From Candidatus Sericytochromatia bacterium (GTDB taxonomy: Bacteria > Cyanobacteriota > Sericytochromatia > S15B-MN24 > JAQBPE01): a stretch of 64,000 nt of DNA. Shown here piece after piece: positions 1 to 64,000 of this stretch (positions within the stretch are counted from its first letter, which is position 1; every line of letters begins with the position of its first letter). The position numbers were made by a program, and so were the translations under genes. The notes under the pieces are model-generated. The model was not told the DNA's origin. It ran no database searches and worked only from the letters and a program-made list of their open reading frames with translations. The stretch is taken from the NCBI GenBank assembly GCA_035284745.1, contig JAYKIL010000008.1, positions 197,087 to 261,086 of the forward strand, in the 5' to 3' direction.

Positions 1-1440
1 GGACTGCGGGGGATCGACATCGAGTGGACTCAGTACGTGTGCAACCCTTGAATCTGCGCCGAGTCGCTTCGAGAATGCCAGCAAGTCGCCAAAATGCTTG
101 ATTCCCAGTGCGTAATCCTTGCGCGGGGGCGTGTCGTGCCCCAAGGGTTGCTCGAGTCTCAATATGAGATTAATGGGAGCCACCAGTCCACCCTGCCCCA
201 TAGCCTGAAGTTCCTGGAATCCTCGCTCATAGGGTAACGCCCGGGGGAGCCAAGGGACCGTGGGAAAACCGCTTTTTAACCAGGCAACGGGCGCACTGAG
301 GACTAGAATTGGAAATAAAGCCGCCAGGACGTGGCGCCACGGGCGTTTCAAAACCCAGCGACACCAAGCCTCCCAGCGCTCTTTTGGATGACGGAGCCAT
401 GGGATATCTATGGAAAACCAACGGGGCGCATCGATAAAATTACCAATGAGAGCGAGACAGGCCGGCAGCAGCGTCAGTGCGAGCGTGACGGACACCAGTG
501 CAACCAAAAACCCCCCCACTCCCATCGAGCGACTGTCCAATACGGGCGTGGCGAGTAAACCAGCGAATCCGATGGCGACCGTCAGGCCCGATATCGCAAC
601 GGCGCGCCCGGCCGTTCGGACCGTCTCTCCGACAGCCTGTTGAACGCCTTCACCTGATTTGAGGGCTTCGCGAAAACGACTCACGACCAAAAGGGCGTAG
701 TCAATTCCCAACGCAAGGCCGAGCATGGAGGCGACGCTTTGGGTGTATGTTGACAGGTCGATCTGCGGTGCCAATAGGGCCAAAAGTCCAGAAGTCAGAA
801 CAATGGAGACAATGCCCATGAACAAGGGCACGCCGGCGGCGACCAGAGACCCGAAGGCAACCAAAAGGACGGCGGCGGTGAGGGGCAGGCTTCGCGCCTC
901 GGCCCTTCCCGTGTCGATGGTGCTGAAACGGTTAATGTCATAAGTCAGTGCAGCACGCCCCGTGACATTCCAAGAAAGACCTTCCAAGGCGCGTGCGTGA
1001 TGTTCACAGATCGCGTTGACGGTCGCCCGTACACTTGCCACAGCCATCTCCGCCGAAGCCACGTCACGGGCCCGCAGCCCAACCAGCAGAAGCGCGGCGT
1101 CCGGGTCCTCACTCTTAAAAGCACGGGTTCCCGGGTCTCCCGCCTTTAACACCTGAGCCACTTGTTTGTGTCTCGTTAGCGCCTGCTGTAGCTCACTGAG
1201 CAGGCCTTGACCCGAGGGTGTCGCGAGAAGGCGCTCGGGGACGCGAAGGGTAACAACCAGAGACTGGACGAAAGGGTTTGAAAATTCGTCCGCGAGCATT
1301 CGCTCGGCGATCGAAGAAGGTGTTCCAGCAATTGCACCCGTGCCGCTTCGAAGGTGAAGCGGAAGATCTTTGGCATAGCTTGAAGCCAAGACAACGAGCA
1401 ACAACCAGAAAGAGATGACCAGAAAGCGCCATCGGGCCAT
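1..1440 (-). CDS. MMPL/RND-superfamily membrane transporter, N-terminal ~480 aa (3' end beyond window start)
   Basis: Manual translation of minus strand from ATG at 1440 is open to position 1 (frame checked codon by codon). TM1 (RWRFLVISFWLLLVVLA), large periplasmic loop, then a 5-TM bundle (LPLTAAVLLVAFGSLVAAGVPLFMGIVSIVLTSGLLAL...DYALLVVSRFRE) typical of MMPL/SSD transporters. Not in ORF track because no stop codon lies in the window. Confidence 0.65.
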   Translation of the reverse strand, partial: MARWRFLVISFWLLLVVLASSYAKDLPLHLRSGTGAIAGTPSSIAERMLADEFSNPFVQSLVVTLRVPERLLATPSGQGLLSELQQALTRHKQVAQVLKAGDPGTRAFKSEDPDAALLLVGLRARDVASAEMAVASVRATVNAICEHHARALEGLSWNVTGRAALTYDINRFSTIDTGRAEARSLPLTAAVLLVAFGSLVAAGVPLFMGIVSIVLTSGLLALLAPQIDLSTYTQSVASMLGLALGIDYALLVVSRFREALKSGEGVQQAVGETVRTAGRAVAISGLTVAIGFAGLLATPVLDSRSMGVGGFLVALVSVTLALTLLPACLALIGNFIDAPRWFSIDIPWLRHPKERWEAWCRWVLKRPWRHVLAALFPILVLSAPVAWLKSGFPTVPWLPRALPYERGFQELQAMGQGGLVAPINLILRLEQPLGHDTPPRKDYALGIKHFGDLLAFSKRLGADSRVAHVLSPLDVDPPQS

Positions 1441-1580
1441 CCATTTGCCCCAGCGGCGAAATCGCTGGAAAGAGTCAACCACCGGGTCCCTCCAACCGCC
1501 CACAAGCAAGCGACAAGGGTGCTATGATGCAGGATGTGAGGCTTTAACGTCCAGACTTTGATGCGGTTTGGGTTCTCAAT

Positions 1581-2645
1581 TTGCGCAAGAGGTTAAGGTT
1601 GCGGGCAAAAAACTGGGATGACGAGGTGGGTGTGCAAGAGCTCCCATTCGGGCGGGAGGCTCTCGGCATCCTTCTCGGGGTGACCCCCGGCGGATGGCAT
1701 TTTGACCCCGTATTGCTCTCACATTGGCTCCGTTCCGACAGCCCATTTTTCCAGTGGGGGTCGGCGTCGCTCCTCTTCGTTGAAAATGCGGCCGCCCTGC
1801 TCGTTTCTCACGATTCCAGAATGACGAAGGGGCGCCTGGTCGCTTTCTCGGCACTGCGCGTGAACGAACGATTGTCAAGCGCGGAACAGGTTTCGGTGGT
1901 CGGTCGCTTGCTTCAGGCGGCCGCGCAGTGGGGGCGATCGCGGGGCGCGGAACGATTGGGAGGGCCACTGATGCTCTCAACATGGAACCCTTACCGAGTA
2001 CTTGCGGATGACAGGCCCAATGAGACAAATGGGTTTCCCGGCGAAGGAGTCGAGCCAGCCGCCTATAACTTACTCTACCGAGCCGCTGGTTTGCAGGTCA
2101 CCGATCGCTACGTGACCACTGCGCCCCCAGAAGATCCGGATTATTGGATGTTTCATTTGGATCGTGAGGCCGGGATTTCCAGCCGGCGCGCAGGCCGTGT
2201 CGCGGTTTTGCCCTTGTCGCCAGGGGATGGTTTACGCCTGGCTCCCCAAGTCTTTGAATGGCTCAATTCCTCATTTGTTCACAACCCCTATTTTGTGGCC
2301 CTCAGCGGGGCCGAGTTTGGGGATTGGCTGATGCAGTCGATGCCCGGCGGCGTCGAACCCGTTCGCTTGGGGGCCTTTGACGGCGATGGCACAGTCCTTG
2401 GGGTCCTGGCAGGTTTCGTGGCAGAGAACCGTGGAATTTTGAAAACCGTCGCGGTCCGTCCTGATGCCCAGGGGACCCGTTGTGCCATGGCCCTGACTTT
2501 TGAGTTTCACAGGCGCCTGTTTCATCGCGGCATCACGCAGGTTCAACACGCTCTGATGCACGTGAACAATTCGTCCGCTCGCATGAGTTCGAAATATGCC
2601 CGGCCGGTTCGCCACTATGTACTCTATGGCACTCACTGCGCTTGA
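1581..2645 (+). CDS. hypothetical protein, possible tandem GNAT-fold (Fem/MprF-C-like) acyltransferase
   Basis: 354-aa ORF. The C-terminal segment (GILKTVAVRPDAQGTRCAMALTFEFHRRLFHRGITQV) resembles GNAT motif A (Q/RxxGxG/A). It is first gene of a co-directional overlapping operon. Product assignment is weak. Confidence 0.45.
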   Translation: MRKRLRLRAKNWDDEVGVQELPFGREALGILLGVTPGGWHFDPVLLSHWLRSDSPFFQWGSASLLFVENAAALLVSHDSRMTKGRLVAFSALRVNERLSSAEQVSVVGRLLQAAAQWGRSRGAERLGGPLMLSTWNPYRVLADDRPNETNGFPGEGVEPAAYNLLYRAAGLQVTDRYVTTAPPEDPDYWMFHLDREAGISSRRAGRVAVLPLSPGDGLRLAPQVFEWLNSSFVHNPYFVALSGAEFGDWLMQSMPGGVEPVRLGAFDGDGTVLGVLAGFVAENRGILKTVAVRPDAQGTRCAMALTFEFHRRLFHRGITQVQHALMHVNNSSARMSSKYARPVRHYVLYGTHCA

Positions 2646-5205
2646 GTTTAATTGTTACCAGGCCACCTTGGGAGCGTCGAAGGTTGCTCCGGAGAAGGTG
2701 GCGCTTTGGCATTTACCAGATAAAAAAAATATTGACCAAGCCGTCACTTACGGTGAATTACGCGCCGAGATACATCGAGTTGCTTTCTCGTTACGACAGA
2801 AAGGCATCGGTTACGGTGACAAGGTGTTGGTGCTTTTGCCGATGTCGCCGGCCTTGTACTCGGTGATGTTCGCCGTCGCGATGGTGGGGGCTTCGTCCGT
2901 TTTCGTGGATCCTGTCGGCGGCGCGGCGCGTTTGATGGCAGCATTGGGGGATGCGAAGCCGCGGGCCGTCTTTATTCCGACGGGCGTGGCCCGTTTCTTC
3001 CGTTTGCTACCCGGTGTTCGGGATGTTCCGTGCGTTTTTTTTGTGAACATCGACCAGTCTCTGTTTCCAGGGGTGCCCGAAGACAGAGAGATTTGCCCCG
3101 TATCGCCAGATGACGCAATTTCATTGGTCTATACCACTGGGAGTACGGGAGCCCCCAAGCCTGTGAGGCGCTCTCATTCCGATATGCTTGCGATGCTAGC
3201 GGCATTGAATCAGCATCCAGCGAAGCATTCAGAGGCGGTGGATTTGCCGATGTGGCCTAATTTGGTATTTGATGCGCTGTGCCACGGAAGAACTTGCGTC
3301 ATACCGGCCGCGACAAGTGGACGCCTCGCCCTCTCTTCTCCAGATGTCTTGATAGGGCAGATGGAGCGATGTGGTGTCACCATGTGGATTGGGCCACCGG
3401 GACCTCTGGAGAAATTACTGGATGAGTTCGAAGCTCACGGGTCCCCGAGGGCCTTGCAACACATTTTCGTGGGGGGGGCGTTGGTGCCACCGCGCGTGTT
3501 GCGTCGGGCGCAAAATTGCCTTCCCTTGGAAGGAGAGGCTGTCGCGGTCTATGGCTCGACAGAAGCCGACCCTGTGGCGACGTTATCCGCTCGTGATCTG
3601 GTCGAAACCCCTGCCCGCGTGGGGGTGCCCATTGGGCGCCTTCATCCCAATATTCGCCTGCGTTTGGTCCAGCCGGACGTCGAGGCCAGTGAATGGAGTG
3701 GTGCCAGGGATGTGGTACCCGGAGAAGTGGGAGAGATTTGGGTCACGGGTCCTCACGTGAACACCTTTTTGGAACCCTCTGACCCTGGGGGGCACTCGAC
3801 CAAGATGGTTGACCCAACAGGAGTTGTTTGGCACCGGATGGGTGATTTGGCGTGGCAGGATAACCAACAATGCCTCTTCCTCATGGGCCGTTGGGCGCAA
3901 AGGGTTCAGCTTGCGGAACGTGTCCTTGACACGATTCCCGTCGAATTGACCGCTTTGGAAGTGGCGGGGGTCAAGCGAGCAGCGCTGCTGGGACGGAATA
4001 TGGAAGCTTGGGTTGTGGTCGAGCCGACTCCCCACGCGCGCCTTCACGAAGTGCAGGAGGCCTTAATACGGGCTCTGGAGCCCTTTTCGGTGACACGGGT
4101 CGTATTCCACCCGCAAATGCCCCTGGATGCTCGCCATATGAGCCGCATCGACTTGCAAAGCTTAACGCTTGACTTGCCCGACGATCCCCCGCGCTTGCCC
4201 CCTCTCGCCTCGCCGCCCCCTTTTCTCGAGGCGCTGCGCCTGTATTTGCGCGAACGCTTTCCCCTGCTGCAGACCCTGATCGGCGTATTGCTGATGGTCG
4301 CGACCGACGGCCTGGCAACTTTGGCTCTCATAGACCAACCTCTTCATCGCGAAGTGCTGCCCCAGATGATGATTGTGGTGGCAATCTTTATCGGTGTTTT
4401 CTTTCACCTGCGGGTTTTTGATGAACACAAAGACTGGGCCGTGGATCGCGTGGCCTTCCCAGAACGTATTTTGTCGCGGGGTTGGGTGACGCTTCGTCAA
4501 TTGCGGTTTTTGGCTGCGGGAGTGATCGTCAGTGAAATTCTTTTGGCCGCCACGACCAGCCTTGTCTTATTGGGGTGGACCCTTGTTCTCATTGCCTATT
4601 CCTGGTTGATGCTGCGTGAATTTTATGTGGGAGACTGGCTCAAACGACATCTGGTGATGTATGGGGCAAGCCACATGGCGATCATCTCGCTGATGTCCCT
4701 GGCTGCTTATGGAGCCATCCTTGATGCGCTGCCCTGGTCCGTTGTGAGCCATCTAAGTGGTGCTCAAGGCTTCGATGCCACCCTTCACGGCGTTCTGCCC
4801 GCCTTGGCATCCCGGGTTTGGCACCCAGGATTATTGCTTTTTGCCGGGATGAATTTCTGTTTGATCTACTCGCTGGAGGTGGCTCGTAAGATACGCACGC
4901 CCGAATTGGAGCGTCCGCAGGTCGACACCTATTCCCGGCGATTGGGGATCCCGGGGGCTCTGGTTTTGGTGCTCGCCACACAGTGTTCTGGACTCGCCAT
5001 GTTGGCCTTGGCGTCTTCCGCCCTTCACGTTCCCTGGGGAGTATTTTTATGGGGGGGGCTCACGATAGCATTTGTCGCGGTGCGCTATGGGATGTTCTAC
5101 TTGAATCCGACCCCAGCCGCTTCAAAAAGACTTGAGGCGACAGGCGCACTCACACTGGTGAACTTGAATGTTGCCCTGATCCTTTTCTGGGGAGTTTTTC
5201 GATGA
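2596..5205 (+). CDS. adenylate-forming (AMP-binding) enzyme fused to a C-terminal polytopic membrane domain
   Basis: Adenylation core motifs present: YTTGSTGAPKPV (A3), YGSTEA (A5), WHRMGDLAW (A7). The C-terminal ~320 aa have 8 or more predicted TM helices and an Asp-rich DEHKDWAVD (DxxxDxxxD) motif. The start may be an internal ATG (2617 or 2626), since the listed start overlaps the upstream gene by 50 nt. Confidence 0.7.
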   Translation: MPGRFATMYSMALTALEFNCYQATLGASKVAPEKVALWHLPDKKNIDQAVTYGELRAEIHRVAFSLRQKGIGYGDKVLVLLPMSPALYSVMFAVAMVGASSVFVDPVGGAARLMAALGDAKPRAVFIPTGVARFFRLLPGVRDVPCVFFVNIDQSLFPGVPEDREICPVSPDDAISLVYTTGSTGAPKPVRRSHSDMLAMLAALNQHPAKHSEAVDLPMWPNLVFDALCHGRTCVIPAATSGRLALSSPDVLIGQMERCGVTMWIGPPGPLEKLLDEFEAHGSPRALQHIFVGGALVPPRVLRRAQNCLPLEGEAVAVYGSTEADPVATLSARDLVETPARVGVPIGRLHPNIRLRLVQPDVEASEWSGARDVVPGEVGEIWVTGPHVNTFLEPSDPGGHSTKMVDPTGVVWHRMGDLAWQDNQQCLFLMGRWAQRVQLAERVLDTIPVELTALEVAGVKRAALLGRNMEAWVVVEPTPHARLHEVQEALIRALEPFSVTRVVFHPQMPLDARHMSRIDLQSLTLDLPDDPPRLPPLASPPPFLEALRLYLRERFPLLQTLIGVLLMVATDGLATLALIDQPLHREVLPQMMIVVAIFIGVFFHLRVFDEHKDWAVDRVAFPERILSRGWVTLRQLRFLAAGVIVSEILLAATTSLVLLGWTLVLIAYSWLMLREFYVGDWLKRHLVMYGASHMAIISLMSLAAYGAILDALPWSVVSHLSGAQGFDATLHGVLPALASRVWHPGLLLFAGMNFCLIYSLEVARKIRTPELERPQVDTYSRRLGIPGALVLVLATQCSGLAMLALASSALHVPWGVFLWGGLTIAFVAVRYGMFYLNPTPAASKRLEATGALTLVNLNVALILFWGVFR

Positions 5206-7805
5206 CTGATGTATGGACGGCAGAATGGTTGGCCTCGTCCGCTCAGCCCGCTCTCGATGCCTCGGCCGTTCGCTGGGGGGGGAAGGGAAGAGGATTGCTT
5301 CGGCTGGTTGCAGGCGGCTTCCAGGTTCCTGAGTTTTTTATTTTAAGTTCTGACGTGATGGTGAAAGCCCAAGAAACAGGCCAACTCTGTGCGGACTTTC
5401 CGGGCCTGAAAGAAACGTTGGCGTTAGCGCTTAAAAAGCTACCCGATGCCCCCGTTGCGGTGAGGAGCAGTGCCGCTGAAGAGGACGGCGACCGTTTTTC
5501 TCTGGCGGGCCAATTCGACACTTTTTTGGGGGTTCCGAAGGATGTGGACCAGGTTGCCGACAAGGTGGTGGCCTGCTGGGTTTCGCTGCAAGGCGAGAGG
5601 GCGACTGCTTACCGACAACAGCACGGTTTGTCATCCGAACGAGCCCGGATGGCAGTGGTCGTTCAAACCATGGTGCCCGCGGAGCGCTCTGTCGTTATTT
5701 TTTCCGGAAATCCAGCCACCGGAGATGCTGATGAAGTGGTCGTCTCTTCTGTGTGGGGCCTCGGAGCAGCCCTCGTATCTGGAGACACAGAGGGTGATAC
5801 CGAAATCTTCACTCCCGACGGCTCCTTGAAGTCACGCAGTACGGGTTCTCAGGCGCGTTATCACACGCTATTGGCAGGTGGGGAGATCGCCGAGCTCGCG
5901 CTTCCCTCCGAACGATTGGGTCAACCCGTCCTGTCTCCTGCGAACCGACAAGCTGCCCGCCGCCTGGCCCGAAACATTGCGGAGCATTTCGATCGCCCCG
6001 TTGATATTGAAGCCTCTTTTCTTGGTGATACGCTGTGGGTGCTTCAGGCGCGCCCCATCACGACCCCTTTGAGCCGCCACCGTCTGTTGTGGGACAACAG
6101 CAACATTGTTGAGAGCTATGACGGGGTTACGACGCCCCTGACTTTTTCTCATGCTTGCAACGCGTATCGCCTGGTATACACGCAGTTCGGCCGATTGTTG
6201 GGCGTCCCGCGTTCGACCTATGACAGGCATGAGCGCCAAATGATGACCTACATAGGACTGCTGAATGGCCGAGTCTACTACAACTTGTTGATGTGGTATC
6301 TCTCGATGGCGCACTTACCTGGCTACGCCTTCACCAGGGGGGCGATGGAAAACATGATGGGCGTGCGAGAAAGCCTGAATGTTGAGTTGCCGGAGGCCGG
6401 GGCGCCTCTCGAAAAGTGGACGAAGGACTTTCCACGGCTTGTCTGGATGCTGCTGCGGGGTTTGTGGGCCTTCGGCACCCTTCAGGTGCGCGTGAATCGG
6501 TTTTGGAGCAATTTTGAGCATGTGTATGCCCAATGGCATCAGCACAATTTCGACACCTGGGAAACTCCCCGCCTGATGGCTCTGTACCACGAATTGGTTG
6601 TGAAAGTGTTACATCGTTGGGAGGCTCCCATTCTCACGGACGTGGGCGCGATGCTTTCAATGGCTGCTTTGCAAAAAGCTCTCAAAGCATGGGTGGCTGG
6701 CGATGATGACTGGGTAGGCCCATTGCTTGTGGCGACGGGCGATATAGAAAGCACCCGTCCGACGGAACGCTTAATGGAAATCGCAGGTTTTCTTAAAGCG
6801 TCTCCTGCTGCGCTCGCGTTATTGCAGGGCGACGACGCCGCCTTCTGGCCCGGGTTGCACAAGAACACTGAATTGACGCCCATATTAAAGATGCTTGAAG
6901 ATTGGCTGGCCTGCTATGGCGATCGCGCGATGGGGGAACTCCGGCTTGAGGCGCCTACTCCGCGCGAAGAACCTGCGATGGTCGTGCCATTATTGAGGAC
7001 TTATGTGGCTCTGGAGCAGAAACGCGGGGGTGCTGGTCCTGAATCAGCAATGGAGGCCACCCAACGTGCCGAGTCAAGGCTTCACGAGGTTTTGCAGGGT
7101 CGCCCCGTTCGAGGCTGGGTGGTTCGCTGCTTGCTGCATTGGACACGCCAGCATGTTCGCAACCGCGAGAATATGCGATTTGCCCGCACCCGTTTAACCG
7201 GGGTCCTTCGCCGATTATTCAAAGCGGTGGGGCGTGACTTGGTTCAGGTGGGGATTTTAAGGCGTCCAGACGATGTTTTTTTTCTATCGGTGGAGGAACT
7301 CACGGCGTATGTCGACGGCCGCTCAATCACTCGCGATCTGGGGGCCTTGGCCGACATGCGTCGTCGTGAATACGCCGAATATCCAGCGCAGGAACCCCCC
7401 GACCGTTTTGTAACCATCGGATTGCCTGCGGTCAAAGTTCCTGTTGCGCAAACACTCAACAGCGACGAAATGGTCCTTCAAGGAACACCCTGCTCTCCGG
7501 GCGAAGTCGAAGCCCCTATTCGGATCATTCGGCATCCCAGTGAGGGAGGGGCCTTGCAGGGAGAAATCGTGGTGGCTGCGCGCACTGATCCGGGCTGGGT
7601 TGCATTGTATCCGGCAGCAAAGGGCTTACTGGTAGAGAAAGGCAGCGTTTTGTCACATTCCGCGATTGTGGCTCGAGAGATGGGTCTTCCGACAATTGTC
7701 GGGATTCCCGGGTTATGTCAGCGCCTACGGGGGGGTGAGCGGGTACATATGGATGGGAAGACGGGTGTGGTTCGCATTGTAGACGGGGAGGGAAACAGTG
7801 TCTAA
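5202..7805 (+). CDS. PEP-utilising enzyme family phosphotransferase (PpsA/rifampin-phosphotransferase-like, three-domain)
   Basis: N-terminal PPDK-type ATP-grasp nucleotide-binding domain (RWGGKGRGLLRL). C-terminal PEP-utilizers swivel domain with catalytic His (GSVLSHSAIVAREMGLPTIVGIPG). ~400-aa central domain of unknown specificity. Start overlaps upstream stop (ATGA). Confidence 0.75.
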   Translation: MTDVWTAEWLASSAQPALDASAVRWGGKGRGLLRLVAGGFQVPEFFILSSDVMVKAQETGQLCADFPGLKETLALALKKLPDAPVAVRSSAAEEDGDRFSLAGQFDTFLGVPKDVDQVADKVVACWVSLQGERATAYRQQHGLSSERARMAVVVQTMVPAERSVVIFSGNPATGDADEVVVSSVWGLGAALVSGDTEGDTEIFTPDGSLKSRSTGSQARYHTLLAGGEIAELALPSERLGQPVLSPANRQAARRLARNIAEHFDRPVDIEASFLGDTLWVLQARPITTPLSRHRLLWDNSNIVESYDGVTTPLTFSHACNAYRLVYTQFGRLLGVPRSTYDRHERQMMTYIGLLNGRVYYNLLMWYLSMAHLPGYAFTRGAMENMMGVRESLNVELPEAGAPLEKWTKDFPRLVWMLLRGLWAFGTLQVRVNRFWSNFEHVYAQWHQHNFDTWETPRLMALYHELVVKVLHRWEAPILTDVGAMLSMAALQKALKAWVAGDDDWVGPLLVATGDIESTRPTERLMEIAGFLKASPAALALLQGDDAAFWPGLHKNTELTPILKMLEDWLACYGDRAMGELRLEAPTPREEPAMVVPLLRTYVALEQKRGGAGPESAMEATQRAESRLHEVLQGRPVRGWVVRCLLHWTRQHVRNRENMRFARTRLTGVLRRLFKAVGRDLVQVGILRRPDDVFFLSVEELTAYVDGRSITRDLGALADMRRREYAEYPAQEPPDRFVTIGLPAVKVPVAQTLNSDEMVLQGTPCSPGEVEAPIRIIRHPSEGGALQGEIVVAARTDPGWVALYPAAKGLLVEKGSVLSHSAIVAREMGLPTIVGIPGLCQRLRGGERVHMDGKTGVVRIVDGEGNSV

Positions 7806-8757
7806 CGCGCTCATTGATACCGCTATTTTGCATCGTCAGGCTTCAGCCCGCCCCCTGGACCTTGACAGTTTACCGTGGGCCGATGGCGTGAATCCGGAAA
7901 ATTGGTTTGCTCCGGAGTCGATGACTCACTTACTTCAGAGTCCGAGCTATCGCCATTTCAATGAAACAGAGAAGAAGCTGTATGCCCGTACCGTTGCCTT
8001 CGCCAAGGCAGAGTTGTTCATCTATTTTGAAGAGCACCTGTTGGCCCCGGTGATACAACGACTGATTTCAGAGCCCCAGCGATTCAGTATCGAACCCGGG
8101 CTTCTTTCTTGCCTTCGCGACTTTCACCGGGAGGAGTTACAACACACCGAGATGTTCTGGCGCCTGCTCGAAACCGCTGCGCCGGAACTTTATCCGACGC
8201 GAAATCTTCGTATTTACCGCAGTTATTTTAGCCTCAAACTGCTGCCGGGTGCCCTTCGCCAGTTCCCTGATACTTTAATACTTTGGGTCTGGCTTGCGAT
8301 GTTCATCGAGGAACTGACGGTCGACCTGTACCGGCAGTATCGACAAGACGACCGGGTTGAACCACTTTTTGAGGCCGTCTATCAGGCCCATATGATGGAT
8401 GAAATGCGTCACGTGTCGATTGACCACCACGTTCTGGAGGCACTCTGGGATACTGCTCCGCGCTGGCTGCGCGTGATGAATGTTGGCCTTCTCGATCACA
8501 TCGTATCAAAGGTGACCTCTCCCGTAGCGGCTCCCCGTGCGGCGATCGAAGAGGTATTGCTGCATTCGCCTCATTTATGGAACCATCGGGATGAGTTTTT
8601 TCGCGATATCGCCGCCTTGGGGCAAAATATGGCGTATCAGGAGGCCCACTATTCCCGGGAGACCTTGCCTCGCACCTTTGGATTGTTGGATCGATATCCT
8701 GAGATGCGGGCACTTCGTAAGGGGTTTCCAGCCTATCGCCCGCGATCACTCGCGTGA
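7798..8757 (+). CDS. ferritin-like diiron-carboxylate oxygenase (AurF / acyl-ACP-desaturase-like)
   Basis: Two E...ExxH half-sites (FEEHLL...REELQHTEMF and FIEELTV...DEMRHVSIDHH) arranged as in four-helix-bundle diiron enzymes. 8-nt overlap with the upstream gene. Confidence 0.5.
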   Translation: MSNALIDTAILHRQASARPLDLDSLPWADGVNPENWFAPESMTHLLQSPSYRHFNETEKKLYARTVAFAKAELFIYFEEHLLAPVIQRLISEPQRFSIEPGLLSCLRDFHREELQHTEMFWRLLETAAPELYPTRNLRIYRSYFSLKLLPGALRQFPDTLILWVWLAMFIEELTVDLYRQYRQDDRVEPLFEAVYQAHMMDEMRHVSIDHHVLEALWDTAPRWLRVMNVGLLDHIVSKVTSPVAAPRAAIEEVLLHSPHLWNHRDEFFRDIAALGQNMAYQEAHYSRETLPRTFGLLDRYPEMRALRKGFPAYRPRSLA

Positions 8758-8779
8758 CTGGTGAGTTCTAGGACTTCGC

Positions 8780-9898
8780 GTGCCGTCGCCCCCCTTTGCC
8801 GATGAAAATAGCCTGGCCGCACAGCCGTTCTTTCGAGAGATTGGGTATTCATCGTGCTGGGAGGATCCGGTTGTTTTGCGCCAGGCACTGGCTGTTCGCT
8901 CGGGAGACTGTGTGCTGTCGATTGCATCGGGCGGATGCAATGTATTGAGCCTGTTGCTCGACGATCCAGCGTCCATTTTATGTGTCGATTTAAACCCTCA
9001 TCAACTGACGCTGTTACGCCTCAAGATAGCGGCCATTCGACAACTAGAATACTCTGAACTGCTTGAATTGTTGGGGGTTCGCGTATCAAGCCGTCGGATT
9101 GAACTCCTTGATACACTGTTCCCAGAATTGCCTTTGGCCGATCGAGAATATTGGAGGGCACGTCGACGACAGATTGCTCAGGGACTGTATCGCACGGGTC
9201 GCACCGATCGATATTTGATGGCTTTTGGCACCCTTGTAAGGACCTTGTTTGGCCAGAGCAAAGTCAAGCAGTTTTTTGGTTTCGCCGAACTGGACGCGCA
9301 GATTGAATTTTACCGCTCGCATTGGGATGGATGGCGTTGGCGCAAGCTGTTCGAGGTTTTCTTCCACCGCCAAATTATCTCCCGCGCCAAGGACCCCAGC
9401 CATTTTCGCTATGTTGAGTTTGATCGATTCGGGGAGAGGATCTACGCCCGCGTGGAGCGTTTATTCACCACCGGCCTTGTGCGCGAAAATTACTTTTTGG
9501 GCCTCATCATGTTGGGGCACTACGCCTCCGAGACTGCGCTGCCGCCATACCTTTTGGAAAACAATCTTCCACTGGTGCGCGCACGCCTCGATCGCTTGAT
9601 TCTTCGCCACGCCAGCCTTTCAGCGGTCCTGGAACCCGTGGGACCGGCGCGCTTCGATGCGTTTAATTTGTCTAATTTGTACGACTGGCTCAGTGACGAC
9701 GCGCGGATCGCCTCCCTGAGACAGGCATCAATGGCCGCCACACCAGGCGCCCGTTGGTGCTACTGGAGTACACTGGAGCCGCGCCTGGCCCCTGTACTAG
9801 AGGGCGTGGACCTCCAGCCGGAACGCTCATGCGAGCTCGCGTATGCCGATAGGTTTCCCTATGCACACTTTGAAACCGGTACTTTTTTTGCTCAATGA
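8780..9898 (+). CDS. BtaA-like (DUF3419) S-adenosylmethionine-dependent 3-amino-3-carboxypropyl transferase
   Basis: N-terminal IGYSSCWEDP motif and SIASGGCN Rossmann-like segment recall the betaine-lipid synthase BtaA / DUF3419 family. ~370 aa size fits. Confidence 0.55.
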   Translation: MPSPPFADENSLAAQPFFREIGYSSCWEDPVVLRQALAVRSGDCVLSIASGGCNVLSLLLDDPASILCVDLNPHQLTLLRLKIAAIRQLEYSELLELLGVRVSSRRIELLDTLFPELPLADREYWRARRRQIAQGLYRTGRTDRYLMAFGTLVRTLFGQSKVKQFFGFAELDAQIEFYRSHWDGWRWRKLFEVFFHRQIISRAKDPSHFRYVEFDRFGERIYARVERLFTTGLVRENYFLGLIMLGHYASETALPPYLLENNLPLVRARLDRLILRHASLSAVLEPVGPARFDAFNLSNLYDWLSDDARIASLRQASMAATPGARWCYWSTLEPRLAPVLEGVDLQPERSCELAYADRFPYAHFETGTFFAQ

Positions 9899-9905
9899 CT
9901 CGTGC

Positions 9906-10862
9906 TCAAGCGGACGGGGATACCACTCGCAAGCCCGCAGGGATCACCGCTATCTCAAGGGTTTCTGCCCGGGCCAGGGGCTCACCGTCGGCCATAAAGG
10001 ATAACGGTTCATCCCCAACGAGGGTAAATGTTTTCCCTTCCCCCAATTCAACTTCCTCGGCCCCTTCGTGAGCCCCTGCCCGGTTTAATAGGGCTGCAAT
10101 CCAGAGGCTTCTCGCACGCGTCCGCCAATCAATGCGACAGTACCCCAATGAACCGTCGAATTGCCGGGTGTGGGGACACGATGTCACGGTTCGGCCGATG
10201 AACGGTTGGTTTTGAATAAACAGGGCCAAAATAACGCTTTGAACCCTATCTCGCCCATCGACACATAGTGTGACAGTCTGTGGGATTTTCGCTGCACTCA
10301 GCACGAGCCAACCACTAAAGAGGGGATAGGCCGCGCTTCCCAAGGCCCGGGTGAAAGCGCCTAGCAATCCGCTGCGGCTTTTTAGCGCATGCACCCCTTC
10401 TGCGACGTCATTGACAATTCCAATGCCCCCCCCTGTTAAAAAATAACGACCATTGACGCGCCCCACATCAATCGTTCGAATTTCGCCGTTCAGGATTGCC
10501 CGACAGCTTTCCCGTGGGGTCAAGGGAATTTTCAGTGCTCGGGCCAAGTCATTCGCAGTTCCGGCAGGGATGATCCCCAGAGCAGTTTCAGTATTGACGA
10601 GTTGATTGGCGACGACGTTGAGAGAGCCATCTCCTCCCACGACGACGACGACATCCACCCCCTCAACAACAGATTCCCGGGCCACCCGACGCATCGCGTC
10701 GAGTGATCCGGGAACAACGACCTCGTGATCGGTGCCATCAAAAGCAGCCCGCACGATTCCAAGCCAACGCCTGTCGGCCCCATTGCGTGCCGCATGATTG
10801 ACCAAAATGCGGTATCGCGTCGGGGAACTCAAGGCCTCGTTAGTTGTAATAGCCGAATCCAA
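9906..10862 (-). CDS. diacylglycerol-kinase-family lipid kinase (YegS/BmrU/DgkB-like)
   Basis: DAGK_cat signature VVVVGGDGSLNVVANQL and GIIPAGTANDLARAL. Convergent with the plus-strand operon; translationally overlapped by the upstream OMP gene. Confidence 0.75.
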   Translation of the reverse strand: MDSAITTNEALSSPTRYRILVNHAARNGADRRWLGIVRAAFDGTDHEVVVPGSLDAMRRVARESVVEGVDVVVVVGGDGSLNVVANQLVNTETALGIIPAGTANDLARALKIPLTPRESCRAILNGEIRTIDVGRVNGRYFLTGGGIGIVNDVAEGVHALKSRSGLLGAFTRALGSAAYPLFSGWLVLSAAKIPQTVTLCVDGRDRVQSVILALFIQNQPFIGRTVTSCPHTRQFDGSLGYCRIDWRTRARSLWIAALLNRAGAHEGAEEVELGEGKTFTLVGDEPLSFMADGEPLARAETLEIAVIPAGLRVVSPSA

Positions 10863-11565
10863 TCAAGCCCACGTCGACATTCGTGTCCATCGAGCTGACG
10901 TAGTTTAACCAAAGATAAGCATTTTCGTTAAACAAATACTTGGCCCCAGCACCCCAGCGGCGATCCGGGGCCGTCGCCATGTTGCCCAGATTCCAGTTGT
11001 ACTGACCGTTCGCGCCCACTGAAATTCGATCATTCACCCAAAGATCGGCCCCGAGGGCTGCAGCCCCTCGAAACCCACCATTCATCAAATAACCCACCTC
11101 AGGTTGCGCGGTGAGTTCCAAGCCCCCGAATTTCAACAGCAATGAATTTTTGTAGGTAGCCCCGTAGTCCATCGCGCCACCCGGGGCTAAGTTGAATCGA
11201 CCGATATAGGCACCGCCCCACGACCATCCATTTCCCGCCGCATAGCGCTGCCTCAGTCCTATTTGGCTCTCTGCTGACAGTAAAACCGCCCAGTTTAGAC
11301 CATCGTCGATCGCGCCGCCTGCGCCCGCCAAACCAAAGGGCAAGGTGGGAGCCTGGGTGTTCAAACGCTGATTGAGAAGGCCCCCCGCCACGCCAAACTC
11401 GTTATGTCCAACTCCGAGATAGACCGGCGAGTAGACCAAACCACCCGCGGAAATAATTCGGGCCGGCGAAGTTACAATGGCGTCATCGGCAGCAGCCTGC
11501 GCTGGAGTGATGAAAGCGGGAAAGGTCATCAGTGCGCACGCAACCGCCAGCAGTTTTTTCTTCAT
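10840..11565 (-). CDS. outer-membrane beta-barrel protein with signal peptide
   Basis: Signal peptide MKKKLLAVACALMTFPAFITPAQAAADD. Gly/aromatic-rich alternating pattern to the C-terminus (GLIGFGYYN). Start is 23 nt inside the kinase gene's upstream neighbour overlap. Confidence 0.55.
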   Translation of the reverse strand: MKKKLLAVACALMTFPAFITPAQAAADDAIVTSPARIISAGGLVYSPVYLGVGHNEFGVAGGLLNQRLNTQAPTLPFGLAGAGGAIDDGLNWAVLLSAESQIGLRQRYAAGNGWSWGGAYIGRFNLAPGGAMDYGATYKNSLLLKFGGLELTAQPEVGYLMNGGFRGAAALGADLWVNDRISVGANGQYNWNLGNMATAPDRRWGAGAKYLFNENAYLWLNYVSSMDTNVDVGLIGFGYYN

Positions 11566-11725
11566 ACAATCATTCCTTCTCCTAGGGATTCGCGGGAATT
11601 TTTTGTGAACGGAATCCTAAAGGGTAACTACCCCACGCCCGCTCGTCTTCATCCAAATTTGAGGACGACGACGACTTTTGATACCACAATGGCGGCAGGT
11701 GATCGGGCGGACCCTGAGCATTGGC

Positions 11726-11756
11726 CCAAACAAAAAGACCGGCCACAAGGGCCGGT
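11726..11756 (-). terminator. rho-independent terminator downstream of tRNA-Ser(GCU)
   Basis: On minus strand: GACCGGCC-cttgt-GGCCGGTC hairpin followed by TTTTTGTTT. Confidence 0.5.
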
Positions 11757-11769
11757 CGGCACATCAGAA

Positions 11770-11861
<92 letters not shown>

Positions 11862-11916
11862 CAAGCCCTTGCATACTATCACGGACATTTTCCGAAGGTC
11901 AAGGTGAGGCGCCTTC

Positions 11917-11946
11917 TTGACGCACGAGAAACGACCGGGCTAGCAT
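11917..11946 (+). promoter_or_regulatory. sigma70-like promoter for trxA (TTGACG-N18-TAGCAT) followed by AGGAGG RBS
   Basis: Sequence cttcTTGACGcacgagaaacgaccgggcTAGCATgtcg, 30-35 nt upstream of the AGGAGG RBS and the ATG at 11979. Confidence 0.4.
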
Positions 11947-11978
11947 GTCGGCTCTCGGTCTGAACTAGGAGGTTCCCA

Positions 11979-12302
11979 ATGAGCAGTCCCATTACAGTCA
12001 GCGACGCCAGTTTTCAACAAGACGTCCTCGACTCTGACAAGCCCGTGTTAGTTGATTTCTGGGCCACGTGGTGTGGTCCGTGCAAAATGATAGCGCCCGT
12101 CTTGGAGGAGATTGCGAAAGAACAAGCCGCAAAGCTCACCATCGCCAAACTGGACGTGGACCAAAACGCGTCTGCCGCCGCCAAGTACAGTGTTATGAGT
12201 ATTCCGACTCTTATTCTTTTCAAAAATGGCCAGCCAGTTGAGCGGCTGGTTGGTTTCATGTCGAAAGAACAACTGATGTCGAAACTGGCGTCGACAATTT
12301 AG
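11979..12302 (+). CDS. trxA: thioredoxin
   Basis: 107 aa with [10 protein letters not shown] active site and typical thioredoxin length and layout. Confidence 0.9.
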
Positions 12303-12319
12303 AGTAACCCAATGACAGC

Positions 12320-12370
12320 GAAGCGGGCGGTTGCAGCGTGATGGCTCTGCATCCGCCCGCTTTGGTGTTT
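12320..12370. terminator. hairpin plus T-tract between convergent trxA and ftsX (likely bidirectional terminator)
   Basis: aagcGGGCGG...(structured loop ttgcag/ctgcat)...CCGCCCGCTTTGGTGTTT. Confidence 0.45.
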
Positions 12371-12373
12371 GGG

Positions 12374-13327
12374 TCAGTTGTCGTTGGCTGCCAATTGGAT
12401 GTGCCGACGAACCGATAACAGGCTTCCCACCGCCCCGAGGGCAATGCCCAAGACCGTAAGAACGGCGAGGGTTTCAGCAAGGGCGAATGGCTCTAGGCTC
12501 ATTGGAATGAATGGAAAGAGTTCCTGCCATTTTGTCAGCGTAAATGAACGCCACGCAATGAGGACGACAGAGGTCAAGATCGCTCCAAATAGGCCAAATA
12601 AAATTCCCTCAAGCAAAAAAGGCCACGCGATGAATGAATTGCTGGCACCCACCAGGTGCATTATCTCTATTTCGCGCCGACGCGCCATGACCGTTAAGCG
12701 GATGGTATTCATAATCACCGCCAAGCTCGCCAAAGCCAGAATCGCACCAATTCCAAGTCCGGCTGCGCGAATGAAGGCCGAAAATTCTGACAGCTTCTTA
12801 AGTAATTCGGCCCCGTATTGAATGTCCTCAATGCCCGGCATTTTTGCGATACGCTCAGCCAAGACGGGCGTTAGATCAGGACTCTTTGATTGAACGGTAA
12901 AGCTATTCGGCAACGGGTTCGCGTCGAGTAAAGAGTCAAAGGTCATGCGCGAACGCATATCCTGTTGCATGTCTTTCCACGCTTGGTCTTTGGTAATTAA
13001 CTTGAGGCTTTCAACCTCAGGAAATTCTTTGATAGCGGTTTCGATGCCACGGGGGTCCGCATCGTCCGACAAAAAAACGGCGATTGGAACTTTACCCCCG
13101 ACCTGATAGCTGACGCGGTGTAGGTCTTGAACGATCAACCAAAACCCACCCAGTATACTGAGGCTCACGGCAATGGTCGCAACGACCAGCCAACTCATCA
13201 GGGCCGAACGCGCCATGCTGGACAGCGCCTCGTGACTGACAAATTCGGCAATCCTTAAAAAGGTTTTAATTGACTCCAACAGAATAAACCCCGCGTGCTT
13301 GGTCTTGGACCAGTTTTCCACCATCAA
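12374..13327 (-). CDS. ftsX: cell-division ABC transporter permease FtsX
   Basis: 317 aa. N-terminal cytoplasmic segment, large periplasmic loop, three C-terminal TMs. Overlaps and is co-oriented with ftsE. Confidence 0.8.
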   Translation of the reverse strand: MMVENWSKTKHAGFILLESIKTFLRIAEFVSHEALSSMARSALMSWLVVATIAVSLSILGGFWLIVQDLHRVSYQVGGKVPIAVFLSDDADPRGIETAIKEFPEVESLKLITKDQAWKDMQQDMRSRMTFDSLLDANPLPNSFTVQSKSPDLTPVLAERIAKMPGIEDIQYGAELLKKLSEFSAFIRAAGLGIGAILALASLAVIMNTIRLTVMARRREIEIMHLVGASNSFIAWPFLLEGILFGLFGAILTSVVLIAWRSFTLTKWQELFPFIPMSLEPFALAETLAVLTVLGIALGAVGSLLSVRRHIQLAANDN

Positions 13328-13955
13328 TGGTAAGAACTCTGCGCCTCATGTTGTCAACGACCAGTTTATTGTGGGTGGCCACCACCACCGTCGTTCCGTG
13401 CAAATTTATCTTGGTTAGCAAGCGCATAATATCCCATGAGGTTTCCGGGTCGAGGTTGCCCGTTGGTTCATCAGCGATGAGCAGTGGAGGAGTATTTACG
13501 ATGGCCCGCGCCAGGCAAACGCGTTGTTGCTGGCCTCCTGACAACTCGGTCGGCAAAGCATCGGCGTAATCTCTGAGGCCGACCAGATCTAAACTGCTCC
13601 GCACGCGGTGTTGCATCTCTGCTTTGCCAGTTCCAATGATCCGCAACGCGAAGGCCACGTTATCATAAACACAGCGGTCCATGAGTAATTTGTAATCTTG
13701 AAAGACGACCCCAATGCGCTGGCGCAGTTGAGGCAGGTTGCGCGAAGAGATTTGCCCAATATCGACGCCGCTGATGATCACCTGGCCCGTCGTCGGTGTT
13801 TCGGCCCGATACAGCAGCTTCATGAGTGTCGATTTCCCGGCGCCCGAGGGGCCGACGATAAAGACGAACTCCCCTTGCTGAACCTCTAAATTCAGGCCGT
13901 GCAACGCCCGGACTCCGTTAGGATAAAGTTTGGTCACTTGCCTGAGACTGATCAC
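13266..13955 (-). CDS. ftsE: cell-division ATP-binding protein FtsE
   Basis: Walker A GPSGAGKST, ABC signature LSGGQQQRV, Walker B LLIADEPTGNLD. 229 aa. Confidence 0.9.
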   Translation of the reverse strand: MISLRQVTKLYPNGVRALHGLNLEVQQGEFVFIVGPSGAGKSTLMKLLYRAETPTTGQVIISGVDIGQISSRNLPQLRQRIGVVFQDYKLLMDRCVYDNVAFALRIIGTGKAEMQHRVRSSLDLVGLRDYADALPTELSGGQQQRVCLARAIVNTPPLLIADEPTGNLDPETSWDIMRLLTKINLHGTTVVVATHNKLVVDNMRRRVLTIDGGKLVQDQARGVYSVGVN

Positions 13956-14749
13956 GGCTTTTCCTCCACCCTCTGGGTGTTGCTATTCTGGGTCAGCACT
14001 CGATAAACGAATGGCGGCAATGTGGAGCGCATACGCTTCATACGCCACGGTTCTTGAATTAATCGGTATAACCATTCTAAATGTAAGCGTTGAAAGGTGG
14101 CAGGTGCCCGGCGCACTCTGCCAGCAAAAACGTCAAGAGATCCTCCGACGCCGATTGCGATGGTGGCCTGCAATTCGTTTCTATGGCGTTCAATCCACTT
14201 TTCCTGGCGGGGAACCCCAAGCGCCACCAATAGAATGTCTGGGCGAGCGGCCTTTATCTTATCCAGAAGGTCTGGTTCATCTTCGGGGCTGAAGAAGCCG
14301 TGATGACAGCCTGTGATCTGTAAGCCTGAATACCTTTGCTGCAACGCAACCGCAGCGGCCTCAGCGACCCCCGGCTTTCCTCCCAGTAGATAGAGCCGAT
14401 GGCCGGTTTGTGCGATGCGTGCGACCAGGGCCTGCACCAGATCGACCCCTGCCACTTTCACAACACGAGGGCCACTCTGTTGCCGCGCGATGGCCCACAC
14501 CACACCAATGCCATCAGGGGTTACCAGCGACGCTCGCTTTATGATATCCCCCAAATCTGCGTCCTCCAGAGCTTGTATCGCCATCTCAGCGTTCATGGTC
14601 ACGACGTGAAATATTTCAGGACACTCCGTTTTTCTGTTCTGCAGAAAATTCATCAGGCAACTGCAAGCCTCTTCGAGGCTTAAAGCATCAACGGGAAGGC
14701 CGAGAACATTTGCTCGTTTCGTTTCAGGTGGCACGAGACCTCCTTGCAA
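13952..14749 (-). CDS. tagA: WecB/TagA/CpsF-family glycosyltransferase (N-acetylmannosaminyltransferase-like, GT26)
   Basis: 265 aa. GLPVDALSLEE...HVVTMNAEM...PDGIGVVWA pattern of GT26 family. Confidence 0.7.
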   Translation of the reverse strand: MQGGLVPPETKRANVLGLPVDALSLEEACSCLMNFLQNRKTECPEIFHVVTMNAEMAIQALEDADLGDIIKRASLVTPDGIGVVWAIARQQSGPRVVKVAGVDLVQALVARIAQTGHRLYLLGGKPGVAEAAAVALQQRYSGLQITGCHHGFFSPEDEPDLLDKIKAARPDILLVALGVPRQEKWIERHRNELQATIAIGVGGSLDVFAGRVRRAPATFQRLHLEWLYRLIQEPWRMKRMRSTLPPFVYRVLTQNSNTQRVEEKP

Positions 14750-15956
14750 TATCCACCGCCAATTGGGAGTTTTTCATTGCCGCTTCAGTCCAAGCAGCTC
14801 TCAACGATTGTAAATGACTTCGTAAGGCGCCCCGCCGAGCCCACGCCTGATGCAAGGCGGATTGAAGTTCTGCGCTGTCTGCTAACGATTCAACCGATGG
14901 AATGGTGGGCAGGTTCGCAAGACGGGCGAATGCCTCGATTTTGGGATCGTAAATGATGCCAATGGCCGGCGTGGAAGCCGCGGCAGCCATGATCAAGGCG
15001 TGTAGCCGCATTCCAATGAGAAGGTCAACGCGCCCCAAGACTCCCAGCATTTCCTTGGCAGTGAGCGCCTGTTTCGCCATTACCACGACTGGTTTTTGGC
15101 CTTCTGGGCGCGCGGCCAGGCAATGTGACAACTCCTCGAGAAGCCAATCGTCCCCCGGTTTGTGAAACGGAAGCAGGAGAATCTGAGCATCCCAAGCCCG
15201 AGCGCATTGCGCCAGAACAGCAGAAAACGCCTTCAGTTGCTTCTCCAGCCACGCGGGCCACGGGCGGATGGACACGGCGACCACCGGTCGGACACGGTTA
15301 AGGCCCCACTGTTCCCACAGTGCGTCTGTCAGGTCAGCCGCCTGTGGTTTGGATGCGAGAACGGGATCGACCGTTAAGGATATCTCTTTGGAGCGAAGGC
15401 CGCATTCAATGAGTAAGTCTCGAGAGGCCGGGTCGCGAACCGTGATGGAATCGACACGGGATAGGACACCACCCACCATTCGACGACTCCAAAACGACTT
15501 CAAAGGCCCTACGCCTTGGGCAAAAACCATACGGGGAACGCCAGCCAGTCTCGCCAGTTCCAGAATGCCCAGATAGTATGGGACAGAGGCAGGCCCCGTC
15601 ACATCTTGAAGTAAACTGCCGCCGCCACTTATCAACAGGTCAGCACGGCGCAACGCTTGCCAAATTAATGGCGGCGAGACTCTTGAGACGTAATGTAGGC
15701 GAGGATCGTGCTGACTCTTAACGGCTTGCCCCAGTGCGATCACTTCTAGGTCCGATTCGATGGCCCAAAGTTGCTCGCAAACAGCCTCTAGAATGGCTTC
15801 GTCACCCAGGTTATGAAACCCAAAGTAACCGGAAATGACGATCCTGAGGGTTTTCTTTTCAGCGGAGAAACTCGCCATCGGGCGCTTGCTCTTTTCTTTT
15901 CGGGCCCTATCGTGGACTCTAGTGGTTCTTATTTTGCTGATCGATGGCCCAGCCAA
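14724..15956 (-). CDS. csaB: polysaccharide pyruvyl transferase CsaB
   Basis: N-terminus LRIVISGYFGFHNLGDEAILEA is the CsaB/pyruvyl-transferase hallmark. 410 aa. Sits immediately upstream of tagA as in SCWP pyruvylation loci. Confidence 0.8.
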   Translation of the reverse strand: MAGPSISKIRTTRVHDRARKEKSKRPMASFSAEKKTLRIVISGYFGFHNLGDEAILEAVCEQLWAIESDLEVIALGQAVKSQHDPRLHYVSRVSPPLIWQALRRADLLISGGGSLLQDVTGPASVPYYLGILELARLAGVPRMVFAQGVGPLKSFWSRRMVGGVLSRVDSITVRDPASRDLLIECGLRSKEISLTVDPVLASKPQAADLTDALWEQWGLNRVRPVVAVSIRPWPAWLEKQLKAFSAVLAQCARAWDAQILLLPFHKPGDDWLLEELSHCLAARPEGQKPVVVMAKQALTAKEMLGVLGRVDLLIGMRLHALIMAAAASTPAIGIIYDPKIEAFARLANLPTIPSVESLADSAELQSALHQAWARRGALRSHLQSLRAAWTEAAMKNSQLAVDIARRSRAT

Positions 15957-16383
15957 TCATTTCGGGTGTGCAAAAGTTGAACCCGATGAGAATGGCACCC
16001 AAAAGTTCCCCTGTATTTTCTTGTTCAACCAATGCGATATCCAGCTGTTCTTGAGAGATACAGCGGGTTCTTACGAGAATCTGTCCAAGTCGTAGATCTG
16101 CCAGTTGCGATTTCAGCGCTTCGTGAACACTTTCAACGGAGGCAAAGCCTTTTTCAACGACGACCTCTCCGAGCAGCGTGCCTGGATTTTCATCCTGGAA
16201 GGACAGGCACTCCTCAAGCTGCGACAGATCAATCACCCTATTTCTTAAAAGCAACTGACCAATGCGGGTGTCTTCGACCAAGCTTCCCGGTCCGTTCCAG
16301 CTTGATGGTGGCTCAGGCACGGGAAATTCTGCATGTGTCAGACGGCCAGTGGTGTCGTCTGATGGGTGGGAATTGAAATCCAC
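15919..16383 (-). CDS. MshEN / GspE-N (T2SSE_N) tandem-repeat domain protein
   Basis: Two repeats of the motif (LGQLLLRNRVIDLSQLEECLSFQ...GTLLGEVVVEKG and LGQILVRTRCISQEQLDIALVEQ...GELLGAILIG) characteristic of c-di-GMP-binding MshEN domains. Overlaps csaB start by 38 nt. Confidence 0.5.
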   Translation of the reverse strand: MDFNSHPSDDTTGRLTHAEFPVPEPPSSWNGPGSLVEDTRIGQLLLRNRVIDLSQLEECLSFQDENPGTLLGEVVVEKGFASVESVHEALKSQLADLRLGQILVRTRCISQEQLDIALVEQENTGELLGAILIGFNFCTPEMIGWAIDQQNKNH

Positions 16384-16488
16384 CGAAACCTCTCAGCTGC
16401 CTCTCAATAGACGGAGAACCGTGTCATTCTAGGCGCTGCGGAGGCTTGCGTCAACGGGTTTCGCGACGCAACGGCACATGCGGCCACG

Positions 16489-17649
16489 CTAAGCGGTTGA
16501 CTGCTCGGTTGAGGCAGAAGCCCCCGTTTGTTCGAGTTCCACAGGGGATAGGACCTCCCTCGGCAGAAGCAAGCGTCCGATTGTATAGGTCAATAAGGCG
16601 CGTATCACGGTAGCGATGGGGACGGCAATGAGTAGGCCCGCGGCTCCTCCATAATGCTCGCCAATCAGAAGTGCCAACACCACCAACGCGGGATGTAGCT
16701 CGGCATTGTGACCGATGATATTCGGATTGAGCAAATTCGCCTCGATGAGATGAATCACAAGGATCCAAAGCAACGCAAATACGCCCGTCAGGAGGGAAGT
16801 CGTGAGAGCCACTAGAACGATGGGGATGGTACTGATCAGCGTTCCGAACACCGGGATGAGGCTGAAAACACCGGCAAGCAAGCCTAACGAGACGGCGAAT
16901 TTCACCCCGATAAAGAGAAGGCCAACCGTGGTGAGTACGCCATTGACAATACAAACCCCAATTTGCCCCCTGACCGCACCCGTCAATCCTCGATCGATAT
17001 CCACCACCAAGGTCCCGATTCCAGGACGATAACGCTCGGGTATCAGTCGGCCGAGCCACTCCTGAAGACGCGGCAAGTCGTAGAGTAGGAATCCCGTCAG
17101 CATAAAGACCAAAACAACCATCAGTATGGCAGAGGCAATTCCCGCAATGAGATCGCGCGCGCGCTTGGCGAGTTCCATCACGTGGCTATTTACGGCATCG
17201 AGACCGCCCGTCAGGCTTTCTTGTAAATTGCGTTTGATGTCAAAGGGTACATTGTAGGTGTCCAGGTGCGTTTGCCACGTAATCACCCAACTCGGAAGCA
17301 CTTCCCGCTCGAAGTGAACGAACTGGGCGGGAACAATTTGCGCCATTCGCGCAAATTCGTGATAGATCTGCGGCACCAAGAACAGGCTGACAAACCACAC
17401 CGCAATGGCAAAGGCAATGTAAACGGCCACGATGCCTGTGAGACGCCCCAGTTTTCTATTTCCGATGGCGCAATGAGAAATGTACGTTACCGCCGGATTC
17501 AGCAAATAAACCAACACAAACGCAATGTAGAACGGCGTGAGGGTTTTGCCTAAGACAGTCACCCCCGCCAAGGCAATTGCCAGCAAGGCCAACAGCAAAA
17601 GGCCACGGCTCTCGTCATTGAGCGGCCAAGACAAATACTTATGCGGCAT
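16489..17649 (-). CDS. AI-2E family transporter (PerM/YdiK-like, UPF0118)
   Basis: 386-aa polytopic membrane protein with the characteristic AI-2E architecture and conserved GxxxxAxPIA-like segment (LLIAVPIATVIRAL). Confidence 0.75.
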   Translation of the reverse strand: MPHKYLSWPLNDESRGLLLLALLAIALAGVTVLGKTLTPFYIAFVLVYLLNPAVTYISHCAIGNRKLGRLTGIVAVYIAFAIAVWFVSLFLVPQIYHEFARMAQIVPAQFVHFEREVLPSWVITWQTHLDTYNVPFDIKRNLQESLTGGLDAVNSHVMELAKRARDLIAGIASAILMVVLVFMLTGFLLYDLPRLQEWLGRLIPERYRPGIGTLVVDIDRGLTGAVRGQIGVCIVNGVLTTVGLLFIGVKFAVSLGLLAGVFSLIPVFGTLISTIPIVLVALTTSLLTGVFALLWILVIHLIEANLLNPNIIGHNAELHPALVVLALLIGEHYGGAAGLLIAVPIATVIRALLTYTIGRLLLPREVLSPVELEQTGASASTEQSTA

Positions 17650-17668
17650 CTAATGCGTAGGCTCCCCC

Positions 17669-18523
17669 TTAAAGTGCCGCGAGAATTCCTCGAACGAGCC
17701 GCTCGAGCGTGGGGCCAACACGCCTCGCAACCGCCAGTATCTCCTCTTCCGTCGCGTGGTGGCCGGAGTCTGGAATGGCCATATCAGAGATGGTTCCAAT
17801 GCCGAGCACACGCATTCCGGCGTGCGTCGCGGTAATCACCTCCGGAACGGTCGACATCCCTATCGAATCGGCACCAATTTTAATCAGGTACCGCAATTCA
17901 GCTTTTGTAAAATATGCGGGCCCCTGGATGCCGGCATAGACACCTTCACGCAATACAACTCCTTGTTTTAGTGCCACTCGGTGGGCAAGCTCAATCAAGT
18001 CGGGGCGATAGGCATCGAACATGACAGGGAATCGCTCACCGATCTCCGGGTCGTTCGGTCCCACCAAAGGATTCACGCCCATCAGGTTGATATGATCGTG
18101 AATCAACATGAGATCGCCGGCCTTAAAGCGATGATTGAGCCCCCCTGTCGCACACGTAACAATCAACGTGTCGACACCGAGGGCCCGCATCACCCTGATT
18201 GGAAAGGCCACCTGGTGGGGAGTGTATCCTTCATACAGATGGAAACGGCCTTGCATGACTGCCACCGTGTGACCCTCAAGAGTTCCCAAGACTAAATTTC
18301 CGGCGTGTCCCGGAGCAGTCGAAACGGGAAAATGCGGGATCGTGCCATAGGGTAGAACCGCCGAGTCACTGACTGCGCCTGCAATGGAGCCCAAGCCGCT
18401 GCCCAATATGATGCCAACGCTGGGTTTTTGCCCATAGTGGCCCCGGATGAATTCTGCAGCGGACTCTATCTCCCGTCGCTGAGCGATGACGGCGTGCGGA
18501 AGAGATTGTGCTATCGGATTCAC
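17669..18523 (-). CDS. punA: purine nucleoside phosphorylase (PNP/MTAP family I)
   Basis: VGIILGSGLGS phosphate-binding loop. GHAGNLVLGTLEGHTVAVMQGRFHLYEGY and TCATGGLN motifs of trimeric PNP/MTAP. Confidence 0.8.
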   Translation of the reverse strand: MNPIAQSLPHAVIAQRREIESAAEFIRGHYGQKPSVGIILGSGLGSIAGAVSDSAVLPYGTIPHFPVSTAPGHAGNLVLGTLEGHTVAVMQGRFHLYEGYTPHQVAFPIRVMRALGVDTLIVTCATGGLNHRFKAGDLMLIHDHINLMGVNPLVGPNDPEIGERFPVMFDAYRPDLIELAHRVALKQGVVLREGVYAGIQGPAYFTKAELRYLIKIGADSIGMSTVPEVITATHAGMRVLGIGTISDMAIPDSGHHATEEEILAVARRVGPTLERLVRGILAAL

Positions 18524-18579
18524 TCCATTCCTCCTTGAAACCGCCGCCCCGCCTCATAATCGGCGGGGCGGAGACTGAG

Positions 18580-18652
<73 letters not shown>

Positions 18653-18828
18653 AAGCAATACGTCGTATCGCCCGAGCGATATGATAGCACAGGGGACAAG
18701 AAGGGGCATTGGATAGTTAGTACAGCCCGTTGAGCCATTTCAATCATACGGTGCCGGCGTACAAAAAAAGCCTTGCAGTGTGCAAGGCTTTCCTGTTCTG
18801 TCATCTCCCATTGACCGGTGACAACACA

Positions 18829-18921
18829 TGGCGGGCAGGGAGGGATTCGAACCCTCGGTACGGGGTTAAGCCGCACACATCATTTCCAGTGATGCCCTTT
18901 CGACCACTCAGGCACCTGCCC
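18829..18921 (-). tRNA. tRNA-Ser (anticodon GGA), CCA encoded
   Basis: Reverse complement reads GGGCAGGTGCCTGAGTGGTCGAAAGGGCATCACTGGAAATGATG...long variable arm...CGAGGGTTCGAATCCCTCCCTGCCCGCCA. Confidence 0.85.
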
Positions 18922-18926
18922 AGAAG

Positions 18927-18999
<73 letters not shown>

Positions 19000-19097
19000 C
19001 CCACTTCCCAAGCAAGATAGCACCGAAACAACTTTGGTGTCAATCGCCCGGTGCCTGCCGTCAAAAAACGCTGGCGCAGCGTTGAGGGCGCGGTATA

Positions 19098-20093
19098 ATG
19101 TATGGAATGTTGTTTTCTACCTTTCGCCCGTTTTGGGGCCTTGCGTTTGTTGGCCTGTGGCTCGCAATTCTTGGTTCCCCCGCCGATTCAGCCAGACGAG
19201 CAGCCACGGCGCCAAGTAATTCGTTGACGTCCGCTCAACGCACGGTTCTGGTTCGCGGGATGCACTTTGATAAAGTTCGACATACGGTGAGCCTGCGGGT
19301 GACGGGTCAGGTATCCATCAGTACTCGAACAGTATCCTCTCCGACTCGCTTGGTGGTGGATTTAACCCGCGCTCGACTTGTCACTCCGAACCGCGAGATG
19401 GTGGTGCGTGACCCCCTGATTAAACGCATCCGAATCGCACAATTCTCTCTGACCCCGCCCGTTGTGAGGCTTGTTATCGAACCGCGAATTTCTCCGGAGC
19501 CCACCCTCGCGGTTCAGCAGACAGGTCGTGCTATTTTTGTTTCAGTGGCCCGAGCACAGCCCGCGTCCAATATGAATGATGGCCTCCCCCCCGACGAGAG
19601 CTTTGAGTCCCCTGAATCGCCTGTCGACGGAGACAGCCCTCAACAACAAGCTTTGCCTGAGCGGCGCTCGCCAAGCGACAACGCACCTCGGGGTTCCGGT
19701 ACCATACGCAGTCGACTCCTTCCGCCCCCTCCGGAAACTCGCCCTGAGAAGAAGGGCGGGAACGAACCGCCCCTGGTTGAGCAGGAGCGAAATCTTCATA
19801 CAGCACCGACCGGCCAAGGCGTTGGCGTCGAGAAGGTGGGGCCCTTGCGTCCTGCCGTGACCGAGCCGGTTCCTTCGCCATCCCCGCTGACGCCCGAGCC
19901 GGTTCCTTCGCCATCCCCGCTGACGCCTGAGCCCGAGGTAACACCAGGGGTGCCCGAGAATGTGCCCGGGGTCCCTGTGCTTCCACCAGACTTCGACCCC
20001 AAGAATCCCTCGTCGGGGCCGGTGTCTCCCGGTATGCCGCCCGAGAAGACGACATCCGAAACGAGCAGCGAAACTGTTCCTGGCGAGCCTTAA
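19098..20093 (+). CDS. AMIN-domain protein with Pro/Ser-rich low-complexity C-terminal tail
   Basis: After TM/signal segment (FWGLAFVGLWLAILG), an AMIN-like beta domain (VRHTVSLRVTGQVSIS...PTRLVVDLTRARLV...VRLVIEP). The rest is P/S/E-rich. An in-frame ATG at 19107 is a likelier start. Confidence 0.55.
   Translation: MYGMLFSTFRPFWGLAFVGLWLAILGSPADSARRAATAPSNSLTSAQRTVLVRGMHFDKVRHTVSLRVTGQVSISTRTVSSPTRLVVDLTRARLVTPNREMVVRDPLIKRIRIAQFSLTPPVVRLVIEPRISPEPTLAVQQTGRAIFVSVARAQPASNMNDGLPPDESFESPESPVDGDSPQQQALPERRSPSDNAPRGSGTIRSRLLPPPPETRPEKKGGNEPPLVEQERNLHTAPTGQGVGVEKVGPLRPAVTEPVPSPSPLTPEPVPSPSPLTPEPEVTPGVPENVPGVPVLPPDFDPKNPSSGPVSPGMPPEKTTSETSSETVPGEP
19862..19930 (+). repeat. perfect 33-bp tandem duplication (2 copies) inside the AMIN-protein gene, encoding PVPSPSPLTPE x2
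   Basis: gagccggttccttcgccatccccgctgacgccc repeated twice consecutively (third partial copy diverged: gagcccgaggtaacacc). Confidence 0.8.
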
Positions 20094-20101
20094 GGGGAAA
20101 T

Positions 20102-20491
20102 ATGTCTCACTTTTCTCGGGTGCAAACCAAGATGACAGACGCGGGTTGTCTGCATCGGGCTTTGGTTGCCTTGAATTACCAAGTGCGGGAGAACGCCTTG
20201 GTGCGAGGGTATGTGGGGCGCGTTGAGTCGGCAGACTTTGTCGTAGACCCCGGCGGCCATTATGATATTGGTTTCACCCGGCACAAGGATGGAACTTTTT
20301 TTGTGGTGGCGGACTGGTGGGGAGTGCAGAAAGATACAGGCCTGCGAGAGCAGGATGTGCTTCCCAAGGTCAATCAACGTTATGCGTATGAAGTCATTTC
20401 AAATGCATTGGCCGCCCAAGGTTTTCAGTTGGTGCACGAACATCAGGGACAGGATCGTTCTATCCAAATGACTTTGCGCCGTTGGAGTTAA
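20102..20491 (+). CDS. DUF1257-family protein
   Basis: 129 aa. MSHFS...ALVALNYQV...VRGY.G....ADFVV......YDIGF.....G.F..VADWWGV........QRYAYEVISNALAAQGFQLV pattern recalled for DUF1257. Confidence 0.5.
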   Translation: MSHFSRVQTKMTDAGCLHRALVALNYQVRENALVRGYVGRVESADFVVDPGGHYDIGFTRHKDGTFFVVADWWGVQKDTGLREQDVLPKVNQRYAYEVISNALAAQGFQLVHEHQGQDRSIQMTLRRWS

Positions 20492-20524
20492 ATCTCTCGG
20501 GCTTTATGAATCTCAGTCCGTATT

Positions 20525-21001
20525 TCAGGGGCGCGAGCGCAATCCACCCAGTGCGGGAGCATCGCCCATTTCATCCTCGTCTTCACGGCACGCACGGATC
20601 AAAGCGGGTTCAAGGCCTGTGCGCACAGGTAATGCCAGGCTTGATAAAAGACCATTGAGTTCAATTCGAACTCCCCATACAGGGGGCGTCCAAAGACCGT
20701 GGCGAGGAATTTTTTGCACTCTGACCACACGGCCTTCGACAATCAATCCGGCATCAACAACAGGCGCGAGAACGGCTGCAAGTGCTCGGGGTAAGAAACC
20801 GAGTTTCCGCCCCCCCGCTTTCCCGTCTCGAGCCTGCAGAGCGATAGCATTTTGGTCAAAAGGATTCATCGGTTCACGAACGAGCAGGAGGGGATCGCCA
20901 GGGACAAGGAGGCGCGCCAACGCCTGGCGGGATGTACCATCCGGATTATCGAATGTAACCCCGGCAATCCGGGTCTCGACGGTGACAAACTGGTCCTGCA
21001 T
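20525..21001 (-). CDS. HIRAN-domain protein
   Basis: N-terminal IAGVTFDNPDGTSRQALARLLVPGDPLLLVREPMNPFDQNAIAL is a close match to the HIRAN 3'-DNA-end-binding domain consensus. C-terminal ~60 aa of unknown function. Confidence 0.55.
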   Translation of the reverse strand: MQDQFVTVETRIAGVTFDNPDGTSRQALARLLVPGDPLLLVREPMNPFDQNAIALQARDGKAGGRKLGFLPRALAAVLAPVVDAGLIVEGRVVRVQKIPRHGLWTPPVWGVRIELNGLLSSLALPVRTGLEPALIRACREDEDEMGDAPALGGLRSRP

Positions 21002-21085
21002 AGGGTGACCGCATGAGCGAAAAACGCAAGAGAAAAAAGTGAACTTCTGTCATTGTGAAGGCGATGAACTTCGCCTTCACGTATA

Positions 21086-23362
21086 ATGCGCAGAAACTCG
21101 ACACTACGAGTATACTATCGGCGGCATTCACGACTCCACCTTGGACATTGGCTCGTGCTCCAGACGTCTCGGGATTATCCGAAGTTTCTCTCCTCTGGGT
21201 TTCAGGTTTGCTTGAGCGACCGGGACTGGCCATCAGCCATTTCCGAATTTAACCTGTTGCTGGCCGACGCCGCGTGCTGCGGGGAAGAACTCACTTTATG
21301 GGTTGAACTGCTCGACGAGCTTGCCCGCCAATGCGTCGAGTGGGATGACTGGATCAGCCACTGGCCGGGCGGCGAGGAGGGCTTGGATAAATCCACTTTT
21401 TTTCTGGTACACGGGGTGCGCTCCCTTTCCTCCCAGGCCTATGAGCACGCTGGTTTTTATTTGCATCGGGCTGCGGAGGTCGCCCCCGAAAGCCCCCTGC
21501 CCCTCGCCTATTTGGGCATCCTGCACGAGGCCATTGGAAGCCCACCGGATGCGTTGGCATATTACGATGCCTCCCTGGAAGTGTCGTCACAGTTCTTCAC
21601 TGTTCTTAATTCGGCCGGCAACTTGTGTCACGAATTGGGATTCTATGCGCGGGCGATTGGTTACTATGAAAAGGCACTGCCGCTGCTTGTTGAGCCCGGC
21701 AACCGGGCGGTCGTGCTGAACAACCTTGGCAACTCATTCAAAGCGGCTGGCATGCCTGAACGCGCGGTCAGCGCCTATTCTGAGGCACTGGCGTCGGATG
21801 ATTCTCAACCCGTCGTGGCATTCGCCCTCTGCGAGACGTTGTTGCAAGTCAATCGCCCCCAACGCGCCCGGGGTATTCTGCTGAAGACCCTGGACGACCC
21901 CTCATTCGATGAGTGGTCTCAAGAAAATCGAACCCAGGCATTCGCGCTGCTGGCTCGCGTGTGCCTCGCAACAGGCGAGCATCTTGAAGCGACGTTTTAT
22001 GCCTGGTTGCGCATTGGAGGCCAAGTCAAGGATGAAGCGGCTGCGGGCGTGGATACCTTCTTGAAGGCACTGTATGCGTCATTGATCTCGGCACCGCACG
22101 AGACGTCCGCTGAGGCGTTGCTGGCTCACGTGAGCAGACGCCTCGGGTACCTCGATGCTGCTTTTTTGCACGCCAAGCGAGTAGTGAATAGTCTTTCACC
22201 GCAGGCGGTTTACTTTGGTGAACTGGGGGCGACCTGTTTGTTGATGGGAAAAAATGACGTAGGCTTGGAGGCACTTGAGGAAGCTCAGGCCAGTGCCCCC
22301 GAGAACCCTTCATATTTCGCACTCAGAGCAATGGCGCTCTGGCGTTCGGATCCGGAGCAGGCACGCGTATCTCTCGGGGAGGCGATTCGCATCGAACCCT
22401 ATGTGGCGCAGCACCGTTGTGACCTTGCCTGGTTGGAGATGAATCAAGGAAGAACCGAAATTGCGAGAAATCGCCAAACAGAAGCGTTATTACTTTGGGA
22501 TGAGTGCCCCGTGCTATTTGCATCGCACGGCCCATTGCTTCAGCGCGGATATTTTCACGATTTGGTTGAACGCTTCAGTCATCCAACCTCTGACGAAGAG
22601 ATGATTAACGCGGCGAACTACGCTTACCTTGCAGGCCAAGGCGAAATCGCCCGAGCCCACCTGCGAAAACTTCTTGAGAAATTTCCTGACTCGTCCCAAG
22701 CCTTGTTTAATTATGCGTGGATCGTCAACCAGACTGTCGGCGTCGCCCAGGCTGCTCCATTGTGGCGGCGCGCTTTGGAGCAAGATAAGTCCGATTCCTT
22801 GACGCGATTTTTTGCGTCGCGGAGTCTCTTATTTTGTGATGCAAGCGCGAAACAAGGGGTGATTCAAGAGCTTGAACGTGCGGTGGGGGGCAATCCACAA
22901 GACTATTTGTCACGGCTCCTTTTGGCGAAGTTAATGGAACCGGAAAGAGAGGCTCTCGTCCATCTGGAGGCCATTGCCGCTGCGTATGGAGGCTTGTATT
23001 CGCCTTGGTATTGGCTCGGGCAGGCGCATTTCTTTCGGCGTGAATGGGATTTGGCCCGTCCGTTTCTCGAGAAAAGTATTCGATTAAACCCTAAATTTCC
23101 CAAGTCTCGCTCGCTGCTCGCCCAATGTTATGGGCAATTAGGAGACACGCTCCGTAAGCACGTACAAAACGGTATTTGCTATTATCTCACAGGACACTTG
23201 CACAAAGCGTGCAGTGAACTAGAGCGGGCTTTGGCAGAGGCCCCCGAGGATGAAAGCGCTCGATATTTTCTGATCCAGGCTCAATCCGGCCTGGATGCCC
23301 GACGGGCTCCGGGCGCGAAAGAACTGCTCGACATTCTAAAATCGCCGGAACGGCTGCCGTAA
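21086..23362 (+). CDS. TPR-repeat protein
   Basis: 758 aa. Numerous 34-residue helical repeats with TPR-like W-LG-Y / A...F..A...P signatures. Confidence 0.65.
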   Translation: MRRNSTLRVYYRRHSRLHLGHWLVLQTSRDYPKFLSSGFQVCLSDRDWPSAISEFNLLLADAACCGEELTLWVELLDELARQCVEWDDWISHWPGGEEGLDKSTFFLVHGVRSLSSQAYEHAGFYLHRAAEVAPESPLPLAYLGILHEAIGSPPDALAYYDASLEVSSQFFTVLNSAGNLCHELGFYARAIGYYEKALPLLVEPGNRAVVLNNLGNSFKAAGMPERAVSAYSEALASDDSQPVVAFALCETLLQVNRPQRARGILLKTLDDPSFDEWSQENRTQAFALLARVCLATGEHLEATFYAWLRIGGQVKDEAAAGVDTFLKALYASLISAPHETSAEALLAHVSRRLGYLDAAFLHAKRVVNSLSPQAVYFGELGATCLLMGKNDVGLEALEEAQASAPENPSYFALRAMALWRSDPEQARVSLGEAIRIEPYVAQHRCDLAWLEMNQGRTEIARNRQTEALLLWDECPVLFASHGPLLQRGYFHDLVERFSHPTSDEEMINAANYAYLAGQGEIARAHLRKLLEKFPDSSQALFNYAWIVNQTVGVAQAAPLWRRALEQDKSDSLTRFFASRSLLFCDASAKQGVIQELERAVGGNPQDYLSRLLLAKLMEPEREALVHLEAIAAAYGGLYSPWYWLGQAHFFRREWDLARPFLEKSIRLNPKFPKSRSLLAQCYGQLGDTLRKHVQNGICYYLTGHLHKACSELERALAEAPEDESARYFLIQAQSGLDARRAPGAKELLDILKSPERLP

Positions 23363-23368
23363 GAGGTG

Positions 23369-24193
23369 TTATCGTGACTGGCCTTCAGCGTTGAATGCCT
23401 CGAGCGGAAGCCAGTTCAAAGTGCCACCGAACCGCGGGGTTCCGGGTGGCCGCTTATCTGCGGTTACAACGGGCCCACCTTTTTCCATGCGGCGAAGCAA
23501 GCCCTCGGCGACGAGTTTTTTTGGCAGCCCACCGATGAGGATGGTGATGGTTTCTACCATCTTTGCACAGCCCAATCCCTCGGTGTACCAGTAGTCGAGC
23601 GAATCGTTCCCCCCATTCGCGTATTGAAGTGTATGGCGGACGTGCAAGGCGCTAAAGCTCCCGGCCGGGACCCTGATGGATTCCCAGCCGACGATGGAAA
23701 CCGTTTCAGAATTTCCCAGTGGGAGTTGTCTCCCTGCCCACGACTGATCGGCCTTTATCGGAAATTTTAAAATTTTCAAAAAAGGCCCTCCGGGAGGCGG
23801 CGGGTCCGCGAGACGCGAGAGCGAAATTTCACGAGGAGTGGTCTGCACCCGTGTCTCTGGGAGTTGAAGGTCCCGGTAGCGACGGCGCAGAACCGCCTCG
23901 CGAAGCCCCTTTGTCTCAGCGACGCTTAACACAGCCATCTCCATCGGCGTCTCATTCCCTGGAATTCCGTCGCGTATGGCGCGTGTCGCATAATGCCAGG
24001 TCAGGCCTTGGGCAGTCGGGTACAGGGAACGCCCAGAAGCAGATTGACCCGAAAACGTTATCTCGCGAGCCCCCACGTGAAGCGGTGCACTCACCCCGCC
24101 CTGGCAACCTGCCAGACAAGAAAAAGCAACGGATGCGATTTGCAAAAAAATCGTATAGCCGTATGGGCGGTGCGAATGAAGGCAAGCGGGCAT
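23369..24193 (-). CDS. hypothetical lipoprotein
   Basis: Signal peptide ending in lipobox LAGC. No recognisable catalytic motif. Confidence 0.45.
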   Translation of the reverse strand: MPACLHSHRPYGYTIFLQIASVAFSCLAGCQGGVSAPLHVGAREITFSGQSASGRSLYPTAQGLTWHYATRAIRDGIPGNETPMEMAVLSVAETKGLREAVLRRRYRDLQLPETRVQTTPREISLSRLADPPPPGGPFLKILKFPIKADQSWAGRQLPLGNSETVSIVGWESIRVPAGSFSALHVRHTLQYANGGNDSLDYWYTEGLGCAKMVETITILIGGLPKKLVAEGLLRRMEKGGPVVTADKRPPGTPRFGGTLNWLPLEAFNAEGQSR

Positions 24194-24242
24194 GATTTGA
24201 TATTAAATCTGTTTTATATTACTGTAAAGAATATTTTAGAAA

Positions 24243-24668
24243 ATGATGATAGAGAGCCAAGGAGGCGCGATGTTAAAACCACAAATTTGGTCGGGGTTAG
24301 CTTCATCCTGCTTAATCGCGGCACTGGCCGTGGTCAGCCTGACGGCTTGCCAGGGCCCTACCACCGTCATTGGGCGGGCGACACCGACGGTGGGCAGTGC
24401 CGGGACCGGTTCTTCCAATACAACGGCAACCGTGAACGCACGCCCCCAGATCATCATCAAGTTTCGCAATGAATTGCGAATTTCCGAAATCGCAGCTTTT
24501 AGGAGCACATACGGCCTGACGAATGTCGGAGCCATTCCTGAATTGGGAGTTTACATCGAGGAATTCTTGGGAGATCGCCCCGTGCAAGACCTCTTGCGTG
24601 AACTGCAAAGCTCACCCATGGTGATTTACGCAGAGTTGAATCAACAAGTTACGTTGCCCCTCCAGTAA
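24243..24668 (+). CDS. small lipoprotein with peptidase-inhibitor-I9 (subtilisin propeptide)-like domain
   Basis: Likely start at internal M (MLKPQIWSGLASSCLIAALAVVSLTAC, lipobox LTAC). C-terminal 70 aa IIIKFRNE...VIYAELNQQV resembles the I9 propeptide fold. AT-rich promoter-like region directly upstream. Confidence 0.4.
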   Translation: MMIESQGGAMLKPQIWSGLASSCLIAALAVVSLTACQGPTTVIGRATPTVGSAGTGSSNTTATVNARPQIIIKFRNELRISEIAAFRSTYGLTNVGAIPELGVYIEEFLGDRPVQDLLRELQSSPMVIYAELNQQVTLPLQ

Positions 24669-24684
24669 AGTTCTGACCCATCAG

Positions 24685-24722
24685 AAACGCCCCTGCATCT
24701 TCCTGCAGGGGCGTTTTGTTTG
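24685..24722. terminator. rho-independent terminator (bidirectional position between convergent genes)
   Basis: AAACGCCCCTGCA-tcttcc-TGCAGGGGCGTTTTGTTTG. Confidence 0.65.
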
Positions 24723-24772
24723 AAACTAAAAAGGGCCCCGACTTAAGTCGAGACCCTTCTTTTCTTGTCGAA

Positions 24773-25552
24773 TTAGGGCTCCGTTGCCGATTCCTTCAAC
24801 CAATTCGCCACTTGCTTAATTTCATCATCCGAGAGCTGTCCCTTGAACGATGGCATACCGCCTTTGCCGTTGGTGATGGACGAAATGATATCTCGGCCCT
24901 CAAGGAAAGATTTGCTTGCCAAGTTGGCCTGGGGCATATTCTTCTTCGTTGCGCCGTGACACATCGTGCATTTGGCCGAGAAAATGGCCTCACCACCCCC
25001 AGCATCCGCCACAGCGGGTGCCCCAGAATCGCCACCATCGTGACCACCCGACTTCGCATCGTGCCCTGCACCCGCCTTCTTAAGCTCTTGGGCGTGCGGA
25101 TCGTTTGCGTCAGCCCAATAGGCCAGACCTGTCAGGCCCACGACGAAAAAGACCAGTAACGACATCATAGACACGGCCACTGGACGCTTCGTCCAGCGTC
25201 GATAGGGGTTGGTGTCGTAGAAAGGAAGTAGCAACAACGCCGCACCAATGCCGCCCGGAATGATGGCAACGGCAAAAATTGCCCAAGGGCCGGGGAAATA
25301 CTTTAAGAGCTCAAAGAGCCACATAAAATACCACTCGGGACGGGGCAGGTACTGACTGGTTGGATCAGCCGGCGCATCTAAGTGCACTCCCAAGGTGTAG
25401 GTCAAGACAATCAACAACCCAAGAATGGCCGCCGCCACGATCACGTCTTTGATGGTTGCGAACGGATGAAAGGGGTACCCGGCCTCCTTCATCTTCTTGT
25501 ACTCGACGTCGTAGACCTGTTTTTCGATTGGATCCTCGAAGAAGCCTCCCAT
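24773..25552 (-). CDS. qcrC: menaquinol-cytochrome c reductase subunit IV fused to c-type cytochrome (QcrC-like)
   Basis: N-terminal 3-TM PetD-like segment (PRPEWYFMWLFELLKYFPG...). C-terminal mono-haem cytochrome c domain with CTMCH haem-binding motif. Start 3 nt after qcrB stop. Confidence 0.75.
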   Translation of the reverse strand: MGGFFEDPIEKQVYDVEYKKMKEAGYPFHPFATIKDVIVAAAILGLLIVLTYTLGVHLDAPADPTSQYLPRPEWYFMWLFELLKYFPGPWAIFAVAIIPGGIGAALLLLPFYDTNPYRRWTKRPVAVSMMSLLVFFVVGLTGLAYWADANDPHAQELKKAGAGHDAKSGGHDGGDSGAPAVADAGGGEAIFSAKCTMCHGATKKNMPQANLASKSFLEGRDIISSITNGKGGMPSFKGQLSDDEIKQVANWLKESATEP

Positions 25553-25554
25553 GA

Positions 25555-26244
25555 CTACTTGCCCCCCTTCACGCGATCGTAAGCTTCATCAAGACGCTCC
25601 GGCAGGGGCGTAATTCCTATTTTTACGACCAAATAGAGATGGATTCCGAGGAAAACCAGCATCAACGCTGGAATCATCAACATGTGGATTGCGTAGAAAC
25701 GTGTCAGCGTGAGGGCGCCCAGAGTTTCCCCGCCGCGGAGCAACTTCTTCGAAAACTCTCCAACGATAGGAATACTTTCCGGAACCTTGGTTCCCACCTC
25801 GGTGGCCCAGTAGGCTTTCTGGTCCCAGGGTAGCAAGTAGCCTGTGAACCCCAACCCCAGAACCAACCCCAACAATCCGACCCCCGACATCCATGTAAGC
25901 TCTCGAGGATACTTATAGGCTCCGTAAAAGAACACCTGGAGCATATGCATCACCACGATGACGACCATCGCGCTCGCGCCATAATGGTGCAACCCACGAA
26001 CCAGTTTCCCAAAGGCAATTTCTTCGGTCAAAAATTTAACGCTGTCATATGCGTGGTCCGGAGTTGGCGCATAATAAACCGCCAAAAACATCCCAGACAC
26101 CGCCATAATGATGAAGGTGAACAACGCGCCAAACCCTAGCGTGTACCACCAATCAATTTTGGGAACATTGCGAGAAACCAATGCCGCATCGATGTCTCGA
26201 ACCCCAAGGCGCAGGTCTAGCCATTCAAAGACTTTGCCCACCAT
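25555..26244 (-). CDS. qcrB: cytochrome b6 (b6c/bc-type complex cytochrome b subunit)
   Basis: Haem-ligating His-containing helices (RGLHHYGASAMVVIVVMHMLQVFF, WDQKAYWATEVGT). Start placed at internal ATG 26244 (MVGKVFEWLDLRLG) with GGAG RBS, not the listed upstream start at 26376. Confidence 0.8.
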   Translation of the reverse strand: MVGKVFEWLDLRLGVRDIDAALVSRNVPKIDWWYTLGFGALFTFIIMAVSGMFLAVYYAPTPDHAYDSVKFLTEEIAFGKLVRGLHHYGASAMVVIVVMHMLQVFFYGAYKYPRELTWMSGVGLLGLVLGLGFTGYLLPWDQKAYWATEVGTKVPESIPIVGEFSKKLLRGGETLGALTLTRFYAIHMLMIPALMLVFLGIHLYLVVKIGITPLPERLDEAYDRVKGGK

Positions 26245-26389
26245 CAGGAGACTCCTTCTACGTTTAAACCAAGAATATGGCCGCGATAATATCGTGGGGA
26301 CCGCCTGCCAGGACGTGGCAAGGCCGAACACAACGTCGGGATCGTACAGCCAGGCGCCGCATCCCGTCAATGACACTCCGCACCGTCAC

Positions 26390-27577
26390 TCAGCGATAGT
26401 ACACCCGAGGCAGTCGCTGACCCAGTCCGCAAAGGATTTCATAGGTAATGGTGCCCGAAGCCTCCGCCCAACTGGCGGCGTCAATGGCTTCATCACCCTG
26501 GCCCCCAAGCAGCACCACCTCTTCTCCTGGCTCTACCGGCACGCGTCCGACATCCAATACCGTTTGATCCATTGAAATGACACCCACCATGGGGCAAATT
26601 TTCCCACGAACGAGCGCCTGGCCGCAGTTCGAAAGGGCACGAGGCAGACCATCACCGTAACCCACCGGGACCAATGCCAATCGAGTGGCTTGTTCTGAAG
26701 CCCAGTTCAATCCGTAACCGACACGGGTATTCTGGGGAACATCCTTTACCTGCGAAATTCGGGCCCGAACGCTTACTACAGGGGTGAGTCGAACCGGAGA
26801 CCCTTCAAGTGGCCGCGGGGAGTGCCCGTACAACGCCAAACCCACACGGACCATGTCGAAATGTGACTCTGGCAGATGCAACGCTGCACCGCTGTTCGCG
26901 AGGTGACAAATGAGCCCCGGAACCCCGCTCTTAAGTCGACTTGCCAGTGTGGAGAAACGCTCTATCTGCCTTCTTGCATCCACTTCTTCCGATGAGTCAG
27001 CCGTCGCCAAGTGGGAGCATAAACCAACCAATCGTAAATCGGCTGCGTGCAGTATATATTGTACAAGCGCCCCGGCCTCGTGGGACTCACATCCCACCCG
27101 GGTCATCCCGGTATTCACCTTGAGGTGCAGTTCGGCCGGTTTTCCGAGACCCTTTGCCACACCTTCGACCACTTGTATCTGGCGCCCCGAACTCACTGTC
27201 AATTGCAAACTGTGCTCAAGCGCCAGAGCGTAGGCCGCATCCGGAATAATTCCCAGAATCAATATCGGCGCCGTGTGACCCGATCGTCGCAGTCGCACTC
27301 CCTCCTCAACAGTGGCAACCCCGAGCGCCGTGGCTCCGTTTTGCAAGCACGCCTCAGCGACAGCTCCGGCTCCGTGGCCGTAACCATCCGCCTTCACGAC
27401 GGCCATCAAGCGAACGTCGGGCCCCAAAGCGCTCCTGATGGCGCGCACGTTCTCAGCGACCCCCACCAGGTCAACCCCTAACCAGGCGCCCCGAAGATTG
27501 GCCTGTTCCATGGAGTTCTTGAGGGTCGAACGCTGGTATACGCTTCGACTGGTCTCTATCACGCGCCAATCGTACAC
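26390..27577 (-). CDS. alr: alanine racemase
   Basis: PLP-lysine motif AVVKADGYGHGA. TIM-barrel N-domain and beta C-domain length appropriate. True start probably an internal Met (MEQANLRG...). Confidence 0.85.
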   Translation of the reverse strand: MYDWRVIETSRSVYQRSTLKNSMEQANLRGAWLGVDLVGVAENVRAIRSALGPDVRLMAVVKADGYGHGAGAVAEACLQNGATALGVATVEEGVRLRRSGHTAPILILGIIPDAAYALALEHSLQLTVSSGRQIQVVEGVAKGLGKPAELHLKVNTGMTRVGCESHEAGALVQYILHAADLRLVGLCSHLATADSSEEVDARRQIERFSTLASRLKSGVPGLICHLANSGAALHLPESHFDMVRVGLALYGHSPRPLEGSPVRLTPVVSVRARISQVKDVPQNTRVGYGLNWASEQATRLALVPVGYGDGLPRALSNCGQALVRGKICPMVGVISMDQTVLDVGRVPVEPGEEVVLLGGQGDEAIDAASWAEASGTITYEILCGLGQRLPRVYYR

Positions 27578-27602
27578 TGAACTCGTTATTTGCGCGAGGA
27601 TT

Positions 27603-28898
27603 CTAAGGCCTTTGCGACGAGGATGCTGGGGCCCAGTGATAGCCGATGCTCAAGTCCCATATGGCGGTGGGGTCGCCGGGTCGAGCCAGGAGAGGATAAC
27701 GCAATCCAAGACTGAGGGATCTCCAGCGCCCACCCACTCGAAGGTGCGTCGCGGGCCACAGTCCGGAGGTGGCTCCTTGCAACACGGCAGCCCTGACCCC
27801 AACCCCCCCCTCAAAATTGATGTCTTCACCTGATTGGGTCCGATGTCCCGTCGCAAGCAGGTCAAAGGCCAGTGAGACCCCATCAAGCGAATCGACTGAA
27901 CGGGTGAATAATGTCTTTGGGGCCAACCCCCCAATCATCCATATACTGGGCCGTAAGTCCAACGTCGGGAGAAGTGTTCGGCCGTACTCAAGGCTCAACA
28001 TATCGAAAAAACTCCCTCCAAGGGCCATCCCATAGGATGCCCTCCATTCACCAGGAAACTGCCGAGGAAGGGAAGATGTTTCCGAGACGACAGTCGCCGC
28101 AGCGGGCGTCGAGGGCGCGGGCGTTGTGAAAAACGAAGGCTTGGAATTCCGATCTGGACGGGATGTTTCCAAACGCCCCGCGGTGTCCGGCGAAGGCCCT
28201 GAGGAGGCCTCGCTCGACCCTACTTCCGGTAAATCACTCAAGCCAGGGGGTGATTCGCGGAGAACCCCGGGAACGTCCTGTTTTAAGGCCACATTCTCCG
28301 GCTCAATCTTTGATGAGATTCGGGGACGCAAGGTACCCCCCTGGACGGGCGAGGGTGCTCGTGAAACCACGGGAGGCGAGGGTTGCTCCTCGGCTGCAGC
28401 CACTGTGGGCGCTGGCGTCCCTGGTGTTTCTCTCGTAACCGTGAAGTTTTCCGGTGGCGAGGGGATTTCCTCAGGCCGTTCGCGGCGATAAGCAATCCGT
28501 CGGTCGTACTCATCACGCGTGATCTGATCTTTCAGATAAGCGTGGAGATCAGAGTGGCGAATGCGGCAACGCTGGATCACGTGGTCATGGGTGTGCTCAA
28601 AAACCACCTCCACGGGGGCGGCCCAACTCTGGAACGCTGCGAAGGCAACCAGACTCGCGCGTTTGAGGAAAAGAGCGCGATCCATCGGGCCTTTGCACAA
28701 CACAATCAAGCGCCGGGGTGCCTCAGCATAGACCGACGTGATCGCCAACCCCTCTTTAGCGGCCACTGCTTTGACCGCCTGTAGAGGAAGAAGGCGGGGT
28801 GCAGTCCGTGCAAGGGCTGGGTCGTCCGGGGCATTCACGACAAGGAACAAAGAGGCGCAGACCAACAGCCGCACGACCGTTTTTTCGTGCATCATCAT
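27603..28898 (-). CDS. secreted protein: N-terminal globular domain, Pro/Ser-rich linker, C-terminal beta-barrel-like region
   Basis: Signal-like N-terminus. PSPP/TPAP-rich low complexity. C-terminal 150 aa with alternating hydrophobic pattern. No known motif. Confidence 0.4.
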   Translation of the reverse strand: MMMHEKTVVRLLVCASLFLVVNAPDDPALARTAPRLLPLQAVKAVAAKEGLAITSVYAEAPRRLIVLCKGPMDRALFLKRASLVAFAAFQSWAAPVEVVFEHTHDHVIQRCRIRHSDLHAYLKDQITRDEYDRRIAYRRERPEEIPSPPENFTVTRETPGTPAPTVAAAEEQPSPPVVSRAPSPVQGGTLRPRISSKIEPENVALKQDVPGVLRESPPGLSDLPEVGSSEASSGPSPDTAGRLETSRPDRNSKPSFFTTPAPSTPAAATVVSETSSLPRQFPGEWRASYGMALGGSFFDMLSLEYGRTLLPTLDLRPSIWMIGGLAPKTLFTRSVDSLDGVSLAFDLLATGHRTQSGEDINFEGGVGVRAAVLQGATSGLWPATHLRVGGRWRSLSLGLRYPLLARPGDPTAIWDLSIGYHWAPASSSQRP

Positions 28899-30119
28899 TT
28901 AAAACTTTTCCCGCACCGCAGCCGGAATGTGCAGTTCGGGCATGGCAGGTGCGCCGTGGAAGACCGGACGACTCGTGGCGGCCCCCGTTTTGCGAGCCAA
29001 TGTTTTGAAGGGGGGCTTGTGCTTGGGAACGGCCATCGGCCTTGCGGTCGCCACCACTCGAGCGGGCCGAACCATCGGGGGCGCAGCGTTGGGTGGCGCT
29101 AATTGCTGATGGGCACCCAGCCTATCTCCTTGTTCGATTCGGGTTGAAAGCTCAGAAACCCGTTGGATCGCGTGGGCACCGAGTCCTTCATCCTTCGAAC
29201 TGCGTGCGATGCACTGCCAAGCCCCCAAGGCTGCCTCGAGATCGCCGTCCACCTCCAGGCGACTGGCTTCGCTGGCAAGCGCAGCCATTGCCACTCTATA
29301 CCCCGATGACTCAGACGCTTGAATCACCTCGTGAGACGGTTCTGAGGCAAGAACAGGCGCGCGTCCCCAAATCAAAAGCGCCGCAAGACCCAGCGATGTA
29401 AAGGCGCTCAGGGCCGTCGCATAGAGCCAACGCGAACGCGACTTTTCAGCGTGTGCTGCGAGCGAGAAAAGGCGATCTAACTCAAGCTCTCGCGACCTTA
29501 TCTGTTCAACCAATGCGTCAATATCGCGTTGCTTGGATCGGCAATCTTGTTCCAGCTTGCTCCGGGTCTCGTATTCTTGAGCAACAAAAGCTTTTAATTG
29601 AGTTTCCAGAGACTCAATCCGGCGGTGACTCTCCATCAGATCGGCCTGAAGCGCTTGTCCCGTGTTTCGCAGGTCTTCATTTTCTTGCCGCAAACCCGCT
29701 ACTTCAATGCAGGCCTGCTCAAAACCAACGGGTTCATCACTGGGAGGAACATCCGAGAGCGTCATCCAACCTTGTTCCCAAGCCTCCCTGGCGCGAGGCT
29801 TAATCACAGGCAGGCTTCTGAGCCTTTCGAAGGCTTTTAAGCGTGACGGGTCAAGCTGTGCCACAGCAACCAAAGTCTGTATGGCAGCGGCTTGGACTTC
29901 CTCGTCCGTCGATGTCAACACCACCAACAATACAGAATCCCAGCTGCGTGCCGTCCGCGAAAGCAAACGCAGCGCGGCCAGCCGCGCGGCCGGTGCGCCC
30001 TCCAGGCCAAGTGCCGCAATCGCGTCATCAAACCAGAGGGATTCCGGCAAAATGTTCTTATCGGAATTGGCTTCGGCCCCTTGGGAGGGTAAACCTTGTG
30101 AATCCCACGACTCGCTCAT
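28899..30119 (-). CDS. coiled-coil membrane protein (hypothetical)
   Basis: Long heptad-rich segment (QENEDLRNTGQALQADLMESHRRIESLETQLKAF...), single TM (ALSAFTSLGLAALLIW). Start abuts the stop of the upstream gene. Confidence 0.4.
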   Translation of the reverse strand: MSESWDSQGLPSQGAEANSDKNILPESLWFDDAIAALGLEGAPAARLAALRLLSRTARSWDSVLLVVLTSTDEEVQAAAIQTLVAVAQLDPSRLKAFERLRSLPVIKPRAREAWEQGWMTLSDVPPSDEPVGFEQACIEVAGLRQENEDLRNTGQALQADLMESHRRIESLETQLKAFVAQEYETRSKLEQDCRSKQRDIDALVEQIRSRELELDRLFSLAAHAEKSRSRWLYATALSAFTSLGLAALLIWGRAPVLASEPSHEVIQASESSGYRVAMAALASEASRLEVDGDLEAALGAWQCIARSSKDEGLGAHAIQRVSELSTRIEQGDRLGAHQQLAPPNAAPPMVRPARVVATARPMAVPKHKPPFKTLARKTGAATSRPVFHGAPAMPELHIPAAVREKF

Positions 30120-30216
30120 TAGTTAGCCCGCTATATGGATGCATCGTCATCCTAACCAATAGCGTCTTTCCCTGCCGTGGTAGATCGCACACCGAACGAA
30201 CGAGGCTTTGCCGGAT

Positions 30217-30411
30217 TTAGTTTCTTGACAAGATATCGGGGGGATTATCTCTGTCCACCGTTTTAGCGCCCTGGGATCCGCAGGCCTTGCAGGTCAGGCG
30301 CCCATTTTGGGCAGCCCTTTTCAAGATAGGGATGGCGGCGGCATCTCGCTTTTCGTGCACCTTGACTTCCAGCCCACAACTTGAACATTGGCCCACGACG
30401 ACGAAACTCAC
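30217..30411 (-). CDS. small zinc-ribbon protein
   Basis: 64 aa with CxxC...CxxC (CSSCG...CKACG). Confidence 0.35.
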   Translation of the reverse strand: MSFVVVGQCSSCGLEVKVHEKRDAAAIPILKRAAQNGRLTCKACGSQGAKTVDRDNPPDILSRN

Positions 30412-30444
30412 TTTTTTCCTCCCCGATATTAACCAGCGCTGGCT

Positions 30445-31317
30445 TTAAACCAGGCTGGTGGCACGCGCCCTCAGGCGTCGCATCACATCATTCAATTGTC
30501 GGCGTTCCAGATGATTAGCCAGGGCATGGCTCAGACGGTCACACAGGTCCAGCAATTGACCAAATGTCGCAGCATCAATATCCGTCCACGCCAAATCATA
30601 TAACACCTGGTCGAGCAGTCCATAGGCCGTCTCGTAACCAACATATTCCATCAACAGTTGCGCAAAAGCTTCATACCGTGTTGCGCGTGCCCCGTTCCCT
30701 CCAAAGCCGTAACCCGATTCTGAGGGCCCTCCCCCTTCCCCATGCACCCTGACCGCCTGGGTGGCGAGAAGCATCCGCATCAGGTGAGCCAGGCGTATCT
30801 CATCGAGGTTACACGCGTGGTGTAGTTGCGCCATCGTGAAAGAGCGAGGCAGTCCTCGAACATAGGACGGTATCCACTCTGGTGGATCCGCTGTGTCCCA
30901 ATTGAATGAATTCAGAGCGCTCTGCGTAAAGGAAACTGCACTGGTTAAGTATGGAACAAGTTCGCGATATTGCTGGGTCGCATCCATCTGACGCATTCCT
31001 TCAAGAAGCAGGTAATCCACGCGACTGTTGATGTCAGGGGGCGGCAGGTCCACCTCGTTGTCCAGCGAGACCAATTTGAATGTACCGGCGCTCCACCACG
31101 CGATGATGCGATACACCGCCAAATCCCCCACCAGGGAATTGACACGAGCATTTACCAGTTCTCCGGTGCGAAAAACCAGCTCAGCGCTTTGGCCAATTTC
31201 AACCCTACTCAGCGACAGAACCGCCGTCTTTTGTTCCAGCGCAATTAACTGCAATAAGTTCGGCAAGCTGATAGGCCCAAGGTTTCCCTCAAGAAGAACA
31301 TTAGAGGAGATGGTCAC
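30445..31317 (-). CDS. DUF4388-domain protein
   Basis: N-terminal LEGNLGPISLPNLLQLIALEQKTAVLSL matches the DUF4388 consensus (G.L....L.DLLQ.L). Confidence 0.5.
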   Translation of the reverse strand: MTISSNVLLEGNLGPISLPNLLQLIALEQKTAVLSLSRVEIGQSAELVFRTGELVNARVNSLVGDLAVYRIIAWWSAGTFKLVSLDNEVDLPPPDINSRVDYLLLEGMRQMDATQQYRELVPYLTSAVSFTQSALNSFNWDTADPPEWIPSYVRGLPRSFTMAQLHHACNLDEIRLAHLMRMLLATQAVRVHGEGGGPSESGYGFGGNGARATRYEAFAQLLMEYVGYETAYGLLDQVLYDLAWTDIDAATFGQLLDLCDRLSHALANHLERRQLNDVMRRLRARATSLV

Positions 31318-31395
31318 AATTTGGCCTCAAAAACTTTGTAAAAGATGCTTCCACTTATACCCTGAAGTGGCTCATTTGTGCTGTTAATTTCCATA

Positions 31396-32964
31396 TTACT
31401 GTCTCCAGCGCGCTAATTTTTCCCGACTTACCTCAGTCAAACGGAGGCGTAGAGTTTGAAGTGCCGGTATGCCTGCGAGATGGAGTACTCCCCCGTAGAG
31501 GAGAAGAAGGGTCGAAACTTGAAGCGTCAATATTTTCCAGCAATCAAAAATTGTATTTTCCCAAGCGGCGCTACTCATTGTCGCGTGGGTCACGCTGCCC
31601 GCAATCAAGGCCGCCAGGAAAGACCAGCCCACATTCCGTGTCAGGCCAGGCAGCCGCCAATTACCAAATTTTCGCCGCAACAACCAAATCAAAATCATAC
31701 AATTGAAGAACGTGACAGCCACGCTGATGGCGGCAAGCCCGGGCAAGCCGAAGGGCTTGACGACCGCGGCCATTCCTCCTGCGGTGAGAGTCAGTGAGGC
31801 TGCGCTGACAAAAAGCGGGGTTCGACCATCGTTGTGAGCGTAGAATACCCTTACGATAAGGTCTCGTGCAGCGTAAGCGGCGATTCCTGCGGCCAGGATA
31901 CCAAGAATAAGCGCTGTCGCATGGGTGTCCATGCGGTCGAATGCGCCGCGTTCAAAAATGACCCGAACCAGGGGGTAGCCACTGACGACGAATATTGCGG
32001 TTAAAGGGAACGTTGCAATGGCGATTGTTGAAAGGCCTTGTGACAATCGCAGCCCCAATTCAGTGTCATCTTGTTTGACCACCGCCTTGGTCAGCAATGG
32101 AAAAATAGGTATCAACAGTGCCGTCATGAGGATTCCCAATGGCAGTTGAATGAGTTTGTTGGCAAAGTCAAAAACACTGATTGAACCCGGTGCCAATGCC
32201 GAAGCAAAGTTAGTTCCGATAATCACGGACAGAGTGCCAACCCCCGAACTGATGCACGCGGGCAAGAGAATTGTCCAAACGCTGCGCACCGCCGGGTGGC
32301 GGTAAGGCAGTTTTGAGAGCGAAATCTTCGTTTCACGCCAAAACATAAAGGCGGCGGGGGTTTGCAGAAGAACTTGCCCGATCCCACCGAGCAATGTCCC
32401 ATAAGCCAGAACCAGCGGTGAAGGTTGCATTAATATCGCCACAATAATCACGACACTCGCGACAAGCGGTGACAATGCCGGACGCGCAAAATCGTGCTGG
32501 TCATTGCTGATCCCACACAGAACGCCAATCCATCCGCCGAGAAGCACCAAGGGTGACATGATGCGCAATTGCTGCACGGCCAAAGCGGACATTTCCGGTG
32601 AGGCCTGAGACGCGACAGCCCCAATCAGCAACGGGGCAAGAACGTAGCAACCAGTGGCGAGGAGCCCCATCACGATCGTGACCCAGACGGCTACGGCCCC
32701 CAAGACGGACGGGGCTTCGTCGTGCGCCCCTCCTTCGCGCAAGGTTGCGAGCACGCGCTGTGTGGCCGTGTGAAAAGGTCCCGTCAAGCCGCCCAGCATG
32801 ATCAAAGCGAAAGACGGAATGATGTAGGCTGCTGTGTAAGCGTCTTTGGCGACATCGGCCCCAAAAATGCCGGCAATGACCAGTTCACGACCAAAGCCAA
32901 GAGCCTTGCTGAGCAGCGTCAGGCCTGCGATGACAGATGCGATGCCAAAGAAACTTCTACTCAC
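31396..32964 (-). CDS. murJ: lipid II flippase MurJ (MviN)
   Basis: 522 aa, 14-TM MOP-superfamily layout. N-terminus GIASVIAGLTLLSKALGFGRELVIAGIFGA typical of MurJ. Confidence 0.85.
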   Translation of the reverse strand: MSRSFFGIASVIAGLTLLSKALGFGRELVIAGIFGADVAKDAYTAAYIIPSFALIMLGGLTGPFHTATQRVLATLREGGAHDEAPSVLGAVAVWVTIVMGLLATGCYVLAPLLIGAVASQASPEMSALAVQQLRIMSPLVLLGGWIGVLCGISNDQHDFARPALSPLVASVVIIVAILMQPSPLVLAYGTLLGGIGQVLLQTPAAFMFWRETKISLSKLPYRHPAVRSVWTILLPACISSGVGTLSVIIGTNFASALAPGSISVFDFANKLIQLPLGILMTALLIPIFPLLTKAVVKQDDTELGLRLSQGLSTIAIATFPLTAIFVVSGYPLVRVIFERGAFDRMDTHATALILGILAAGIAAYAARDLIVRVFYAHNDGRTPLFVSAASLTLTAGGMAAVVKPFGLPGLAAISVAVTFFNCMILIWLLRRKFGNWRLPGLTRNVGWSFLAALIAGSVTHATMSSAAWENTIFDCWKILTLQVSTLLLLYGGVLHLAGIPALQTLRLRLTEVSREKLARWRQ

Positions 32965-33547
32965 AGGCGTCTAAACGTCTGCCTGCGTCCGCCAAGGCCC
33001 AAGCCACTGCTTCGAAGATATCATTAGCGATAAAACTAGGCGTACAGGGCCATTGGTAGGTTCCAGCCAACACCTGCGCCCCGTAACCAGAACGCAAGAG
33101 AATCGTCTTGCAACCCGCTTTTTGACCGGCTTCCACATCAGTGGCCTTGTCGCCGATCATGTAGGACCGGTTCAGGTCCAAGTTCCATTTGTTCGCCGCA
33201 TCCTCAAGCATTCCGACTTCGGGCTTCCGGCAGCGACAGACCCCGCTATACGCCGGAACGGTTCCGTCCGGCAGATGTGGGCAGTAGTAAATGTCGTCCA
33301 GGCGAGCCCCCTCGTCAGCCAACAGCAATTCCAGACGTTCGTGGAGTTTTTCAATCCACGTCTCATCGTAATAACCACGGGCAGGCCCACTCTGATTGGT
33401 CGCCAGGATGGCGAGAAAGCCTGCTTCATTGACTGACTTCAGGGCGGCCCCCGCCCCTGCAATCAATTTCATATCGTCGAGATTGCGGATGTAACCAACC
33501 TCTTCATTGATCGTTCCATCGCGGTCAAAAAATATGGCAAGCTTCAT
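32957..33547 (-). CDS. gmhB: D-glycero-D-manno-heptose 1,7-bisphosphate phosphatase (HAD-IIIA, GmhB-like)
   Basis: HAD motif I FFDRDGTIN. Zn-binding CPH...C.CRKP. Motif III GDKATD. Start placed at internal ATG 33547 (MKLAIFFDRDG). Confidence 0.75.
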   Translation of the reverse strand: MKLAIFFDRDGTINEEVGYIRNLDDMKLIAGAGAALKSVNEAGFLAILATNQSGPARGYYDETWIEKLHERLELLLADEGARLDDIYYCPHLPDGTVPAYSGVCRCRKPEVGMLEDAANKWNLDLNRSYMIGDKATDVEAGQKAGCKTILLRSGYGAQVLAGTYQWPCTPSFIANDIFEAVAWALADAGRRLDACE

Positions 33548-33691
33548 GGGCACCGTGTTGAAATTCGTCTCAACGCAAACTAAAAAAGGTGTACCACGCA
33601 AGCGTCGCTGTTACCAGGCGATAACATCACGCTCATCATCTAAGTGTGTCATATTGAGACCAGTTCTTTTCCTTCTTATTTTCATTCAAAC

Positions 33692-34309
33692 ATGGCGTTG
33701 ACTCGATTTTTTTCCGTCCTTGTCGCCGCGGTGGCTTTGGGGGCAAACACAGGGTGTGCAGGCTTGTTGGGTCGCGCCCTCCTTCCGACGGTGACGTCCC
33801 AGGAGGAGCCATTGGAGCGCATCCAGCGTTTCCAATGTCCTCATTTTCTGGCGACGTTGAGGTGGGATGGGCCCGGGCAACTGATTCCAACGGCGTATTT
33901 TTTTTGGGGTCGAATCGCGCGCGCGGTGAACCCTTACGGCACGGATTCCTGGCTTGTTCACGTGCGATTTGAAACAAAGTCCACAGACGCAATGATAGAA
34001 ATTCAGCCGGCGAAGGCCCGAATCATCACCGGGAAGTCCCGCTTGCACCCCGCGTTAACCCTGACAGACTTTCGCCGAAAATGGCCCAAATGGGCCATCA
34101 ACAGTGCGGAGGAAGCCTTGGACCGGCAAACTGCCTATGAGCATATTCTCAATACGTTACTCATCGAGCGCCACTTGCGTCCCGTGGCCGTTGATGAGGG
34201 CTGGCTGGCCTTCCCACGGGTGTCGGCACTGCAGTCCGCGACGGTAGAATTCCCCTATCGAATAAACGGGCAAACACGCGTTGCAAGCGCGACTTGGGAA
34301 TTTCAATAA
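33692..34309 (+). CDS. hypothetical lipoprotein
   Basis: MALTRFFSVLVAAVALGANTGC lipoprotein signal. Contains a T9 homopolymer tract at 33898-33906. Confidence 0.4.
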   Translation: MALTRFFSVLVAAVALGANTGCAGLLGRALLPTVTSQEEPLERIQRFQCPHFLATLRWDGPGQLIPTAYFFWGRIARAVNPYGTDSWLVHVRFETKSTDAMIEIQPAKARIITGKSRLHPALTLTDFRRKWPKWAINSAEEALDRQTAYEHILNTLLIERHLRPVAVDEGWLAFPRVSALQSATVEFPYRINGQTRVASATWEFQ

Positions 34310-34322
34310 CTGGTGGGAATTC

Positions 34323-34967
34323 ATGTTTGGAAACATATTATCGATTTTTTTGGGTGTCACGTTATTGACCTCTTGCGTCACGCGAGAATTCTACCGGCAA
34401 ACGGCGCAGGCCCCCTGGGAGGAGTTGCTGATTCGCGAGGTGGAAGTGCCCGTTTTTCAAGCTCCTGCCGATTGCTGGTTTCTTTCCGATCGCGCGCGTT
34501 CTCAGGTTGTGGCTCACTTGCAGAAAGGCACAGTGAATGTGGCGAGTGGGACGGGTTTGGCTCGCCTCGTCGGGAGTATTTCTCGAGCGAAACGCCCGGC
34601 CCAGTACACATCGGCTCGCAGGGTTCTGAGGGCTTCAAGTGCCTCAGCGGGGAATGTACAGCAGATGACCGACCCTTTTGTTTGGGAGGTGGATAGACTT
34701 CAAGAGTCTCACATCCGGCTCGCTGTTCAATTATTTGCGGCGCAAGGGGAACCACTGTGGCGCAGTGATTTTGAAGGGGTCGCCGCTGACAGTCGGGTGG
34801 TGCAAATCGCCTGGCCCGGCAATGACGTGATGGCGCCTCCCTCTAGCGCGTTGCCTCCCCTCGACCCGGCTCTCCAGAGAGAACTGGACCAAGAAGCGCT
34901 CGATAAAGCGATGCGGGAGCTTTTGCCCCTTCTCGGTCACTCCTACCGGTATCGCCCCATCCAATAA
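34323..34967 (+). CDS. hypothetical lipoprotein
   Basis: MFGNILSIFLGVTLLTSC lipobox. No known domain recognised. Confidence 0.4.
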   Translation: MFGNILSIFLGVTLLTSCVTREFYRQTAQAPWEELLIREVEVPVFQAPADCWFLSDRARSQVVAHLQKGTVNVASGTGLARLVGSISRAKRPAQYTSARRVLRASSASAGNVQQMTDPFVWEVDRLQESHIRLAVQLFAAQGEPLWRSDFEGVAADSRVVQIAWPGNDVMAPPSSALPPLDPALQRELDQEALDKAMRELLPLLGHSYRYRPIQ

Positions 34968-35051
34968 GCCACCCTTCCTGGGTAAAGCGTGCGAGGCCCA
35001 CCGTGGTAGGATTCCAGAGTCCCGCGTCGAGATTGCACAAGGAGCGGTTGT

Positions 35052-36083
35052 TTGTTCGGCAAAAGAACCAATTTTTTGGGTTTGCTGCTCTCAGCAGCGT
35101 GTCTGGTCCTGATTTTCAGAAAGTTCGACCTAGAGAAGCTGTGGGAGGCCTTGAGCACTATCCGAATGGATCTCCTGTTGGTCGCACTCGCTGTCTTTCT
35201 CACCACATTTCTTGTGAGGACATTGCGCTGGCAGGTTTTATTGCGCCCCACGCGCCCATTGCCGTATTCCCGACTGTTCGGCGTCGTGATGATTGGCTAC
35301 ATGGCGAACAATGTGCTTCCGGCAAGACTCGGTGAAGTCGTTCGCGCGTACGTGTTGGCTCAAAAAGAGGGCGTGAGAAAAAGCAGCAGCCTCGCGACCA
35401 TCTTCATCGAGCGCATCTTTGATGGATTATCTTTGTTGTTTATTTTGGGCGCCATGTTGATCGCCTACCAACTCGGGTGGCTCTCTTTGCAACATCCGTT
35501 TCCGAACTCAATACAATGGGCCGGAATCGGTGCCGCCATTATATTCTCACTGGCGTTCCTGGCTGTACTGGCCCTCGAATTCTACCCCCCATTTGGTCTT
35601 CTTCTGGCGGCAGGGGTTGAGAATTTTGCGCCTGTCACCTTAAAAACACGTCTATTGAGTATCCTCACGGCCTTTCGCGAAGGAGTTGCTTGCGTGCGCA
35701 GCTTCGGAACGATGGTGTTCGTCCTTTTTTGCTCGCTTCTCATTTGGACCATCGAAGGAGTCACCTACACGCTGGTCGGAAGCGCTTTTTCGTTGGATTT
35801 ACCGTTGCGCGCTTACTTCACTACGATGGTCATTGTGAATCTGGGCACCCTTATTCCCTCTGCCCCGGGTTACCTGGGAACCTTTCAGTTCTTTTGTTGG
35901 CTGTCCCTGGGATTGTTCGGAATCAGCAAAGAGTTGGCCGTGAGCTACGGCCTTGTTCTGAATGTGATGGAGTATCTTCCAGTCACCCTCGTGGGGGTTG
36001 CGTTTTTGTTACTTGCAAACTTGAACCTCCGCAACCTGGTGGGAGCGGAGGCAGGAAGCGAAGGGGTGGAAAAGGGCGAATAA
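35052..36083 (+). CDS. UPF0104 / lysyl-phosphatidylglycerol-synthase-type transmembrane (flippase-like) domain protein
   Basis: 8-TM protein with RWQVLLRP...GYMANNVLPARLGEVVRAYVL motif typical of the MprF flippase-like TM domain family. Confidence 0.65.
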   Translation: MFGKRTNFLGLLLSAACLVLIFRKFDLEKLWEALSTIRMDLLLVALAVFLTTFLVRTLRWQVLLRPTRPLPYSRLFGVVMIGYMANNVLPARLGEVVRAYVLAQKEGVRKSSSLATIFIERIFDGLSLLFILGAMLIAYQLGWLSLQHPFPNSIQWAGIGAAIIFSLAFLAVLALEFYPPFGLLLAAGVENFAPVTLKTRLLSILTAFREGVACVRSFGTMVFVLFCSLLIWTIEGVTYTLVGSAFSLDLPLRAYFTTMVIVNLGTLIPSAPGYLGTFQFFCWLSLGLFGISKELAVSYGLVLNVMEYLPVTLVGVAFLLLANLNLRNLVGAEAGSEGVEKGE

Positions 36084-36109
36084 TGACCCTCTGAGTCGGG
36101 GTTGTCGTC

Positions 36110-37924
36110 TCAGGTCACGACGGTGGCTGTCTGGTACATCTCTTCTATTTGCTTGGCGAAATTTGTTTGAATGACCCTGCGCTTTAACTTCAGCGTGGGG
36201 GTGAGTTCATCATATTCCGCCATAAACATACGGGGCAGCAAACTGAACCGCTTAATTTGCTCGTAGCGCGCAAATGAACGCCCGGCGTTGTCCACTTCTC
36301 TGGCGAACAAAGCCTCTACCTGGGGATGTCTCAAGACCTCCTCCAGCGGTTGACCACTCAAACGCTGTTCTTGCAGAAACGATTGCAAGGCATCAACGTT
36401 TGGAACAATCAACGCTGTGATGTAATGACGTTGATCCCCAACAAGCATGGCCTGCTCGATCAGGTGGCTTCCTTTGAGAGCATTTTCTATAGGCTGGGGG
36501 GCTACATTCTTGCCATTCGACATAACGATGATTTCTTTCTTGCGGTCCACGATGCGAATACGCCCCAGGCTGTCGAATTCCGCAACGTCACCTGTCGCAA
36601 AAAACCCCTCCGAATCAATGGCTTGAGCCGTTGCCTCGGAATTGTTGTAGTACCCTTTCATGACATTCGGGCCCCGCACGAGAAGTTCTCCATCCTCTGC
36701 GAGTTTGACCTCTACCCCAGGCAGGGGGTGACCCACCGTGCCGTAGCACACCTGTCCCGGTCGATTGAGCGCGACCACGGGGCTGGTTTCCGTCAGGCCA
36801 TAGCCCTCAATAATTTCAATGCCTATCATTCCAAAAAATAATCCGACATCCGCAGGCAGAGGCGCCCCCCCGCTCACGCAGAGTCGTAAACGTCCTCCCG
36901 TGCGCTCGCGAATTTGACTAAACACCAGCGAATCAGCAATTTGCTGTTTGAATGCCAAATCGAAAGGACGCGGCGCACCCGCCATTTGGGCTTTGCGATA
37001 GGCCTGCCCCACGTCACACGCCCACTCGAATATTGTGCGCTTAACAGCCGATTCGTGAGCCATTCGGTCAAACACGCGCGCGCGAATCTTCTCAAAGAGA
37101 CGCGGGACGGAGGTCAGCATCGTTGGACGAACTTCAAGCAGATCATCAGCGACCGTCTCGACGCTTTGTGCGAAATAGACGTGGCCACCCGCATGGACCA
37201 CCCCAAAGTTTGAAATTCTCTCCAGAACATGGGAAAGCGGCAGAAACGACAAAGCCACATCTTCTCGATGAATCCCGACGATGGGAACAACCTCCAGTAC
37301 ATTCGACATCAGATTGCCGTGGGTCAACATGGCTCCTTTCGGCTCGCCCGTCGTTCCACTGGTATATACAATGGTCGCCAGAGATTCTTTCGTGAGCATT
37401 TGACGCCGCGTTTGCAACTCCATTTCGTGGTGGTGAGCCACCCGTTCTCCCAGAGCTAACAGGTCGTCAAGGTAGTAAACGCGTTGCTCTTGGGCCTGAG
37501 TCTGAAGCGGTGACATCACCACGATGTGCTGCAAGGCGGGCACTGAGCCTCTGATTTCTACAATTTTTTGGTACTGTGCTTCGCTCGACACCAGAATTAA
37601 TTTTGCGCCGCAGTTATTCAGAATATAAGCCGTTTGTGCGGCCGTCAGCGTCGGATACAACGGAACTGTAATGGCGCCCGCCATCAGGATGCCTTGGTCA
37701 GCCATCACCCACTCAGGTCGATTTTCCGAAAGCAATGCAATCCTGTCCCCAAATTGAGTTCCAAGCTCAATCAAGGCCAAGGCAAGGCGGGTCACCCTTG
37801 TGCCGTAGTCCCCATAATTGATAGACCTCCAGCCGCCGGCTGTTTTCCAACTGAGCGCAGGCCTTGAAGGACTGCGGGAAACCGTCGCCAGAAAAGAGTC
37901 AGTGAGCGTATTCAGGTCGGCCAT
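36110..37924 (-). CDS. fadD: long-chain-fatty-acid--CoA ligase (FadD-like)
   Basis: AMP-binding motifs YTSGTTGEPKGAMLTHGNL, GYGLTETS, GDVAEFD...GRIRIVDRKKEII. Confidence 0.85.
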   Translation of the reverse strand: MADLNTLTDSFLATVSRSPSRPALSWKTAGGWRSINYGDYGTRVTRLALALIELGTQFGDRIALLSENRPEWVMADQGILMAGAITVPLYPTLTAAQTAYILNNCGAKLILVSSEAQYQKIVEIRGSVPALQHIVVMSPLQTQAQEQRVYYLDDLLALGERVAHHHEMELQTRRQMLTKESLATIVYTSGTTGEPKGAMLTHGNLMSNVLEVVPIVGIHREDVALSFLPLSHVLERISNFGVVHAGGHVYFAQSVETVADDLLEVRPTMLTSVPRLFEKIRARVFDRMAHESAVKRTIFEWACDVGQAYRKAQMAGAPRPFDLAFKQQIADSLVFSQIRERTGGRLRLCVSGGAPLPADVGLFFGMIGIEIIEGYGLTETSPVVALNRPGQVCYGTVGHPLPGVEVKLAEDGELLVRGPNVMKGYYNNSEATAQAIDSEGFFATGDVAEFDSLGRIRIVDRKKEIIVMSNGKNVAPQPIENALKGSHLIEQAMLVGDQRHYITALIVPNVDALQSFLQEQRLSGQPLEEVLRHPQVEALFAREVDNAGRSFARYEQIKRFSLLPRMFMAEYDELTPTLKLKRRVIQTNFAKQIEEMYQTATVVT

Positions 37925-37934
37925 GCGAGTCTCC

Positions 37935-38864
37935 TTAGGCTAATGGGGGAGCAAGCGTCTGCTTGAGATGATTTTCTATGGCTTGTCTCGTGTTCCCGGT
38001 GCGGTGCGAGCGCAAGAGCAGAGCCTTCACCTTTGCCCGCGTTCGACCAGCAAGTGCGGAGGCCAAAGCGATAGCCGCTCCGTTGTGGTTTTGGCTGACA
38101 AAGCGATCAAAGAGTGGGTAGGAAGCATCCCAGGTCGTGGGGCGCCCGACACAACAAGCCACTCGGCGATAAATAACAAGATTCAGTGTACCGGATTGGA
38201 AAGCGGGCTCAAAGGGATCGAGCCGCTGCACAAGGTGCGCGGGGAGGGTGATCTGCCACGGCGAATTGAGAGGCGTCAGCGCAACAGGAACAATGGGTAA
38301 AAACGGGATCTTAGCCTTGAGAACGGCCAGCGCAAAGGTTTTGTGAAAATCCGCAGGCTCACGCCACGGTTGCCCGCATCGCATCCCGTCCAGACCCTCA
38401 GGAAAAATACCCACCACCTGCCCGTCGCGCAACAAGCGCCCCACATCCTGTATGAGCGTCCGAGATCGAAGGGTCTGGGTATGGCGCAACGGGACTGCAC
38501 CAAGTAATTTTGCAAAAAAACCCACCACAGGTAATTGCGAGACAAACGATGCAGACACCCAATGAATCGGTCGCTCAATGGCCGTGGCGATAACCCAGGG
38601 GTCTAGAAAGCTTGGGTGGTTCGATATGATGACTCCGGGCCCCGAGCGCGGGACGTGATGGCTCCCCGTCGCAACCACTGAATAGGAGGCGCAGGAAGCC
38701 AATATCCTGCGGAACACGGCATACGGGAACTCGCTCACTCCCTTGTGTGTCACGGTCGTGGTTGCTCTCTGAGAGACGGAGTGAGAAAAATCACGGCGAT
38801 ACTCCAAGTAAGCGTTGCGCATTTCGACACGCCACCGCTCGAACCTCGCTGGGACTGAGAGCAC
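37935..38864 (-). CDS. plsC: 1-acyl-sn-glycerol-3-phosphate / lysophospholipid acyltransferase (PlsC family)
   Basis: HxxxxD motif NHPSFLD and FPEG motif (IFPEGLDG). Confidence 0.8.
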   Translation of the reverse strand: MLSVPARFERWRVEMRNAYLEYRRDFSHSVSQRATTTVTHKGVSEFPYAVFRRILASCASYSVVATGSHHVPRSGPGVIISNHPSFLDPWVIATAIERPIHWVSASFVSQLPVVGFFAKLLGAVPLRHTQTLRSRTLIQDVGRLLRDGQVVGIFPEGLDGMRCGQPWREPADFHKTFALAVLKAKIPFLPIVPVALTPLNSPWQITLPAHLVQRLDPFEPAFQSGTLNLVIYRRVACCVGRPTTWDASYPLFDRFVSQNHNGAAIALASALAGRTRAKVKALLLRSHRTGNTRQAIENHLKQTLAPPLA

Positions 38865-39702
38865 TCAGAACATTCTCGAGCGCAACGTTTTGTTGCAAAA
38901 GCGGAAAGTCAGAACCCATTAATACACGATGAACTCCCAGGCGATCGACAGCCGTCCGAATAACTTTGGGGGGCTGCCACGATGTCTCAACAGAAACGTG
39001 GAGGTATTTCTCCGCCATTTCAATGACCGCCAAGTGCTGATCCCAGCCAATGTGGGCTATCGTGATGCTAACCCTCGGAAACGCCGCGATGACGGGCCTC
39101 AGCGTCGTGGCATCGTCGAAGCCATCCATTTCGAAGGGAAAAGAGCCCGTGTGAAAAAAAACAGGCAGTGTGTGGTCTTGTGCCACGGCCATAATCTCAT
39201 ACAGCCGATGCTCTTCCCCCAAAGAGTCTTTCTTCGCCGGGTTAATCTTGACGCCCGCAACCTTATGCGTCGCGATGGCAACCTCGAGTTCCTCCACAGC
39301 TCGTTCATTTGCAGGATCGGCAGATGCAAACAAACTGAAACGCCCCGGGTGCCCCTCTATGCTTTTAGCCACATCATCAGTGCCAAAAAATGGCTCAATG
39401 GGGCACACCACCACGTGTGAGATGTTACTTCGATCCATGCTTTCCAGCAGCAACGTGATTGTGTATTTTTCAAGAACTCGGCTGATCTCCTGGAAGGCAT
39501 ACTCATTGATACTTCTGTAAAGAAACCGGCTGAAGGGGTCTCGAAAATGCATCCCGCAAAGACCCGCCACCTGACGCGTCAATGGCTCCATCAGGTTCGC
39601 GAATTCCCTGTTGAATACTCCTCCTATAGTTGCAGGCTCGGTAACTGGAGCGGTTCCTCTCAAATGAGCGTGAAAGTCGATTAGGGGGAAGTCCAATTCC
39701 AT
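38791..39702 (-). CDS. amidohydrolase-2 family metal-dependent hydrolase (TIM barrel)
   Basis: N-terminal LIDFHAHL metal-binding motif and HIGWDQH...D pattern. Confidence 0.6.
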   Translation of the reverse strand: MELDFPLIDFHAHLRGTAPVTEPATIGGVFNREFANLMEPLTRQVAGLCGMHFRDPFSRFLYRSINEYAFQEISRVLEKYTITLLLESMDRSNISHVVVCPIEPFFGTDDVAKSIEGHPGRFSLFASADPANERAVEELEVAIATHKVAGVKINPAKKDSLGEEHRLYEIMAVAQDHTLPVFFHTGSFPFEMDGFDDATTLRPVIAAFPRVSITIAHIGWDQHLAVIEMAEKYLHVSVETSWQPPKVIRTAVDRLGVHRVLMGSDFPLLQQNVALENVLSALSPSEVRAVACRNAQRLLGVSP

Positions 39703-39840
39703 ACGAGGTCCTGCGTTGAAAAGCTACAATGAGTTTGATATACCCGCAAATACAGCGAGCATCAAGGGCCAAGCGACAAAACGCGCCTGGCCCTTGATGA
39801 TAAAGACGAAGAATCAGAGTGGGGTGAGGGGGCTCAAACC

Positions 39841-40077
39841 CTACACTGCGTGCGCGTAACCCAGTGACCGCCAGGTCATCTGCAGGGCCACGTCGTAAAC
39901 GGACACCTCCCCTACGACCTCCCCATAGCGTACTTTCCGAAAACACTCTTTATCACGGGTCATTTCAAGGCCGCAGTCGTGGCACAAGTACCGTTCACCA
40001 TACGGCGTCGCATTCACGAGATGCGTCTCACAGTCAGGGCACTGGAGCGCGATCCGCCCGCTGTACGTTGCTGTCAT
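39841..40077 (-). CDS. small zinc-ribbon protein
   Basis: Internal start MTATYSGRIALQCPDCETHL...CHDCGLEM gives 78 aa with two CxxC pairs. The longer listed ORF start is unlikely. Confidence 0.35.
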   Translation of the reverse strand: MTATYSGRIALQCPDCETHLVNATPYGERYLCHDCGLEMTRDKECFRKVRYGEVVGEVSVYDVALQMTWRSLGYAHAV

Positions 40078-40510
40078 AGCCCTACTCCTCTTGATGGCCC
40101 CTTGAATCCCGTGTCTCGGCCAGCGGGAGATGCAAGGGTTTGGACTGTTCACGCGGCTCGTTCTCTTGTCTGGACACAGGCTCTGAAGACACGACCACTC
40201 TGGGATCGAAAAACGAACCTGCACGAACCGTTTGCTCCTCCAGCACAATCAAGTGGAGGGACACGCCGACCCCCGCCTATTTAATCCCGGTTTTAGACAC
40301 CAAGGAAAAGACGAGACCGACACATATTTAGCAATTTGGCGGAAAAACCGCTGACGGCCTACCTCATGCTTGACGCCACCCAGGCCCAGAGCAGGAAACT
40401 GCCTCTTGAAGGAACCTCGCAGGGGTCTTTAACTGACTTTACTTACAATTCTACAATTTCTAGTATACCCCAACTTTGGGCAAAATCGTCAAGGTATCCC
40501 CGCTCGACAA

Positions 40511-42661
40511 ATGATACGGACGACTGGGCTGTGCTATTCTGATCAGCCTGCGGCGTTGAATTCGATACTTGGTCTTTTTATGGTGCCGGTCCCCGGGAAA
40601 TTTTCACATATTTACCAGCTGGAAAGCCCTTTGTCAGAGGCATTCTTCGAGACCTGGGATGCCAAAATAGCGTCCCGCGGAGAGAGAGTTGGCCTGTCTC
40701 CGGATGCGGCCCGGCGGGCCGCCCACGAGTGCTGGAGTGCCGTCGTTTTTTGCGCGAGAAACGATGGCAGCAGGGTTTCCCTCGACCCCTCTGAGGGTTC
40801 CTGGCTGGCCTCAGTTCGGCAGGATTTGAGTCTTGAGGGAATTTCGCGCCTTCTGTTACAGCTTGACCACACGCTCCGTGAGGCACTGTGGAAGCTTGGG
40901 TTATCCGCTCCTGACTGGCAGGCGTTGGTGGCGTGGCAAGCAAGTTTTTTTGAATTCACGATGGATGAATTGGTGACTTGGGGGCGCATAAACCACGGGC
41001 ATCAAGTTCAATTGCGAGACGAGGTGGCATTTTTTCGCCGTCTCTCCAGGCTTCTCGAAACCTCAAGCGACCCAAGAGATGCCTTGAACGCTGTGGTCAA
41101 AGAAACGGCCCGGGTTCTTAATTGCGAATTTTCGGCGGTCTTGTTACCCAGTGAATCCGAACGTGGGGTTCTGCATATCGCTGCGGTCGAGGCCCCGCCC
41201 CTGTTGGCTGGAGCCACGCGGGGAATGACTTTTCCACTGGGGGGAACTGGCATTGTTGCCCAGGCATATTTGACCGGAGCCCCCGCAAGCTCAGCTCACC
41301 CGATCGTTGACTTAGACCTGACCCTGCGGCGCAGGCAGACCCTCGAGGGCTTAGGGTTTTCAGATATGCTCGCCTATCCATTAAGCCTTCACGGCACGGT
41401 AGTCGGTGTCTTGTGTCTCGCAAGCCGCACTCACGACCGTCCTTGGCAGGCTTATGAAGACGATTGGCTGGCGGCTATCGCAACCCAATTGGCACTGGCG
41501 GTCAAGGTCCTGGAAAGCCGAAAGATTCTGCAAGACGCGCAGTCAGAGGCGAACACGTGGATTGAGACGATGCTGGGGCTTGCTGATCCACTTTTGCGTG
41601 AACGTGGCAAATGGGTGGGTCAAGTGTCTCGCATTATCGGCCAGCGTTTGGGCTTGGGAGAGTCGTACTGTCACGGGTTAGAACAAGCTGGAAAACTGCA
41701 CGATATCGGTCACGTTTTCTTGCCGGACGCACTCAGGCGTCGCCCCAGTTCACTTTGGCCGGAAGAGTTAGAGATGCTTCAACAAACCCCCGAGCGAGGG
41801 GCCGCCTGGGTTGAAAACATCTCGGTTTTACGCCATTTGGGTCCCGCCATCAGGCACCATCACGAAAGATGGGATGGTGTCGGGTATCCTTCGGGATTGA
41901 AGGGTGACGAAATCCCCTTGGCGGCAAGAATCCTTGCAGTCGCCAGTGCGTTCGTGACCGCCACGGCCCTACCGATGCGGGAGCCAGCCCTAACAGCCGA
42001 CGCCGTGCGGGGTCGTCTAGAACTGGAGTCAGGTTTGAAATATGACCCCGTAGTGGTTCAGGCGTTATTTTCGGATCCGGTGACGGTCCCCCACACGGTG
42101 ACCGAAGAGCAGGAATTTTCTGAAAACCCAACTGCTGAAGGGTTTTTCCCCGACCTGACATCGCTGGCTGGGCGTCTCATTTCGACCATTCACAGGATGG
42201 CCGCCCTCTCGTTTTCGGGGGGCTTTCCGCCCGTTTTCTGGACAACACTTCAGGAGCTGTGTCCGCACGATGCGGCAATCTTGTGGGAACGTGATGACAG
42301 CGGGTTGATGACTCTTTCAGAGGTCCGTGGCTTGCCTGCGGACCTTCGGGGTACCCGTGCCCAAGCTGAGAGCCTGGAAATTTACGCCGCGCTGTGTCGT
42401 GTTCCCGCGGGAACGATGGATGTGGCGGGTGATCCACGATTTATGGCGCCAAATTGGCTTACCGCAAAGGAATTGAGTGCAGCAGTCGCTTTCCCACTTT
42501 TGACCGTCGATCGCGTGATTGGCGTTCTTACCCTCTATCGAAGGTCGCGTGCACCCTTTTCTGGAGCAGAATTAACGCTGGGTGAATTGGCGGCGACAGT
42601 GGCAGCACAGGCGCTGGCTCCGCTGCTGGAGAGTACCCGTTCCCAGGGAGGTGCGCGATGA
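40511..42661 (+). CDS. GAF-domain / HD-GYP phosphodiesterase-type signalling protein
   Basis: Central HD-GYP core: HDIGHVFLPD ... HHERWDGVGYPSGLKGDEIPLAARILAVASAF. Flanking GAF-like regions. 716 aa. Confidence 0.8.
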   Translation: MIRTTGLCYSDQPAALNSILGLFMVPVPGKFSHIYQLESPLSEAFFETWDAKIASRGERVGLSPDAARRAAHECWSAVVFCARNDGSRVSLDPSEGSWLASVRQDLSLEGISRLLLQLDHTLREALWKLGLSAPDWQALVAWQASFFEFTMDELVTWGRINHGHQVQLRDEVAFFRRLSRLLETSSDPRDALNAVVKETARVLNCEFSAVLLPSESERGVLHIAAVEAPPLLAGATRGMTFPLGGTGIVAQAYLTGAPASSAHPIVDLDLTLRRRQTLEGLGFSDMLAYPLSLHGTVVGVLCLASRTHDRPWQAYEDDWLAAIATQLALAVKVLESRKILQDAQSEANTWIETMLGLADPLLRERGKWVGQVSRIIGQRLGLGESYCHGLEQAGKLHDIGHVFLPDALRRRPSSLWPEELEMLQQTPERGAAWVENISVLRHLGPAIRHHHERWDGVGYPSGLKGDEIPLAARILAVASAFVTATALPMREPALTADAVRGRLELESGLKYDPVVVQALFSDPVTVPHTVTEEQEFSENPTAEGFFPDLTSLAGRLISTIHRMAALSFSGGFPPVFWTTLQELCPHDAAILWERDDSGLMTLSEVRGLPADLRGTRAQAESLEIYAALCRVPAGTMDVAGDPRFMAPNWLTAKELSAAVAFPLLTVDRVIGVLTLYRRSRAPFSGAELTLGELAATVAAQALAPLLESTRSQGGAR

Positions 42662-43524
42662 ACCGTTTCGGTTGGCAGGGTGGAGCAATGTACGCCTCAC
42701 TGGTTGCCTTGACGCTTTTTACGACCGGGCCCTTCCTGTGGCTCCTCGTTACTGCATTGCGCGGTGAGAGAGAGAATATTTTTCAATACCCGCCTGTCTT
42801 GTGGCCCCAGGCTCCCACCCTGGAAAACTTTTCAGCGGTGTGGGTGGCAGTCCCTTTCCCTCAATACGTGGTGAACAGTATTGCCGTCGCGTTAGTGTCC
42901 GTCGTGCTCAATCTAGTACTCGCCAGCCTCGCAGCGTACCCCCTCGCACGAATGCAGTTCCGGGGCCGCCAAGCCGCTTTCTTTGCTATTCTGGCGACCA
43001 TGATGGTTCCTTTTCCCGTCATTATGATTCCGTTGTTCACTCTCGTGATGAAGCTCCACGGGGGCCTGCTCAGTGCGTTACCTGGCGCCTTGCACAACGA
43101 CTATTGGATTTACACTTGGCTTATTTTGCCCACAGGCGTTTCGGCGTTTGGGATTTTTCTTATGCGACAAGCGTTTGCAGCCATTCCCAGAGAGCTTGAG
43201 GAGGCAGTTCTCATGGACGGAGGGAACGCGTGGCATATTTGGTGGAAAGTGATGCTTCCGCTGTCTCGACCCGCGCTGGCGACCCTCGCGATCTTTACCT
43301 TTGTGGGCTCGTGGGGCGATTTTTTGTGGCCGCTGGTAATTTTGAACGACCCGAAACTCTACACCCTGCCCGTTGGGGTTGCATATCTGGCGGGTACTTT
43401 CAGTGCAAACTGGCGCTGGATAGCGGCGGGTTCCGTGCTCGCCATTGTACCGATTATTTTATTCTTCTTGTTGATGCAGCGGCATTTCATCGGTGATGCC
43501 ACGGCGGGTGCCGTCAAGGGTTGA
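42658..43524 (+). CDS. carbohydrate-type ABC transporter permease (MalG/UgpE-like)
   Basis: 6-TM protein with EAA loop (EAVLMDGGNAWHIWWKVMLPLSRPAL). Start overlaps the HD-GYP stop (ATGA). Confidence 0.8.
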   Translation: MNRFGWQGGAMYASLVALTLFTTGPFLWLLVTALRGERENIFQYPPVLWPQAPTLENFSAVWVAVPFPQYVVNSIAVALVSVVLNLVLASLAAYPLARMQFRGRQAAFFAILATMMVPFPVIMIPLFTLVMKLHGGLLSALPGALHNDYWIYTWLILPTGVSAFGIFLMRQAFAAIPRELEEAVLMDGGNAWHIWWKVMLPLSRPALATLAIFTFVGSWGDFLWPLVILNDPKLYTLPVGVAYLAGTFSANWRWIAAGSVLAIVPIILFFLLMQRHFIGDATAGAVKG

Positions 43525-43606
43525 TTGCGGCAACCGCGTCAAGGCCGTTTTGAGATGAAGGTTTCAGCCAAGACTACCTAAGGGTCTCCGCCCCCTTCCA
43601 CTATGT

Positions 43607-44179
43607 TTGTTCAGAACGGCAAGGGAGGAGATGATGGCGACACCGGAACACTCTATCCAGCGGACTGCGCTGAATTTCACTTACCTCAACTGGTCAGAAC
43701 TGAGACGCGAGGTGGGCTGTAGGGCCCGAGAAATAGAACAAGCACGCTGGGCTCTGGGGGATCTCCTGGCCCACACGTACAGCGATTTCGAGAAGACGCC
43801 ACAGTTGGCGGCCGCCTTTGACGCGGCTGGAATATCGTGGCGCGATCTGTCGGAGGCCATTGGGGTGCCGGTCACAGACCTTAAACGCTACGCGAGGGTC
43901 GCTACGGCATTTCCGCGGCGGAAACGAGTTTCGGGAGTGGGTTGGGAGTATCATTCGGCGGTGCTCGGCGCACTGCCCAGTGCCAGTCTGACAGGCCGCC
44001 AAAAATGGTTGCGAGAAGCGGCCCGTCACAATTGGAGTATCCGGTCTTTGATCAAGCGGATAAAACGTTCGAACATTGAATCTGCCCCCTTTAAGCCTCG
44101 CCCACTGTCCAGCAGTGACCCTAAGAAGAATCGCGACTCTTTGCTCCGCATCAAGCAAATGAGACAGGAAAAGCGTTGA
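43607..44179 (+). CDS. hypothetical protein
   Basis: 190-aa basic protein with no recognised motif. Start may be at internal MMATPEH. Confidence 0.35.
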   Translation: MFRTAREEMMATPEHSIQRTALNFTYLNWSELRREVGCRAREIEQARWALGDLLAHTYSDFEKTPQLAAAFDAAGISWRDLSEAIGVPVTDLKRYARVATAFPRRKRVSGVGWEYHSAVLGALPSASLTGRQKWLREAARHNWSIRSLIKRIKRSNIESAPFKPRPLSSSDPKKNRDSLLRIKQMRQEKR

Positions 44180-45336
44180 GCGGGTATACAAGCAGCGTGA
44201 AACCCGCAAGGACCGAAAGCATGAAGAAACGTCTGACCATTCTTGCAATTTTGTCTCTTGCCTTCTGCGCGGGCCATCCTCCGGCGCACGCCGGTCAACT
44301 GAGTGCACGCGCGGCCGGGTCGGTGATCGACGGTGAGTCCCTCTTTAAACAAGGCTTGCAGGCTGCTAAGAATGGATCGGTTGAGCAGGCGAGAGCTTTG
44401 TTCCAGCGATCGTTGGCGGCAACACCGGAACAGATTGAGCCATTGGTTCACATAGGAATTGCCCTGGCAGACCTGGGTGCTTACGAGTTTGCCCGGTCGG
44501 CGTTTGAGCGCGCGCTCAAATTAGGGCCTGATGATGCAGCTGCGCTCAATGGGTTGGGTTATGTTTATTATCGACTCGATCACCACGATGATGCGATTCT
44601 CTATTACAGAAAAGCGCTGTTGAAAAAAGAAGATCCGCAATATCGATTGAACCTGGGACTGGCCCTGCTCGCGCAATCTCGTTGGGGACAGGCGGAAGAT
44701 GAATTTCGATTGGCAATCTGCGGGCGCCCCTCCGATTATTGGGCCCTGAATAACTTGGGTTACGCGTTGCAGTTGCAGGGAAGGAACTCTGCCGCCGTTG
44801 CAGCATTCCAAGCAGCCATCGATAAAAGCACGGGTGATCTGACGGCGCACGGCAACCTGGGAGCTTTGTTGGTGGCAGCGGAGGCTTGGCCGCAAGCAGC
44901 GCGGGTATACGGCAATGCCCTCAAGGTGGATGACACCTACGCGGACGCACATCTAGGACTGGCGAATGCCTTGACACAAATGGGCAAGGTGGACCAAGCG
45001 ATCTTAGAGTTGCGTGTTTTGTCACGCCTCCGCGCACCCTCGGCCCCCGCCCATCACCTGATGGCCGAATTGTATGCGCACCGAAATGAAATTTCCGCAG
45101 CCCGGAGGGAAGCGGAGCAGGCGGTTGCCCTCTCCCCCGAAGAAGCGACTTATTACCTCACGTTGGGGCGGATTTACGACACCCTTGGGCTGAAAAATCG
45201 CGCTGCCGGGGCATTTAAACGGGTTTTGCAATTAAAACCGTCCACGCAGGAGGCCGATTCTCTGAGGGCGTGGTTGCGCAATTATCGTGTGCCCGACCGC
45301 TATATTCCGCTCGCTTCTTGTAATTTTCACGCGTGA
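44176..45336 (+). CDS. TPR-repeat lipoprotein
   Basis: Signal/lipobox (LSLAFCAG) followed by about 8 TPR units (ALNNLGYALQLQGR..., AHGNLGALL...). Confidence 0.6.
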   Translation: MSGYTSSVKPARTESMKKRLTILAILSLAFCAGHPPAHAGQLSARAAGSVIDGESLFKQGLQAAKNGSVEQARALFQRSLAATPEQIEPLVHIGIALADLGAYEFARSAFERALKLGPDDAAALNGLGYVYYRLDHHDDAILYYRKALLKKEDPQYRLNLGLALLAQSRWGQAEDEFRLAICGRPSDYWALNNLGYALQLQGRNSAAVAAFQAAIDKSTGDLTAHGNLGALLVAAEAWPQAARVYGNALKVDDTYADAHLGLANALTQMGKVDQAILELRVLSRLRAPSAPAHHLMAELYAHRNEISAARREAEQAVALSPEEATYYLTLGRIYDTLGLKNRAAGAFKRVLQLKPSTQEADSLRAWLRNYRVPDRYIPLASCNFHA

Positions 45337-45374
45337 ATGATGACCGCAGCGGGCGCGGATGCTAGGATATAACT

Positions 45375-45721
45375 GAAGTAGGCGGGGCCATCGCGGCCGT
45401 CAAGAGCGGCTGAGGAAAGTCCGAGCTCCGCAGGGCAAGACGCTGGGTAATACCCAGTGGGGGTGACCTCGAGGACAGTGCCACAGAAAGATACCGCCAG
45501 GGCGTGCGCCTGGTAAGGGTGCAAAGGTGGGGTAAGAGCCCACCAGCAACAGGGTGACTTGTTGGCTCGGCAAACCCCGTCTGGAGCAAGATCGAACAGG
45601 GGATGTGAGGCTGCCCGCTGATCCCCGGGTTAGGTCGCTAGAGGTCGTTGGTAACAACGATTCGAGATAGATGATGGCTGCCCCAAACGGGGTACAGAAC
45701 TCGGCTTACAAGCCTGCTTCC
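45375..45721 (+). ncRNA. rnpB: RNase P RNA, bacterial type A
   Basis: Conserved regions present: GAGGAAAGTCCGAGCTCC (CR-I), GGTAAGGGTGCAAAGGTGGGGTAAGAGCCCACC (CR-II/III), GGCAAACCCCG (CR-V), ACAGAACTCGGCTTACAAGCC (CR-IV). P1 pairing GAAGUAGGC/GCCUGCUUC defines the ends. Confidence 0.8.
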
Positions 45722-45750
45722 AAAAGGGGGGCCCGTGCCCCCCTTTTGCT
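45722..45750 (+). terminator. rho-independent terminator of rnpB
   Basis: AAAAGGGGGG-cccgtg-CCCCCCTTTTGCT. Confidence 0.65.
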
Positions 45751-45805
45751 GTGCCTGAATCCGCGGTAGCATTCATACACCCTCGGATTATGTTCCAAGT
45801 GATCG

Positions 45806-46792
45806 GTGAGACGTCTCACGGTATTGGACGCAACAACCATTCGACAATCGCGTGTGGCTGCATTGCAATTTTTACACGAACCCGTTTTGTTTAATGAGGT
45901 CATTAGGCTTCTAGACCCTTGTCCCGGCGACGTTATTCTTGACGCAACCGTCGGCGGCGGAGGTCACGCGTCTGCCCTTTTAAAGGCAGTGGGGCCTCAA
46001 GGAAAGGTGATTGGTTTCGATCGCGACCCACGGGCGTTGACAGCAGCGGAGCAGCGGCTGGCCTCGGTCGGGAATCCTTTCGAACTTATCCACGCTCCGT
46101 TCGATGCGATGTCCCATCTCCCCCTTCCTCCCGTCGATAAGATTCTTTTTGACTTGGGAGTGTCTTCTCCTCAGCTTGATAGCGCCGAGCGTGGTTTCAG
46201 TTTTCGTCTGAAGGGTCCGCTTGATATGCGAATGGACCCCGCGACGCCCCAAGCGGCCCAGGATATCCTGCGGTGTGCAGAAGAATCGACATTGGCAGAT
46301 ATCTTCCACAAGTATGGGGAGGAACGGTATGCGAGGCGGATTGCTCGAGCCATTGTACGACATCGTCTTGAGCACCCCATTTGGTCGACCTCCACGGACT
46401 TCGCTCATTTTTTATCGCGTCTGATTCCCAGCAAGCCCGGTGGAATTCACCCGGCAACAAGAGTTTTTCAGGCGTTGCGGATTGCCGTAAATGATGAATT
46501 GGGCATGCTTGAACGCTCCCTTCCTACAGCGGTTGGCCTTTTGAGGCCGGGAGGGCGGGTCGGTGTGATCAGTTTTCATTCGTTAGAGGACCGCATCGTG
46601 AAACAGTTCTTTGCGCAAGAGTTCCAGGGTTGCACTTGCCCCCCCCGGCAACCCATTTGTACCTGCCAGCGTCAACCCTCGCTGGAACGTGTCACTCAAA
46701 AGCCGGTTGTAGCAGGGGAGGAGGAGCTTTCAAGGAATCCCCGGGCCCGCAGCGCGAAGCTCCGGGTTGCGAGGCGCTTACTTGCTCGGTAG
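45806..46792 (+). CDS. rsmH: 16S rRNA (cytosine1402-N4)-methyltransferase RsmH (MraW)
   Basis: HEPVLFNEV...LDATVGGGGHA SAM-binding signature. An alternative GTG start at 45854 would give a more typical ~312-aa protein. Confidence 0.85.
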   Translation: MRRLTVLDATTIRQSRVAALQFLHEPVLFNEVIRLLDPCPGDVILDATVGGGGHASALLKAVGPQGKVIGFDRDPRALTAAEQRLASVGNPFELIHAPFDAMSHLPLPPVDKILFDLGVSSPQLDSAERGFSFRLKGPLDMRMDPATPQAAQDILRCAEESTLADIFHKYGEERYARRIARAIVRHRLEHPIWSTSTDFAHFLSRLIPSKPGGIHPATRVFQALRIAVNDELGMLERSLPTAVGLLRPGGRVGVISFHSLEDRIVKQFFAQEFQGCTCPPRQPICTCQRQPSLERVTQKPVVAGEEELSRNPRARSAKLRVARRLLAR

Positions 46793-46795
46793 ACT

Positions 46796-47197
46796 ATGCC
46801 GTGGGGCATTAATGAGGTTATCGTGACTCAGTCGACACCAATCACGTCTTCCCGTTCCTACGAGCGGCGTTCATCACGAACCCGCTTCCCGCGTTCGTGG
46901 TGGATGCTGATGGCTTTTATGCTCTTTTCGGTGCTGGTGATGTATGTTCATACCGTCATCCAAGAAGCGAATTTGAATCGAATGAAAAAAGACATTGACG
47001 CGCTTCGTGAGGTGACCCTCAAGGACCGGATGCGGCTTGAAATGGCCCGAAACCCTCAGGTTATTGATAAAAAGGCAATTTTGATAGGAATGAAACAGCC
47101 CCAAGAGGTGGTGTATTTCAAAAAGCCTCTCAATTTACTGAGTTCCCGGGCGGGTGCCATCCCTCCTCGTCGACCCGTGGTGCAGGAAGGCTATTAG
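46796..47197 (+). CDS. ftsL: cell-division protein FtsL-like (single-TM coiled-coil)
   Basis: Position between rsmH and ftsI. One TM (WWMLMAFMLFSVLVMYV) followed by a coiled-coil. Confidence 0.55.
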   Translation: MPWGINEVIVTQSTPITSSRSYERRSSRTRFPRSWWMLMAFMLFSVLVMYVHTVIQEANLNRMKKDIDALREVTLKDRMRLEMARNPQVIDKKAILIGMKQPQEVVYFKKPLNLLSSRAGAIPPRRPVVQEGY

Positions 47198-47200
47198 ACA

Positions 47201-48955
47201 ATGCCAGCTCGCGCGCTCCTGCTCAAGCAGCGGGGCCTGTTGGTCTTGCGAGGCTTCTCTCTTGTCGCGTTTCTGCTTTTTGTTCGTCTGTTTTACCTCC
47301 AAGTGATTCAATCCTCGGAATTGAGCGGCCTCGCCAGAGCCCAACGAACAAAGTTTGTGGATCTCTCGGCAGTTCGAGGTGAGATTGTAGATCGTAACGG
47401 CAAGGCACTCGCGGCCTCAGTAGAGGCTTTTTCTGTGTATGCCAGTCCGCGGGACGCAAAAAAATTCAACCGAAAAGCGACGGCTGAACGATTGGCACCC
47501 GTGCTCAACGTTCCGCGGGCCGAGCTCGAGAGGAAGCTTGAAGGAAGAAATTTCCGTTGGTTGCTGCGATTGGCTGACGATCGTGTCTATCAGCGTATTC
47601 GTGCGCTCAAGTTGCCGGGCATTGGCGTGGTTCGTGAGAGCCGCCGCCTGTACCCGAAGGGACGTCTTGCAGCCACCCTGATTGGTTTCGTGGGCATTGA
47701 TAACCAAGGGCTCGCAGGCATTGAGCACGCTTTTGATAACGTATTGAGAGGGCCTCATCAAAAGGTGAGAGTTGAAGTGGATGCCTACGGCCGCGAGATA
47801 CTCAGGGAGGGAAGTAATACAGCGCTCGACTCGTATCTGTCGCGTGGCAGCCAAGTCGTTTTAACCATTGATGAAAACCTGCAACACGTTGCAGAGCGGG
47901 AGCTCGGTAAAACGTTAAGTGAGTCGGGTGCCTCTCGAGGCGCGGTCATCATTATGGACCCACGCAGGGGCGATTTGCTGGCTTTTGCGACCCTTCCCAC
48001 CTACGATCCCAACCGTTTTTCTCAGTATAGTTGGAACGATATTAAAAATTGGGCGGTCACAGACGTTTATGAGCCAGGTTCCACCTTTAAAAGTTTCTCT
48101 ATTGCAGCGGCGTTGAATGCACGTCGGTTAAATCCGAATCAGTCCATCTTGTGTCCGGAACAGGTCAAAATTGATGGCCGGGCCATTGCAGAGCACGACA
48201 AGGGCGTGGGGACCAGAAGCCTCACCGTCTCGGAAATTTTAGAGACAAGTTCCAATGTTGGAACCGTCAATATTGCGTTTCAGTTGCCTGCCTCCCAATT
48301 TCGCCAATTTCTTCAAAAAGCTGGTTTTGGTCAAAAGACCGGAAGCGGAATTTCAGGGGAATCCAATGGCATTCTTCCGCCCCTTCCGTGGCGACGTCTC
48401 ACCCACGCCACCGTGTCTTTCGGGCAAGGCATTTCTGTCACCCCGTTGCAGATCCTATCCGCCGCAGCCACCTTCGGTAATGGTGGGGTGCGTGTTGCCC
48501 CGCGTTTGATCGATCGCGTGGTTTCCAACAAAGGAGAGGTGCTTCAGACTTTTCCCGTCAAGGAGTACGGGCCGGTCATGACGCCGAATACGGCGGCAAC
48601 CGTGCTCAGCATGATGGAGCAGGTGGTTCTCAAAGGGACGGGGGTGGAGGCGGGTGTGTCCGGATACCGGGTTGCGGGAAAAACAGGAACTGCGCAAAGG
48701 GTTCGGGATGACGGCACAGGATATTCAAACGATGTAATTGCATCATTTATCGGCTATGCGCCCTTGCCCAACCCGCAGTTCGTCATCCTCACGTTGTTGG
48801 ATTCTCCGCGCAAAATTCATTGGGCCAGCCAGACTGCAGCCCCTCTGTTCTCCCGCGTCGCCGAAGAGGCTCTGCGTCAGTTTGGAACAGAGCCAACCGA
48901 GGCCATGTCCTCTCCGTTATCTGGCAAGTATCCCTCTCGCCGTCGCGTGGAATGA
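47201..48955 (+). CDS. ftsI: peptidoglycan D,D-transpeptidase FtsI (class B PBP)
   Basis: PBP dimerisation N-domain. Active-site STFK (EPGSTFKSF), SSN (ETSSNVG) and KTGT (AGKTGTAQ) motifs. Confidence 0.85.
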   Translation: MPARALLLKQRGLLVLRGFSLVAFLLFVRLFYLQVIQSSELSGLARAQRTKFVDLSAVRGEIVDRNGKALAASVEAFSVYASPRDAKKFNRKATAERLAPVLNVPRAELERKLEGRNFRWLLRLADDRVYQRIRALKLPGIGVVRESRRLYPKGRLAATLIGFVGIDNQGLAGIEHAFDNVLRGPHQKVRVEVDAYGREILREGSNTALDSYLSRGSQVVLTIDENLQHVAERELGKTLSESGASRGAVIIMDPRRGDLLAFATLPTYDPNRFSQYSWNDIKNWAVTDVYEPGSTFKSFSIAAALNARRLNPNQSILCPEQVKIDGRAIAEHDKGVGTRSLTVSEILETSSNVGTVNIAFQLPASQFRQFLQKAGFGQKTGSGISGESNGILPPLPWRRLTHATVSFGQGISVTPLQILSAAATFGNGGVRVAPRLIDRVVSNKGEVLQTFPVKEYGPVMTPNTAATVLSMMEQVVLKGTGVEAGVSGYRVAGKTGTAQRVRDDGTGYSNDVIASFIGYAPLPNPQFVILTLLDSPRKIHWASQTAAPLFSRVAEEALRQFGTEPTEAMSSPLSGKYPSRRRVE

Positions 48956-49013
48956 CGGGAAGTGGTTTTCGGGCAGTAGGAAGCTGTTTTGTTTTTCGGT
49001 GAGTGAGGTAGAG

Positions 49014-50411
49014 ATGTTCGGTTGGGAGGAGGCGTGTGAAATAGTCGGGGGCAATTTAACGGGGCCACCCGCCTCCGCGCCTTTCGACTCCGTGTCTATC
49101 GATACACGTCACCTCGTTCCTGGGGCGCTCTTTGCTTGCTTTCGCGGACACCTCGCCGACGGACATTCTTTCGCAACGCAGGCAGTCGAACGAGGAGCCA
49201 CCGGAATTTTGGCTGAGAACGATGGAGCGCTCAACCCTGGGCTCGATGTGCCGGTCATAAGGGTCGAAAACGTCCTTCTTGCTCTAGGAAAACTGGCGAA
49301 AGCCTGGCGTCACAAGTTGGATATGCGCGTGATTGCTATTACGGGTTCCTCCGGCAAAACGTCGACCAAGGAAATGATAGCCGCTTACCTCGGCAAATTT
49401 GCGAAGGTCGTGAAGACGGAAGGGAACCATAACAACGAACTCGGGGTGCCGCTGTCGCTCCTCTCCTTCCGACGGGAACATCGTTTCGGGATCATTGAAA
49501 TGGGGATGCGGGGGTCTGGCGAAATTGCTTACCTGACAGAGCTCGCAGAACCCGACGTGGGCGTGATCACCAACATCGGGACGGCACATATCGAGCGCCT
49601 GGGGTCTCAAGAGGCCATCATGGCGGCAAAAGCCGAGCTTTGGACGACCATGCCCGAACAATCAATCGCAATTGTCCCCCTCGACGATCCTTTCGCTTCG
49701 CAGGCCGCGGCAGGGCGGGCTGGCACCGCTGTCACATGGAGTTTGAATGATCCTGCTGCGACGGTATGGGCCAGTGATGTCCAGTCGTCGGCCCGGGGCG
49801 GCCAGGTGTTCACCGTGTACTGGAAGGGAGAGGGTGAGAAACCCTTCGGGCGTTCAGAGGTGAAGCTGCCCTTCTGGGGAGAGCATCACCGCAGCAATGC
49901 GCTCGCCGCCTTGGCGGTGGGGTGGGCCCTCGGGCTTCTACCTGATGCCCGACTCGAACTGACGCCCGACCTACTGCCCGGCCGATCGCGCCAGATGGAT
50001 TGGAACGGGATATCGATCCTGGATGACAGCTACAATGCGAACCCTGAAAGCATGAGAGCAGCACTCAGTGCATTCTGTGAGACCCGTCAGAGCGGCAGGA
50101 AGTTTGCGGCCTTGGGGGCAATGGCTGAACTGGGATCCTTATCCCGAGCGGCCCACCAAGAGATAGGCCAGTTGGCCGAGGCTCTTGGATTGGATGGCCT
50201 CATACTTGTGGGCGAGGGGGCGAAAGCATATGCGGCACACGGCCCCACCCAGTTTCCAGTTGTATTTTGCCACGATGCACAAGAGGCCGCAGCGTATATT
50301 TCGCGCCACTTGCGCCCGGGAGATCGTCTTTTGCTCAAGGCCTCGCGCTCTGTTGGTATCGAGAAACTTATCGACGCCCTTCCTCGCTCGGACCAAGGTG
50401 GTTGGCAATGA
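49014..50411 (+). CDS. murF: UDP-N-acetylmuramoyl-tripeptide--D-alanyl-D-alanine ligase
   Basis: Mur ligase P-loop ITGSSGKTSTKEM. Start reassigned to ATG 49014 (MFGWEEACEIVGG) with GAGG RBS. The listed 48738 start is an upstream in-frame extension overlapping ftsI. Confidence 0.85.
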   Translation: MFGWEEACEIVGGNLTGPPASAPFDSVSIDTRHLVPGALFACFRGHLADGHSFATQAVERGATGILAENDGALNPGLDVPVIRVENVLLALGKLAKAWRHKLDMRVIAITGSSGKTSTKEMIAAYLGKFAKVVKTEGNHNNELGVPLSLLSFRREHRFGIIEMGMRGSGEIAYLTELAEPDVGVITNIGTAHIERLGSQEAIMAAKAELWTTMPEQSIAIVPLDDPFASQAAAGRAGTAVTWSLNDPAATVWASDVQSSARGGQVFTVYWKGEGEKPFGRSEVKLPFWGEHHRSNALAALAVGWALGLLPDARLELTPDLLPGRSRQMDWNGISILDDSYNANPESMRAALSAFCETRQSGRKFAALGAMAELGSLSRAAHQEIGQLAEALGLDGLILVGEGAKAYAAHGPTQFPVVFCHDAQEAAAYISRHLRPGDRLLLKASRSVGIEKLIDALPRSDQGGWQ

Positions 50412-51406
50412 TTTTGGAGCCGCTTCAAACGTCGTTCTTGGCTTTAACCTTTTGTTTTTTTCTATCTTTGTGGTCCGGGCCCGGGTTGATTTCGTGGCTC
50501 AAAGCGATCAAATTTGGGCAGGTGATTCGCGAAGAAGGTCCTGAGGCTCACAAGGCAAAGTCTGGCACTCCCAGCATGGGAGGCGTGTTGATCTTCTTCC
50601 CATTGGTGCTTGTCCTTGCGCTGATTCGCCCGGGTAGTTACGAAATTTGGCTATTACTGGGGTTGTGTTGCGCCTATGCAGCCCTCGGCTTCCTGGACGA
50701 CTGGCTGATCATTCGTCGGCAAACGAACAAAGGGTTAACGGCCAGGCAGAAGCTTTTCGGGCAGACGCTTTTCGCCGTGTTATTCGCCAGCGGACTCTGG
50801 GGGCTGGGTTGGCGACCGGAGGTCATACTCCCGTCTTTCATTCCCGAGCGTTCATTGGAAATGGGTTTACTCTATTGGCCTTGGATTGTTTTTCTCATCG
50901 TAGGAACAGCCAATGCTGTGAATTTGACGGACGGGCTCGATGGCCTTGCGGTCAGTACTGTCTCTTTGGCTGTTGTCGGCCTTGCTGCACTGCTGATCGC
51001 AATAAATTACCAAACTATGGCTCCTGCCCAGTCAGATACTCTGGTGTTTCTTGGTGCGCTGTTAGGGGGCTGCCTTGGTTTTCTCTGGTTCAATGCCTAT
51101 CCTGCCTCGGTTTTTATGGGTGATACCGGTTCATTGGGTCTGGGGGCGGCATTGGCGGGGGTCTCAATCATCAGTCATTTGGACCTCGCGCTGGCATTGG
51201 TGGGAGCCATATTCGTCGTTGAAACGCTTTCAGTTATGGCTCAAGTGTCCTATTTTAAATGGACGAAAGGCAAGCGACTGCTGAAGATGAGTCCGTTGCA
51301 CCATCATTTGGAGCTCAGCGGATGGCAAGAGACCAAAGTGGTCGCACGTTTTTCCCTGGCGACCATCCTGTGTACGATAGGGGCCTTCGCACTGTTTGTA
51401 CGTTAA
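50408..51406 (+). CDS. mraY: phospho-N-acetylmuramoyl-pentapeptide transferase
   Basis: Start ATG 50408 overlapping murF stop (ATGA). Motifs SGTPSMGG, NAVNLTDGLDGLA, HHHLEL. Confidence 0.9.
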   Translation: MILEPLQTSFLALTFCFFLSLWSGPGLISWLKAIKFGQVIREEGPEAHKAKSGTPSMGGVLIFFPLVLVLALIRPGSYEIWLLLGLCCAYAALGFLDDWLIIRRQTNKGLTARQKLFGQTLFAVLFASGLWGLGWRPEVILPSFIPERSLEMGLLYWPWIVFLIVGTANAVNLTDGLDGLAVSTVSLAVVGLAALLIAINYQTMAPAQSDTLVFLGALLGGCLGFLWFNAYPASVFMGDTGSLGLGAALAGVSIISHLDLALALVGAIFVVETLSVMAQVSYFKWTKGKRLLKMSPLHHHLELSGWQETKVVARFSLATILCTIGAFALFVR

Positions 51407-52853
51407 GGTATTGATTGAATCTGGACTTGCCGAGAGAGATAGAAAGAGTCACTGCGTGGATTGGAACGACAAGACGGTAACGATACTGGGCCTGGGGCGG
51501 AGTGGCATTGCCTGCGCGCGTGAACTGGCCGCAAAGGGGTGTCATCTCATCCTCAGCGACACGCGTGCCACCGCGGAGATCGCGCCCCTGGTAGCAGATA
51601 TTGACGCGACAGATATTCGCATTGAGGGCGGTGGTCACTCCAGTGCTTGCCTCGATGCGGATGTCATCGTTATTTCCCCCGGGGTGCCGATCGATCTCCC
51701 TATCGTGCAAGCTGCATTGGCTGACGGCGTCCCCGTGCTGGGGGAAATGGAATTGGCGTATCTTTTGCGTCCTGAATTACCTTACATCGCCATCACGGGA
51801 ACCAATGGCAAAACAACGACCACCACTTTGGTGGGTGCTTTACTCGAGTCCGCGGGCATCCAGTGCTTGGTGGGGGGAAATATTGGAACCCCACTCATTT
51901 CGATGTTGCGGGATCCTGCCGAGATGATCGTTGCAGAAGTGAGTTCATTTCAACTGGAGACGGTGGAGACGTTTCGGCCAAAGGTTGCCGCATTCCTTAA
52001 TTTTACCGATGACCACTTGAATCGCCATGGCACCCGAGAGACGTATTGGCAGGCAAAAACACGCATTTTTAATGCTCAAACGTCAGACGATTGGGTCGTT
52101 CTGAACATGGACGACCCCCACGTGGCGACCCTTTCTGGAACCCTGAACGCCCGGGAGTTTAATTTTTCATTGGAGCGTCCTCTAGGCAGGGGCGTTTACA
52201 TTCAAAATGATTGGATTGTGGTCGGGTCGGAACTGGGCGTGCTCCCCGTGATGCCTGTTTCAGAAATTCAACTCAGGGGTCAACACAATCTCCAAAATGT
52301 CCTTGCCGCCATCGCGATTGCAGGGGCTCTTGCGTTGAAGGTGGAACCCGTGCGGAATGCGGTGGGTCGTTTTGCCGGTGTGGAACACCGCATTGAGCCG
52401 GTCCGCACCGTGGCCGAGGTTCAATGGGTGAACGACAGTAAGGGGACTAACTATGCTTCCTCATGTCAGGCCATTGCGTCTTTTTCGGAGCCACTGGTTT
52501 TGATTGCGGGGGGGCGTGACAAAGGCGGGGCGATACAGGATTGGGTCGAAGCCATCCGAAAAAAAGTGCGTCACGTTGTGTTAATGGGGGAGGCTGCCCC
52601 ATATTTCGAACGCGTTTTGAGACAGGCCGATTTTCCCGAACTCACCCCAGTAAAGACTCTGGAGGAGGCTGTTGCGCGCGCCAGACAAATCGCGCTGCCC
52701 GGCGAGGTGGTACTCTTCTCTCCGGCTTGCACCAGCTTTGACCTTTACAATAACTACGAGGAACGTGGTCGTGCATTCAAATCCCTTGTCGATGCCCTCG
52801 AGCCCAACGCCCCCGCCACGGCGGAGTCGTTCGCCGAAGGGGGCGCAAGTTGA
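51396..52853 (+). CDS. murD: UDP-N-acetylmuramoylalanine--D-glutamate ligase
   Basis: N-terminal Rossmann VTILGLGRSGIA. Mur ligase P-loop ITGTNGKTTTTTL. Exact start uncertain (it overlaps the mraY end). Confidence 0.85.
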   Translation: MYVKVLIESGLAERDRKSHCVDWNDKTVTILGLGRSGIACARELAAKGCHLILSDTRATAEIAPLVADIDATDIRIEGGGHSSACLDADVIVISPGVPIDLPIVQAALADGVPVLGEMELAYLLRPELPYIAITGTNGKTTTTTLVGALLESAGIQCLVGGNIGTPLISMLRDPAEMIVAEVSSFQLETVETFRPKVAAFLNFTDDHLNRHGTRETYWQAKTRIFNAQTSDDWVVLNMDDPHVATLSGTLNAREFNFSLERPLGRGVYIQNDWIVVGSELGVLPVMPVSEIQLRGQHNLQNVLAAIAIAGALALKVEPVRNAVGRFAGVEHRIEPVRTVAEVQWVNDSKGTNYASSCQAIASFSEPLVLIAGGRDKGGAIQDWVEAIRKKVRHVVLMGEAAPYFERVLRQADFPELTPVKTLEEAVARARQIALPGEVVLFSPACTSFDLYNNYEERGRAFKSLVDALEPNAPATAESFAEGGAS

Positions 52854-53985
52854 TATCAGTTTGCTGGTGGCTGTCACCCTGTTGCTGGCCTGGGGTCTTC
52901 TTTCGATATTGAGTGCGAGCGCCCCGGTTGCCGAAAATGAACTGCAGCACAGTTTGTATTATGTGCAACGGCAGGGCACGTGGGCCGTTTTTGGATTTGT
53001 GGCGTTGCTCTGCGGGACCTTTTTTAAGCTGTCGTGGATGCGCGGGCTTGCTCGTTTTGGGTTAATTTTGACCGCTGTCCTGTTGCTCTCGACCCATATT
53101 CCTGGGCTTGGGGTGACTGAACTCGGTTCGAGCCGTTGGCTTCGCTTCGGCCCCATCTCGGTACAGCCCTCTGAGATTGCAAAGGTATCGCTTGCTTTTT
53201 ATCTTGCAGATCTTCTGGCGCGGCGATGGAACACCGGCTGGACCATCAGAGCCCTGAGGCAGGTGTTTGTTCCTGTCGCGGGGATTCTGGGCCTGGTCCT
53301 CCTTCAGCCGGATCTGGGAACGACCATTGTATTGGCGCTGTCAGTTTTTATTTTGCTCTTTTGCAGCGGTGTCAGCGCTACATGGCTGCTTTCGACGGCA
53401 GGAATGGCAGGGGTGGGTGTGCTATATCTCAGCTGGATAACACCGTACCAGAAACAACGCTGGCAGGGGTTTCTCGACCCCTGGGCCGATCCGCAAGGGG
53501 TTGGATATCAACTGGTTCAATCCCTGATGGCGATTGGCTCTGGCGGTGTGTTCGGACAAGGCTGGGGTCAAAGTAAACAAAAGCTTTTTTACCTTCCGAT
53601 TCAATATTCTGATTTCATTTTCGCCGTGATGGCCGAAGAGTTGGGGCTGATTGGCGGTGGGGCCTTGCTTTTGCTCTTTCTTTTCCTCGCTTGGCGAGGT
53701 ATCTCAATTTCCCTGCAAGCCCGCGATCCTTTTGCCTCTCTTTTGGGAATCGGATTGACTGCTATCATTGTCGCCCAGGCCTTCATCAATATCGGTGTTG
53801 TGACAGCAAGCCTTCCCACGACAGGTATCCCGCTCCCTTTTATGAGCTTTGGGGGCACCTCCCTGACGGTCACAATGTTCGCTGTCGGCGTGTTACTCAA
53901 TATCAGTCGTAACAATGCACGAAATACCTGGTTGGAGGCCCAAGACCAAGAGAACGGCGATGCCCGGGATGGCTTGACGGCCTAG
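52792..53985 (+). CDS. ftsW: SEDS-family peptidoglycan glycosyltransferase FtsW
   Basis: 10-TM SEDS layout. N-terminal D-x-LL-x-LLLAWGLLSILSAS. Start chosen at in-frame ATG 52792. TTG 52861 / GTG 52867 are alternatives. Confidence 0.8.
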   Translation: MPSSPTPPPRRSRSPKGAQVDISLLVAVTLLLAWGLLSILSASAPVAENELQHSLYYVQRQGTWAVFGFVALLCGTFFKLSWMRGLARFGLILTAVLLLSTHIPGLGVTELGSSRWLRFGPISVQPSEIAKVSLAFYLADLLARRWNTGWTIRALRQVFVPVAGILGLVLLQPDLGTTIVLALSVFILLFCSGVSATWLLSTAGMAGVGVLYLSWITPYQKQRWQGFLDPWADPQGVGYQLVQSLMAIGSGGVFGQGWGQSKQKLFYLPIQYSDFIFAVMAEELGLIGGGALLLLFLFLAWRGISISLQARDPFASLLGIGLTAIIVAQAFINIGVVTASLPTTGIPLPFMSFGGTSLTVTMFAVGVLLNISRNNARNTWLEAQDQENGDARDGLTA

Positions 53986-54023
53986 TTTTAAAGAATCAAT
54001 ACCGAGGGGGCATAGAGCGGTTT

Positions 54024-55130
54024 GTGAGCGACATCATTCTAACAGGGGGCGGCACTGGGGGGCACGTTTATCCGGCCTTGGCAGTGGCCCATTCAATCAA
54101 CGTGCAATCACCTGGGGCATCCATTCTTTTCGTAGGGACGCCGGATCGTCTAGAGGCCCGAGTCGTCCCCGAGGCCGGCTTTCGATTTTTCCCCATTTCC
54201 TCTCGGGGCTTTACCGGAGGCCCCAGAGAGGTCCTTCGAACGCTGGTCTCGCTGTTTTCGGCATACCGAAAGGCAAGAGAACTGCTCCTTCGAGAACGGC
54301 CCTATGTTGTTCTGGGAACGGGAGGCTATGTCAGCGCGCCGGTCCTCTTGGCCGCGCGTGGTTTGGGGATTCCATTTTTTCTTCACGAACAAAATGTCGT
54401 TCCTGGAAAAGTGAATCGCGTGCTAGGGCATTGGGCTCGGCGTGTCTACACCTCTCTTCCGGGCAGCGAAAAATATTTACCCAAAGGGAAAGTCACGCTC
54501 ATCGGTAATCCGGTGCGTAAATCAGCATCCTGCGATTCACCCCGAACGGCCAAAGGGAAGTTAGGATTTCCATTGGATGCACCGCTTTTGCTTGTGACGG
54601 GTGGCTCACAAGGAGCCCGACGCATCAATGAGGCGGTGGCCGGTCTTCTGGGTGAACTTTTGGAAAAAACGAATTGGTCCGTTTGTCTGATTTGCGGGCC
54701 CGCTCAATTTGAATCAACGCATCGACTGGTGCACCAATACCTCGGTGAGAGACTTCAGTTGCACGCATATTTTGACCAAATGCCGACCGCCTTGTTCGCG
54801 TGCGATCTCGCCATTGCGCGCGCGGGGGCAACAACTCTGGCTGAGTTGACCACCTTTGGCAAGCCAATGGTGTTGGTACCTTACCCTTATGCCGGCGGCC
54901 ACCAAAAATTTAATGCAGCCGCCGTGACGGCGGCGGGGGCGGGAATATGTTTGACAGACGAAGACTGTTCTGTGGAAAACCTCGCAAAAGTACTGGTTCC
55001 GCTGCTCTCCGACTCTGAAAAGCTGATTAAGATGGCAGCAAACAGCATGGCTTTTGGCCGACCCAATGCCGCGGAAGAACTGGCAAGAGAAGTACTTCAG
55101 TGCTTGAAATCAGTCCAGGAGGGACGATGA
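54024..55130 (+). CDS. murG: UDP-GlcNAc:undecaprenyl-PP-MurNAc-pentapeptide GlcNAc transferase
   Basis: N-terminal GGGTGGHVYPALAVA, GT28 C-terminal domain. 368 aa. Confidence 0.85.
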   Translation: MSDIILTGGGTGGHVYPALAVAHSINVQSPGASILFVGTPDRLEARVVPEAGFRFFPISSRGFTGGPREVLRTLVSLFSAYRKARELLLRERPYVVLGTGGYVSAPVLLAARGLGIPFFLHEQNVVPGKVNRVLGHWARRVYTSLPGSEKYLPKGKVTLIGNPVRKSASCDSPRTAKGKLGFPLDAPLLLVTGGSQGARRINEAVAGLLGELLEKTNWSVCLICGPAQFESTHRLVHQYLGERLQLHAYFDQMPTALFACDLAIARAGATTLAELTTFGKPMVLVPYPYAGGHQKFNAAAVTAAGAGICLTDEDCSVENLAKVLVPLLSDSEKLIKMAANSMAFGRPNAAEELAREVLQCLKSVQEGR

Positions 55131-55318
55131 GTGACTGTCTGTGCAGCCTGGCTAGGCCGTGTTCTATCAGGTATTCTGTTTCATGTCAGTTATCTGGCAT
55201 ATTCCGCAGCCCGCTCGCACACGTGACGGCCGTGGCGGGTGACGCGAAACACGACTGGATGCCGTAAAGCCGGTCATAATGGATTGTTCCCAGCCCCACA
55301 AGTAAGGATTCCGCTCCC

Positions 55319-56698
55319 GTGAAATGTCCGCAAAATTTACACTTCATTGGTATCGGTGGCGCGGGGATGAGTGCGGTGGCTTATGTCTGCCATCACGAGG
55401 GAATGCGAGTCAGTGGCACAGATGCTCATGCCTCGCCCGCCGTTCGGCGCCTCCAAGGGCTTGGTTTACCGGTTGAGATCGGTCATCACGCGGCACACGT
55501 TCCGTTAGAGGCGCAGGCCATTGTGGTGTCCACGGCGGTCCCACGTGATAACCCGGAAATCGTCGAGGCTGAGCGCCGCGGGTTACCTGTCATGCATCGC
55601 TCGGAGGTTCTTGGCGCGTTAATGGCACAGAAAGACAGTTTCGCCGTCACGGGGACCCACGGAAAAACGACAACGAGCGGGATGTTGTCATCCATCCTCA
55701 TTGAAGCCGGAAAAGACCCCTCCGTGTTGCTTGGGGGTGACCTGCCGAGCATGGGCGGAAATGCGCGTGCCGGCAAGGGGCCCCACTTGGTTGCAGAAGC
55801 GGATGAGAGCGATAAGTCTCTGGTCAATCTCTGCGCAAGAATTGTTATCGTGACCAACCTCGAAGGGGACCATTTAGAGCATTATCGCGATCTTGACGAG
55901 ATTATCGATGTCGTAGCGAAATTTATTAACGCATTGCCGCAGGGGTCCTCGGTCGTGGCCTGTATTGATGACGCAGGGGTGAAAAAGCTTCTCGCAAACG
56001 TCAGGGTTCCCGTCGTCACTTATGGCCTGTCAGATTCTGCAGACTATTCGATTGATGCGATCGAATTAAAAGCGACGGGTTCCACGTTCCAGGTCCGTGG
56101 CTGCGAGATAAATTTACAGGTCTCAGGGCAGCACAACGTATTGAACGCAACGGCAGCCCTCGCGGCGGCCGATCTTGCAGGCGTTGCTCCCCAAGAGTCT
56201 CGTCTTGGTCTCTTCAGCTTCACGGGAGTGAAGCGGCGTTTTCAGACCGTGGGGCAGGTGGCTGGAGTCACCGTCGTCGATGACTATGCTCACCATCCCT
56301 CGGAGGTAAAGGCCACCTTGGCGGCTGCGCGCCTCCTGGGGCGGCCTATTCGTGCCGTTTTTCAGCCCCATCGACACTCCAGGCTGCAGGCCCTCATTGG
56401 TGAATTTGCGACCTCGTTTTCTGGCGTCTCTAGCCTGACCGTTTTGAGTACCTATTCTGCAGGGGAAGCCCCTCGGGGTGTTGATGCAGGCGCGTTGGTC
56501 GACCTCGTACGATCGATCGATCCAACGTTTCCGGTGAATTACTGCCCCCAGATGTCGCAGGCCATCGAATATTTGTTAGAGTCCGTCGCGCCAGGCGATC
56601 TGGTTCTGCTGCTTGGAGCGGGCGATGTTTATTTGGTCGCTCAACCCCTTCTTGGCGCGCTGGAGAGTCGCTTCAATCCTGCCGCGCAGTCGGCCTAG
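55319..56698 (+). CDS. murC: UDP-N-acetylmuramate--L-alanine ligase
   Basis: HFIGIGGAGMSAVA Rossmann motif, P-loop VTGTHGKTTTSGM. 459 aa. Confidence 0.85.
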   Translation: MKCPQNLHFIGIGGAGMSAVAYVCHHEGMRVSGTDAHASPAVRRLQGLGLPVEIGHHAAHVPLEAQAIVVSTAVPRDNPEIVEAERRGLPVMHRSEVLGALMAQKDSFAVTGTHGKTTTSGMLSSILIEAGKDPSVLLGGDLPSMGGNARAGKGPHLVAEADESDKSLVNLCARIVIVTNLEGDHLEHYRDLDEIIDVVAKFINALPQGSSVVACIDDAGVKKLLANVRVPVVTYGLSDSADYSIDAIELKATGSTFQVRGCEINLQVSGQHNVLNATAALAAADLAGVAPQESRLGLFSFTGVKRRFQTVGQVAGVTVVDDYAHHPSEVKATLAAARLLGRPIRAVFQPHRHSRLQALIGEFATSFSGVSSLTVLSTYSAGEAPRGVDAGALVDLVRSIDPTFPVNYCPQMSQAIEYLLESVAPGDLVLLLGAGDVYLVAQPLLGALESRFNPAAQSA

Positions 56699-56714
56699 TT
56701 TGGGTGCCTGCTGA

Positions 56715-57638
56715 TTGAAAGGCGCTGGTGTGTCCATACCTGCAGATATCCAACACAACGTGAATTTGGCCCCCTACACGACGTGGCAGGTCGGTGGTGC
56801 AGCCCAGTATTTTCTCGAACCGAAAAACAAAGAGGTGCTGCGCGAGGCGTTTTGTTGGGCCCTTGAGAACAAGGTTAATTGGTACGTCATGGGGCGGGGG
56901 AGTAACCTGCTGGTTTCCGATGAGGGTTTTCGTGGCTTGGTGATCCGGCTGGGGGCAGCGTTTAGTCAGATCGCGATAGAGCCCGACGGGGATAATGCTC
57001 GAATCCGTGCCCAGGCGGGGCTCCCCTGCGCTCAGTTCGTCGTGAAGACAAACCAGGCGGGCTTTGGCGGCCTTGAACCACTGGTCGGTGTTCCAGGCAG
57101 TATCGGGGGCGCCGTTGCAATGAATGCGGGGGCTCACGGAGTTTCAGTCTCCGATTTGATGCTCGAAGGCACAGTTCTTCTGCCTTCCGGCGAAATGGTT
57201 GTGTGGGACAGGGAGGAATTTGGCTTTTCATATCGCCACAGTCGATTGCAGGGCCTCGGAGGGGTTTTTATCGAAGGCGTATGGCACTTGCCACGCGTCG
57301 AGGTGCCTTCAGCGAAAGAACGTGTGCGCGAACTTCAGCGCTGGCGACACGAAAAACAGCCCACTAATTTTCCCTCGGGCGGCAGCACCTTTCGCAATCC
57401 TGATGGGGGTCACCCCAGCGCCGGCTCATTGATTGAGTCCGTGGGGGGAAAGGGGCTTCGAGAAGGCAATGCACAGGTCTCCGAGAAGCACGCGAACTTT
57501 ATCGTGAATTGTGGAGGCGCCAAGGCGGTAGAGATTAATGCCCTGATCGTGACTTTGCAGCAGCGGGTGTATGATACATACGGAGTGAGGCTTGTGCCCG
57601 AAGTCATGGGTTTAGGAATGCAAGTTGGCGAACTTTGA
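56715..57638 (+). CDS. murB: UDP-N-acetylenolpyruvoylglucosamine reductase
   Basis: FAD-binding NLAPYTTWQVGGAAQYF...GRGSNLLVSD. Confidence 0.85.
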   Translation: MKGAGVSIPADIQHNVNLAPYTTWQVGGAAQYFLEPKNKEVLREAFCWALENKVNWYVMGRGSNLLVSDEGFRGLVIRLGAAFSQIAIEPDGDNARIRAQAGLPCAQFVVKTNQAGFGGLEPLVGVPGSIGGAVAMNAGAHGVSVSDLMLEGTVLLPSGEMVVWDREEFGFSYRHSRLQGLGGVFIEGVWHLPRVEVPSAKERVRELQRWRHEKQPTNFPSGGSTFRNPDGGHPSAGSLIESVGGKGLREGNAQVSEKHANFIVNCGGAKAVEINALIVTLQQRVYDTYGVRLVPEVMGLGMQVGEL

Positions 57639-58563
57639 CCCCTCACGGCGTGCAGGTGACCGCAGGCTTCGCTCAGGCGAAGGGCCCCCAGCAAATGCCG
57701 AATTAGGAGCGATTGCGGAAAAGCCCTCCATTCGTCCTGCATTGGCAAGACGCCGGTCTCGCAGGGGGACCCGTCGGCGGCGTGCTCTTCTGAGGCGTTT
57801 GGTTGCCGTGTTTGCGCTGGCCGCTATCGGGTTCCTGTGGTTGGGGTCTTTTTGGCGATGGGAAGGCCTGATGACGGTGACAGGAAATCGCCTTGTGAGC
57901 CGGCAGGAAATTTTCTCTCGGCTCTTCATCCCCCAGAATAGGCCACTGTATTCTCTGAACCCGCGAACTATCTCTGCCCAATTGTCTGCGCTTCCTCCCA
58001 TTGAAGAGGTGGTCATCCAGCGCTGGCTCTTTCCGCCGCGGCTTGATGTGACAATTGTCGAACGAGATGCGTTTGTGGCCGTCGTGAATTCCTCTCAAGA
58101 TATGACAGCACGTTGGATTGACCGCGCGGGGGTAGTGTTTCAAGCTCCCGTTGCCCGGATGACACCACGATTTTCTGTTCAAGTCTGGACCAACGCGCAG
58201 CCAGGAGAAAGAATCCCGCCGAAGTTACAGGCCCACCTGCTTGAATTACTTGCAATTTGGCCCAAAGGGCTGACTGGACGAATTGACCTACGTAACGAGA
58301 AGGATATCTTTCTGAGTTACAGCAATTGGCCGGTGCGGCTTGGGGCCCCAGAGGAGGCCACCTTAAAGGTGGCCATCCTGCAAGAGCTCATACCCCTCGC
58401 CGAGCCTTATCGGGAGCGCCTCAAGTACATCAACCTTCGCTTTCCCCTGAATCCCACCCTGGTTTTAAAATCAGGGGACGAGGTGAAGGTTGAGAAGGAC
58501 AGTGAGAGCCCTCGGGTGTCTCCGTCGGTGAAACCTTCTGAAAAGTCTCCTCAGGCCCGTTGA
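57625..58563 (+). CDS. ftsQ: cell-division protein FtsQ/DivIB (POTRA domain)
   Basis: Cytoplasmic basic N-terminus, single TM, POTRA-like VTGNRLVSRQEIFSRL...PIEEVVIQRWLFPPRLDVTIVER. Confidence 0.65.
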   Translation: MANFDPSRRAGDRRLRSGEGPPANAELGAIAEKPSIRPALARRRSRRGTRRRRALLRRLVAVFALAAIGFLWLGSFWRWEGLMTVTGNRLVSRQEIFSRLFIPQNRPLYSLNPRTISAQLSALPPIEEVVIQRWLFPPRLDVTIVERDAFVAVVNSSQDMTARWIDRAGVVFQAPVARMTPRFSVQVWTNAQPGERIPPKLQAHLLELLAIWPKGLTGRIDLRNEKDIFLSYSNWPVRLGAPEEATLKVAILQELIPLAEPYRERLKYINLRFPLNPTLVLKSGDEVKVEKDSESPRVSPSVKPSEKSPQAR

Positions 58564-59261
58564 AAGTTGGACCGTTTGTGCAGAATTGGATTGTCCCTGT
58601 AACGCTTATTGCTGGTCTTTCGGGTACTTTGATTGTCGCGCAAATAAAGACCCAGGCCGCCTACCGAGACGACCTCCCCAGTCGACGTGTTGAAGAACTG
58701 GTATTAATGCTCAAGGATGCCGAGGCCGAGAACAGTCGATTGCAGGCCCAGGTGGAAAGCTTGCGAGAGGGCATTAAGGAGGCAGGGAAGCCGGTCCAAG
58801 CGGCCAAATTGGTCGCGGCCCGAGAGTTGGCTCTCACGGGTACGGGCATCGAAATTGAGATTTCGGACAGTGCAAAACCCCTTGGCAAGGGGGAAAACCC
58901 CAATATCGCAATTGTTCACAATGAAGACCTGCTAAAAATTATCAACGAACTTCGAGCCAGTGGAGCGGAGGCCCTTTCAATTAACGATCAACGTCTCATT
59001 GAAATGTCTGAAATCAGCTGCGCCGGTCCCACCATATTGGTGAACAAGTCCCGACTGGCACCCCCTTTTGTCATCAGAGCGATTGGAGATGCCACAACAA
59101 TGTTGGCGGCGTTACAATTACGAGGCGGAGTGGTCGAATACTTGCAATTCTATGGGATCCAAGTTACGATTTCCAAGAAATCCGATATCCAAGTCCCTAT
59201 GTACGTTGGCGGCGCTTCATATCAGTATGCGCGTCCGCTCTCATCCAGAAAAGCGACATGA
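58560..59261 (+). CDS. DUF881-family membrane protein (YlxW/YlxX-like, dcw-cluster associated)
   Basis: N-terminal TM, coiled-coil (LKDAEAENSRLQAQVESLRE), C-terminal beta-rich domain. Position between ftsQ and sbp as in Firmicutes. Confidence 0.55.
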   Translation: MKVGPFVQNWIVPVTLIAGLSGTLIVAQIKTQAAYRDDLPSRRVEELVLMLKDAEAENSRLQAQVESLREGIKEAGKPVQAAKLVAARELALTGTGIEIEISDSAKPLGKGENPNIAIVHNEDLLKIINELRASGAEALSINDQRLIEMSEISCAGPTILVNKSRLAPPFVIRAIGDATTMLAALQLRGGVVEYLQFYGIQVTISKKSDIQVPMYVGGASYQYARPLSSRKAT

Positions 59262-59611
59262 CAAGCGCGGTGGTGCTACCTTTACTTGGTCTCGTTGCGG
59301 GAATTGGGTTAGGGGTAGTGGCGCCAGTAAGCATTCCGCATTCCTTGGCAAAATATACGGCGGTTGCAATACTCGCGGCATTGGACACTGGTTTAGGGGG
59401 GATCAGGGCAGGCCTTGAAGACAGGTTCGACCTTACGTCATTCGTGAGCGGATTTACCTTCAACTCTTTGCTCGCCGCCGCCCTCACCTACTTGGGCGAT
59501 ATGCTGGGGATCGATCTGTATCTTGCTGCTGTAGTTGTGTTCGGCGTCAGGTTGTTCGATAATTCCGCAGTGGTTCGCCGGTTGGTAGTCAATCGATTTT
59601 GGTCACAATGA
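59258..59611 (+). CDS. sbp: small basic protein Sbp (DUF1290) homologue
   Basis: 117-aa 4-TM protein immediately upstream of ftsZ. Start overlaps the DUF881 stop. Confidence 0.5.
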   Translation: MTSAVVLPLLGLVAGIGLGVVAPVSIPHSLAKYTAVAILAALDTGLGGIRAGLEDRFDLTSFVSGFTFNSLLAAALTYLGDMLGIDLYLAAVVVFGVRLFDNSAVVRRLVVNRFWSQ

Positions 59612-59681
59612 CATCAAAATAAGGAAGGGGGATGTCGGCTTCCGCCCAATGTAAAGCACTGGGGCGTCCCGACTGAACGCG

Positions 59682-60857
59682 GTGCCTGAGAGAAACGATA
59701 AGCTCAATAACGTAGCCAATATTAAGGTCATTGGTGTAGGCGGAGGCGGTTCCAACGCTGTCAACCGAATGATCGAAAATGGGTTGACGGGGGTTGAATT
59801 TTGGACCGTCAACACCGATGCGCAAGCGTTGGCGTTAGCAAAGGCTGAACGCAAACTGCAGATTGGTCAAAAAATTACACGAGGCCTAGGCGCCGGCGGG
59901 AACCCTGAGGTGGGACGCAAGGCCGCTGAGGAAAGTCGGGAAGATCTGGTGGAAGCCCTTGAGGGCGCCGACATGGTGTTCATCACGGCAGGAATGGGTG
60001 GCGGAACTGGCACCGGGGCGGCGCCCGTTGTCGCCGAGGTCGCCCGGCAAGTGGGGGCCCTGACCGTTGGGGTTGTCACCCGTCCTTTCATGTTTGAGGG
60101 ACGGAGACGTTCGGTGCAAGCCACCGACGGCATTGCGTCCATCAAAGATGCCGTCGACACGTTAATCGTTATTCCCAACGACAAGCTGTTGCAGGTGGTC
60201 GAGAAAAGAACCACCATGCAAGAGGCGTTCCAGATTGCTGATGACGTCCTGCGTCAGGGCGTTCAGGGAATTTCGGACATCATTACAATTCCCGGCTTGA
60301 TTAATGTGGACTTCGCGGACGTGAAGGCCATCATGAACAGTTCAGGTTCCGCCCTGATGGGCATCGGGTCCGCAAGTGGTGAAGGGCGCGCCGTCGAGGC
60401 GGCCCGGCTTGCGGTGAGCAGTCCTCTGCTCGAAGCCAGTGTCACAGGGGCCTGCGGCGTAATCTTCAACGTGACAGGGGGTGCGGACCTCACGCTTCAC
60501 GAAGTCAACGATGCAGCTGCGGTGATTTACGAATCGGTAGACAGCGAAGCCAATATCATCTTCGGAGCGGTGTTGGATGAACGACTTCACGGCGAAGTTC
60601 GTATTACCGTGATTGCTACTGGGTTTGAAAATGTGAAGTCGGGCTCCAATGGTTCGATACCTGTTCATCAACCCACACTATTGGGGCGCACTCCTTCTGG
60701 TGAGCGCTCGACCGTTCCACCGATCTTCCAAAATGCGAGAGTGGCTTCTCCGACGCCCGTGGAGGCCAGCAATGCGACAGCCGGAAGCTCTGGGGGTGGG
60801 CAAGATGGCCCAGACATTCCTGACTTCCTGCGGCAGAGCATCCGGAGGCAATTCTAA
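59682..60857 (+). CDS. ftsZ: cell-division GTPase FtsZ
   Basis: GTG start. Tubulin signature [13 protein letters not shown] and [13 protein letters not shown]. 391 aa. Confidence 0.9.
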
Positions 60858-60925
60858 TACTGCGAGTGGTTCGAAAATGCGGATGGCGTCCTTACAGACG
60901 CCATCACCCTGGTTAATATCGACTC

Positions 60926-60962
60926 AAGCCTCTCGCCACCCACGAGAGGCTTGTTGTGTTTT
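60926..60962 (+). terminator. rho-independent terminator downstream of ftsZ
   Basis: AAGCCTCTCG-ccaccca-CGAGAGGCTTGTTGTGTTTT. A second weaker hairpin (GATGGCGTC/GACGCCATC) at 60881-60904. Confidence 0.5.
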
Positions 60963-60991
60963 AACTCGCTGACGGTTGAAAGGACACCATC

Positions 60992-63814
60992 GTGGAGCAA
61001 ACCCAGTCGGATTCTGTTATGGATGCGAGAGACTATAAAACCACTTTGAATTTGCCACAAACTGAGTTCCCGATGCGGGCCAATTCGGCCTTGCGGGAGC
61101 CCGACTTTCAGGCCCGGTGGGACGCCATGGGTCTTTACGAAAAAATTCAGGCTCGCAGGGTCTCGGCGCCGACATTCATGCTGCACGATGGTCCGCCCTA
61201 TTTAAGTTCTCCGAACATTCACATTGGGCACGCGTTGAATCGCATCTTGAAAGACATTGTTGTGAAGTATCGTTCGCTCAATGGTTTTCGTGCCCCCTTT
61301 GTTCCTGGTTATGATTGCCATGGTCTACCCATTGAGCACGCTGTTTTACGGGACGTCGAGGGCGGACGGCACGCCATGTCCCCGATTGACCTCAGAACCA
61401 AATGTCGTGCTTTCGCGCAAAAAAATTTGGAGGGGCAGCAGCTTAAGTTTAGACGCCTCGGAGGCTTGGCTGATTGGGACCGTCCCTATTTGACGATGGA
61501 TCCGGCATTTGAAGCCAAGCAAGTGGAGGTGTTTGGTGAAATGGTTCAAAAAGGCTTCATTTATAGAGGCCTCAAGCCGGTTTACTGGTGTCCCACGTGT
61601 GAAACCGCATTGGCTGAAGCCGAAATAGAATATGTCGAAGACTTCGTGTCACCCAGTATTTATGTAAAATTTCCCCTGAAGATGACGAGTCAGGCGATGG
61701 TGGCAACCTTGGCCCGCATTCCTGAGACCGTTAATTTGGTGATCTGGACGACGACCCCGTGGACCTTGCCAGCTAATCTGGGCATCGCCGTGCATCCAAA
61801 GCTGAAATACCAAGTGATTCGAACCAAGGAGCACGGGTATTTGATGGTCGCCGCGGACCTTTTGAGTGCGTTCACTGAGGCCACAAGCATCACGGGTGAA
61901 GTGGTGGAAGAATTTTTCGGCTCGGAGCTCGAAATGCTTCAGGCCCAGCATCCCTTTTTACCGCGAACCAGTCTGGTGATTCTTGGGGACCATGTCACCG
62001 CAGAAGCAGGTACAGGCCTGGTTCACACGGCACCCGGCCATGGTGTAGAAGACTTTGAGGTGGGCAGGAAGTACAATCTACCCGTTTTCGCGCCCGTTAA
62101 CCCACAGGGTATCTTCACTGAGGAGGCAGGTGCGTTGGTTGCCGGTCTTCGATACAGCAAGGCCAACCCAATCATCACGAAAAGACTCGCAGATACCGGT
62201 TTTTTAATACACGAAAGTGACTTGCAACACTCGTACGCGCATTGTTGGCGGTGCCATAAACCCGTGATTTACCGCGGAACCGAGCAATGGTTTGCATCGG
62301 TGGATGGTTTCCGTCAAGCGGCCATCGATGCGATTCATGGCGTTAAGTGGATCCCTCAGAGTGGAGAGAAGCGGATTGAAAATATGGTGTCTCAACGTTC
62401 GGACTGGTGCATCAGTCGGCAAAGGACGTGGGGCGTACCTATTCCTATTTTCTATTGTGTAAAAGACCAGACCCCTTTAATGACCCCGGAGACGATCGAG
62501 GCCGTGCGTGCGCGTTTTGCCGTCGAAGGTTCCGATGCTTGGTGGCGACTTGATACCAGCGAGTTGCTACCGGCTGGGGCGAAATGTGAGAAGTGTGGAG
62601 GAACCGAGTTTAGAAAAGAGCAGGACATTATGGATGTCTGGTTTGACTCTGGGTCCAGTCACGCGGCCGTTTTAGACACCCGAGACGGTTTGTCTTGGCC
62701 TGCAGACCTATACATCGAGGGAACCGACCAATACCGTGGCTGGTTTCAATCTTCCTTGCTCACAGCTGTCTCAACGCGCGGAACTGCCCCTTACCGTACG
62801 GTTATCACGCACGGTTTTGTCTTGGATGAGCAAGGGCGAAAAATGTCGAAATCACTGGGCAATGTGATTGAACCGTCCAAGGTGATTGACCAGTACGGTG
62901 CAGATATTCTGCGCCTGTGGGTGACCTCGGTCGATTACAACAACGATGTACGGATTTCAGACAATATCCTGAAGCAGATGGCCGAAATTTACCGAAAAAT
63001 CCGTAATACGGCGCGGTTTATGCTGAGCAATCTGTATGACTACGATCGCACGAATGACGCCGTGCCGTTTGAAAACTTGCCGGAACTGGAGAGGTTTGCT
63101 TTGCATCGCCTTTCCACGGTGTTGAGTGACATTACAGAAGCGCTGGAGAATTACGAATTCTTTCGCTTTTATCAACTGATACAGAACTACTGCGTGGTGG
63201 ACCTTTCGAGCTTTTATTTCGACCTTCGTAAGGACACACTCTACGCGGACGCGGCAAAAAGCCATACCCGCCGGGCGGCCCAAACTGTTTTGGATATCAT
63301 TTTATCTGCCCTGGCCCGGGCCATTTCACCGGTTCTTTCACATCTCGCAGAGGATATTTGGCAACATATGCCGGCTGGGGCTCCCGCTACGGCCTCGAGC
63401 GTCTTTTTGACGGATTGGCCCCAGGCCCAAAACGACTGGAAGGACGAACAACTCGAACAAAAATGGACCCGCGCTGTTGATTGGCGAAACGTCGCATTGA
63501 AGGCGCTTGAAGAAGCGCGCCAAGGGAAACTCATTGGCGCATCTCTCGAAGCCAGGGTTCGTCTTCAACCGGGGGATGAGGGAATGGACTCGGCCCTAAG
63601 GATGTGGTCGTCCTCCGAGTTGGCGCAAATGTTTATTGTGTCTCAGGTGGTGGTGGACCCACTGTCTTCCAACCCGGCTGCCCCCCTTCAAGTGGTGGTT
63701 GAACGGGCCGACGGCGAAAAATGTCAGCGTTGTTGGGTGTATTCTCCCAGCGTTGGTGAATCCAGGGAACATCCATCTTTGTGTCAACGCTGTTGCGAAG
63801 TGGTTGTTCGTTAA
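60992..63814 (+). CDS. ileS: isoleucine--tRNA ligase
   Basis: GTG start with AAGGA RBS. HIGH motif PNIHIGHALN, KMSKS motif KMSKSLGN. C-terminal Zn-finger cysteines (CQRCW...CQRCC). 940 aa. Confidence 0.9.
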   Translation: MEQTQSDSVMDARDYKTTLNLPQTEFPMRANSALREPDFQARWDAMGLYEKIQARRVSAPTFMLHDGPPYLSSPNIHIGHALNRILKDIVVKYRSLNGFRAPFVPGYDCHGLPIEHAVLRDVEGGRHAMSPIDLRTKCRAFAQKNLEGQQLKFRRLGGLADWDRPYLTMDPAFEAKQVEVFGEMVQKGFIYRGLKPVYWCPTCETALAEAEIEYVEDFVSPSIYVKFPLKMTSQAMVATLARIPETVNLVIWTTTPWTLPANLGIAVHPKLKYQVIRTKEHGYLMVAADLLSAFTEATSITGEVVEEFFGSELEMLQAQHPFLPRTSLVILGDHVTAEAGTGLVHTAPGHGVEDFEVGRKYNLPVFAPVNPQGIFTEEAGALVAGLRYSKANPIITKRLADTGFLIHESDLQHSYAHCWRCHKPVIYRGTEQWFASVDGFRQAAIDAIHGVKWIPQSGEKRIENMVSQRSDWCISRQRTWGVPIPIFYCVKDQTPLMTPETIEAVRARFAVEGSDAWWRLDTSELLPAGAKCEKCGGTEFRKEQDIMDVWFDSGSSHAAVLDTRDGLSWPADLYIEGTDQYRGWFQSSLLTAVSTRGTAPYRTVITHGFVLDEQGRKMSKSLGNVIEPSKVIDQYGADILRLWVTSVDYNNDVRISDNILKQMAEIYRKIRNTARFMLSNLYDYDRTNDAVPFENLPELERFALHRLSTVLSDITEALENYEFFRFYQLIQNYCVVDLSSFYFDLRKDTLYADAAKSHTRRAAQTVLDIILSALARAISPVLSHLAEDIWQHMPAGAPATASSVFLTDWPQAQNDWKDEQLEQKWTRAVDWRNVALKALEEARQGKLIGASLEARVRLQPGDEGMDSALRMWSSSELAQMFIVSQVVVDPLSSNPAAPLQVVVERADGEKCQRCWVYSPSVGESREHPSLCQRCCEVVVR

Positions 63815-63830
63815 TTTTTCAAGGCGCGCT

Positions 63831-64000
63831 ATGGACAGTGATGGCCTGAGCTGGCGTTTCTATCCCTCGCCCGAGTCAATGGGAGAGGGCAACGTTTCCG
63901 ACCCAAAGGGACCGGAAGACGCTGTGCTGGACGACTGGAAACTTCGGGGAGATGAGGCACTGTTGGCGGGAGACTTCGATCTTGCGCTAGAGGCATATTT
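63831..64000 (+). CDS. start of an uncharacterised gene (partial, continues beyond window)
   Basis: ATG at 63831 (MDSDGLSWRFYPSPESMGEGN...) open to the window end, 17 nt after ileS stop. Confidence 0.3.
   Translation, partial: MDSDGLSWRFYPSPESMGEGNVSDPKGPEDAVLDDWKLRGDEALLAGDFDLALEAY

Follow-up and report, generated by a model that had tools for sequence, protein, structure and literature searches.

An uncharacterised, widely distributed enzyme cassette in a Sericytochromatia genome may build and export a membrane-bound amphiphile

What do the closely spaced genes at the start of a 64,000-nucleotide stretch of a Candidatus Sericytochromatia bacterium genome (contig JAYKIL010000008.1; hereafter the window) make together? 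A preliminary description of positions 1–11,565 proposed a five-gene, translationally coupled operon amid lipid-related neighbours, devoted to an unusual membrane lipid. Five forward-strand open reading frames (g1–g5) indeed occupy positions 1581–9898, and profile searches bore out the family proposed for each. g1 (1581–2645, 354 aa), whose start is ambiguous between 1581 (TTG) and 1599 (the public gene call), overlaps g2 (2596–5205) by 50 nt; g2 overlaps g3 (5202–7805) by 4 nt (ATGA) and g3 overlaps g4 (7798–8757) by 8 nt. The frames had all been said to overlap, which holds for these three of the four junctions but not for the last, where a 22-nt gap separates g4 from g5 (8780–9898). On the reverse strand, the stop codon of g6 (9906–10862) faces that of g5 at a distance of 7 nt, and g7 (10840–11565) overlaps the start of g6 by 23 nt. 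A transporter gene of the MMPL/RND family (1–1482, reverse strand) diverges from the operon and runs off the start of the window, which holds only its N-terminal ~490 aa.

These genes are not chance open reading frames: independent assemblies retain their order, with orthologues at 45–68% amino acid identity. As proposed, g1–g5 form one coupled operon, and this unit is conserved. Sericytochromatia MAGs preserve all eight genes as a block (40–60% identity), with different outer flanks at one locus (L005). All carriers of this window-type block are uncultured.

In a Pfam search, g1 alone gave sub-threshold matches to Acetyltransf_1 and Acetyltransf_6, with a GNAT score of 18 bits. Its family comprises 504 representatives, of which 60 were sampled for domain search; since 53 of these 60 match Acetyltransf_1 (best E-value 1.6e-13), we assign g1 to the predicted GNAT acyltransferases. 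A low-confidence AF2 model (pLDDT 64) retrieves tandem GNATs only in a structure search, consistent with a tandem-GNAT acyltransferase-like protein.

The N-terminal domain of g2 (2596–4185) is a predicted adenylating (ANL) domain of the OleC-like or “fatty acid CoA ligase family” type, with an AMP-binding domain (PF00501, 170 bits) and the core motifs A3 (YTTGSTGAPKP), A5 (YGSTEA) and A7 (MGD). The OleC and PRK09274 adenylases, which share these core motifs, are its best-scoring curated families, and it reaches 295 bits against NF006754, below the cut-off. We rejected an OleC beta-lactone synthetase, as the scores against the OleC models (191 and 124, with cut-offs of 900 and 850) are far too low for the equivalog and the block contains no ole genes. 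Unlike OleC, which has OleA/B/D neighbours (as in a true ole locus, L092), g2 is joined to a membrane transferase and carries Arg where the A10 motif has Lys, a swap seen in four of five fused proteins. Nor is g2 an ordinary acyl-CoA synthetase.

This protein had been described as an adenylase–membrane fusion. The fusion stands, and we newly recognise its membrane half (4186–5205, ~8–9 transmembrane helices) as a divergent UbiA-superfamily intramembrane transferase on the basis of profile, fold and an Asp-rich motif, which alters the chemistry to be expected. The domain matches the NCBIfam prenyltransferase models PRK13592 (6e-16) and PRK05951, and the profile of its family matches DGGGP synthase (6m31) at an E-value of 1.9e-6. 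Its AF2 model (pLDDT 77, pTM 0.77) has 4od4/4od5, 7bpu/6m31, 4tq3/4 and 8j8k as top Foldseek matches, with TM-scores of up to 0.69; the modelled fold thus resembles ApUbiA, DGGGPS, AfUbiA and the Mtb PRTase. Residues R76, D79, D83, D87, E231, R234, K235 and Y249 are invariant. The first Asp-rich motif (NDxxDxxxD) is present as D79-E-x-K-D83-x3-D87, which does not vary across 22 sequences and can be aligned with its DGGGPS counterpart, although the leading Asn is lost. The second motif, DxxxD, was not found in the domain, where E231-xx-R234-K235...E242...D247-x-Y249 is conserved instead. While the window domain has no Pfam match to PF01040 and a Riflebacteria orthologue falls below the cut-off (27.6 versus 34.2), the Brevibacillus orthologue passes it with 56.8. 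In most other lineages the UbiA-like protein is encoded by a stand-alone gene of ~310 aa. Fold, first Asp-rich motif and membrane location are shared with archaeal DGGGP synthase and mycobacterial Rv3806c (decaprenyl-phosphate phosphoribosyltransferase). The g2 domain differs from these in its non-canonical second motif, its fusion to an adenylase and its partner, an Rph-type dikinase rather than a prenyl-diphosphate or PRPP synthase. There is nevertheless a similar logic, in that Rv3806c is fed by PRPP synthetase and here, too, an ATP-to-AMP enzyme possibly making a phosphorylated substrate lies beside the transferase.

That enzyme, g3, is an Rph/PigC-type ATP-dependent dikinase with ATP-grasp, substrate and His-swivel domains (PPDK_N, Rph_4th and PEP-utilizers all present) and an intact catalytic His motif, GSVLSHSAIVARE. 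Among solved structures it best matches 5fbs/5hv1, the Listeria rifampin phosphotransferase (E-value 6e-59). An ordinary PEP synthase (PpsA) was rejected, given a score of 195 against the TIGR01418 cut-off of 739.75 and the absence of the PEP/pyruvate-binding C-terminal TIM-barrel domain (PEP-utilizers_C). So was a rifamycin phosphotransferase proper (274 versus 999 for NF041857; 199 versus 1700 for NF000283), and g3 likewise lies far under the equivalog cut-offs of PigC (270 against 1300) and RedH (252 against 1350). Rph-type enzymes use ATP to phosphorylate hydroxyls on hydrophobic molecules, releasing AMP and Pi (PMC4844700), and their relatives include PigC/HapC and hydroxyphenylethanone kinase (PMC13534948, PMC12167813). 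Since g3 shares the three-domain architecture and catalytic His motif of Rph, PigC (HapC, RedH) and hydroxyphenylethanone kinase, the expected chemistry would be ATP + X-OH -> X-O-P + AMP + Pi (PMC4844700, PMC13534948, PMC12167813). Unlike these enzymes, it is linked to a UbiA-like gene, and its context is not one of resistance, prodiginine synthesis or aromatic catabolism.

The fourth gene encodes an AurF-family diiron oxygenase-like protein (PF11583, 58.9 bits, cut-off 29.6) with paired diiron ExxH motifs, E113xxH116 and E205xxH208. The characterised members AurF and CmlI are arylamine N-oxygenases. g5 is a DUF3419/BtaA-family SAM-dependent transferase-like protein that matches PF11899 over its full length (residues 17–331; 229.9 bits, cut-off 28.2), and its motif VLSIxSGGCN is invariant or near-invariant in 27 relatives. 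Elsewhere, a PEMT fusion occurs in Bacteroidota and Ignavibacteria, and a Deefgea plasmid carries a DUF3419 gene alongside genes for SpeD and an iron redox enzyme, a clearly non-lipid setting.

The flanking transporter and kinase also agree with the preliminary description. The transporter matches PF03176 when the full gene is read from the source contig, with MmpL3/actII/HpnN-type NCBIfam matches all under their cut-offs, and its position is kept in four further loci (L002–L005). The convergent g6 is a DAG-kinase-family enzyme, a YegS/Rv2252/BmrU-type lipid kinase (PF00781, DAGK_cat; PF19279, YegS_C) that narrowly passes TIGR00147 (119.7 versus 118.65) and has the GGDG motif in VVVVGGDGSLN. 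The small secreted protein g7 gave no family match in profile searches; a signal peptide is its sole hydrophobic stretch, and its C-terminus is rich in Gly and aromatic residues (GFGYYN). An outer-membrane beta-barrel is plausible. g7 is kept in L002–L004, L008 and L009, and in L005 it is shifted to the far side of the MMPL gene, still within the block.

Beyond this clade, four of the five enzyme types of the operon make up a previously undescribed biosynthetic cassette, found again and again across many phyla of bacteria. Co-localisation is seen in other genomes: among 80 genome loci anchored on DUF3419, a dikinase occurs in 30 and a dikinase together with a UbiA-like gene in 25, with cassette loci in Sericytochromatia, Tanganyikabacteria, Riflebacteria, Ozemobacteraceae, Wallbacteria, UBP16 and Parcubacteria. 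We also collected 80 metagenome loci anchored on the UbiA-like gene. Where these had room downstream (51 loci), a dikinase was present in 44 and lay directly downstream in 34, and the 18 long loci contained dikinase (16), adenylase (15), DUF3419 (14), GNAT (10) and HMGR (8) genes. In most loci a g1-type gene directly precedes that of the adenylase. In PLSDB there were only two UbiA-like matches, both adjoining the two best dikinase matches. The two cultured carriers, Brevibacillus laterosporus B9 and Roseinatronobacter sp. S2, have coupled operons, in the order HMGR-UbiA-dikinase-DUF3419-hyp439-GNAT-adenylase-P450 in Brevibacillus and the same without the P450 in Roseinatronobacter; the latter lies on a plasmid, the former on a 1.38-Mb record classed as one. 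A Planctomycete locus combines UbiA-like, dikinase and adenylase genes, with no DUF3419 within 8 kb. Thus, of the quintet first proposed as a unit, the GNAT, adenylase, UbiA-like, dikinase and DUF3419 components are conserved together, often with an HMG-CoA-reductase-like enzyme, whereas the AurF-like gene falls outside this core. It was found only in window-type Sericytochromatia loci (L001–L010, L016, L020) and in none of the 80 UbiA-anchored metagenome loci; along with the MMPL, lipid kinase and g7 genes, it is a clade-specific addition in Sericytochromatia. In keeping with the earlier suggestion that no described pathway has this combination of enzymes, literature searches returned no paper describing it.

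The enzyme superfamilies, intact catalytic motifs, gene fusion and neighbourhood conservation are computed observations, and we see about an even chance that the locus as a whole is a pathway for the biosynthesis and export of a membrane-bound amphiphile, built on this widely distributed, uncharacterised five-enzyme cassette. Its product is probably an unusual membrane-bound lipid bearing an amino acid. The dikinase would convert ATP to AMP while phosphorylating, or possibly pyrophosphorylating, a hydroxyl of a hydrophobic substrate, and probably supplies this phosphorylated molecule, as donor or acceptor, to the adjacent UbiA-type domain, which would form, within the membrane, a C-O or C-C bond. 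From SAM, g5 probably transfers a 3-amino-3-carboxypropyl group onto a hydroxyl of that lipid, as BtaA does on diacylglycerol, giving a homoserine-type head group whose free amine is then probably acylated or oxidised. For acylation, the g2 adenylase could activate a carboxylic acid, probably a fatty acid, for N-acylation of the head-group amine by the tandem GNAT; the AurF-like enzyme might carry out N- or C-oxygenation of the product. g6 may phosphorylate a lipid intermediate or tune the DAG/PA pool. The MMPL protein probably exports the product, perhaps with g7, to the cell envelope. The steps may follow the order first proposed, with aminocarboxypropylation before oxidation, phosphorylation and acylation.

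Several partner genes bear on these steps. A lipid theme draws support from the MMPL and LolA-like genes inside Riflebacteria operons, from the MMPL and lipid kinase genes here and from the DAGK-like genes that adjoin DUF3419 in 32 of the 80 genome loci. The interchangeable amine-modifying partners (GNAT in the window and most other loci, Formyl_trans_N in Riflebacteria, the PEMT fusion and, in the canonical operon, the BtaB methyltransferase) suggest an amine intermediate. In other lineages, pairing or fusion of the adenylase with an HMGR-like domain suggests that reduction of the activated acid yields an alcohol there and that this alcohol is what the dikinase phosphorylates; one Riflebacteria protein fusing AMP-binding, PP-binding and HMG-CoA_red domains ties the adenylase to thioester reduction. 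As the HMGR-like reductase is absent from the window clade, the acid-to-alcohol step cannot apply here in this form. Against the amphiphile pathway stand the non-canonical second motif of the UbiA-like domain and its missing PF01040 match, the A10 substitution in the fusions and the Planctomycete locus with no DUF3419 nearby. Moreover, DUF3419 also occurs in non-lipid settings such as the Deefgea plasmid, so that aminocarboxypropyl transfer to a lipid is not guaranteed.

Further counter-evidence, with the look of a natural-product cluster, is the cassette's occurrence without MMPL and beside a P450 in a Gram-positive, and on a plasmid; this makes a specialised metabolite a live alternative. 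Here, a small molecule, prenylated or alkylated and perhaps aromatic or derived from an amino acid, would be phosphorylated, given a SAM-derived group, acylated, oxidised and exported without serving as a structural lipid. We consider this main rival possible but rather unlikely. It would account for the patchy spread across phyla, the plasmid locations and the P450 adjoining in Brevibacillus, and it fits the arylamine N-oxygenases AurF and CmlI, the small-molecule setting of the Deefgea DUF3419 gene and the many UbiA enzymes that prenylate aromatic acids, which the adenylase could then activate. The closest characterised relatives of g3 (PigC/RedH, Rph and hydroxyphenylethanone kinase) also serve natural products or xenobiotics (PMC13534948, PMC4844700, PMC12167813). 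However, lipid-handling genes (MMPL, LolA-like and DAGK-type) turn up repeatedly with the cassette, it has no conserved PKS, NRPS or aromatic-precursor partners, and it is found in reduced-genome Parcubacteria, where elaborate secondary metabolism is not expected. The weak affinities of the UbiA-like domain also favour the DGGGP-synthase/EboC side over UbiA/MenA.

A conventional betaine-lipid (DGTS/DGHS) locus that serves under phosphate limitation, with g5 acting as BtaA on diacylglycerol and the other genes as passengers, seems improbable. g5 is a full-length member of BtaA's Pfam family, and the setting is lipid-related, with a DAG-kinase-family gene adjoining. No BtaB-type methyltransferase was found in positions 1–11,565, unlike the Rhizobium operon, where btaB overlaps btaA in a canonical pair (L096). 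In addition, g5 is closer to the cassette-type DUF3419 proteins of Brevibacillus and Roseinatronobacter (30–32% identity, E-values 1e-34 to 1e-41) than to rhizobial BtaA (27–30%, 1e-17 to 1e-21; 28–30% for the BtaA of a btaA-btaB operon). Its linkage to dikinase and UbiA-like genes across phyla would be needless for a stand-alone BtaA, and the UbiA-like, dikinase, adenylase, GNAT and diiron oxygenase components are foreign to DGTS synthesis. Less probable still, and in our view scarcely credible, is a chance gathering of functionally unlinked genes for housekeeping or resistance, such as those for a rifamycin phosphotransferase or PEP synthase, for an acyl-CoA synthetase and for a quinone prenyltransferase, as the generic NCBI-style names of the relatives (“phosphoenolpyruvate synthase,” “AMP-binding protein,” “UbiA family prenyltransferase”) might suggest. 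The start/stop overlaps are conserved, linkage is held in at least seven phylum-level groups despite rearrangement, two components are joined in one protein, and the PEP synthase, Rph and OleC equivalog cut-offs are all missed widely.

For the amphiphile pathway, mycobacterial FadD-MmpL lipid biosynthesis and export loci, which bring together an adenylating enzyme, an acyltransferase and an MMPL exporter, offer a comparison. The window likewise groups an adenylase with an acyltransferase and, transcribed divergently, an MMPL exporter; it differs from those loci in having no polyketide synthase and a GNAT rather than PapA, and it adds the UbiA-like, dikinase and DUF3419 components.

What is new at this locus is a combination of enzymes, within a biosynthetic/export gene cluster, for which we found no published description in the literature searched, together with a new fusion architecture. 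Each component is, as judged from its sequence, a member of a known enzyme superfamily; the novelty lies in a PEP-synthase-like dikinase tightly coupled to a divergent UbiA-family transferase, accompanied by a SAM-dependent enzyme of the BtaA family and an adenylase/GNAT pair. The five genes are co-directional on the forward strand: g1 (1581–2645), g2 (2596–5205), g3 (5202–7805), g4 (7798–8757), and g5 (8780–9898). The boundaries reported in the preliminary description stand, as do the overlaps at three of the four junctions (50, 4, and 8 nt), whereas g4 and g5 are separated by a 22-nt gap. An MMPL transporter gene on the reverse strand (1–1482), which extends past the window start, diverges from the operon. 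On the other side, the g5 stop lies 7 nt from that of the convergent lipid kinase gene g6 (9906–10862, reverse strand), the start of which overlaps g7 (10840–11565, reverse strand) by 23 nt. The public g6 call is only 262 aa (9906–10694), whereas the longest open reading frame encodes 318 aa and orthologues have 320–330 aa, so the call is probably truncated at its 5′ end. No strong terminator was found within the operon, and a promoter scan of the region was uninformative (9 promoter-like sites versus 5.0 ± 2.5 expected). The strongest terminator-like hairpin of the region (11737–11757, reverse strand; 8 base pairs including 7 G-C, then a T-run) lies upstream of g7 and thus marks a boundary between the g7-g6 unit and the sequence to its right.

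Family assignments differ in how readily they emerge. Taken alone, g1 has a sub-threshold GNAT score, and a word-index search gave only four close relatives; an exhaustive search revealed a family of ~500 representative clusters, in which 53 of 60 sampled sequences match Acetyltransf_1, and a low-confidence model of g1 retrieves tandem-GNAT structures only. The g3 protein has the Rph-type architecture (PPDK_N, Rph_4th, and PEP-utilizers) with an intact swivel-His motif; among solved structures, it is closest to the Listeria rifampin phosphotransferase (E 6e-59). Its scores fall short of all equivalog cut-offs for PEP synthase, Rph, PigC, and RedH, and the PEP/pyruvate-binding domain found in PpsA is missing; g3 is not an ordinary PEP synthase. 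The g4 protein is a bona fide member of PF11583 (AurF family) with two ExxH motifs, for which plasmids yielded one weak match only, in an unannotated record. Full-length similarity to DUF3419 (229.9 bits) identifies g5, and g6 scores above the cut-off for YegS/Rv2252/BmrU lipid kinases. Sequence-based searches of solved structures with g1, g4, and a g5 profile gave no significant match. The product of g7, previously labeled an outer-membrane beta-barrel, carries a signal peptide, ends in an OMP-like C-terminus, and matches no family.

The g2 protein combines two enzymes. Its N-terminal half (residues 1–~525) is an ANL adenylating domain (PF00501, 170 bits) in which the A3, A5, and A7 motifs were found; the best curated families are the “fatty acid CoA ligase family” NF006754 (295 bits) and OleC models, all under their cut-offs. 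The A10 motif (window 4120–4135, residues ~509–519) reads RHMSRID, versus RHN(A/S)KI in OleC-like relatives. Four of the five fused proteins, and also protein P0006, have arginine in place of the catalytic lysine of this motif; protein P0005 has lysine. Identity with OleC was rejected, as a true ole locus (L092) differs in gene content. In Allorhodopirellula solitaria (L091, 6033–9764), an OleC-like adenylase gene overlaps a RimK/ATP-grasp gene and follows a gene for methenyl-tetrahydromethanopterin cyclohydrolase in a context of methanopterin-type genes; the adenylase clade is the same, its use unrelated.

The C-terminal half of g2 (residues ~545–869) had been described simply as a membrane part. 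Four lines of evidence identify it as a divergent UbiA-superfamily transferase. The domain matches NCBIfam prenyltransferase models (PRK13592, E 6e-16; PRK05951, E 2e-11), and a 22-sequence profile of the family aligns with the archaeal DGGGP synthase (6m31, E 1.9e-6) over a stretch spanning the first Asp-rich motif. An AF2 model built on a five-sequence alignment (pLDDT 77, pTM 0.77) has ApUbiA, DGGGPS, AfUbiA, and a mycobacterial membrane phosphoribosyltransferase as its top structural matches. Invariant residues are R76, D79, D83, D87, E231, R234, K235, and Y249; the canonical second DxxxD motif is not retained.

The nearest relatives of g2 and g5 are encoded in Candidatus Sericytochromatia MAGs, with which the window shares synteny beyond this block too. 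The window, which matches a Logan assembly contig, thus most likely derives from a non-photosynthetic member of the Cyanobacteriota. The full-length g2 fusion occurs in only four other 90%-identity clusters, each 50–55% identical, and all four contigs carry the divergent MMPL gene, g1 to g5, and the convergent kinase gene and g7. Contig L005 has different outer flanks, with g7 relocated beside the MMPL gene, which delimits the unit to eight genes. More divergent Sericytochromatia (L010, L016) keep all components at 33–52% identity, but in place of g2 they have two separate proteins, an adenylase of 532 aa and a UbiA-like protein of 324–341 aa. The order GNAT-adenylase-UbiA-dikinase, common elsewhere with the adenylase and UbiA-like genes separate (e.g., locus L097), is that of the window; thus, g2 represents a fusion of neighboring genes.

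We then considered the distribution of a core cassette comprising the GNAT, adenylase, UbiA-like, dikinase, and DUF3419 genes. A scan anchored on DUF3419, with one genome per GTDB species, returned at least 80 loci. Among the 80 listed, a g3 homologue lies within 10 kb in 30, g3 together with the UbiA-like gene in 25, and a g6-like kinase in 32. Loci with g3, UbiA-like, and DUF3419 genes occur in Sericytochromatia, Tanganyikabacteria, Riflebacteria, Ozemobacteraceae, Wallbacteria, UBP16, an “Erysipelotrichia” MAG, and Parcubacteria, often with MMPL and LolA-like genes in the operon. An independent metagenome scan anchored on the UbiA-like family also gave at least 80 loci; 51 of those listed have room downstream, and the dikinase is present in 44 of these (directly downstream in 34). 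Where at least 5 kb is available on both sides (18 of the loci listed), the dikinase is found in 16, the adenylase in 15, DUF3419 in 14, a g1-family GNAT in 10, an HMG-CoA-reductase-like (HMGR) enzyme, recurrent with the cassette, in 8, and an AurF gene in none. In a Planctomycete MAG, UbiA-like, dikinase, and adenylase genes are coupled, with a g1-like gene 5 kb away; DUF3419 was not found at this locus. Overall, the cassette is widespread, in non-photosynthetic Cyanobacteriota, Riflebacteria, Wallbacteria, Planctomycetes, candidate-phyla-radiation bacteria, an alphaproteobacterial plasmid, and a Bacillota genome. Genes for a permease, a histidine kinase, a P-type ATPase, a patatin, and HEAT-repeat proteins in distant loci were set aside as lineage-specific neighbors.

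A tblastn search of PLSDB detected the UbiA-like protein in only two records, each time adjoining one of the two best g3 matches. In cultured organisms, the Roseinatronobacter sp. S2 plasmid NZ_CP121116.1 (128–136.7 kb) encodes overlapping (HMGR)-UbiA-dikinase-DUF3419-hyp439-GNAT-adenylase genes, and Brevibacillus laterosporus B9 (NZ_CP011076.1, about 465–475 kb) encodes HMGR-UbiA-dikinase-DUF3419-hyp439-GNAT-adenylase-P450. Co-localization elsewhere therefore holds for four of the five proteins that the preliminary description had grouped. The AurF-like gene is best viewed as encoding a putative clade-specific tailoring enzyme, in the slot taken by a P450 in Brevibacillus. Both carriers are culturable, so the function of the cassette is directly accessible to genetics and mass spectrometry. 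The 439-aa protein that follows DUF3419 in these carriers (L094:15514–16833 and L093:4932–6251) and in at least five metagenome loci has no Pfam match and is absent from the window and every Sericytochromatia locus.

The tightest pairing in the cassette is that of the dikinase and the UbiA-like transferase. Known UbiA-family reactions cleave a C–O–diphosphate donor that a dedicated synthase produces. Rph-type enzymes act on hydrophobic molecules, phosphorylating their hydroxyls while converting ATP to AMP and Pi (PMC4844700, PMC12167813, PMC13534948). Together with the tight pairing, this leads us to propose that g3 makes the phosphorylated substrate of the UbiA-like enzyme, which would constitute new enzymology. 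The second tight pairing, GNAT and adenylase, whose genes are overlapping neighbors in the window, L088, Brevibacillus, and Roseinatronobacter, may act as a module that activates an acid and then acylates an amine. The recurrence of an HMGR-like enzyme, in Riflebacteria fused to AMP-binding and PP-binding domains, suggests that lineages with this enzyme convert the activated acid to an alcohol, a potential dikinase substrate; window-clade loci lack an HMGR-like gene, so the step is not transferable to that clade. Aminocarboxypropyl transferases are rare in nature, and the BtaA reaction yields a primary amine. BtaA, which transfers the 3-amino-3-carboxypropyl group of SAM to diacylglycerol, is the sole characterized DUF3419 activity (PMC10491745, PMC11869996). 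In the literature searched, the one natural-product paper naming DUF3419 places the gene outside the cly cluster. The g5 protein could thus give an aminocarboxypropyl-bearing intermediate with a primary amine. The partners of DUF3419 vary by lineage, all from amine-modifying families: GNAT in most loci, Formyl_trans_N in Riflebacteria, a fused PEMT methyltransferase in Bacteroidota and Ignavibacteria, BtaB in Rhizobium, and additionally the AurF family in the window. Such interchangeability lends circumstantial support to this intermediate. The MMPL transporter, YegS-type kinase, and g7 may serve to export a lipid, or to modify it further, in a diderm envelope.

Of the lipid-tailoring pathway proposed earlier, the underlying observation is confirmed and the interpretation supported in part. 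Chance juxtaposition of the genes is excluded by their conservation and by the gene fusion. An ordinary DGTS locus, in which g5 would act as BtaA, is unlikely: BtaB is absent, g5 is closer by score to cassette-type DUF3419 proteins than to rhizobial BtaA, and the dikinase and UbiA-like genes are linked with g5. If the product is a lipid, its class of polar lipid would be new, and the BtaA family would acquire a second function. The main alternative, a specialized prenylated metabolite, draws on the plasmid location, the P450 alongside, the patchiness of the distribution, and the ties of g3 and g4 relatives to natural products or xenobiotics; we consider it a real though rather doubtful prospect.

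A specific lipid scheme, which we advance as speculative and quite improbable in full, is that the cassette provides an isoprenoid-independent donor supply for a UbiA-type transferase. A carboxylic acid would be adenylated and, in most lineages, reduced to an alcohol in a four-electron step by the HMG-CoA-reductase-like enzyme; the dikinase would phosphorylate or pyrophosphorylate the alcohol; the UbiA-like enzyme would take the product as alkyl donor; and the resulting ether-linked lipid would gain an N-capped homoserine (aminocarboxypropyl) head group via DUF3419. If true, this scheme would add a new class of ether/amino lipids to those of bacteria and assign a new biochemical role to PEP-synthase-like dikinases.

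Parts of the cassette also occur in other settings. At L088 (7009–10807) and L089, a g1-family GNAT gene overlaps one for a g2N-like adenylase (34% identity); next comes a gene for a membrane protein of 380 aa, rich in Ala and Gly, and UbiA-like, dikinase, and DUF3419 genes are absent. Thus, the GNAT-adenylase pair can stand alone. Riflebacteria (L046:2189–5242, also L086:2–2482) encode a 1017-aa AMP-binding, PP-binding, and HMG-CoA-reductase protein, a tri-domain architecture for which we found no description in the literature searched, directly upstream of Formyl_trans_N and UbiA-like genes. Bacteroidota and Ignavibacteria (L021–L087; e.g., L045 8558–12084, L038 8504–12071, and L031) have ~620-aa fusions of an N-terminal PEMT domain (PF04191) to DUF3419, flanked on one side by a DAGK-like (g6-like) kinase and, at several loci, on the other by a tandem GNAT with weak similarity to g1. 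Kinase, DUF3419, and GNAT together have the appearance of a second conserved module, possibly a betaine-lipid-type synthase of those phyla. On the Deefgea piscis plasmid NZ_CP054144.1 (L095, 25848–29699), DUF3419 is flanked by an “iron-containing redox enzyme family protein” on one side and SpeD (SAM decarboxylase) on the other, with an ABM monooxygenase and a serine hydrolase next in order. This is a different, apparently small-molecule context that again places DUF3419 with an iron oxidase.

Follow-up and report, generated by a model that had tools for sequence, protein, structure and literature searches.

The window, a stretch of 64,000 nucleotides from a Sericytochromatia genome, encodes at positions 2596..5205 of the forward strand (stop codon included) an 869-residue protein in which an ANL-superfamily ligase is fused to a UbiA-like membrane domain. 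This protein is not a stand-alone oddity: it joins into one chain what two side-by-side genes of a conserved cassette encode separately elsewhere, and we regard the identity and functional coupling of its two domains as well supported. A literature search found no paper describing either the ligase-UbiA fusion or the cassette. As the earlier note on this DNA had observed, a single unbroken open reading frame with an ATG start carries both domains, and the AF2 model of the full-length protein is confident (pLDDT 93.6, pTM 0.90). Full-length homologues with 50-55% identity were found in five Sericytochromatia relatives, all from independent assemblies, and ten more distant proteins are also fused. 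The Pro-rich inter-domain linker (LPDDPPRLP..., residues ~525-545, 4168..4230, forward strand) is kept in the five fused relatives and is ordered in the full-length model (pLDDT 93-98), where the ligase and membrane modules are predicted to be tightly packed.

The N-terminal domain (residues 1-534, 2596..4197, forward strand) is an AMP-forming ligase of the OleC/'fatty acid CoA ligase family' type. Its assignment to the ANL superfamily, made earlier from the sequence, is borne out by a Pfam AMP-binding match over residues 30-388 (E 7e-50) and by the presence of all core motifs: the A3 P-loop TTGSTGAPK (residues 180-188, 3133..3159, forward strand), A5 YGSTE (residue 319), A7 HRMGD (413), A8 GRWAQRV (431) and the A10 block PLDARHMSR (509-517, 4120..4146, forward strand), which follows the OleC-type signature P-x-D-x-R-H-N-S/A-K. 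The last A10 position, residue 517, is Arg where Lys is usual; among 52 ligase-containing sequences it is Lys in 43, Arg in 8 and Thr in 1. The best-scoring NCBIfam models, NF006754 (295 bits) and two OleC models (191 and 124 bits), do not reach their cutoffs. In a Foldseek search the best matches are ANL structures in the adenylation state, headed by the amide-bond synthetase McbA. Relatives consisting of the ligase part only share the A10 signature, several of them named olefin beta-lactone synthetase at source, and OleB-OleC fusions also occur among the ligase's relatives (P0065, P0071, P0093). Pfam detected no acyltransferase domain in the fusion protein.

Modelling of the C-terminal 335 residues (535-869, 4198..5202, forward strand) gave an amphipathic N-terminal helix and nine long hydrophobic transmembrane helices with cap loops (pLDDT 92.7, pTM 0.90), in line with the eight or more helices counted earlier. 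The best Foldseek matches of the model are ApUbiA (4od4/4od5; TM 0.60/0.72 to 4od5), DGGGP synthase (6m31/7bpu), AfUbiA and the PRTase 8j8j. All are UbiA-superfamily enzymes, as the earlier note had suggested, and no transporter, such as the MFS family it had named as an alternative, was matched. No Pfam UbiA match to the fusion protein was found at E<=10, and NCBIfam prenyltransferase models match the domain at 58.7 and 43.5 bits, below cutoff. The family of the membrane domain comprises 755 representatives at E<=1e-10, many of which reach Pfam UbiA (PF01040) or carry the name UbiA family prenyltransferase. On the predicted structure, the domain is a divergent UbiA-superfamily fold. Its loop charges obey the positive-inside rule for an N-in topology (11 Lys/Arg inside, 3 outside), which places the Asp-rich helix end DEHKDWAVD on the cytoplasmic side, as proposed earlier, where the ligase also lies. 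By this topology prediction the active-site faces of both domains are cytoplasmic, with the motif loops on the ligase side.

DEHKDWAVD (residues 609-617) lies at the end of TM2 within HLRVFDEHKDWAVDRVAFPERILSRG (residues 604-629, 4405..4482, forward strand). In a profile alignment to 6m31 and an hhalign comparison with the canonical UbiA set, D609, E610, D613, D617 and R624 align with the canonical N, D, D, D and R. By these alignments the stretch represents the first of the canonical Asp-rich motifs, N-D-x-x-D-x-x-x-D, in which N is replaced by D and D by E, and the motif is kept in register with the RPL-type Arg (D/E-x-x-D-x-x-x-D...P-x-R-x-L-x-x-G). The earlier reading of a UbiA-type metal-binding DxxxDxxxD motif thus stands as to the motif; the register is (D)E-x-x-D-x-x-x-D and not three equivalent aspartates. 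Conservation, which had been proposed as a check, is strict: D609, D613 and D617, together with E610 and R624, are invariant in the alignments of the fused relatives and of 58 family sequences, and almost all of the 150 top-ranking representatives of the family contain x-D-E-x-K/R-D-x-x-x-D. Judged from sequence, its occurrence is far beyond chance.

The second motif region, YSLEVARKIRTPELERPQVDTYSRRLG (residues 758-784, 4867..4947, forward strand), spans the end of TM6 and loop 6-7 and is remodelled. A global hhalign alignment (95.5% probability) pairs E761 with ApUbiA D175 and R764 with Y178, the Tyr near C1 of the prenyl donor, and puts T768 and L771 on the canonical DxxxD positions. The second DxxxD, needed in solved UbiA enzymes for the second Mg2+, is absent, and an E-x-x-R-K-x-R-x-P-E-x-E block stands in its place, with E761, R764, K765, P769 and E772 invariant in both alignments. 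A further block, LM-x-EF...WLKRH...Y...H, is specific to the family.

The fusion gene overlaps the genes on either side of it. Its start overlaps the 3' end of a gene for a GNAT-like acyl-CoA N-acyltransferase (1581..2645, forward strand, 354 residues), which has a family-specific N-terminal half and a C-terminal GNAT domain. The Pfam GNAT matches of this protein are weak; its profile matches generic GNAT structures (e.g. 3tt2, E 3e-5), and a GNAT encoded upstream of a stand-alone ligase in locus L003 shares 31% identity with it (E 9e-21). The stop codon of the fusion gene overlaps (ATGA) the start of a PEP-synthase-family phosphotransferase of Rph/PigC architecture (5202..7805, forward strand, 867 residues), in which Pfam recognizes PPDK_N (residues 76-288) and a C-terminal PEP-utilizers domain (786-855) and no PEP/pyruvate-binding barrel. 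This protein scores 737 bits with NF004881 and 250-275 bits with the Rph, PigC and RedH models, and it carries the swivel-domain His motif GSVLSHSAIVARE. Next come an AurF-family di-iron oxygenase-like protein (7798..8757, forward strand, 319 residues; Pfam AurF E 5.7e-16, 58.9 bits against a cutoff of 29.6) and a DUF3419 protein (8780..9898, forward strand, 372 residues; E 7.5e-68). Convergent with these, on the reverse strand, is a YegS/DAGK_cat-type lipid kinase (9906..10862, 318 residues; Pfam DAGK_cat and YegS_C; TIGR00147 119.7 bits, above the cutoff of 118.65) whose position is kept in Sericytochromatia loci. It is followed, also on the reverse strand, by a conserved 241-residue protein (10840..11565) with no Pfam or NCBIfam match, which has unannotated counterparts of 237-239 residues at the matching position in loci L001 and L002 and a sequence match in L012. 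At the left edge the window cuts a divergently oriented MMPL-family transporter gene (1..1521, reverse strand, N-terminal ~480 residues). It matches the MMPL protein of L001 (phmmer E 8.5e-143), and two Sericytochromatia MAGs have a gene annotated PF03176 in this place.

We surveyed 80 loci representing about 12 phyla. The UbiA-like membrane gene lies beside an Rph/PigC-type phosphotransferase gene in 74 and adjoins an OleC-like ligase gene in 70. DUF3419 occurs within 9 kb in 39 loci, a polyprenol-kinase-like partner in 38 and a GNAT-like partner in at least 30; a GNAT-like relative sits directly upstream of the ligase, in the same position as here, in more than half. NCBI and JGI call the kinase partner, of ~450 residues, a diacylglycerol/polyprenol kinase or phytol kinase; in its place the Sericytochromatia variant has the DAGK_cat lipid kinase. 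An HMG-CoA-reductase homologue (HMGR-like) is encoded in 19 loci, and the one protein scored is divergent, reaching 312 bits where the HMG-CoA reductase cutoff is 442. The conserved cassette consists of the GNAT-like protein, ligase, UbiA-like protein and Rph-type phosphotransferase, plus DUF3419 and a lipid or polyprenol kinase; the HMG-CoA-reductase homologue, MMPL exporter and AurF-like oxygenase are variable. The last, found in 6 of the 80 loci, is an accessory of the Sericytochromatia/Fibrobacterota variant of the cassette. No carrier-protein gene is present in any annotated cassette context. In most genomes the ligase and membrane parts are separate neighbouring genes. Fused forms occur in at least five to six clades, and fusion has happened repeatedly, in at least five clades besides Sericytochromatia.

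Our preferred reading, held tentatively and at a little under even chances, is that the fusion is a bifunctional inner-membrane enzyme combining a cytoplasmic OleC-like ligase with a UbiA-superfamily transferase, which would couple lipid-phosphate-dependent transfer to carboxyl activation. The cassette would then make a membrane isoprenoid or lipid conjugate. A lipid alcohol would be phosphorylated by the lipid kinase and the Rph-type phosphotransferase to a lipid phosphate or diphosphate, which the UbiA-like domain would bind through the first Asp-rich motif with Mg2+ and the new Arg/Lys cluster. This domain would move the lipid group onto a carboxyl-bearing polar partner, and the fused ligase would adenylate the partner's carboxyl at the membrane surface for joining to an amine or hydroxyl. 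Between the two steps the fusion would hold the hydrophobic intermediate in the membrane. The identity and coupling of the two domains are very probable; this specific order of chemistry is less likely than not. The cassette also encodes GNAT and amine-directed enzymes. Plants salvage phytol on this principle, with a kinase of this family supplying a UbiA-type transferase (VTE5, VTE6, homogentisate phytyltransferase), and XimB/XimA and CloQ/CloL are precedents in which an acid is first prenylated and then enters ANL-type amide formation. We count against the scheme the absent second DxxxD, R764 in place of the Tyr near the prenyl C1, the kinship of the ligase, the A10 Arg in place of Lys, and the occurrence of the HMGR-like gene in only 19 of 80 loci, with a score below cutoff in the one protein scored.

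The main rival is a sharpened form of the earlier idea that an adenylate is delivered to a membrane-embedded acceptor. Here the UbiA-fold domain would not be a prenyltransferase; it would hold a membrane nucleophile (a kinase-made polyprenyl phosphate or a lipid hydroxyl), and the ligase's acyl- or aminoacyl-adenylate would be the electrophile, AMP leaving as diphosphate does in canonical UbiA. Such a reaction would yield an acyl- or aminoacyl-lipid, or an acyl-phospholipid carrier. We judge this rather unlikely. The fusion is recurrent and its modules are tightly packed in prediction; with the loss of the second Asp motif has come a gain of invariant R764/K765/R767 near the prenyl C1 position, which suits an oxyanion or phosphate better than a carbocation. 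R764 in place of Tyr is awkward for a carbocation mechanism, and such a site could handle an anionic or carbonyl centre. The fold matches include a UbiA-fold enzyme, the PRTase 8j8j/8j8k, whose acceptor is a lipid phosphate, and the neighbourhood has no gene for a carrier protein. The ligase's closest kin pass adenylates to non-thiols: in sequence this is OleC, whose nucleophile is a hydroxyl and which needs no CoA, and in structure the McbA-type amide synthetases. This kinship fits direct hand-over and the preferred scheme equally well. However, hand-over leaves the near-universal Rph-type phosphotransferase (74/80) with no obvious role, and the diphosphate-binding first motif and RPL Arg are strictly kept. 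Moreover, ANL enzymes normally bury their adenylate, and we know of no acyltransferase in the UbiA superfamily. With two phosphotransferases in the cassette, a lipid (di)phosphate as donor at the UbiA-like site is a slightly better fit than adenylate hand-over.

The ligase might instead serve the donor side and not the acceptor side. It would activate an isoprenoid or fatty acid, the HMGR-like enzyme would reduce the thioester to an alcohol, and the two phosphotransferases would convert this to the phosphate or diphosphate used as alkyl donor by the UbiA-like domain. Ligase, HMGR-like, polyprenol-kinase-like, Rph-like and UbiA-like genes do share one operon in many loci, and the divergence of the HMGR-like protein makes a different thioester substrate conceivable. 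We nevertheless consider this route improbable: the HMGR-like gene is missing from the window and from 61 of the 80 loci, the scheme does not explain why a five-step chain should have its first enzyme fused to its last, and OleC-type ligases are not known to form CoA thioesters. Even less probable is OleC-like chemistry, in which the ligase would make a beta-lactone from a beta-hydroxy acid and the membrane domain would ring-open it or decarboxylate it to an alkene in place of OleB. The second-best NCBIfam rank of the OleC models, the A10 signature common to relatives named olefin beta-lactone synthetase and the OleB-OleC fusions speak for it, but the scores lie far under the OleC cutoffs (191 against 900, 124 against 850). 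No OleB-type hydrolase is encoded in the window or the 80 loci, no OleA- or OleD-type Pfam families occur in the annotated contexts, and the kinases, GNAT and DUF3419 would go unexplained. The chance of an artefact, namely two genes joined by a frameshift (a concern of the earlier note, conceivable in principle as an assembly error since the parts are separate and adjacent in most genomes) or a transporter with a chance acidic motif, is negligible, and we reject both, given the in-frame fusion with its Pro-rich linker in five independent assemblies, the ten distant fused proteins, a fold and motifs of UbiA and not transporter type, and motif residues invariant across the family.

With Aas, FAAL fusions and DltA/DltB the protein shares the idea of an adenylating enzyme that delivers an activated acyl group at the membrane. 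Aas combines a PlsC acyltransferase with an acyl-ACP synthetase; in our protein the fold of the membrane partner is that of UbiA and not PlsC or MBOAT, and there is neither an acyl carrier protein nor a detected acyltransferase domain. The difference from Aas and FAAL-membrane fusions claimed earlier holds. OleC and the uncharacterised NF006754/PRK09274 'fatty acid CoA ligase family' provide the best-scoring curated models and share the A10 block, and the ligase domain, like OleC, has no carrier protein nearby. Unlike OleC, it falls below every curated cutoff, lacks OleA, OleB and OleD partners and is joined or adjacent to a membrane transferase. XimB/XimA (xiamenmycin) and CloQ/CloL (clorobiocin) likewise pair prenyl transfer to an acid with subsequent carboxyl activation by an ANL enzyme, as in the proposed scheme, and the top structural match of our ligase model, McbA, adds to the likeness to amide pathways. 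Those enzymes, however, are separate proteins of actinomycete secondary-metabolite clusters, and their pathways make prenylated-benzoate amides.

The Rph-type neighbour shares with Rph and the prodigiosin-condensing PigC/RedH the ATP-grasp, Rph_4th and C-terminal swivel His domains with an intact His motif, but scores only 250-355 bits (cutoffs 999-1350) and lies in another genomic context. In plant and cyanobacterial phytol salvage, the phytol kinase VTE5 and the phytyl-phosphate kinase VTE6 supply a UbiA-type phytyltransferase. The cassette likewise has a polyprenol/phytol-named kinase, a second phosphotransferase and a UbiA-superfamily transferase. Its second phosphotransferase, however, is a PEP-synthase homologue of Rph/PigC type and not DUF92/VTE6, and the variant in the window has a DAGK_cat kinase, a non-canonical transferase site and an added ligase, GNAT and DUF3419. 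With the UbiA superfamily itself (the 4-hydroxybenzoate prenyltransferases ApUbiA and EcUbiA, archaeal DGGGP synthase) the protein shares the nine-helix fold, the first motif with its Arg and the cytoplasmic motif loops. It differs in having no Pfam UbiA match, a replaced second DxxxD and an Arg for the Tyr near the prenyl C1, and it has an LM-x-EF...WLKRH...Y...H block of its own, ANL-ligase and Rph-type genomic partners, and the fusion to a ligase.

The product of window 2596-5205 (+) is encoded by one intact ORF of 869 codons with an ATG start. At its start it overlaps the end of ORF 1581-2645 upstream, and at its stop the beginning of the following gene (5202), as is usual within an operon. 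Residues 30-388 match Pfam AMP-binding above the gathering score (170.4 bits against a cutoff of 29.9, E 7e-50), and the sequence has every ANL core motif: A3 TTGSTGAPK, A5 YGSTE, A7 HRMGD, A8 GRWAQRV and A10 PLDARHMSR. The assignment of the N-terminal part to the ANL superfamily, made in an earlier note from the sequence alone, is thus borne out, and we place the fusion there at the superfamily level. Its nearest curated family is the 'fatty acid CoA ligase family' NF006754 / PRK09274 (295 bits against a cutoff of 478); the stand-alone ligases from related loci, at 356-410 bits, are also under that cutoff. The A10 residue, Arg517 (codon at window 4144-4146, (+)), stands in place of Lys. Arg is found in the fusion and in three of its four close fused relatives, Lys in most of the family (K 43, R 8 and T 1 of 52 relatives), and we assume that the Arg form is adenylation-competent. 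A second AMP-binding enzyme, the 604-aa product of window 36110-37924 (-), combines AMP-binding with AMP-binding_C_3, as is typical of long-chain acyl-CoA synthetases; it is unrelated to the fusion, and its similarity to the ligase domain is weak (E 2e-6).

A full-length AF2 model (pLDDT 93.6, pTM 0.90) contains the large N-subdomain and small C-subdomain of the ANL fold. Its ligase part fits best to the adenylation-state structures of McbA, MatB-ATP and CytC1-ATP (rmsd 3.2-4.1 A, TMt 0.81-0.85); thioester-state ANL structures superpose poorly (10-11 A). Among solved structures, NRPS adenylation domains are nearest in sequence.

The last 335 residues of the fusion are hydrophobic and carry the stretch DEHKDWAVD at aa 609-617. 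A Pfam scan of this isolated C-terminal domain returned no match of any family at E<=10, including PF01040 (gathering score 34.2 bits), a PDB sequence search gave chance matches at most, and two NCBIfam 'prenyltransferase' models matched well under their cutoffs (58.7 against 443 bits and 43.5 against 239 bits). The fold had to come from modelling. The AF2 model of the domain, built on a 58-sequence alignment (pLDDT 92.7, pTM 0.90), has nine long helices and short cap helices. When it was compared with the PDB using Foldseek, each of the top 15 matches was to a UbiA-superfamily structure (best E 6e-6, probability 1.00), among them ApUbiA 4od4/4od5 (TM 0.60/0.72), the DGGGP synthase 6m31/7bpu, AfUbiA 4tq3/4tq4 and the membrane phosphoribosyltransferase 8j8j, with UBIAD1 lower in the list. 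A transporter identity, for example MFS, was rejected: no Pfam family matches, and transporter structures appeared only at E>0.6 and TM<0.27.

Sequence intermediates lead to the same superfamily. When 1.84 billion representatives were scanned exhaustively with the C-terminal domain (HMMER), 1436 relatives came out at E<=1e-3, of which 755 reach E<=1e-10; the majority are stand-alone proteins of ~300 aa. Some relatives pass the Pfam UbiA gathering score (database representatives P0194, P0131 and P0146, at 52.6, 47.7 and 39.4 bits), and in a second search most members had a precomputed PF01040 match and source names such as 'UbiA family prenyltransferase' or '4-hydroxybenzoate polyprenyltransferase'. 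Because the relatives reach PF01040 although the fusion's own domain does not, we assign the domain to UbiA at the superfamily level. The loop charges (11 K/R against 3) are consistent with an N-in topology, which is needed in any case because the ligase is cytoplasmic, and under which the TM2-3 and TM6-7 loops face the cytoplasm. The earlier note had described a polytopic domain of eight or more TM helices with DEHKDWAVD at a cytoplasmic helix end and had likened this stretch to metal-binding motifs of UbiA-type or other membrane transferases; the nine-TM UbiA fold, the topology and the register of the first Asp-rich motif agree with each of these points.

Alignment of the family profile to DGGGP synthase sets R-V-F-D-E-H-K-D-x-x-x-D-x4-P-x-R-x-L-x-x-G over N-V-I-N-D-I-F-D-I-E-I-D-R-I-N-K-P-S-R-P-L-P-S-G, which identifies the DxxxDxxxD of the earlier note as the canonical first Asp-rich motif. 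The register differs from the one that its spacing suggests. D609-E610-H-K-D613-W-A-V-D617...R624 matches N-D-I-F-D-I-E-I-D...R-P-L of 6m31 column by column, so that D609 occupies the Asn position (N->D) and E610 that of the first Asp (D->E). D613 and D617 correspond to the two metal-binding Asp and R624 to the RPL arginine. A global profile-profile alignment against the E. coli/Ap/Mj/Af set gives the same register.

For the second motif, an hhalign comparison of the family profile with E. coli UbiA alone was too weak (1.3% probability), and MAFFT --add --keeplength left the placement ambiguous. Both were replaced by global hhalign against a six-sequence canonical profile made from E. coli UbiA, MenA and CyoE and the printed ApUbiA, MjDGGGPS and AfUbiA sequences (95.5% probability, E 5e-9). 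In this alignment E761 falls on EcUbiA D184 (ApUbiA D175), R764 on Y187 (Y178), and the canonical DxxxD pair, EcUbiA D191 and D195, on T768 and L771. The second Asp-rich motif of the TM6-7 loop is absent from the fusion, where the region reads as the invariant E761-V-A-R-K-I-R-T-P-E-L-E772; across the family an invariant E-x-x-R-K-x-R-x-P-E-x-E...D-T-Y block stands in its place. A one-residue shift of the alignment might bring E772 onto the second Asp, but even then the first has no acidic counterpart. In ApUbiA, D54, D58, R63, R67, Y115, K119, D182 and D186 encircle the diphosphate and two Mg2+, and N50, D175 and Y178 are close to the prenyl chain's C1 (PMC11047366). As judged from the alignments, the fusion's family therefore retains the first metal site and the RPL Arg, has lost the canonical second Asp pair, and has Arg for the C1-proximal Tyr. 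This remodelled second site is a real departure from every UbiA enzyme with a structure available for comparison. Mg2+-dependent prenyl transfer from a prenyl diphosphate is a candidate function of the domain.

Close full-length homologues of the fusion number only five among 5.8 billion clustered proteins (two are named Candidatus Sericytochromatia), and all five are fused, with a common conserved Pro-rich linker. The window differs from one database representative listed as 100% identical, P0001, by a few residues (for example SVFVDP/SVLVDP, CPVSP/CAVSP and ARVGV/ARMGV), and is thus a close strain variant of that Logan-assembly contig. The same exhaustive HMMER scan added ten more distant proteins of 820-873 aa, all with AMP-binding followed by the UbiA-like membrane domain. 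Given the in-frame fusion in these five and ten proteins, we reject a frameshift artefact joining two genes. The linker is modelled with pLDDT 93-98 in the full-length prediction, which took 109 sequences as input and in which homologues of the N-terminal or C-terminal part alone were placed correctly; its order and the model confidence point to a defined packing of the ligase on the membrane domain, although the predicted interface is informed by only about 15 fused sequences.

In a scan with one genome per species, a relative is encoded in 282 genomes. Of the best 80 loci, two from Sericytochromatia and one from the planctomycete Ca. Uabimicrobium have the fusion, three in all. In a rough neighbour-joining tree of 129 membrane domains, computed without support values, fused forms fall in at least five or six clades mixed with unfused ones. 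The spread of fused forms over several clades and lineages indicates that the fusion arose repeatedly. Unfused ligase and UbiA-like genes adjoin in Planctomycetota (locus L005, where the separate UbiA-like protein has 32% identity, E 3e-28), in Lentisphaerota (L006), on a contig of Thermoanaerobaculia type (L007) and in a further lineage (L008). In L008 a 129-aa ORF (7525-7914), for which no significant family match was found, lies between the stand-alone ligase and UbiA-like genes, at the linker's place in the fusion.

Two Sericytochromatia MAGs have a neighbourhood identical in order to that of the window: MMPL (divergent; window 1-1521 (-)), a ~350-aa protein, the fusion, a PPDK_N/Rph_4th/PEP-utilizers protein (Rph-like; 5202..7805 (+)), an AurF-like protein (7798-8757 (+)), DUF3419, a convergent DAGK_cat lipid kinase (9906-10862 (-)) and a ~240-aa unknown. 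The window holds all of these genes, with MMPL truncated by its left edge. The last, a 241-aa protein at 10840-11565 (-) after the lipid kinase, is kept at the same position in loci L001, L002 and L012; it has no family match and was not detected outside Sericytochromatia loci. The cassette is chromosomal, with no obvious mobile element, given surroundings (window 12374-17649 and 31396-63814) of ordinary housekeeping genes such as FtsX, polysaccharide pyruvyl transferase, AI-2E transporter, MurJ, PBP transpeptidase, Mur ligase and IleRS. A 716-aa signalling protein with GAF and HD-GYP-type (HD_5) domains is also encoded there (40511-42661 (+)).

Partners were counted by a phmmer survey of six-frame ORFs in the best 80 loci. 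The Rph-type phosphotransferase was found in 74 of the 80, the ligase in 70, DUF3419 in 39, a ~450-aa polytopic membrane protein in 38, a GNAT-like protein in at least 30 (over half when weaker matches at the same position are counted), an HMG-CoA-reductase (HMGR) family protein in 19, MMPL in 7, AurF-like in 6 and the DAGK_cat kinase in 5. Most loci lacking partners reach a contig edge. The recurring order is [HMGR - DUF3419 - 450-aa] - GNAT - ligase - UbiA-like - Rph-like. Two flavours can be distinguished. AurF-like, MMPL and DAGK_cat as a set occur only in Sericytochromatia-like and Fibrobacterota loci (the window compared with L012-L091); the other flavour, of most other phyla, has DUF3419 and the ~450-aa polyprenol-kinase-like gene, often with an HMGR-like gene. 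The polyprenol-kinase-like gene is absent from all AurF-flavour loci but L015, and the window's DAGK_cat kinase plausibly takes the same role. Both Fibrobacterota loci (L027 and L055) carry the HMGR-like gene. The two flavours may be aerobic and anaerobic versions of one pathway.

The ~450-aa protein (L006 3969-5318, L016 4966-6312 and 21 other loci in alignment A5; absent from the window) has the conserved block LAVADAFAALIGSRYG...KSLEGS; Pfam, NCBIfam and a PDB profile search gave no match to it. For its relatives NCBI uses the name 'diacylglycerol/polyprenol kinase family protein', JGI 'phytol kinase' and UniRef 'dolichol kinase'; distant relatives carry a fusion to DUF92, and there is a motif resemblance to kinases. 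From these source annotations and this resemblance, rather than an HMM match, it looks like a kinase, and like a sizeable kinase-like family overlooked by current HMM libraries. The Rph-like neighbour keeps the swivel-domain His motif and lacks the PEP/pyruvate barrel. Its most likely activity is therefore the one of Rph and PigC, phosphorylation of a small or lipid substrate at a hydroxyl (or phosphate). The HMGR-family protein scores 312 bits against a curated cutoff of 442, and the GNAT partner aligns to generic acyl-CoA N-acetyltransferases. Pat/AcuA-type enzymes acetylate the A10 Lys of ligases; we consider such a regulatory role unlikely for the GNAT because the A10 residue is Arg in the fusion's lineage yet the GNAT is retained.

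The fusion joins two apparently competent catalytic modules at the cytoplasmic membrane face, and the conserved operon around it encodes many enzymes that handle lipids and phosphate. In phytol salvage a lipid alcohol is activated to a (di)phosphate and then transferred. With its polyprenol/DAG-type kinase, second phosphotransferase and UbiA-type transferase the cassette parallels this logic, and by analogy its product would be a lipid conjugate of isoprenoid type; a polar partner with a carboxyl and an amine is suggested by the ligase, GNAT, DUF3419 and AurF-like protein. The membrane domain would carry out lipid-(di)phosphate-dependent transfer to the polar partner, and the ligase would activate the carboxyl on the same molecule. 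This is the reading we favour, tentatively and at less than even probability.

The earlier note had the ligase deliver its adenylate to a membrane acceptor. Made concrete, the adenylate would be the electrophile, AMP would replace diphosphate as leaving group, and a lipid phosphate or alcohol in the UbiA cavity would be the nucleophile. In favour of this hand-over are the missing second Asp motif, the Arg/Lys cluster gained at the C1 position and the ligase's resemblance to OleC, which is CoA-independent. Against it, the first Asp-rich motif is strictly retained and the Rph-type enzyme is left unexplained; we regard it as the main rival reading, but as unlikely. That this family has turned the UbiA fold to the transfer of acyl or aminoacyl groups, with AMP as leaving group and a polyprenyl phosphate or lipid alcohol from the cassette kinase as acceptor, is an outcome we consider quite unlikely; if true, at least 282 bacterial species would make a lipid class, or a lipid-linked acyl carrier, not known before. 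An acid-to-alkyl-donor route and OleC-like beta-lactone chemistry are weaker. An alternative mevalonate-to-isoprenoid route via a beta-lactone finds little support, with the HMGR-like gene in 19 of 80 loci and absent from the window.

At least 282 species-level genomes carry the cassette. They come from about 12 phyla, among them Acidobacteriota, Planctomycetota, Lentisphaerota, Verrucomicrobiota and Sericytochromatia, and most are uncultured. With this wide distribution, its product is probably a membrane lipid or lipid-linked metabolite of wide occurrence, as yet unrecognised. The natural fusions are single polypeptides ready for biochemistry and structure, in which the role of a UbiA fold without the second Asp-rich motif is directly testable. 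Both superfamilies are themselves well studied. In the literature searched, neither their obligate association nor the remodelled UbiA active site nor the surrounding cassette of seven to eight genes is described. The UbiA-like part represents a UbiA subfamily, so far uncharacterised, whose active site is remodelled and whose genes are tied to those of an OleC-like ligase and an Rph-type phosphotransferase.

Literature searches on the fusion, the cassette or the lipids of this lineage returned no description. The Ubi-297/ebo operon also contains UbiA and is a different, unrelated system. As the earlier note held, the fusion differs from Aas: AMP-binding is its sole Pfam domain, and the PlsC-type acyltransferase domain of Aas was not detected. 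A FAAL has a specific insertion that keeps it out of the thioester-forming conformation and works with a partner ACP; no annotated cassette context contains a carrier-protein (PP-binding) gene. The fusion ligase scores under the OleC equivalog cutoffs (191 against 900 bits for NF045786, 124 against 850 for NF045785), the annotated cassette contexts have no thiolase or SDR Pfam families (OleA/OleD types), and an OleB-type probe (the N-terminal 300 aa of the OleBC fusion P0065) found no match in the window or the 80 loci, so the cassette is not an olefin pathway. The cassette ligase shares the A10 block P-x-D-x-R-H-N-S/A-K with N-only relatives, several of them named olefin beta-lactone synthetase.

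Follow-up and report, generated by a model that had tools for sequence, protein, structure and literature searches.

A most likely lipid-building locus in a Sericytochromatia bacterium pairs an AurF-like diiron protein with a BtaA-like transferase at the end of a five-gene operon

The window analysed here is a 64-kb stretch of DNA from a Candidatus Sericytochromatia bacterium. Positions 7798-9898 hold two same-strand open reading frames, 7798-8757 (319 aa) and 8780-9898 (372 aa), each with a GTG start. The first encodes an AurF-like protein and the second a DUF3419 protein; they are the last two genes of what is most likely a lipid-building locus of nine genes, and the fourth and fifth cistrons of a compact operon. 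The operon order is tandem GNAT, ligase-UbiA fusion, Rph/PEP-synthase-type phosphotransferase, AurF-like and DUF3419. Successive genes are joined by overlaps or gaps of 50, 4, 8 and 22 nt, and the operon is probably translationally coupled. An MMPL exporter gene lies on one flank and a YegS-type lipid kinase gene on the other. The features are as follows.

1..1482, minus strand: MMPL/RND-type lipid exporter, N-terminal ~490 aa only; the gene continues beyond the window start and is divergent from the operon
1581..2645, plus strand: tandem-GNAT-like acyltransferase, ~350 aa, operon gene 1; start possibly 1599
2596..4215, plus strand: acyl-adenylate (ANL) ligase domain, residues 1-540 of an 869-aa fusion protein; PF00501 E 6.8e-50
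4216..5205, plus strand: UbiA-superfamily intramembrane transferase domain, residues 541-869 of the ligase fusion
4417-4446, plus strand: first Asp-rich UbiA motif, FDEHKDWAVD
4876-4911, plus strand: atypical second UbiA motif, EVARKIRTPELE
5202..7805, plus strand: Rph/PEP-synthase-type ATP-dependent phosphotransferase, 867 aa; start overlaps the preceding stop by 4 nt
7656-7658, plus strand: catalytic swivel histidine H819 of the phosphotransferase, motif GSVLSH
7798..8757, plus strand: AurF-family diiron oxygenase, 319 aa; start overlaps the stop of the preceding PPDK-like gene by 8 nt
8029-8031, 8134-8136, 8143-8145 and 8308-8313, plus strand: codons of ligands E78, E113, H116 and E171/E172
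8389-8391, 8401-8403 and 8410-8412, plus strand: codons of ligands H198, E202 and H205
8780..9898, plus strand: DUF3419/BtaA-family SAM-dependent transferase, 372 aa, full-length family member
8918-8941 and 8987-8989, plus strand: Rossmann motif S47-N54 and acidic D70 of the DUF3419 protein, which also has the motif W27-E28-D29
9906..10862, minus strand: YegS/DgkB-type lipid kinase, convergent, 7 nt from the DUF3419 stop; DAGK_cat E 2e-25, YegS_C
10840..11565, minus strand: 241-aa protein with a signal-peptide-like N-terminus, neighbour of the kinase only in the closest Sericytochromatia loci

The 319-aa protein matches Pfam AurF (PF11583) with 58.9 bits against a cut-off of 29.6, and GGGAGGG lies immediately 5' of its start codon. 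Its diiron ligands are E78, E113-x2-H116, E171/E172 and E202-x2-H205, together with a third histidine, H198. They are invariant in 8/8 close homologues; among 154 relatives from an exhaustive HMMER search, the seven metal ligands are kept in at least 149 and the extra histidine, which is typical of AurF and CmlI, in 153. The ligands align with the matching E/H positions of the AurF chain (PDB 3chh). The E..ExxH/E..ExxH reading made in the initial annotation was thus correct. That annotation had named AurF-type enzymes and acyl-ACP desaturases together as the closest relatives; the former stands, since AurF and CmlI are the closest solved folds to the model (Foldseek, TM 0.6-0.68), while the desaturase resemblance is weak (probability 0.69, TM 0.28). 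R2lox proteins, which bind fatty acids, are the next-best structural matches. The position aligned with AurF R96, which binds the substrate carboxylate, is not conserved in the AurF-like proteins, being Leu, Ser or Asn. CmlI, PvfB and AzoC, all of PF11583, oxygenate nitrogen. Every PF11583 member with a reaction known to us does so, and we know of no characterised member that oxidises carbon. Two further AurF homologues, TsnB7 and DnfA, hydroxylate the amide of glutamine to give glutamate monohydroxamate (PMC11160463).

The 372-aa protein matches DUF3419 (PF11899) with 229.9 bits and aligns over its full length with the DUF3419 protein of Sinorhizobium sp. K101 (29% identity, E 3e-33), whose gene directly precedes a BtaB-type methyltransferase gene. 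The two share the motifs WEDP, S-x-x-S-G-G-C-N, V-D-L-N-P, R-E/D-NYF and LPPYL. SAM-type motifs are present, as the diiron ligands are in its neighbour, and the earlier assignment as BtaA-like is upheld; from 29% identity to the orthologue of a characterised BtaA, we infer that its chemistry would be BtaA-like. With Sinorhizobium BtaB as a tblastn query, no btaB was found in the 64-kb window (best E 1.2), in agreement with the initial annotation, and no credible copy was found in the related cluster loci examined. The sole sub-threshold match (E 7e-4, 35% over 54 aa) falls inside the DUF3419 gene of the Aeoliella locus, L020.

The UbiA domain is missed by Pfam PF01040, a match found on most of its homologues. 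Its AlphaFold2 model (pLDDT 94.4) has ApUbiA, DGGGP synthase, AfUbiA, the Rv3806c phosphoribosyltransferase and UBIAD1 as top Foldseek matches. Residues R66, D69, K72, D73 and D77 are invariant among homologues; the second motif is E..RK..E, versus the canonical DxxxD. UbiA is a separate gene in L005, L016, L020, L022 and L025 and is fused to the ligase again in L015, where one 853-aa ORF spans both matches. The phosphotransferase has PPDK_N (E 1e-49) and PEP-utilizers mobile (E 4e-21) domains and a precomputed Rph_4th match. Its NCBIfam scores range from 737 to 250 bits, below every equivalog cut-off; NF004881 gives 737.5 bits, under a cut-off of 883, and Rph, PigC and RedH are further matches. 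It accompanies UbiA throughout the loci opened from UbiA or DUF3419 seeds; of the 14 loci with UbiA that were seeded on AurF, 13 have it as well. The two form a minimal pair in L021, and their stop and start codons often overlap. No description of this pairing was found in the literature.

Of the other operon genes, the ligase has as its best NCBIfam match the fatty-acid CoA ligase family PRK09274 (295 bits, under its cut-off), followed by OleC beta-lactone synthetase (191 bits). The GNAT protein gives weak Pfam GNAT matches in its C-terminal half, and a profile of seven cluster homologues finds the tandem GNAT 3tt2 (E 5e-6); its gene accompanies the ligase in most cluster versions. The exporter family HMM match spans 1-1521 on the minus strand (E 1.6e-210), and the complete gene on the identical contig L001 encodes 764 aa with PF03176; an MMPL gene lies within the cluster in L002, L003, L005, L015, L016 and L025. 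The lipid kinase exceeds the TIGR00147 cut-off of 118.65 with 119.7 bits and is kept beside the cluster in L002, L003, L005, L012, L015 and L025. A Pfam/NCBIfam family search gave no match for the 241-aa protein, and whether it belongs to the system is uncertain.

At least seven phyla have the gene set, its order shuffled: Cyanobacteriota, Planctomycetota, Bacillota, Pseudomonadota, Actinomycetota, Fibrobacterota and Bdellovibrionota. Sericytochromatia carry it in L002, L003 and L012, with a rearranged version in L005/L013. MAG loci come from Streptomycetaceae (L014), Fibrobacteres (L015), Alteromonadales/Enterobacterales (L016, L017) and Bdellovibrio (L018); the three cultured strains are Aeoliella mucimassa (L020), Roseinatronobacter sp. 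S2, on a plasmid (L022), and Brevibacillus laterosporus B9 (L023). L025 and L026 are further versions. UbiA and the phosphotransferase are the tightest core of the locus. Ligase, GNAT and DUF3419 genes are nearly always present; variable accessories comprise the AurF-like gene, MMPL, the kinase and a class-I-like HMG-CoA reductase. MMPL exporter, lipid kinase, START-like protein and PLD-type genes are recurrent partners. We found no publication on this cluster or its product.

The co-occurrence counts rest on HMMs built for this analysis and on pattern-seeded, often truncated metagenome contigs, and a gene scored absent from a locus may lie elsewhere in the same genome. So counted, DUF3419 is near the AurF-like gene in 11/58 AurF-seeded loci overall and in 11/21 of this locus type. 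In a second context, the commonest (n=34 loci), the AurF-like gene accompanies a GH3 ligase, a fatty-acid desaturase and Rieske oxygenases; the order AurF-like then FA_desaturase is fixed, and DUF3419 was found in none of the 34. An adenylating enzyme (ANL ligase or GH3) is present in 16/21 and 27/34 loci of the two contexts, many contigs being truncated. Next to the AurF-like gene lies, depending on the locus, a PPDK-like, ligase, HMG-CoA reductase, GNAT or DUF3419 gene. The two genes are adjacent again in L059 and ~15 kb apart on one contig (L027 and L008). The initial annotation had treated the pair as a functionally coupled two-gene module. This does not hold: the pair forms the end of an operon of five genes, and each gene occurs without the other nearby, DUF3419 in the Aeoliella, Roseinatronobacter and Brevibacillus loci, L025 and L026, and the AurF-like gene in the full 20-kb loci L015, L033, L034 and L040.

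Taken together, the locus most likely makes and exports an unusual amino-acid-type lipid, which the oxygenase tailors. The joint reading of its parts, to which we give a probability of about 0.4, is as follows. The product would be a membrane or envelope lipid. The UbiA domain, with the phosphotransferase or kinase acting before or after it, would join a diphosphate-activated lipid or head-group unit to a membrane acceptor. The DUF3419 protein would move the 3-amino-3-carboxypropyl group of SAM onto a hydroxyl, as BtaA does, and the free amine would be N-acylated by the ligase and GNAT in place of trimethylation by BtaB; it is the presence of the conserved ligase and tandem GNAT that suggests this other fate of a homoserine-type amine. 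The AurF-like enzyme would be an optional tailoring oxygenase on a lipid-bound intermediate. Several observations point to a lipid substrate: the AurF-like domain is naturally fused to FA_desaturase (P0138, P0241), to MMPL (P0163) and to AMP-binding plus carrier domains; MMPL and lipid-kinase genes are neighbours; and a FA_hydroxylase gene lies directly downstream in L005. Its target would most likely be nitrogen, an amine or amide becoming an N-hydroxy or hydroxamate group, with a chain C-H bond less likely; enzymes that adenylate and form amides, either ligase plus GNAT or GH3, are found in both recurrent contexts, which supports N-oxygenation. The non-canonical second UbiA motif counts against this reading as to the UbiA donor, and the reading does not account for what the phosphotransferase, or the HMG-CoA reductase of other versions, contributes.

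The best-placed alternative, although unlikely, is carbon oxidation, with acyl-chain oxidation having been the fallback of the initial annotation. The AurF-like protein would be a soluble diiron hydroxylase or desaturase working on the acyl or alkyl chain of the lipid that the cluster makes, much as OlsC, OlsD and OlsE hydroxylate ornithine lipids. The fusions to the membrane FA_desaturase and to MMPL, the fixed gene order in 34 loci, the FA_hydroxylase gene of L005, the R2lox matches and the residues at the R96-aligned position all point this way, and the desaturase/hydroxylase fusions and adjacency fit C-H oxidation as well as N-oxygenation. Nevertheless, no characterised PF11583 member is known to us to have this activity, the extra histidine of AurF and CmlI is nearly universal, and the acyl-ACP desaturase match is poor.

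Less probable by some way is the pathway proposed in the initial annotation, in which BtaA makes diacylglyceryl-homoserine from diacylglycerol and the AurF-like enzyme N-oxygenates its alpha-amine (N-hydroxy, nitroso or nitro), replacing BtaB. The scarcity of DUF3419 near AurF-like genes, its absence from the commonest context, the DUF3419 versions lacking an AurF-like gene in the three cultured strains and the four full 20-kb loci with the AurF-like gene only all argue against it. Moreover, DUF3419 travels with UbiA, phosphotransferase, ligase and GNAT, although making diacylglyceryl-homoserine requires none of these, and GNAT plus ligase offers a competing fate for the amine. In its favour are the adjacency of the genes, repeated in L059, the lack of btaB in the window, the conserved three-His site, the family precedent for N-oxygenation and a neighbouring kinase of the diacylglycerol-kinase type. 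The earlier interpretation as a whole is partly supported; N-oxygenation of the homoserine amine may occur but is not the favoured reading.

A route through a hydroxylamine donor, as with TsnB7/DnfA, is slightly less probable again. Here the AurF-like enzyme would N-hydroxylate a common amide (e.g. glutamine), and the adenylating enzyme would trap the hydroxylamine with an activated carboxylate, yielding a lipid hydroxamic acid; after TsnB7, the adenylating-type partner TsnB9 transfers the hydroxylamine. The activity of TsnB7 and DnfA and the frequency of adenylating enzymes in both contexts are consistent with it, but no glutamine-amidotransferase/asparagine-synthetase-type partner was seen in the clusters, and the membrane desaturase and MMPL fusions suggest that the substrate itself is a lipid. 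Least probable of all is a secondary-metabolite cluster that makes a prenylated aromatic acid and no membrane lipid. UbiA would add a prenyl group to a para-substituted benzoate whose carboxylate the ligase then activates; the AurF-like enzyme would act on an aryl amine as an oxidase, and the phosphotransferase on a phenol, much as Rph and flavonoid phosphate synthetase do. The textbook substrates of UbiA (4-hydroxybenzoate) and AurF (4-aminobenzoate), the Rph, PigC and RedH matches, the Roseinatronobacter plasmid and the patchy distribution fit, but no chorismate, pABA or polyketide genes occur among the Pfam-labelled neighbours, the position of AurF's carboxylate-binding Arg is not conserved, the recurrent partners are MMPL, lipid kinase, START-like and PLD-type genes, and Sericytochromatia synteny is stable beside housekeeping genes.

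The locus resembles several known systems in part. With the BtaA/BtaB pathway to DGTS (Rhodobacter, Sinorhizobium, Agrobacterium; algal BTA1) it shares full-length DUF3419 homology to a btaB-linked btaA, but BtaB is lacking in the window and the related loci examined, and DUF3419 sits amid UbiA, phosphotransferase, ligase and GNAT, which DGTS synthesis does not use. With the arylamine N-oxygenases AurF and CmlI and the amide N-hydroxylases TsnB7 and DnfA it shares PF11583 and a three-His four-carboxylate site; however, identity is 15-17% (profile versus PDB sequences, E about 0.2), the R96-aligned position is hydrophobic or small, and the gene context is lipid rather than aromatic, with FA_desaturase, MMPL and ligase-carrier fusions. 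The phosphotransferase has the three-part architecture (ATP-grasp plus swivel-His) and GSVLSH motif of the rifampin phosphotransferase Rph, the prodiginine ligases PigC/RedH and PEP synthase; unlike them, it is paired with a UbiA-type membrane enzyme and scores below the equivalog cut-offs. The fold and first DxxxDxxxD motif are those of the UbiA superfamily (4-hydroxybenzoate prenyltransferase, archaeal DGGGP synthase, Rv3806c, UBIAD1), whereas the second motif and the ligase fusion (window and L015) set this domain apart. Finally, the ornithine-lipid pathway (OlsB/OlsA or OlsF; OlsC, OlsD, OlsE) combines GNAT-type N-acylation of an amino-acid head group with optional accessory oxygenases that vary by lineage. 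The likeness is one of functional analogy, with no relation in sequence to OlsB or OlsF; here SAM would supply the amino-acid unit via DUF3419, and UbiA and the phosphotransferase are present in addition.

The stretch at 7798-9898, for which the initial annotation had claimed a diiron oxygenase-like protein paired with a BtaA-like transferase and no BtaB, consists of two same-strand ORFs, 7798-8757 (319 aa; the AurF-like gene) and 8780-9898 (372 aa; the DUF3419 gene). They are the last two of five tightly packed cistrons at 1581-9898. The first three junctions are overlaps of 50, 4 and 8 nt, and 22 nt separate the last two genes. The operon and its surroundings are as follows.

Upstream, divergent: MMPL exporter gene, cut by the window edge
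Cistron 1 (+): protein of ~350 aa; its profile matches the tandem GNAT 3tt2 (E 5e-6)
Cistron 2 (+): 869-aa fusion of an N-terminal acyl-adenylate ligase and a C-terminal 329-aa membrane domain
Cistron 3 (+): 867-aa Rph/PEP-synthase-type phosphotransferase
Cistron 4, 7798-8757 (+): AurF-like gene
Cistron 5, 8780-9898 (+): DUF3419 gene
Downstream, convergent: YegS/DgkB-type lipid kinase
Downstream, 10840-11565 (-): 241-aa protein without a family match, its N-terminus resembling a signal peptide
12374-15956 (-): FtsX, FtsE, a WecG-type glycosyltransferase and a polysaccharide pyruvyl transferase

A scan of the region for promoters and terminators gave nothing above chance. Only the most closely related Sericytochromatia loci keep the 241-aa protein next to the lipid kinase. 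The order FtsX, FtsE, glycosyltransferase and pyruvyl transferase is the same after the cluster in two other Sericytochromatia loci (L002, L003), and thus the cluster lies in stable chromosomal synteny in Sericytochromatia. Elsewhere in the window, a second, stand-alone AMP-binding ligase of 604 aa lies 26 kb from the cluster at 36110-37924 (-), with a PF00501 match at E 1e-87 and an AMP-binding_C_3 domain; two adjoining ORFs of 431 and 406 aa at 27603-28898 (-) and 28899-30119 (-) have no Pfam match at E 1e-5.

The 319-aa protein belongs to the Pfam AurF family (PF11583), with a score of 58.9 bits against a cut-off of 29.6. Its ligand pattern is E78, E113-x2-H116, E171/E172 and H198-x3-E202-x2-H205, a three-His, four-carboxylate set, and these residues (E78, E113, H116, E171, E172, H198, E202 and H205) are invariant in eight homologues at 43-78% identity. 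An exhaustive HMMER search returned 566 cluster representatives at E < 1e-3, and in 154 sequences taken from it the diiron ligands of the subfamily are kept in at least 149. In a remote profile alignment, they land on matching E/H positions of the AurF chain, which we take to be E101, E136, H139, E196, H223, E227 and H230. The AlphaFold2 model (pLDDT 88.7) has AurF and CmlI as its top Foldseek matches, at E 2e-5 to 7e-4 and TM up to 0.68; for AurF itself the values are E 2e-5, TM 0.6-0.68 and 15-17% identity. R2lox and ribonucleotide reductase R2 come next in the ranking, with acyl-ACP desaturase far away (TM 0.28). Sequence searches of PDB chains gave only marginal matches for the AurF-like and DUF3419 proteins, and a profile search recovered AurF and CmlI at E 0.16-0.8 only. 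NCBIfam has a name for neither protein. L73, which is Leu, Ser or Asn in homologues, aligns remotely to the Arg of AurF that holds the carboxylate of the arylamine substrate pABA. A relationship to CylC-type halogenases was considered and dropped for lack of evidence.

The 372-aa protein matches DUF3419 with 229.9 bits and shows 29% identity over 370 aa, its full length, to BtaA of Sinorhizobium sp. K101 (E 3e-33). In that organism the DUF3419 gene is followed directly by a 251-aa methyltransferase ORF with the motif VLEVGCGTGRN, so the homology is to a BtaA that is linked to btaB. The two proteins have the motifs WEDP, SGGCN, VDLNP, R-E/D-NYF and LPPYL in common; the SAM-binding Rossmann motifs, S47-I-A-S-G-G-C-N54 and V69-D-L-N-P73, recur in BtaA and in each of the 27 family members aligned. 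A tblastn search with the Sinorhizobium BtaB (221 aa, from an in-frame Met of the 251-aa ORF) found no homologue in the 64-kb window or in the related cluster loci. Taken together, the family matches, the conservation of diiron ligands and SAM-binding motifs, and this null result confirm that an AurF-type diiron protein is paired here with a BtaA-like transferase, with no BtaB homologue in the window. Neither of the two grounds on which the initial annotation would have given up its reading, unconserved diiron ligands or a DUF3419 protein lacking the SAM-binding residues, applies.

NCBIfam holds no BtaA model. In a neighbour-joining DUF3419 tree with one reference BtaA, the reference stands by itself on a long branch and the cluster-linked sequences are not gathered in a single clade; this tree does not settle whether the cluster-linked copies stand apart from BtaA. 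Many DUF3419 homologues outside the window (33-39% identity; P0049, P0057, P0072 and others) are 610-640 aa long and carry a PEMT-type methyltransferase domain (PF04191) fused on their N-terminal side; they are found in Bacteroidota, Ignavibacteria and Aminicenantes. These could be single-polypeptide betaine-lipid synthases, in which a PEMT-type methylase replaces the BtaB-type one. In a natural-product paper that mentions DUF3419, the gene is a flanking one outside the cly cluster.

As for the other cistrons, the ligase part of cistron 2 matches PF00501; among NCBIfam models it comes closest to the fatty-acid CoA ligase family PRK09274 and to OleC. Pfam misses the window's copy of the 329-aa membrane domain and assigns PF01040 to most homologues. 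The model of this domain (pLDDT 94.4) matches ApUbiA, DGGGP synthase, AfUbiA, the Rv3806c phosphoribosyltransferase and UBIAD1; the human HMGCR-UBIAD1 complex (8djk) is also among the fold matches. Both the fold and the retained first Asp-rich motif, DxxxDxxxD, place it in the UbiA superfamily. At the second motif, DxxxD, it has E..RK..E instead, with conserved E221, R224, K225 and E232 (domain numbering). The phosphotransferase has the expected architecture, an ATP-grasp PPDK_N domain and a mobile His domain with the swivel catalytic His, H819. Its scores are 737.5 bits for NF004881 (cut-off 883), 274 for Rph and 270 for PigC, so that it reaches equivalog level for none of PEP synthase, Rph and PigC; both it and the ligase fall below all NCBIfam equivalog cut-offs.

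Homologue lookups, one genome scan and a plasmid search recovered the same gene set in many lineages, with order and strand shuffled, and the combination is conserved in at least seven phyla. The comparison loci (L numbers) include the following; the ranges given for the cultured strains span the cluster with up to 12 kb of flanking sequence.

L002, L003, L012: other Sericytochromatia
L005/L013: rearranged version with an added FA_hydroxylase gene
L014: MAG labelled Streptomycetaceae
L015: MAG labelled Fibrobacteres, again with a ligase-UbiA fusion
L016, L017: MAGs labelled Enterobacterales/Alteromonadales
L018: MAG labelled Bdellovibrio
L020: Aeoliella mucimassa, a cultured planctomycete (CP036278, 1,522,651-1,543,619)
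L022: Roseinatronobacter sp. S2 plasmid (NZ_CP121116, 119,890-136,713), annotated UbiA, PEP/pyruvate-binding, DUF3419, two hypothetical proteins and AMP-binding
L023: Brevibacillus laterosporus B9 (NZ_CP011076, 456,583-481,590)
L025, L026: further metagenome/MAG loci

UbiA and the phosphotransferase are the tightest pair and occur alone in L021. The ligase, GNAT and DUF3419 are near-constant, and the variable members are a ~450-aa protein without a family match, MMPL, a DAGK-type or APH-type kinase, a START-like protein and PLD-type genes. The ~450-aa protein, without a Pfam or NCBIfam family, is encoded immediately after DUF3419 in six versions of the cluster (L020 14749-16122 (-); L026 5895-7259; L022 4932-6251; L023 ~13.0 kb; L014 ~19 kb; L047 ~10.1 kb) and is missing from that in the window. 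A class-I-like HMG-CoA reductase paralogue, which the window lacks as well, occurs inside the cluster in many phyla and in at least nine versions (for example L014 10912-12207; L015 2338-3660; L020 17290-18573 (-); L025 5634-6875; L026 3578-4801). On TIGR00533 its score is 332 bits, short of the 441.8 cut-off; we considered that it may supply mevalonate or reduce an acyl-CoA to an alcohol in those clusters.

The coupling of the AurF-like and DUF3419 genes was examined in a metagenome scan seeded with a 12-sequence AurF-like profile, which yielded 80 loci; a 59-sequence alignment was too divergent as a seed. All loci were scored with purpose-built family HMMs, and 58 AurF-seeded loci were at least 6 kb long. 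Class I, the window's type, accounts for 21 of the 58, with DUF3419 in 11 of these, and class II for 34, with DUF3419 in none (3/58 belong to neither). The scan was pattern-seeded, many contigs are truncated, and a gene scored absent may lie further off. Class II has the highly regular order Rieske oxygenase, GH3-type adenylating enzyme, 378-aa unknown protein, AurF-like, membrane FA_desaturase and more Rieske oxygenases (L019 4864-14044, L061, L063, L070, L077, L082, L102 and 27 others, one a Udaeobacter MAG), and we found no characterisation of it in the literature. On contig Ga0209979_1000016 (L027 and L008), the DUF3419 gene is ~15 kb from the AurF-like gene. The cluster on this contig is split (353-390 kb), with an AraC-type regulator and an 1835-aa Ser/Thr-kinase, GAF, PAS, His-kinase protein between its parts.

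Four complete 20-kb class I loci are without DUF3419 (L015, L033, L034, L040), and no AurF-like gene lies within range of the clusters with DUF3419 in Aeoliella, Roseinatronobacter, Brevibacillus, L025 and L026. Among class I loci, the gene directly beside the AurF-like one is variously that for the phosphotransferase, ligase, HMG-CoA reductase, GNAT or DUF3419. In both contexts, the AurF-like gene is accompanied most constantly not by DUF3419 but by a gene for an adenylating, amide-forming enzyme. Natural fusions within the AurF-like subfamily join it to FA_desaturase, to MMPL, or to AMP-binding and carrier domains. From these counts, neighbours and fusions it follows that the UbiA, phosphotransferase, ligase and GNAT core is where DUF3419 belongs, and that the AurF-like enzyme is an accessory that probably acts on a lipid-type substrate.

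Taking the operon structure, the family and fold assignments, the conserved catalytic motifs and the cross-phylum co-occurrence as established, we infer the following pathway. The cluster would make and export a lipid, as the MMPL exporter, the lipid kinase and the membrane-embedded UbiA domain suggest. The UbiA domain would join a diphosphate-activated unit to an acceptor, and the phosphotransferase or the kinase may prepare a phosphorylated substrate or modify the product. By analogy with BtaA, the DUF3419 protein would transfer the 3-amino-3-carboxypropyl group of SAM onto a hydroxyl. The new amine may then be N-acylated by the ligase and GNAT, which would explain why BtaB is not needed, and the AurF-like enzyme would tailor the product.

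For this last step, we favour oxygenation of a nitrogen. To our knowledge, all PF11583 enzymes whose reactions are described act on nitrogen. AurF acts on an aryl amine. TsnB7 and DnfA convert a glutamine amide to a hydroxamate (PMC11160463). This precedent, the retained three-His site and the presence of amide-forming enzymes in both genomic contexts argue for nitrogen as the target over the main rival, the oxidation of a C-H bond in a chain, to which the desaturase and hydroxylase fusions and neighbours of the AurF-like gene point. The initial annotation had proposed N-oxygenation of the homoserine amine of a diacylglyceryl-homoserine; N-oxygenation as such is retained in our reading, and this special case of it is made less likely by the co-occurrence data. 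We regard as a long shot the more specific proposal that the cluster defines an unseen class of envelope lipid, in which UbiA and the Rph-type phosphotransferase would attach an isoprenoid or alkyl anchor, and the SAM-derived homoserine ether head group would be N-acylated and, wherever a lineage has the AurF-like gene, as this Sericytochromatia bacterium does, converted to a lipid hydroxamate by N-hydroxylation. If so, the head group, bound to the membrane, would be able to bind metal or would be redox-active.

BtaA homologues are usually read as markers of phosphorus-saving betaine lipids. The present results place a large share of bacterial DUF3419 genes in a different pathway, and hence betaine-lipid annotations may mislead. 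AurF-type enzymes are known from aromatic antibiotics and hydroxylamine metabolism, and our results suggest a large lipid-dedicated branch. The cluster is widespread, and since Aeoliella mucimassa, Brevibacillus laterosporus B9 and Roseinatronobacter sp. S2 are cultured carriers, its product is directly testable.

We found no description of this gene combination in the literature covered, although most subscription journals lie outside that coverage and prior work may exist. Compared with known systems, each protein is a distant member of its family, the AurF-like protein with 15-17% identity to AurF and the DUF3419 protein with 29% to BtaA, and where BtaA systems have BtaB as genomic partner, the DUF3419 protein has none in the window or in the cluster loci. 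The BtaA-like transferase, the UbiA-type transferase, the Rph-type phosphotransferase and the ligase with GNAT are each known singly; their combination, conserved in at least seven phyla, is undescribed as far as we found. We rate the cluster as a lipid or lipophilic-metabolite gene cluster that brings known enzyme types together in an undescribed arrangement.
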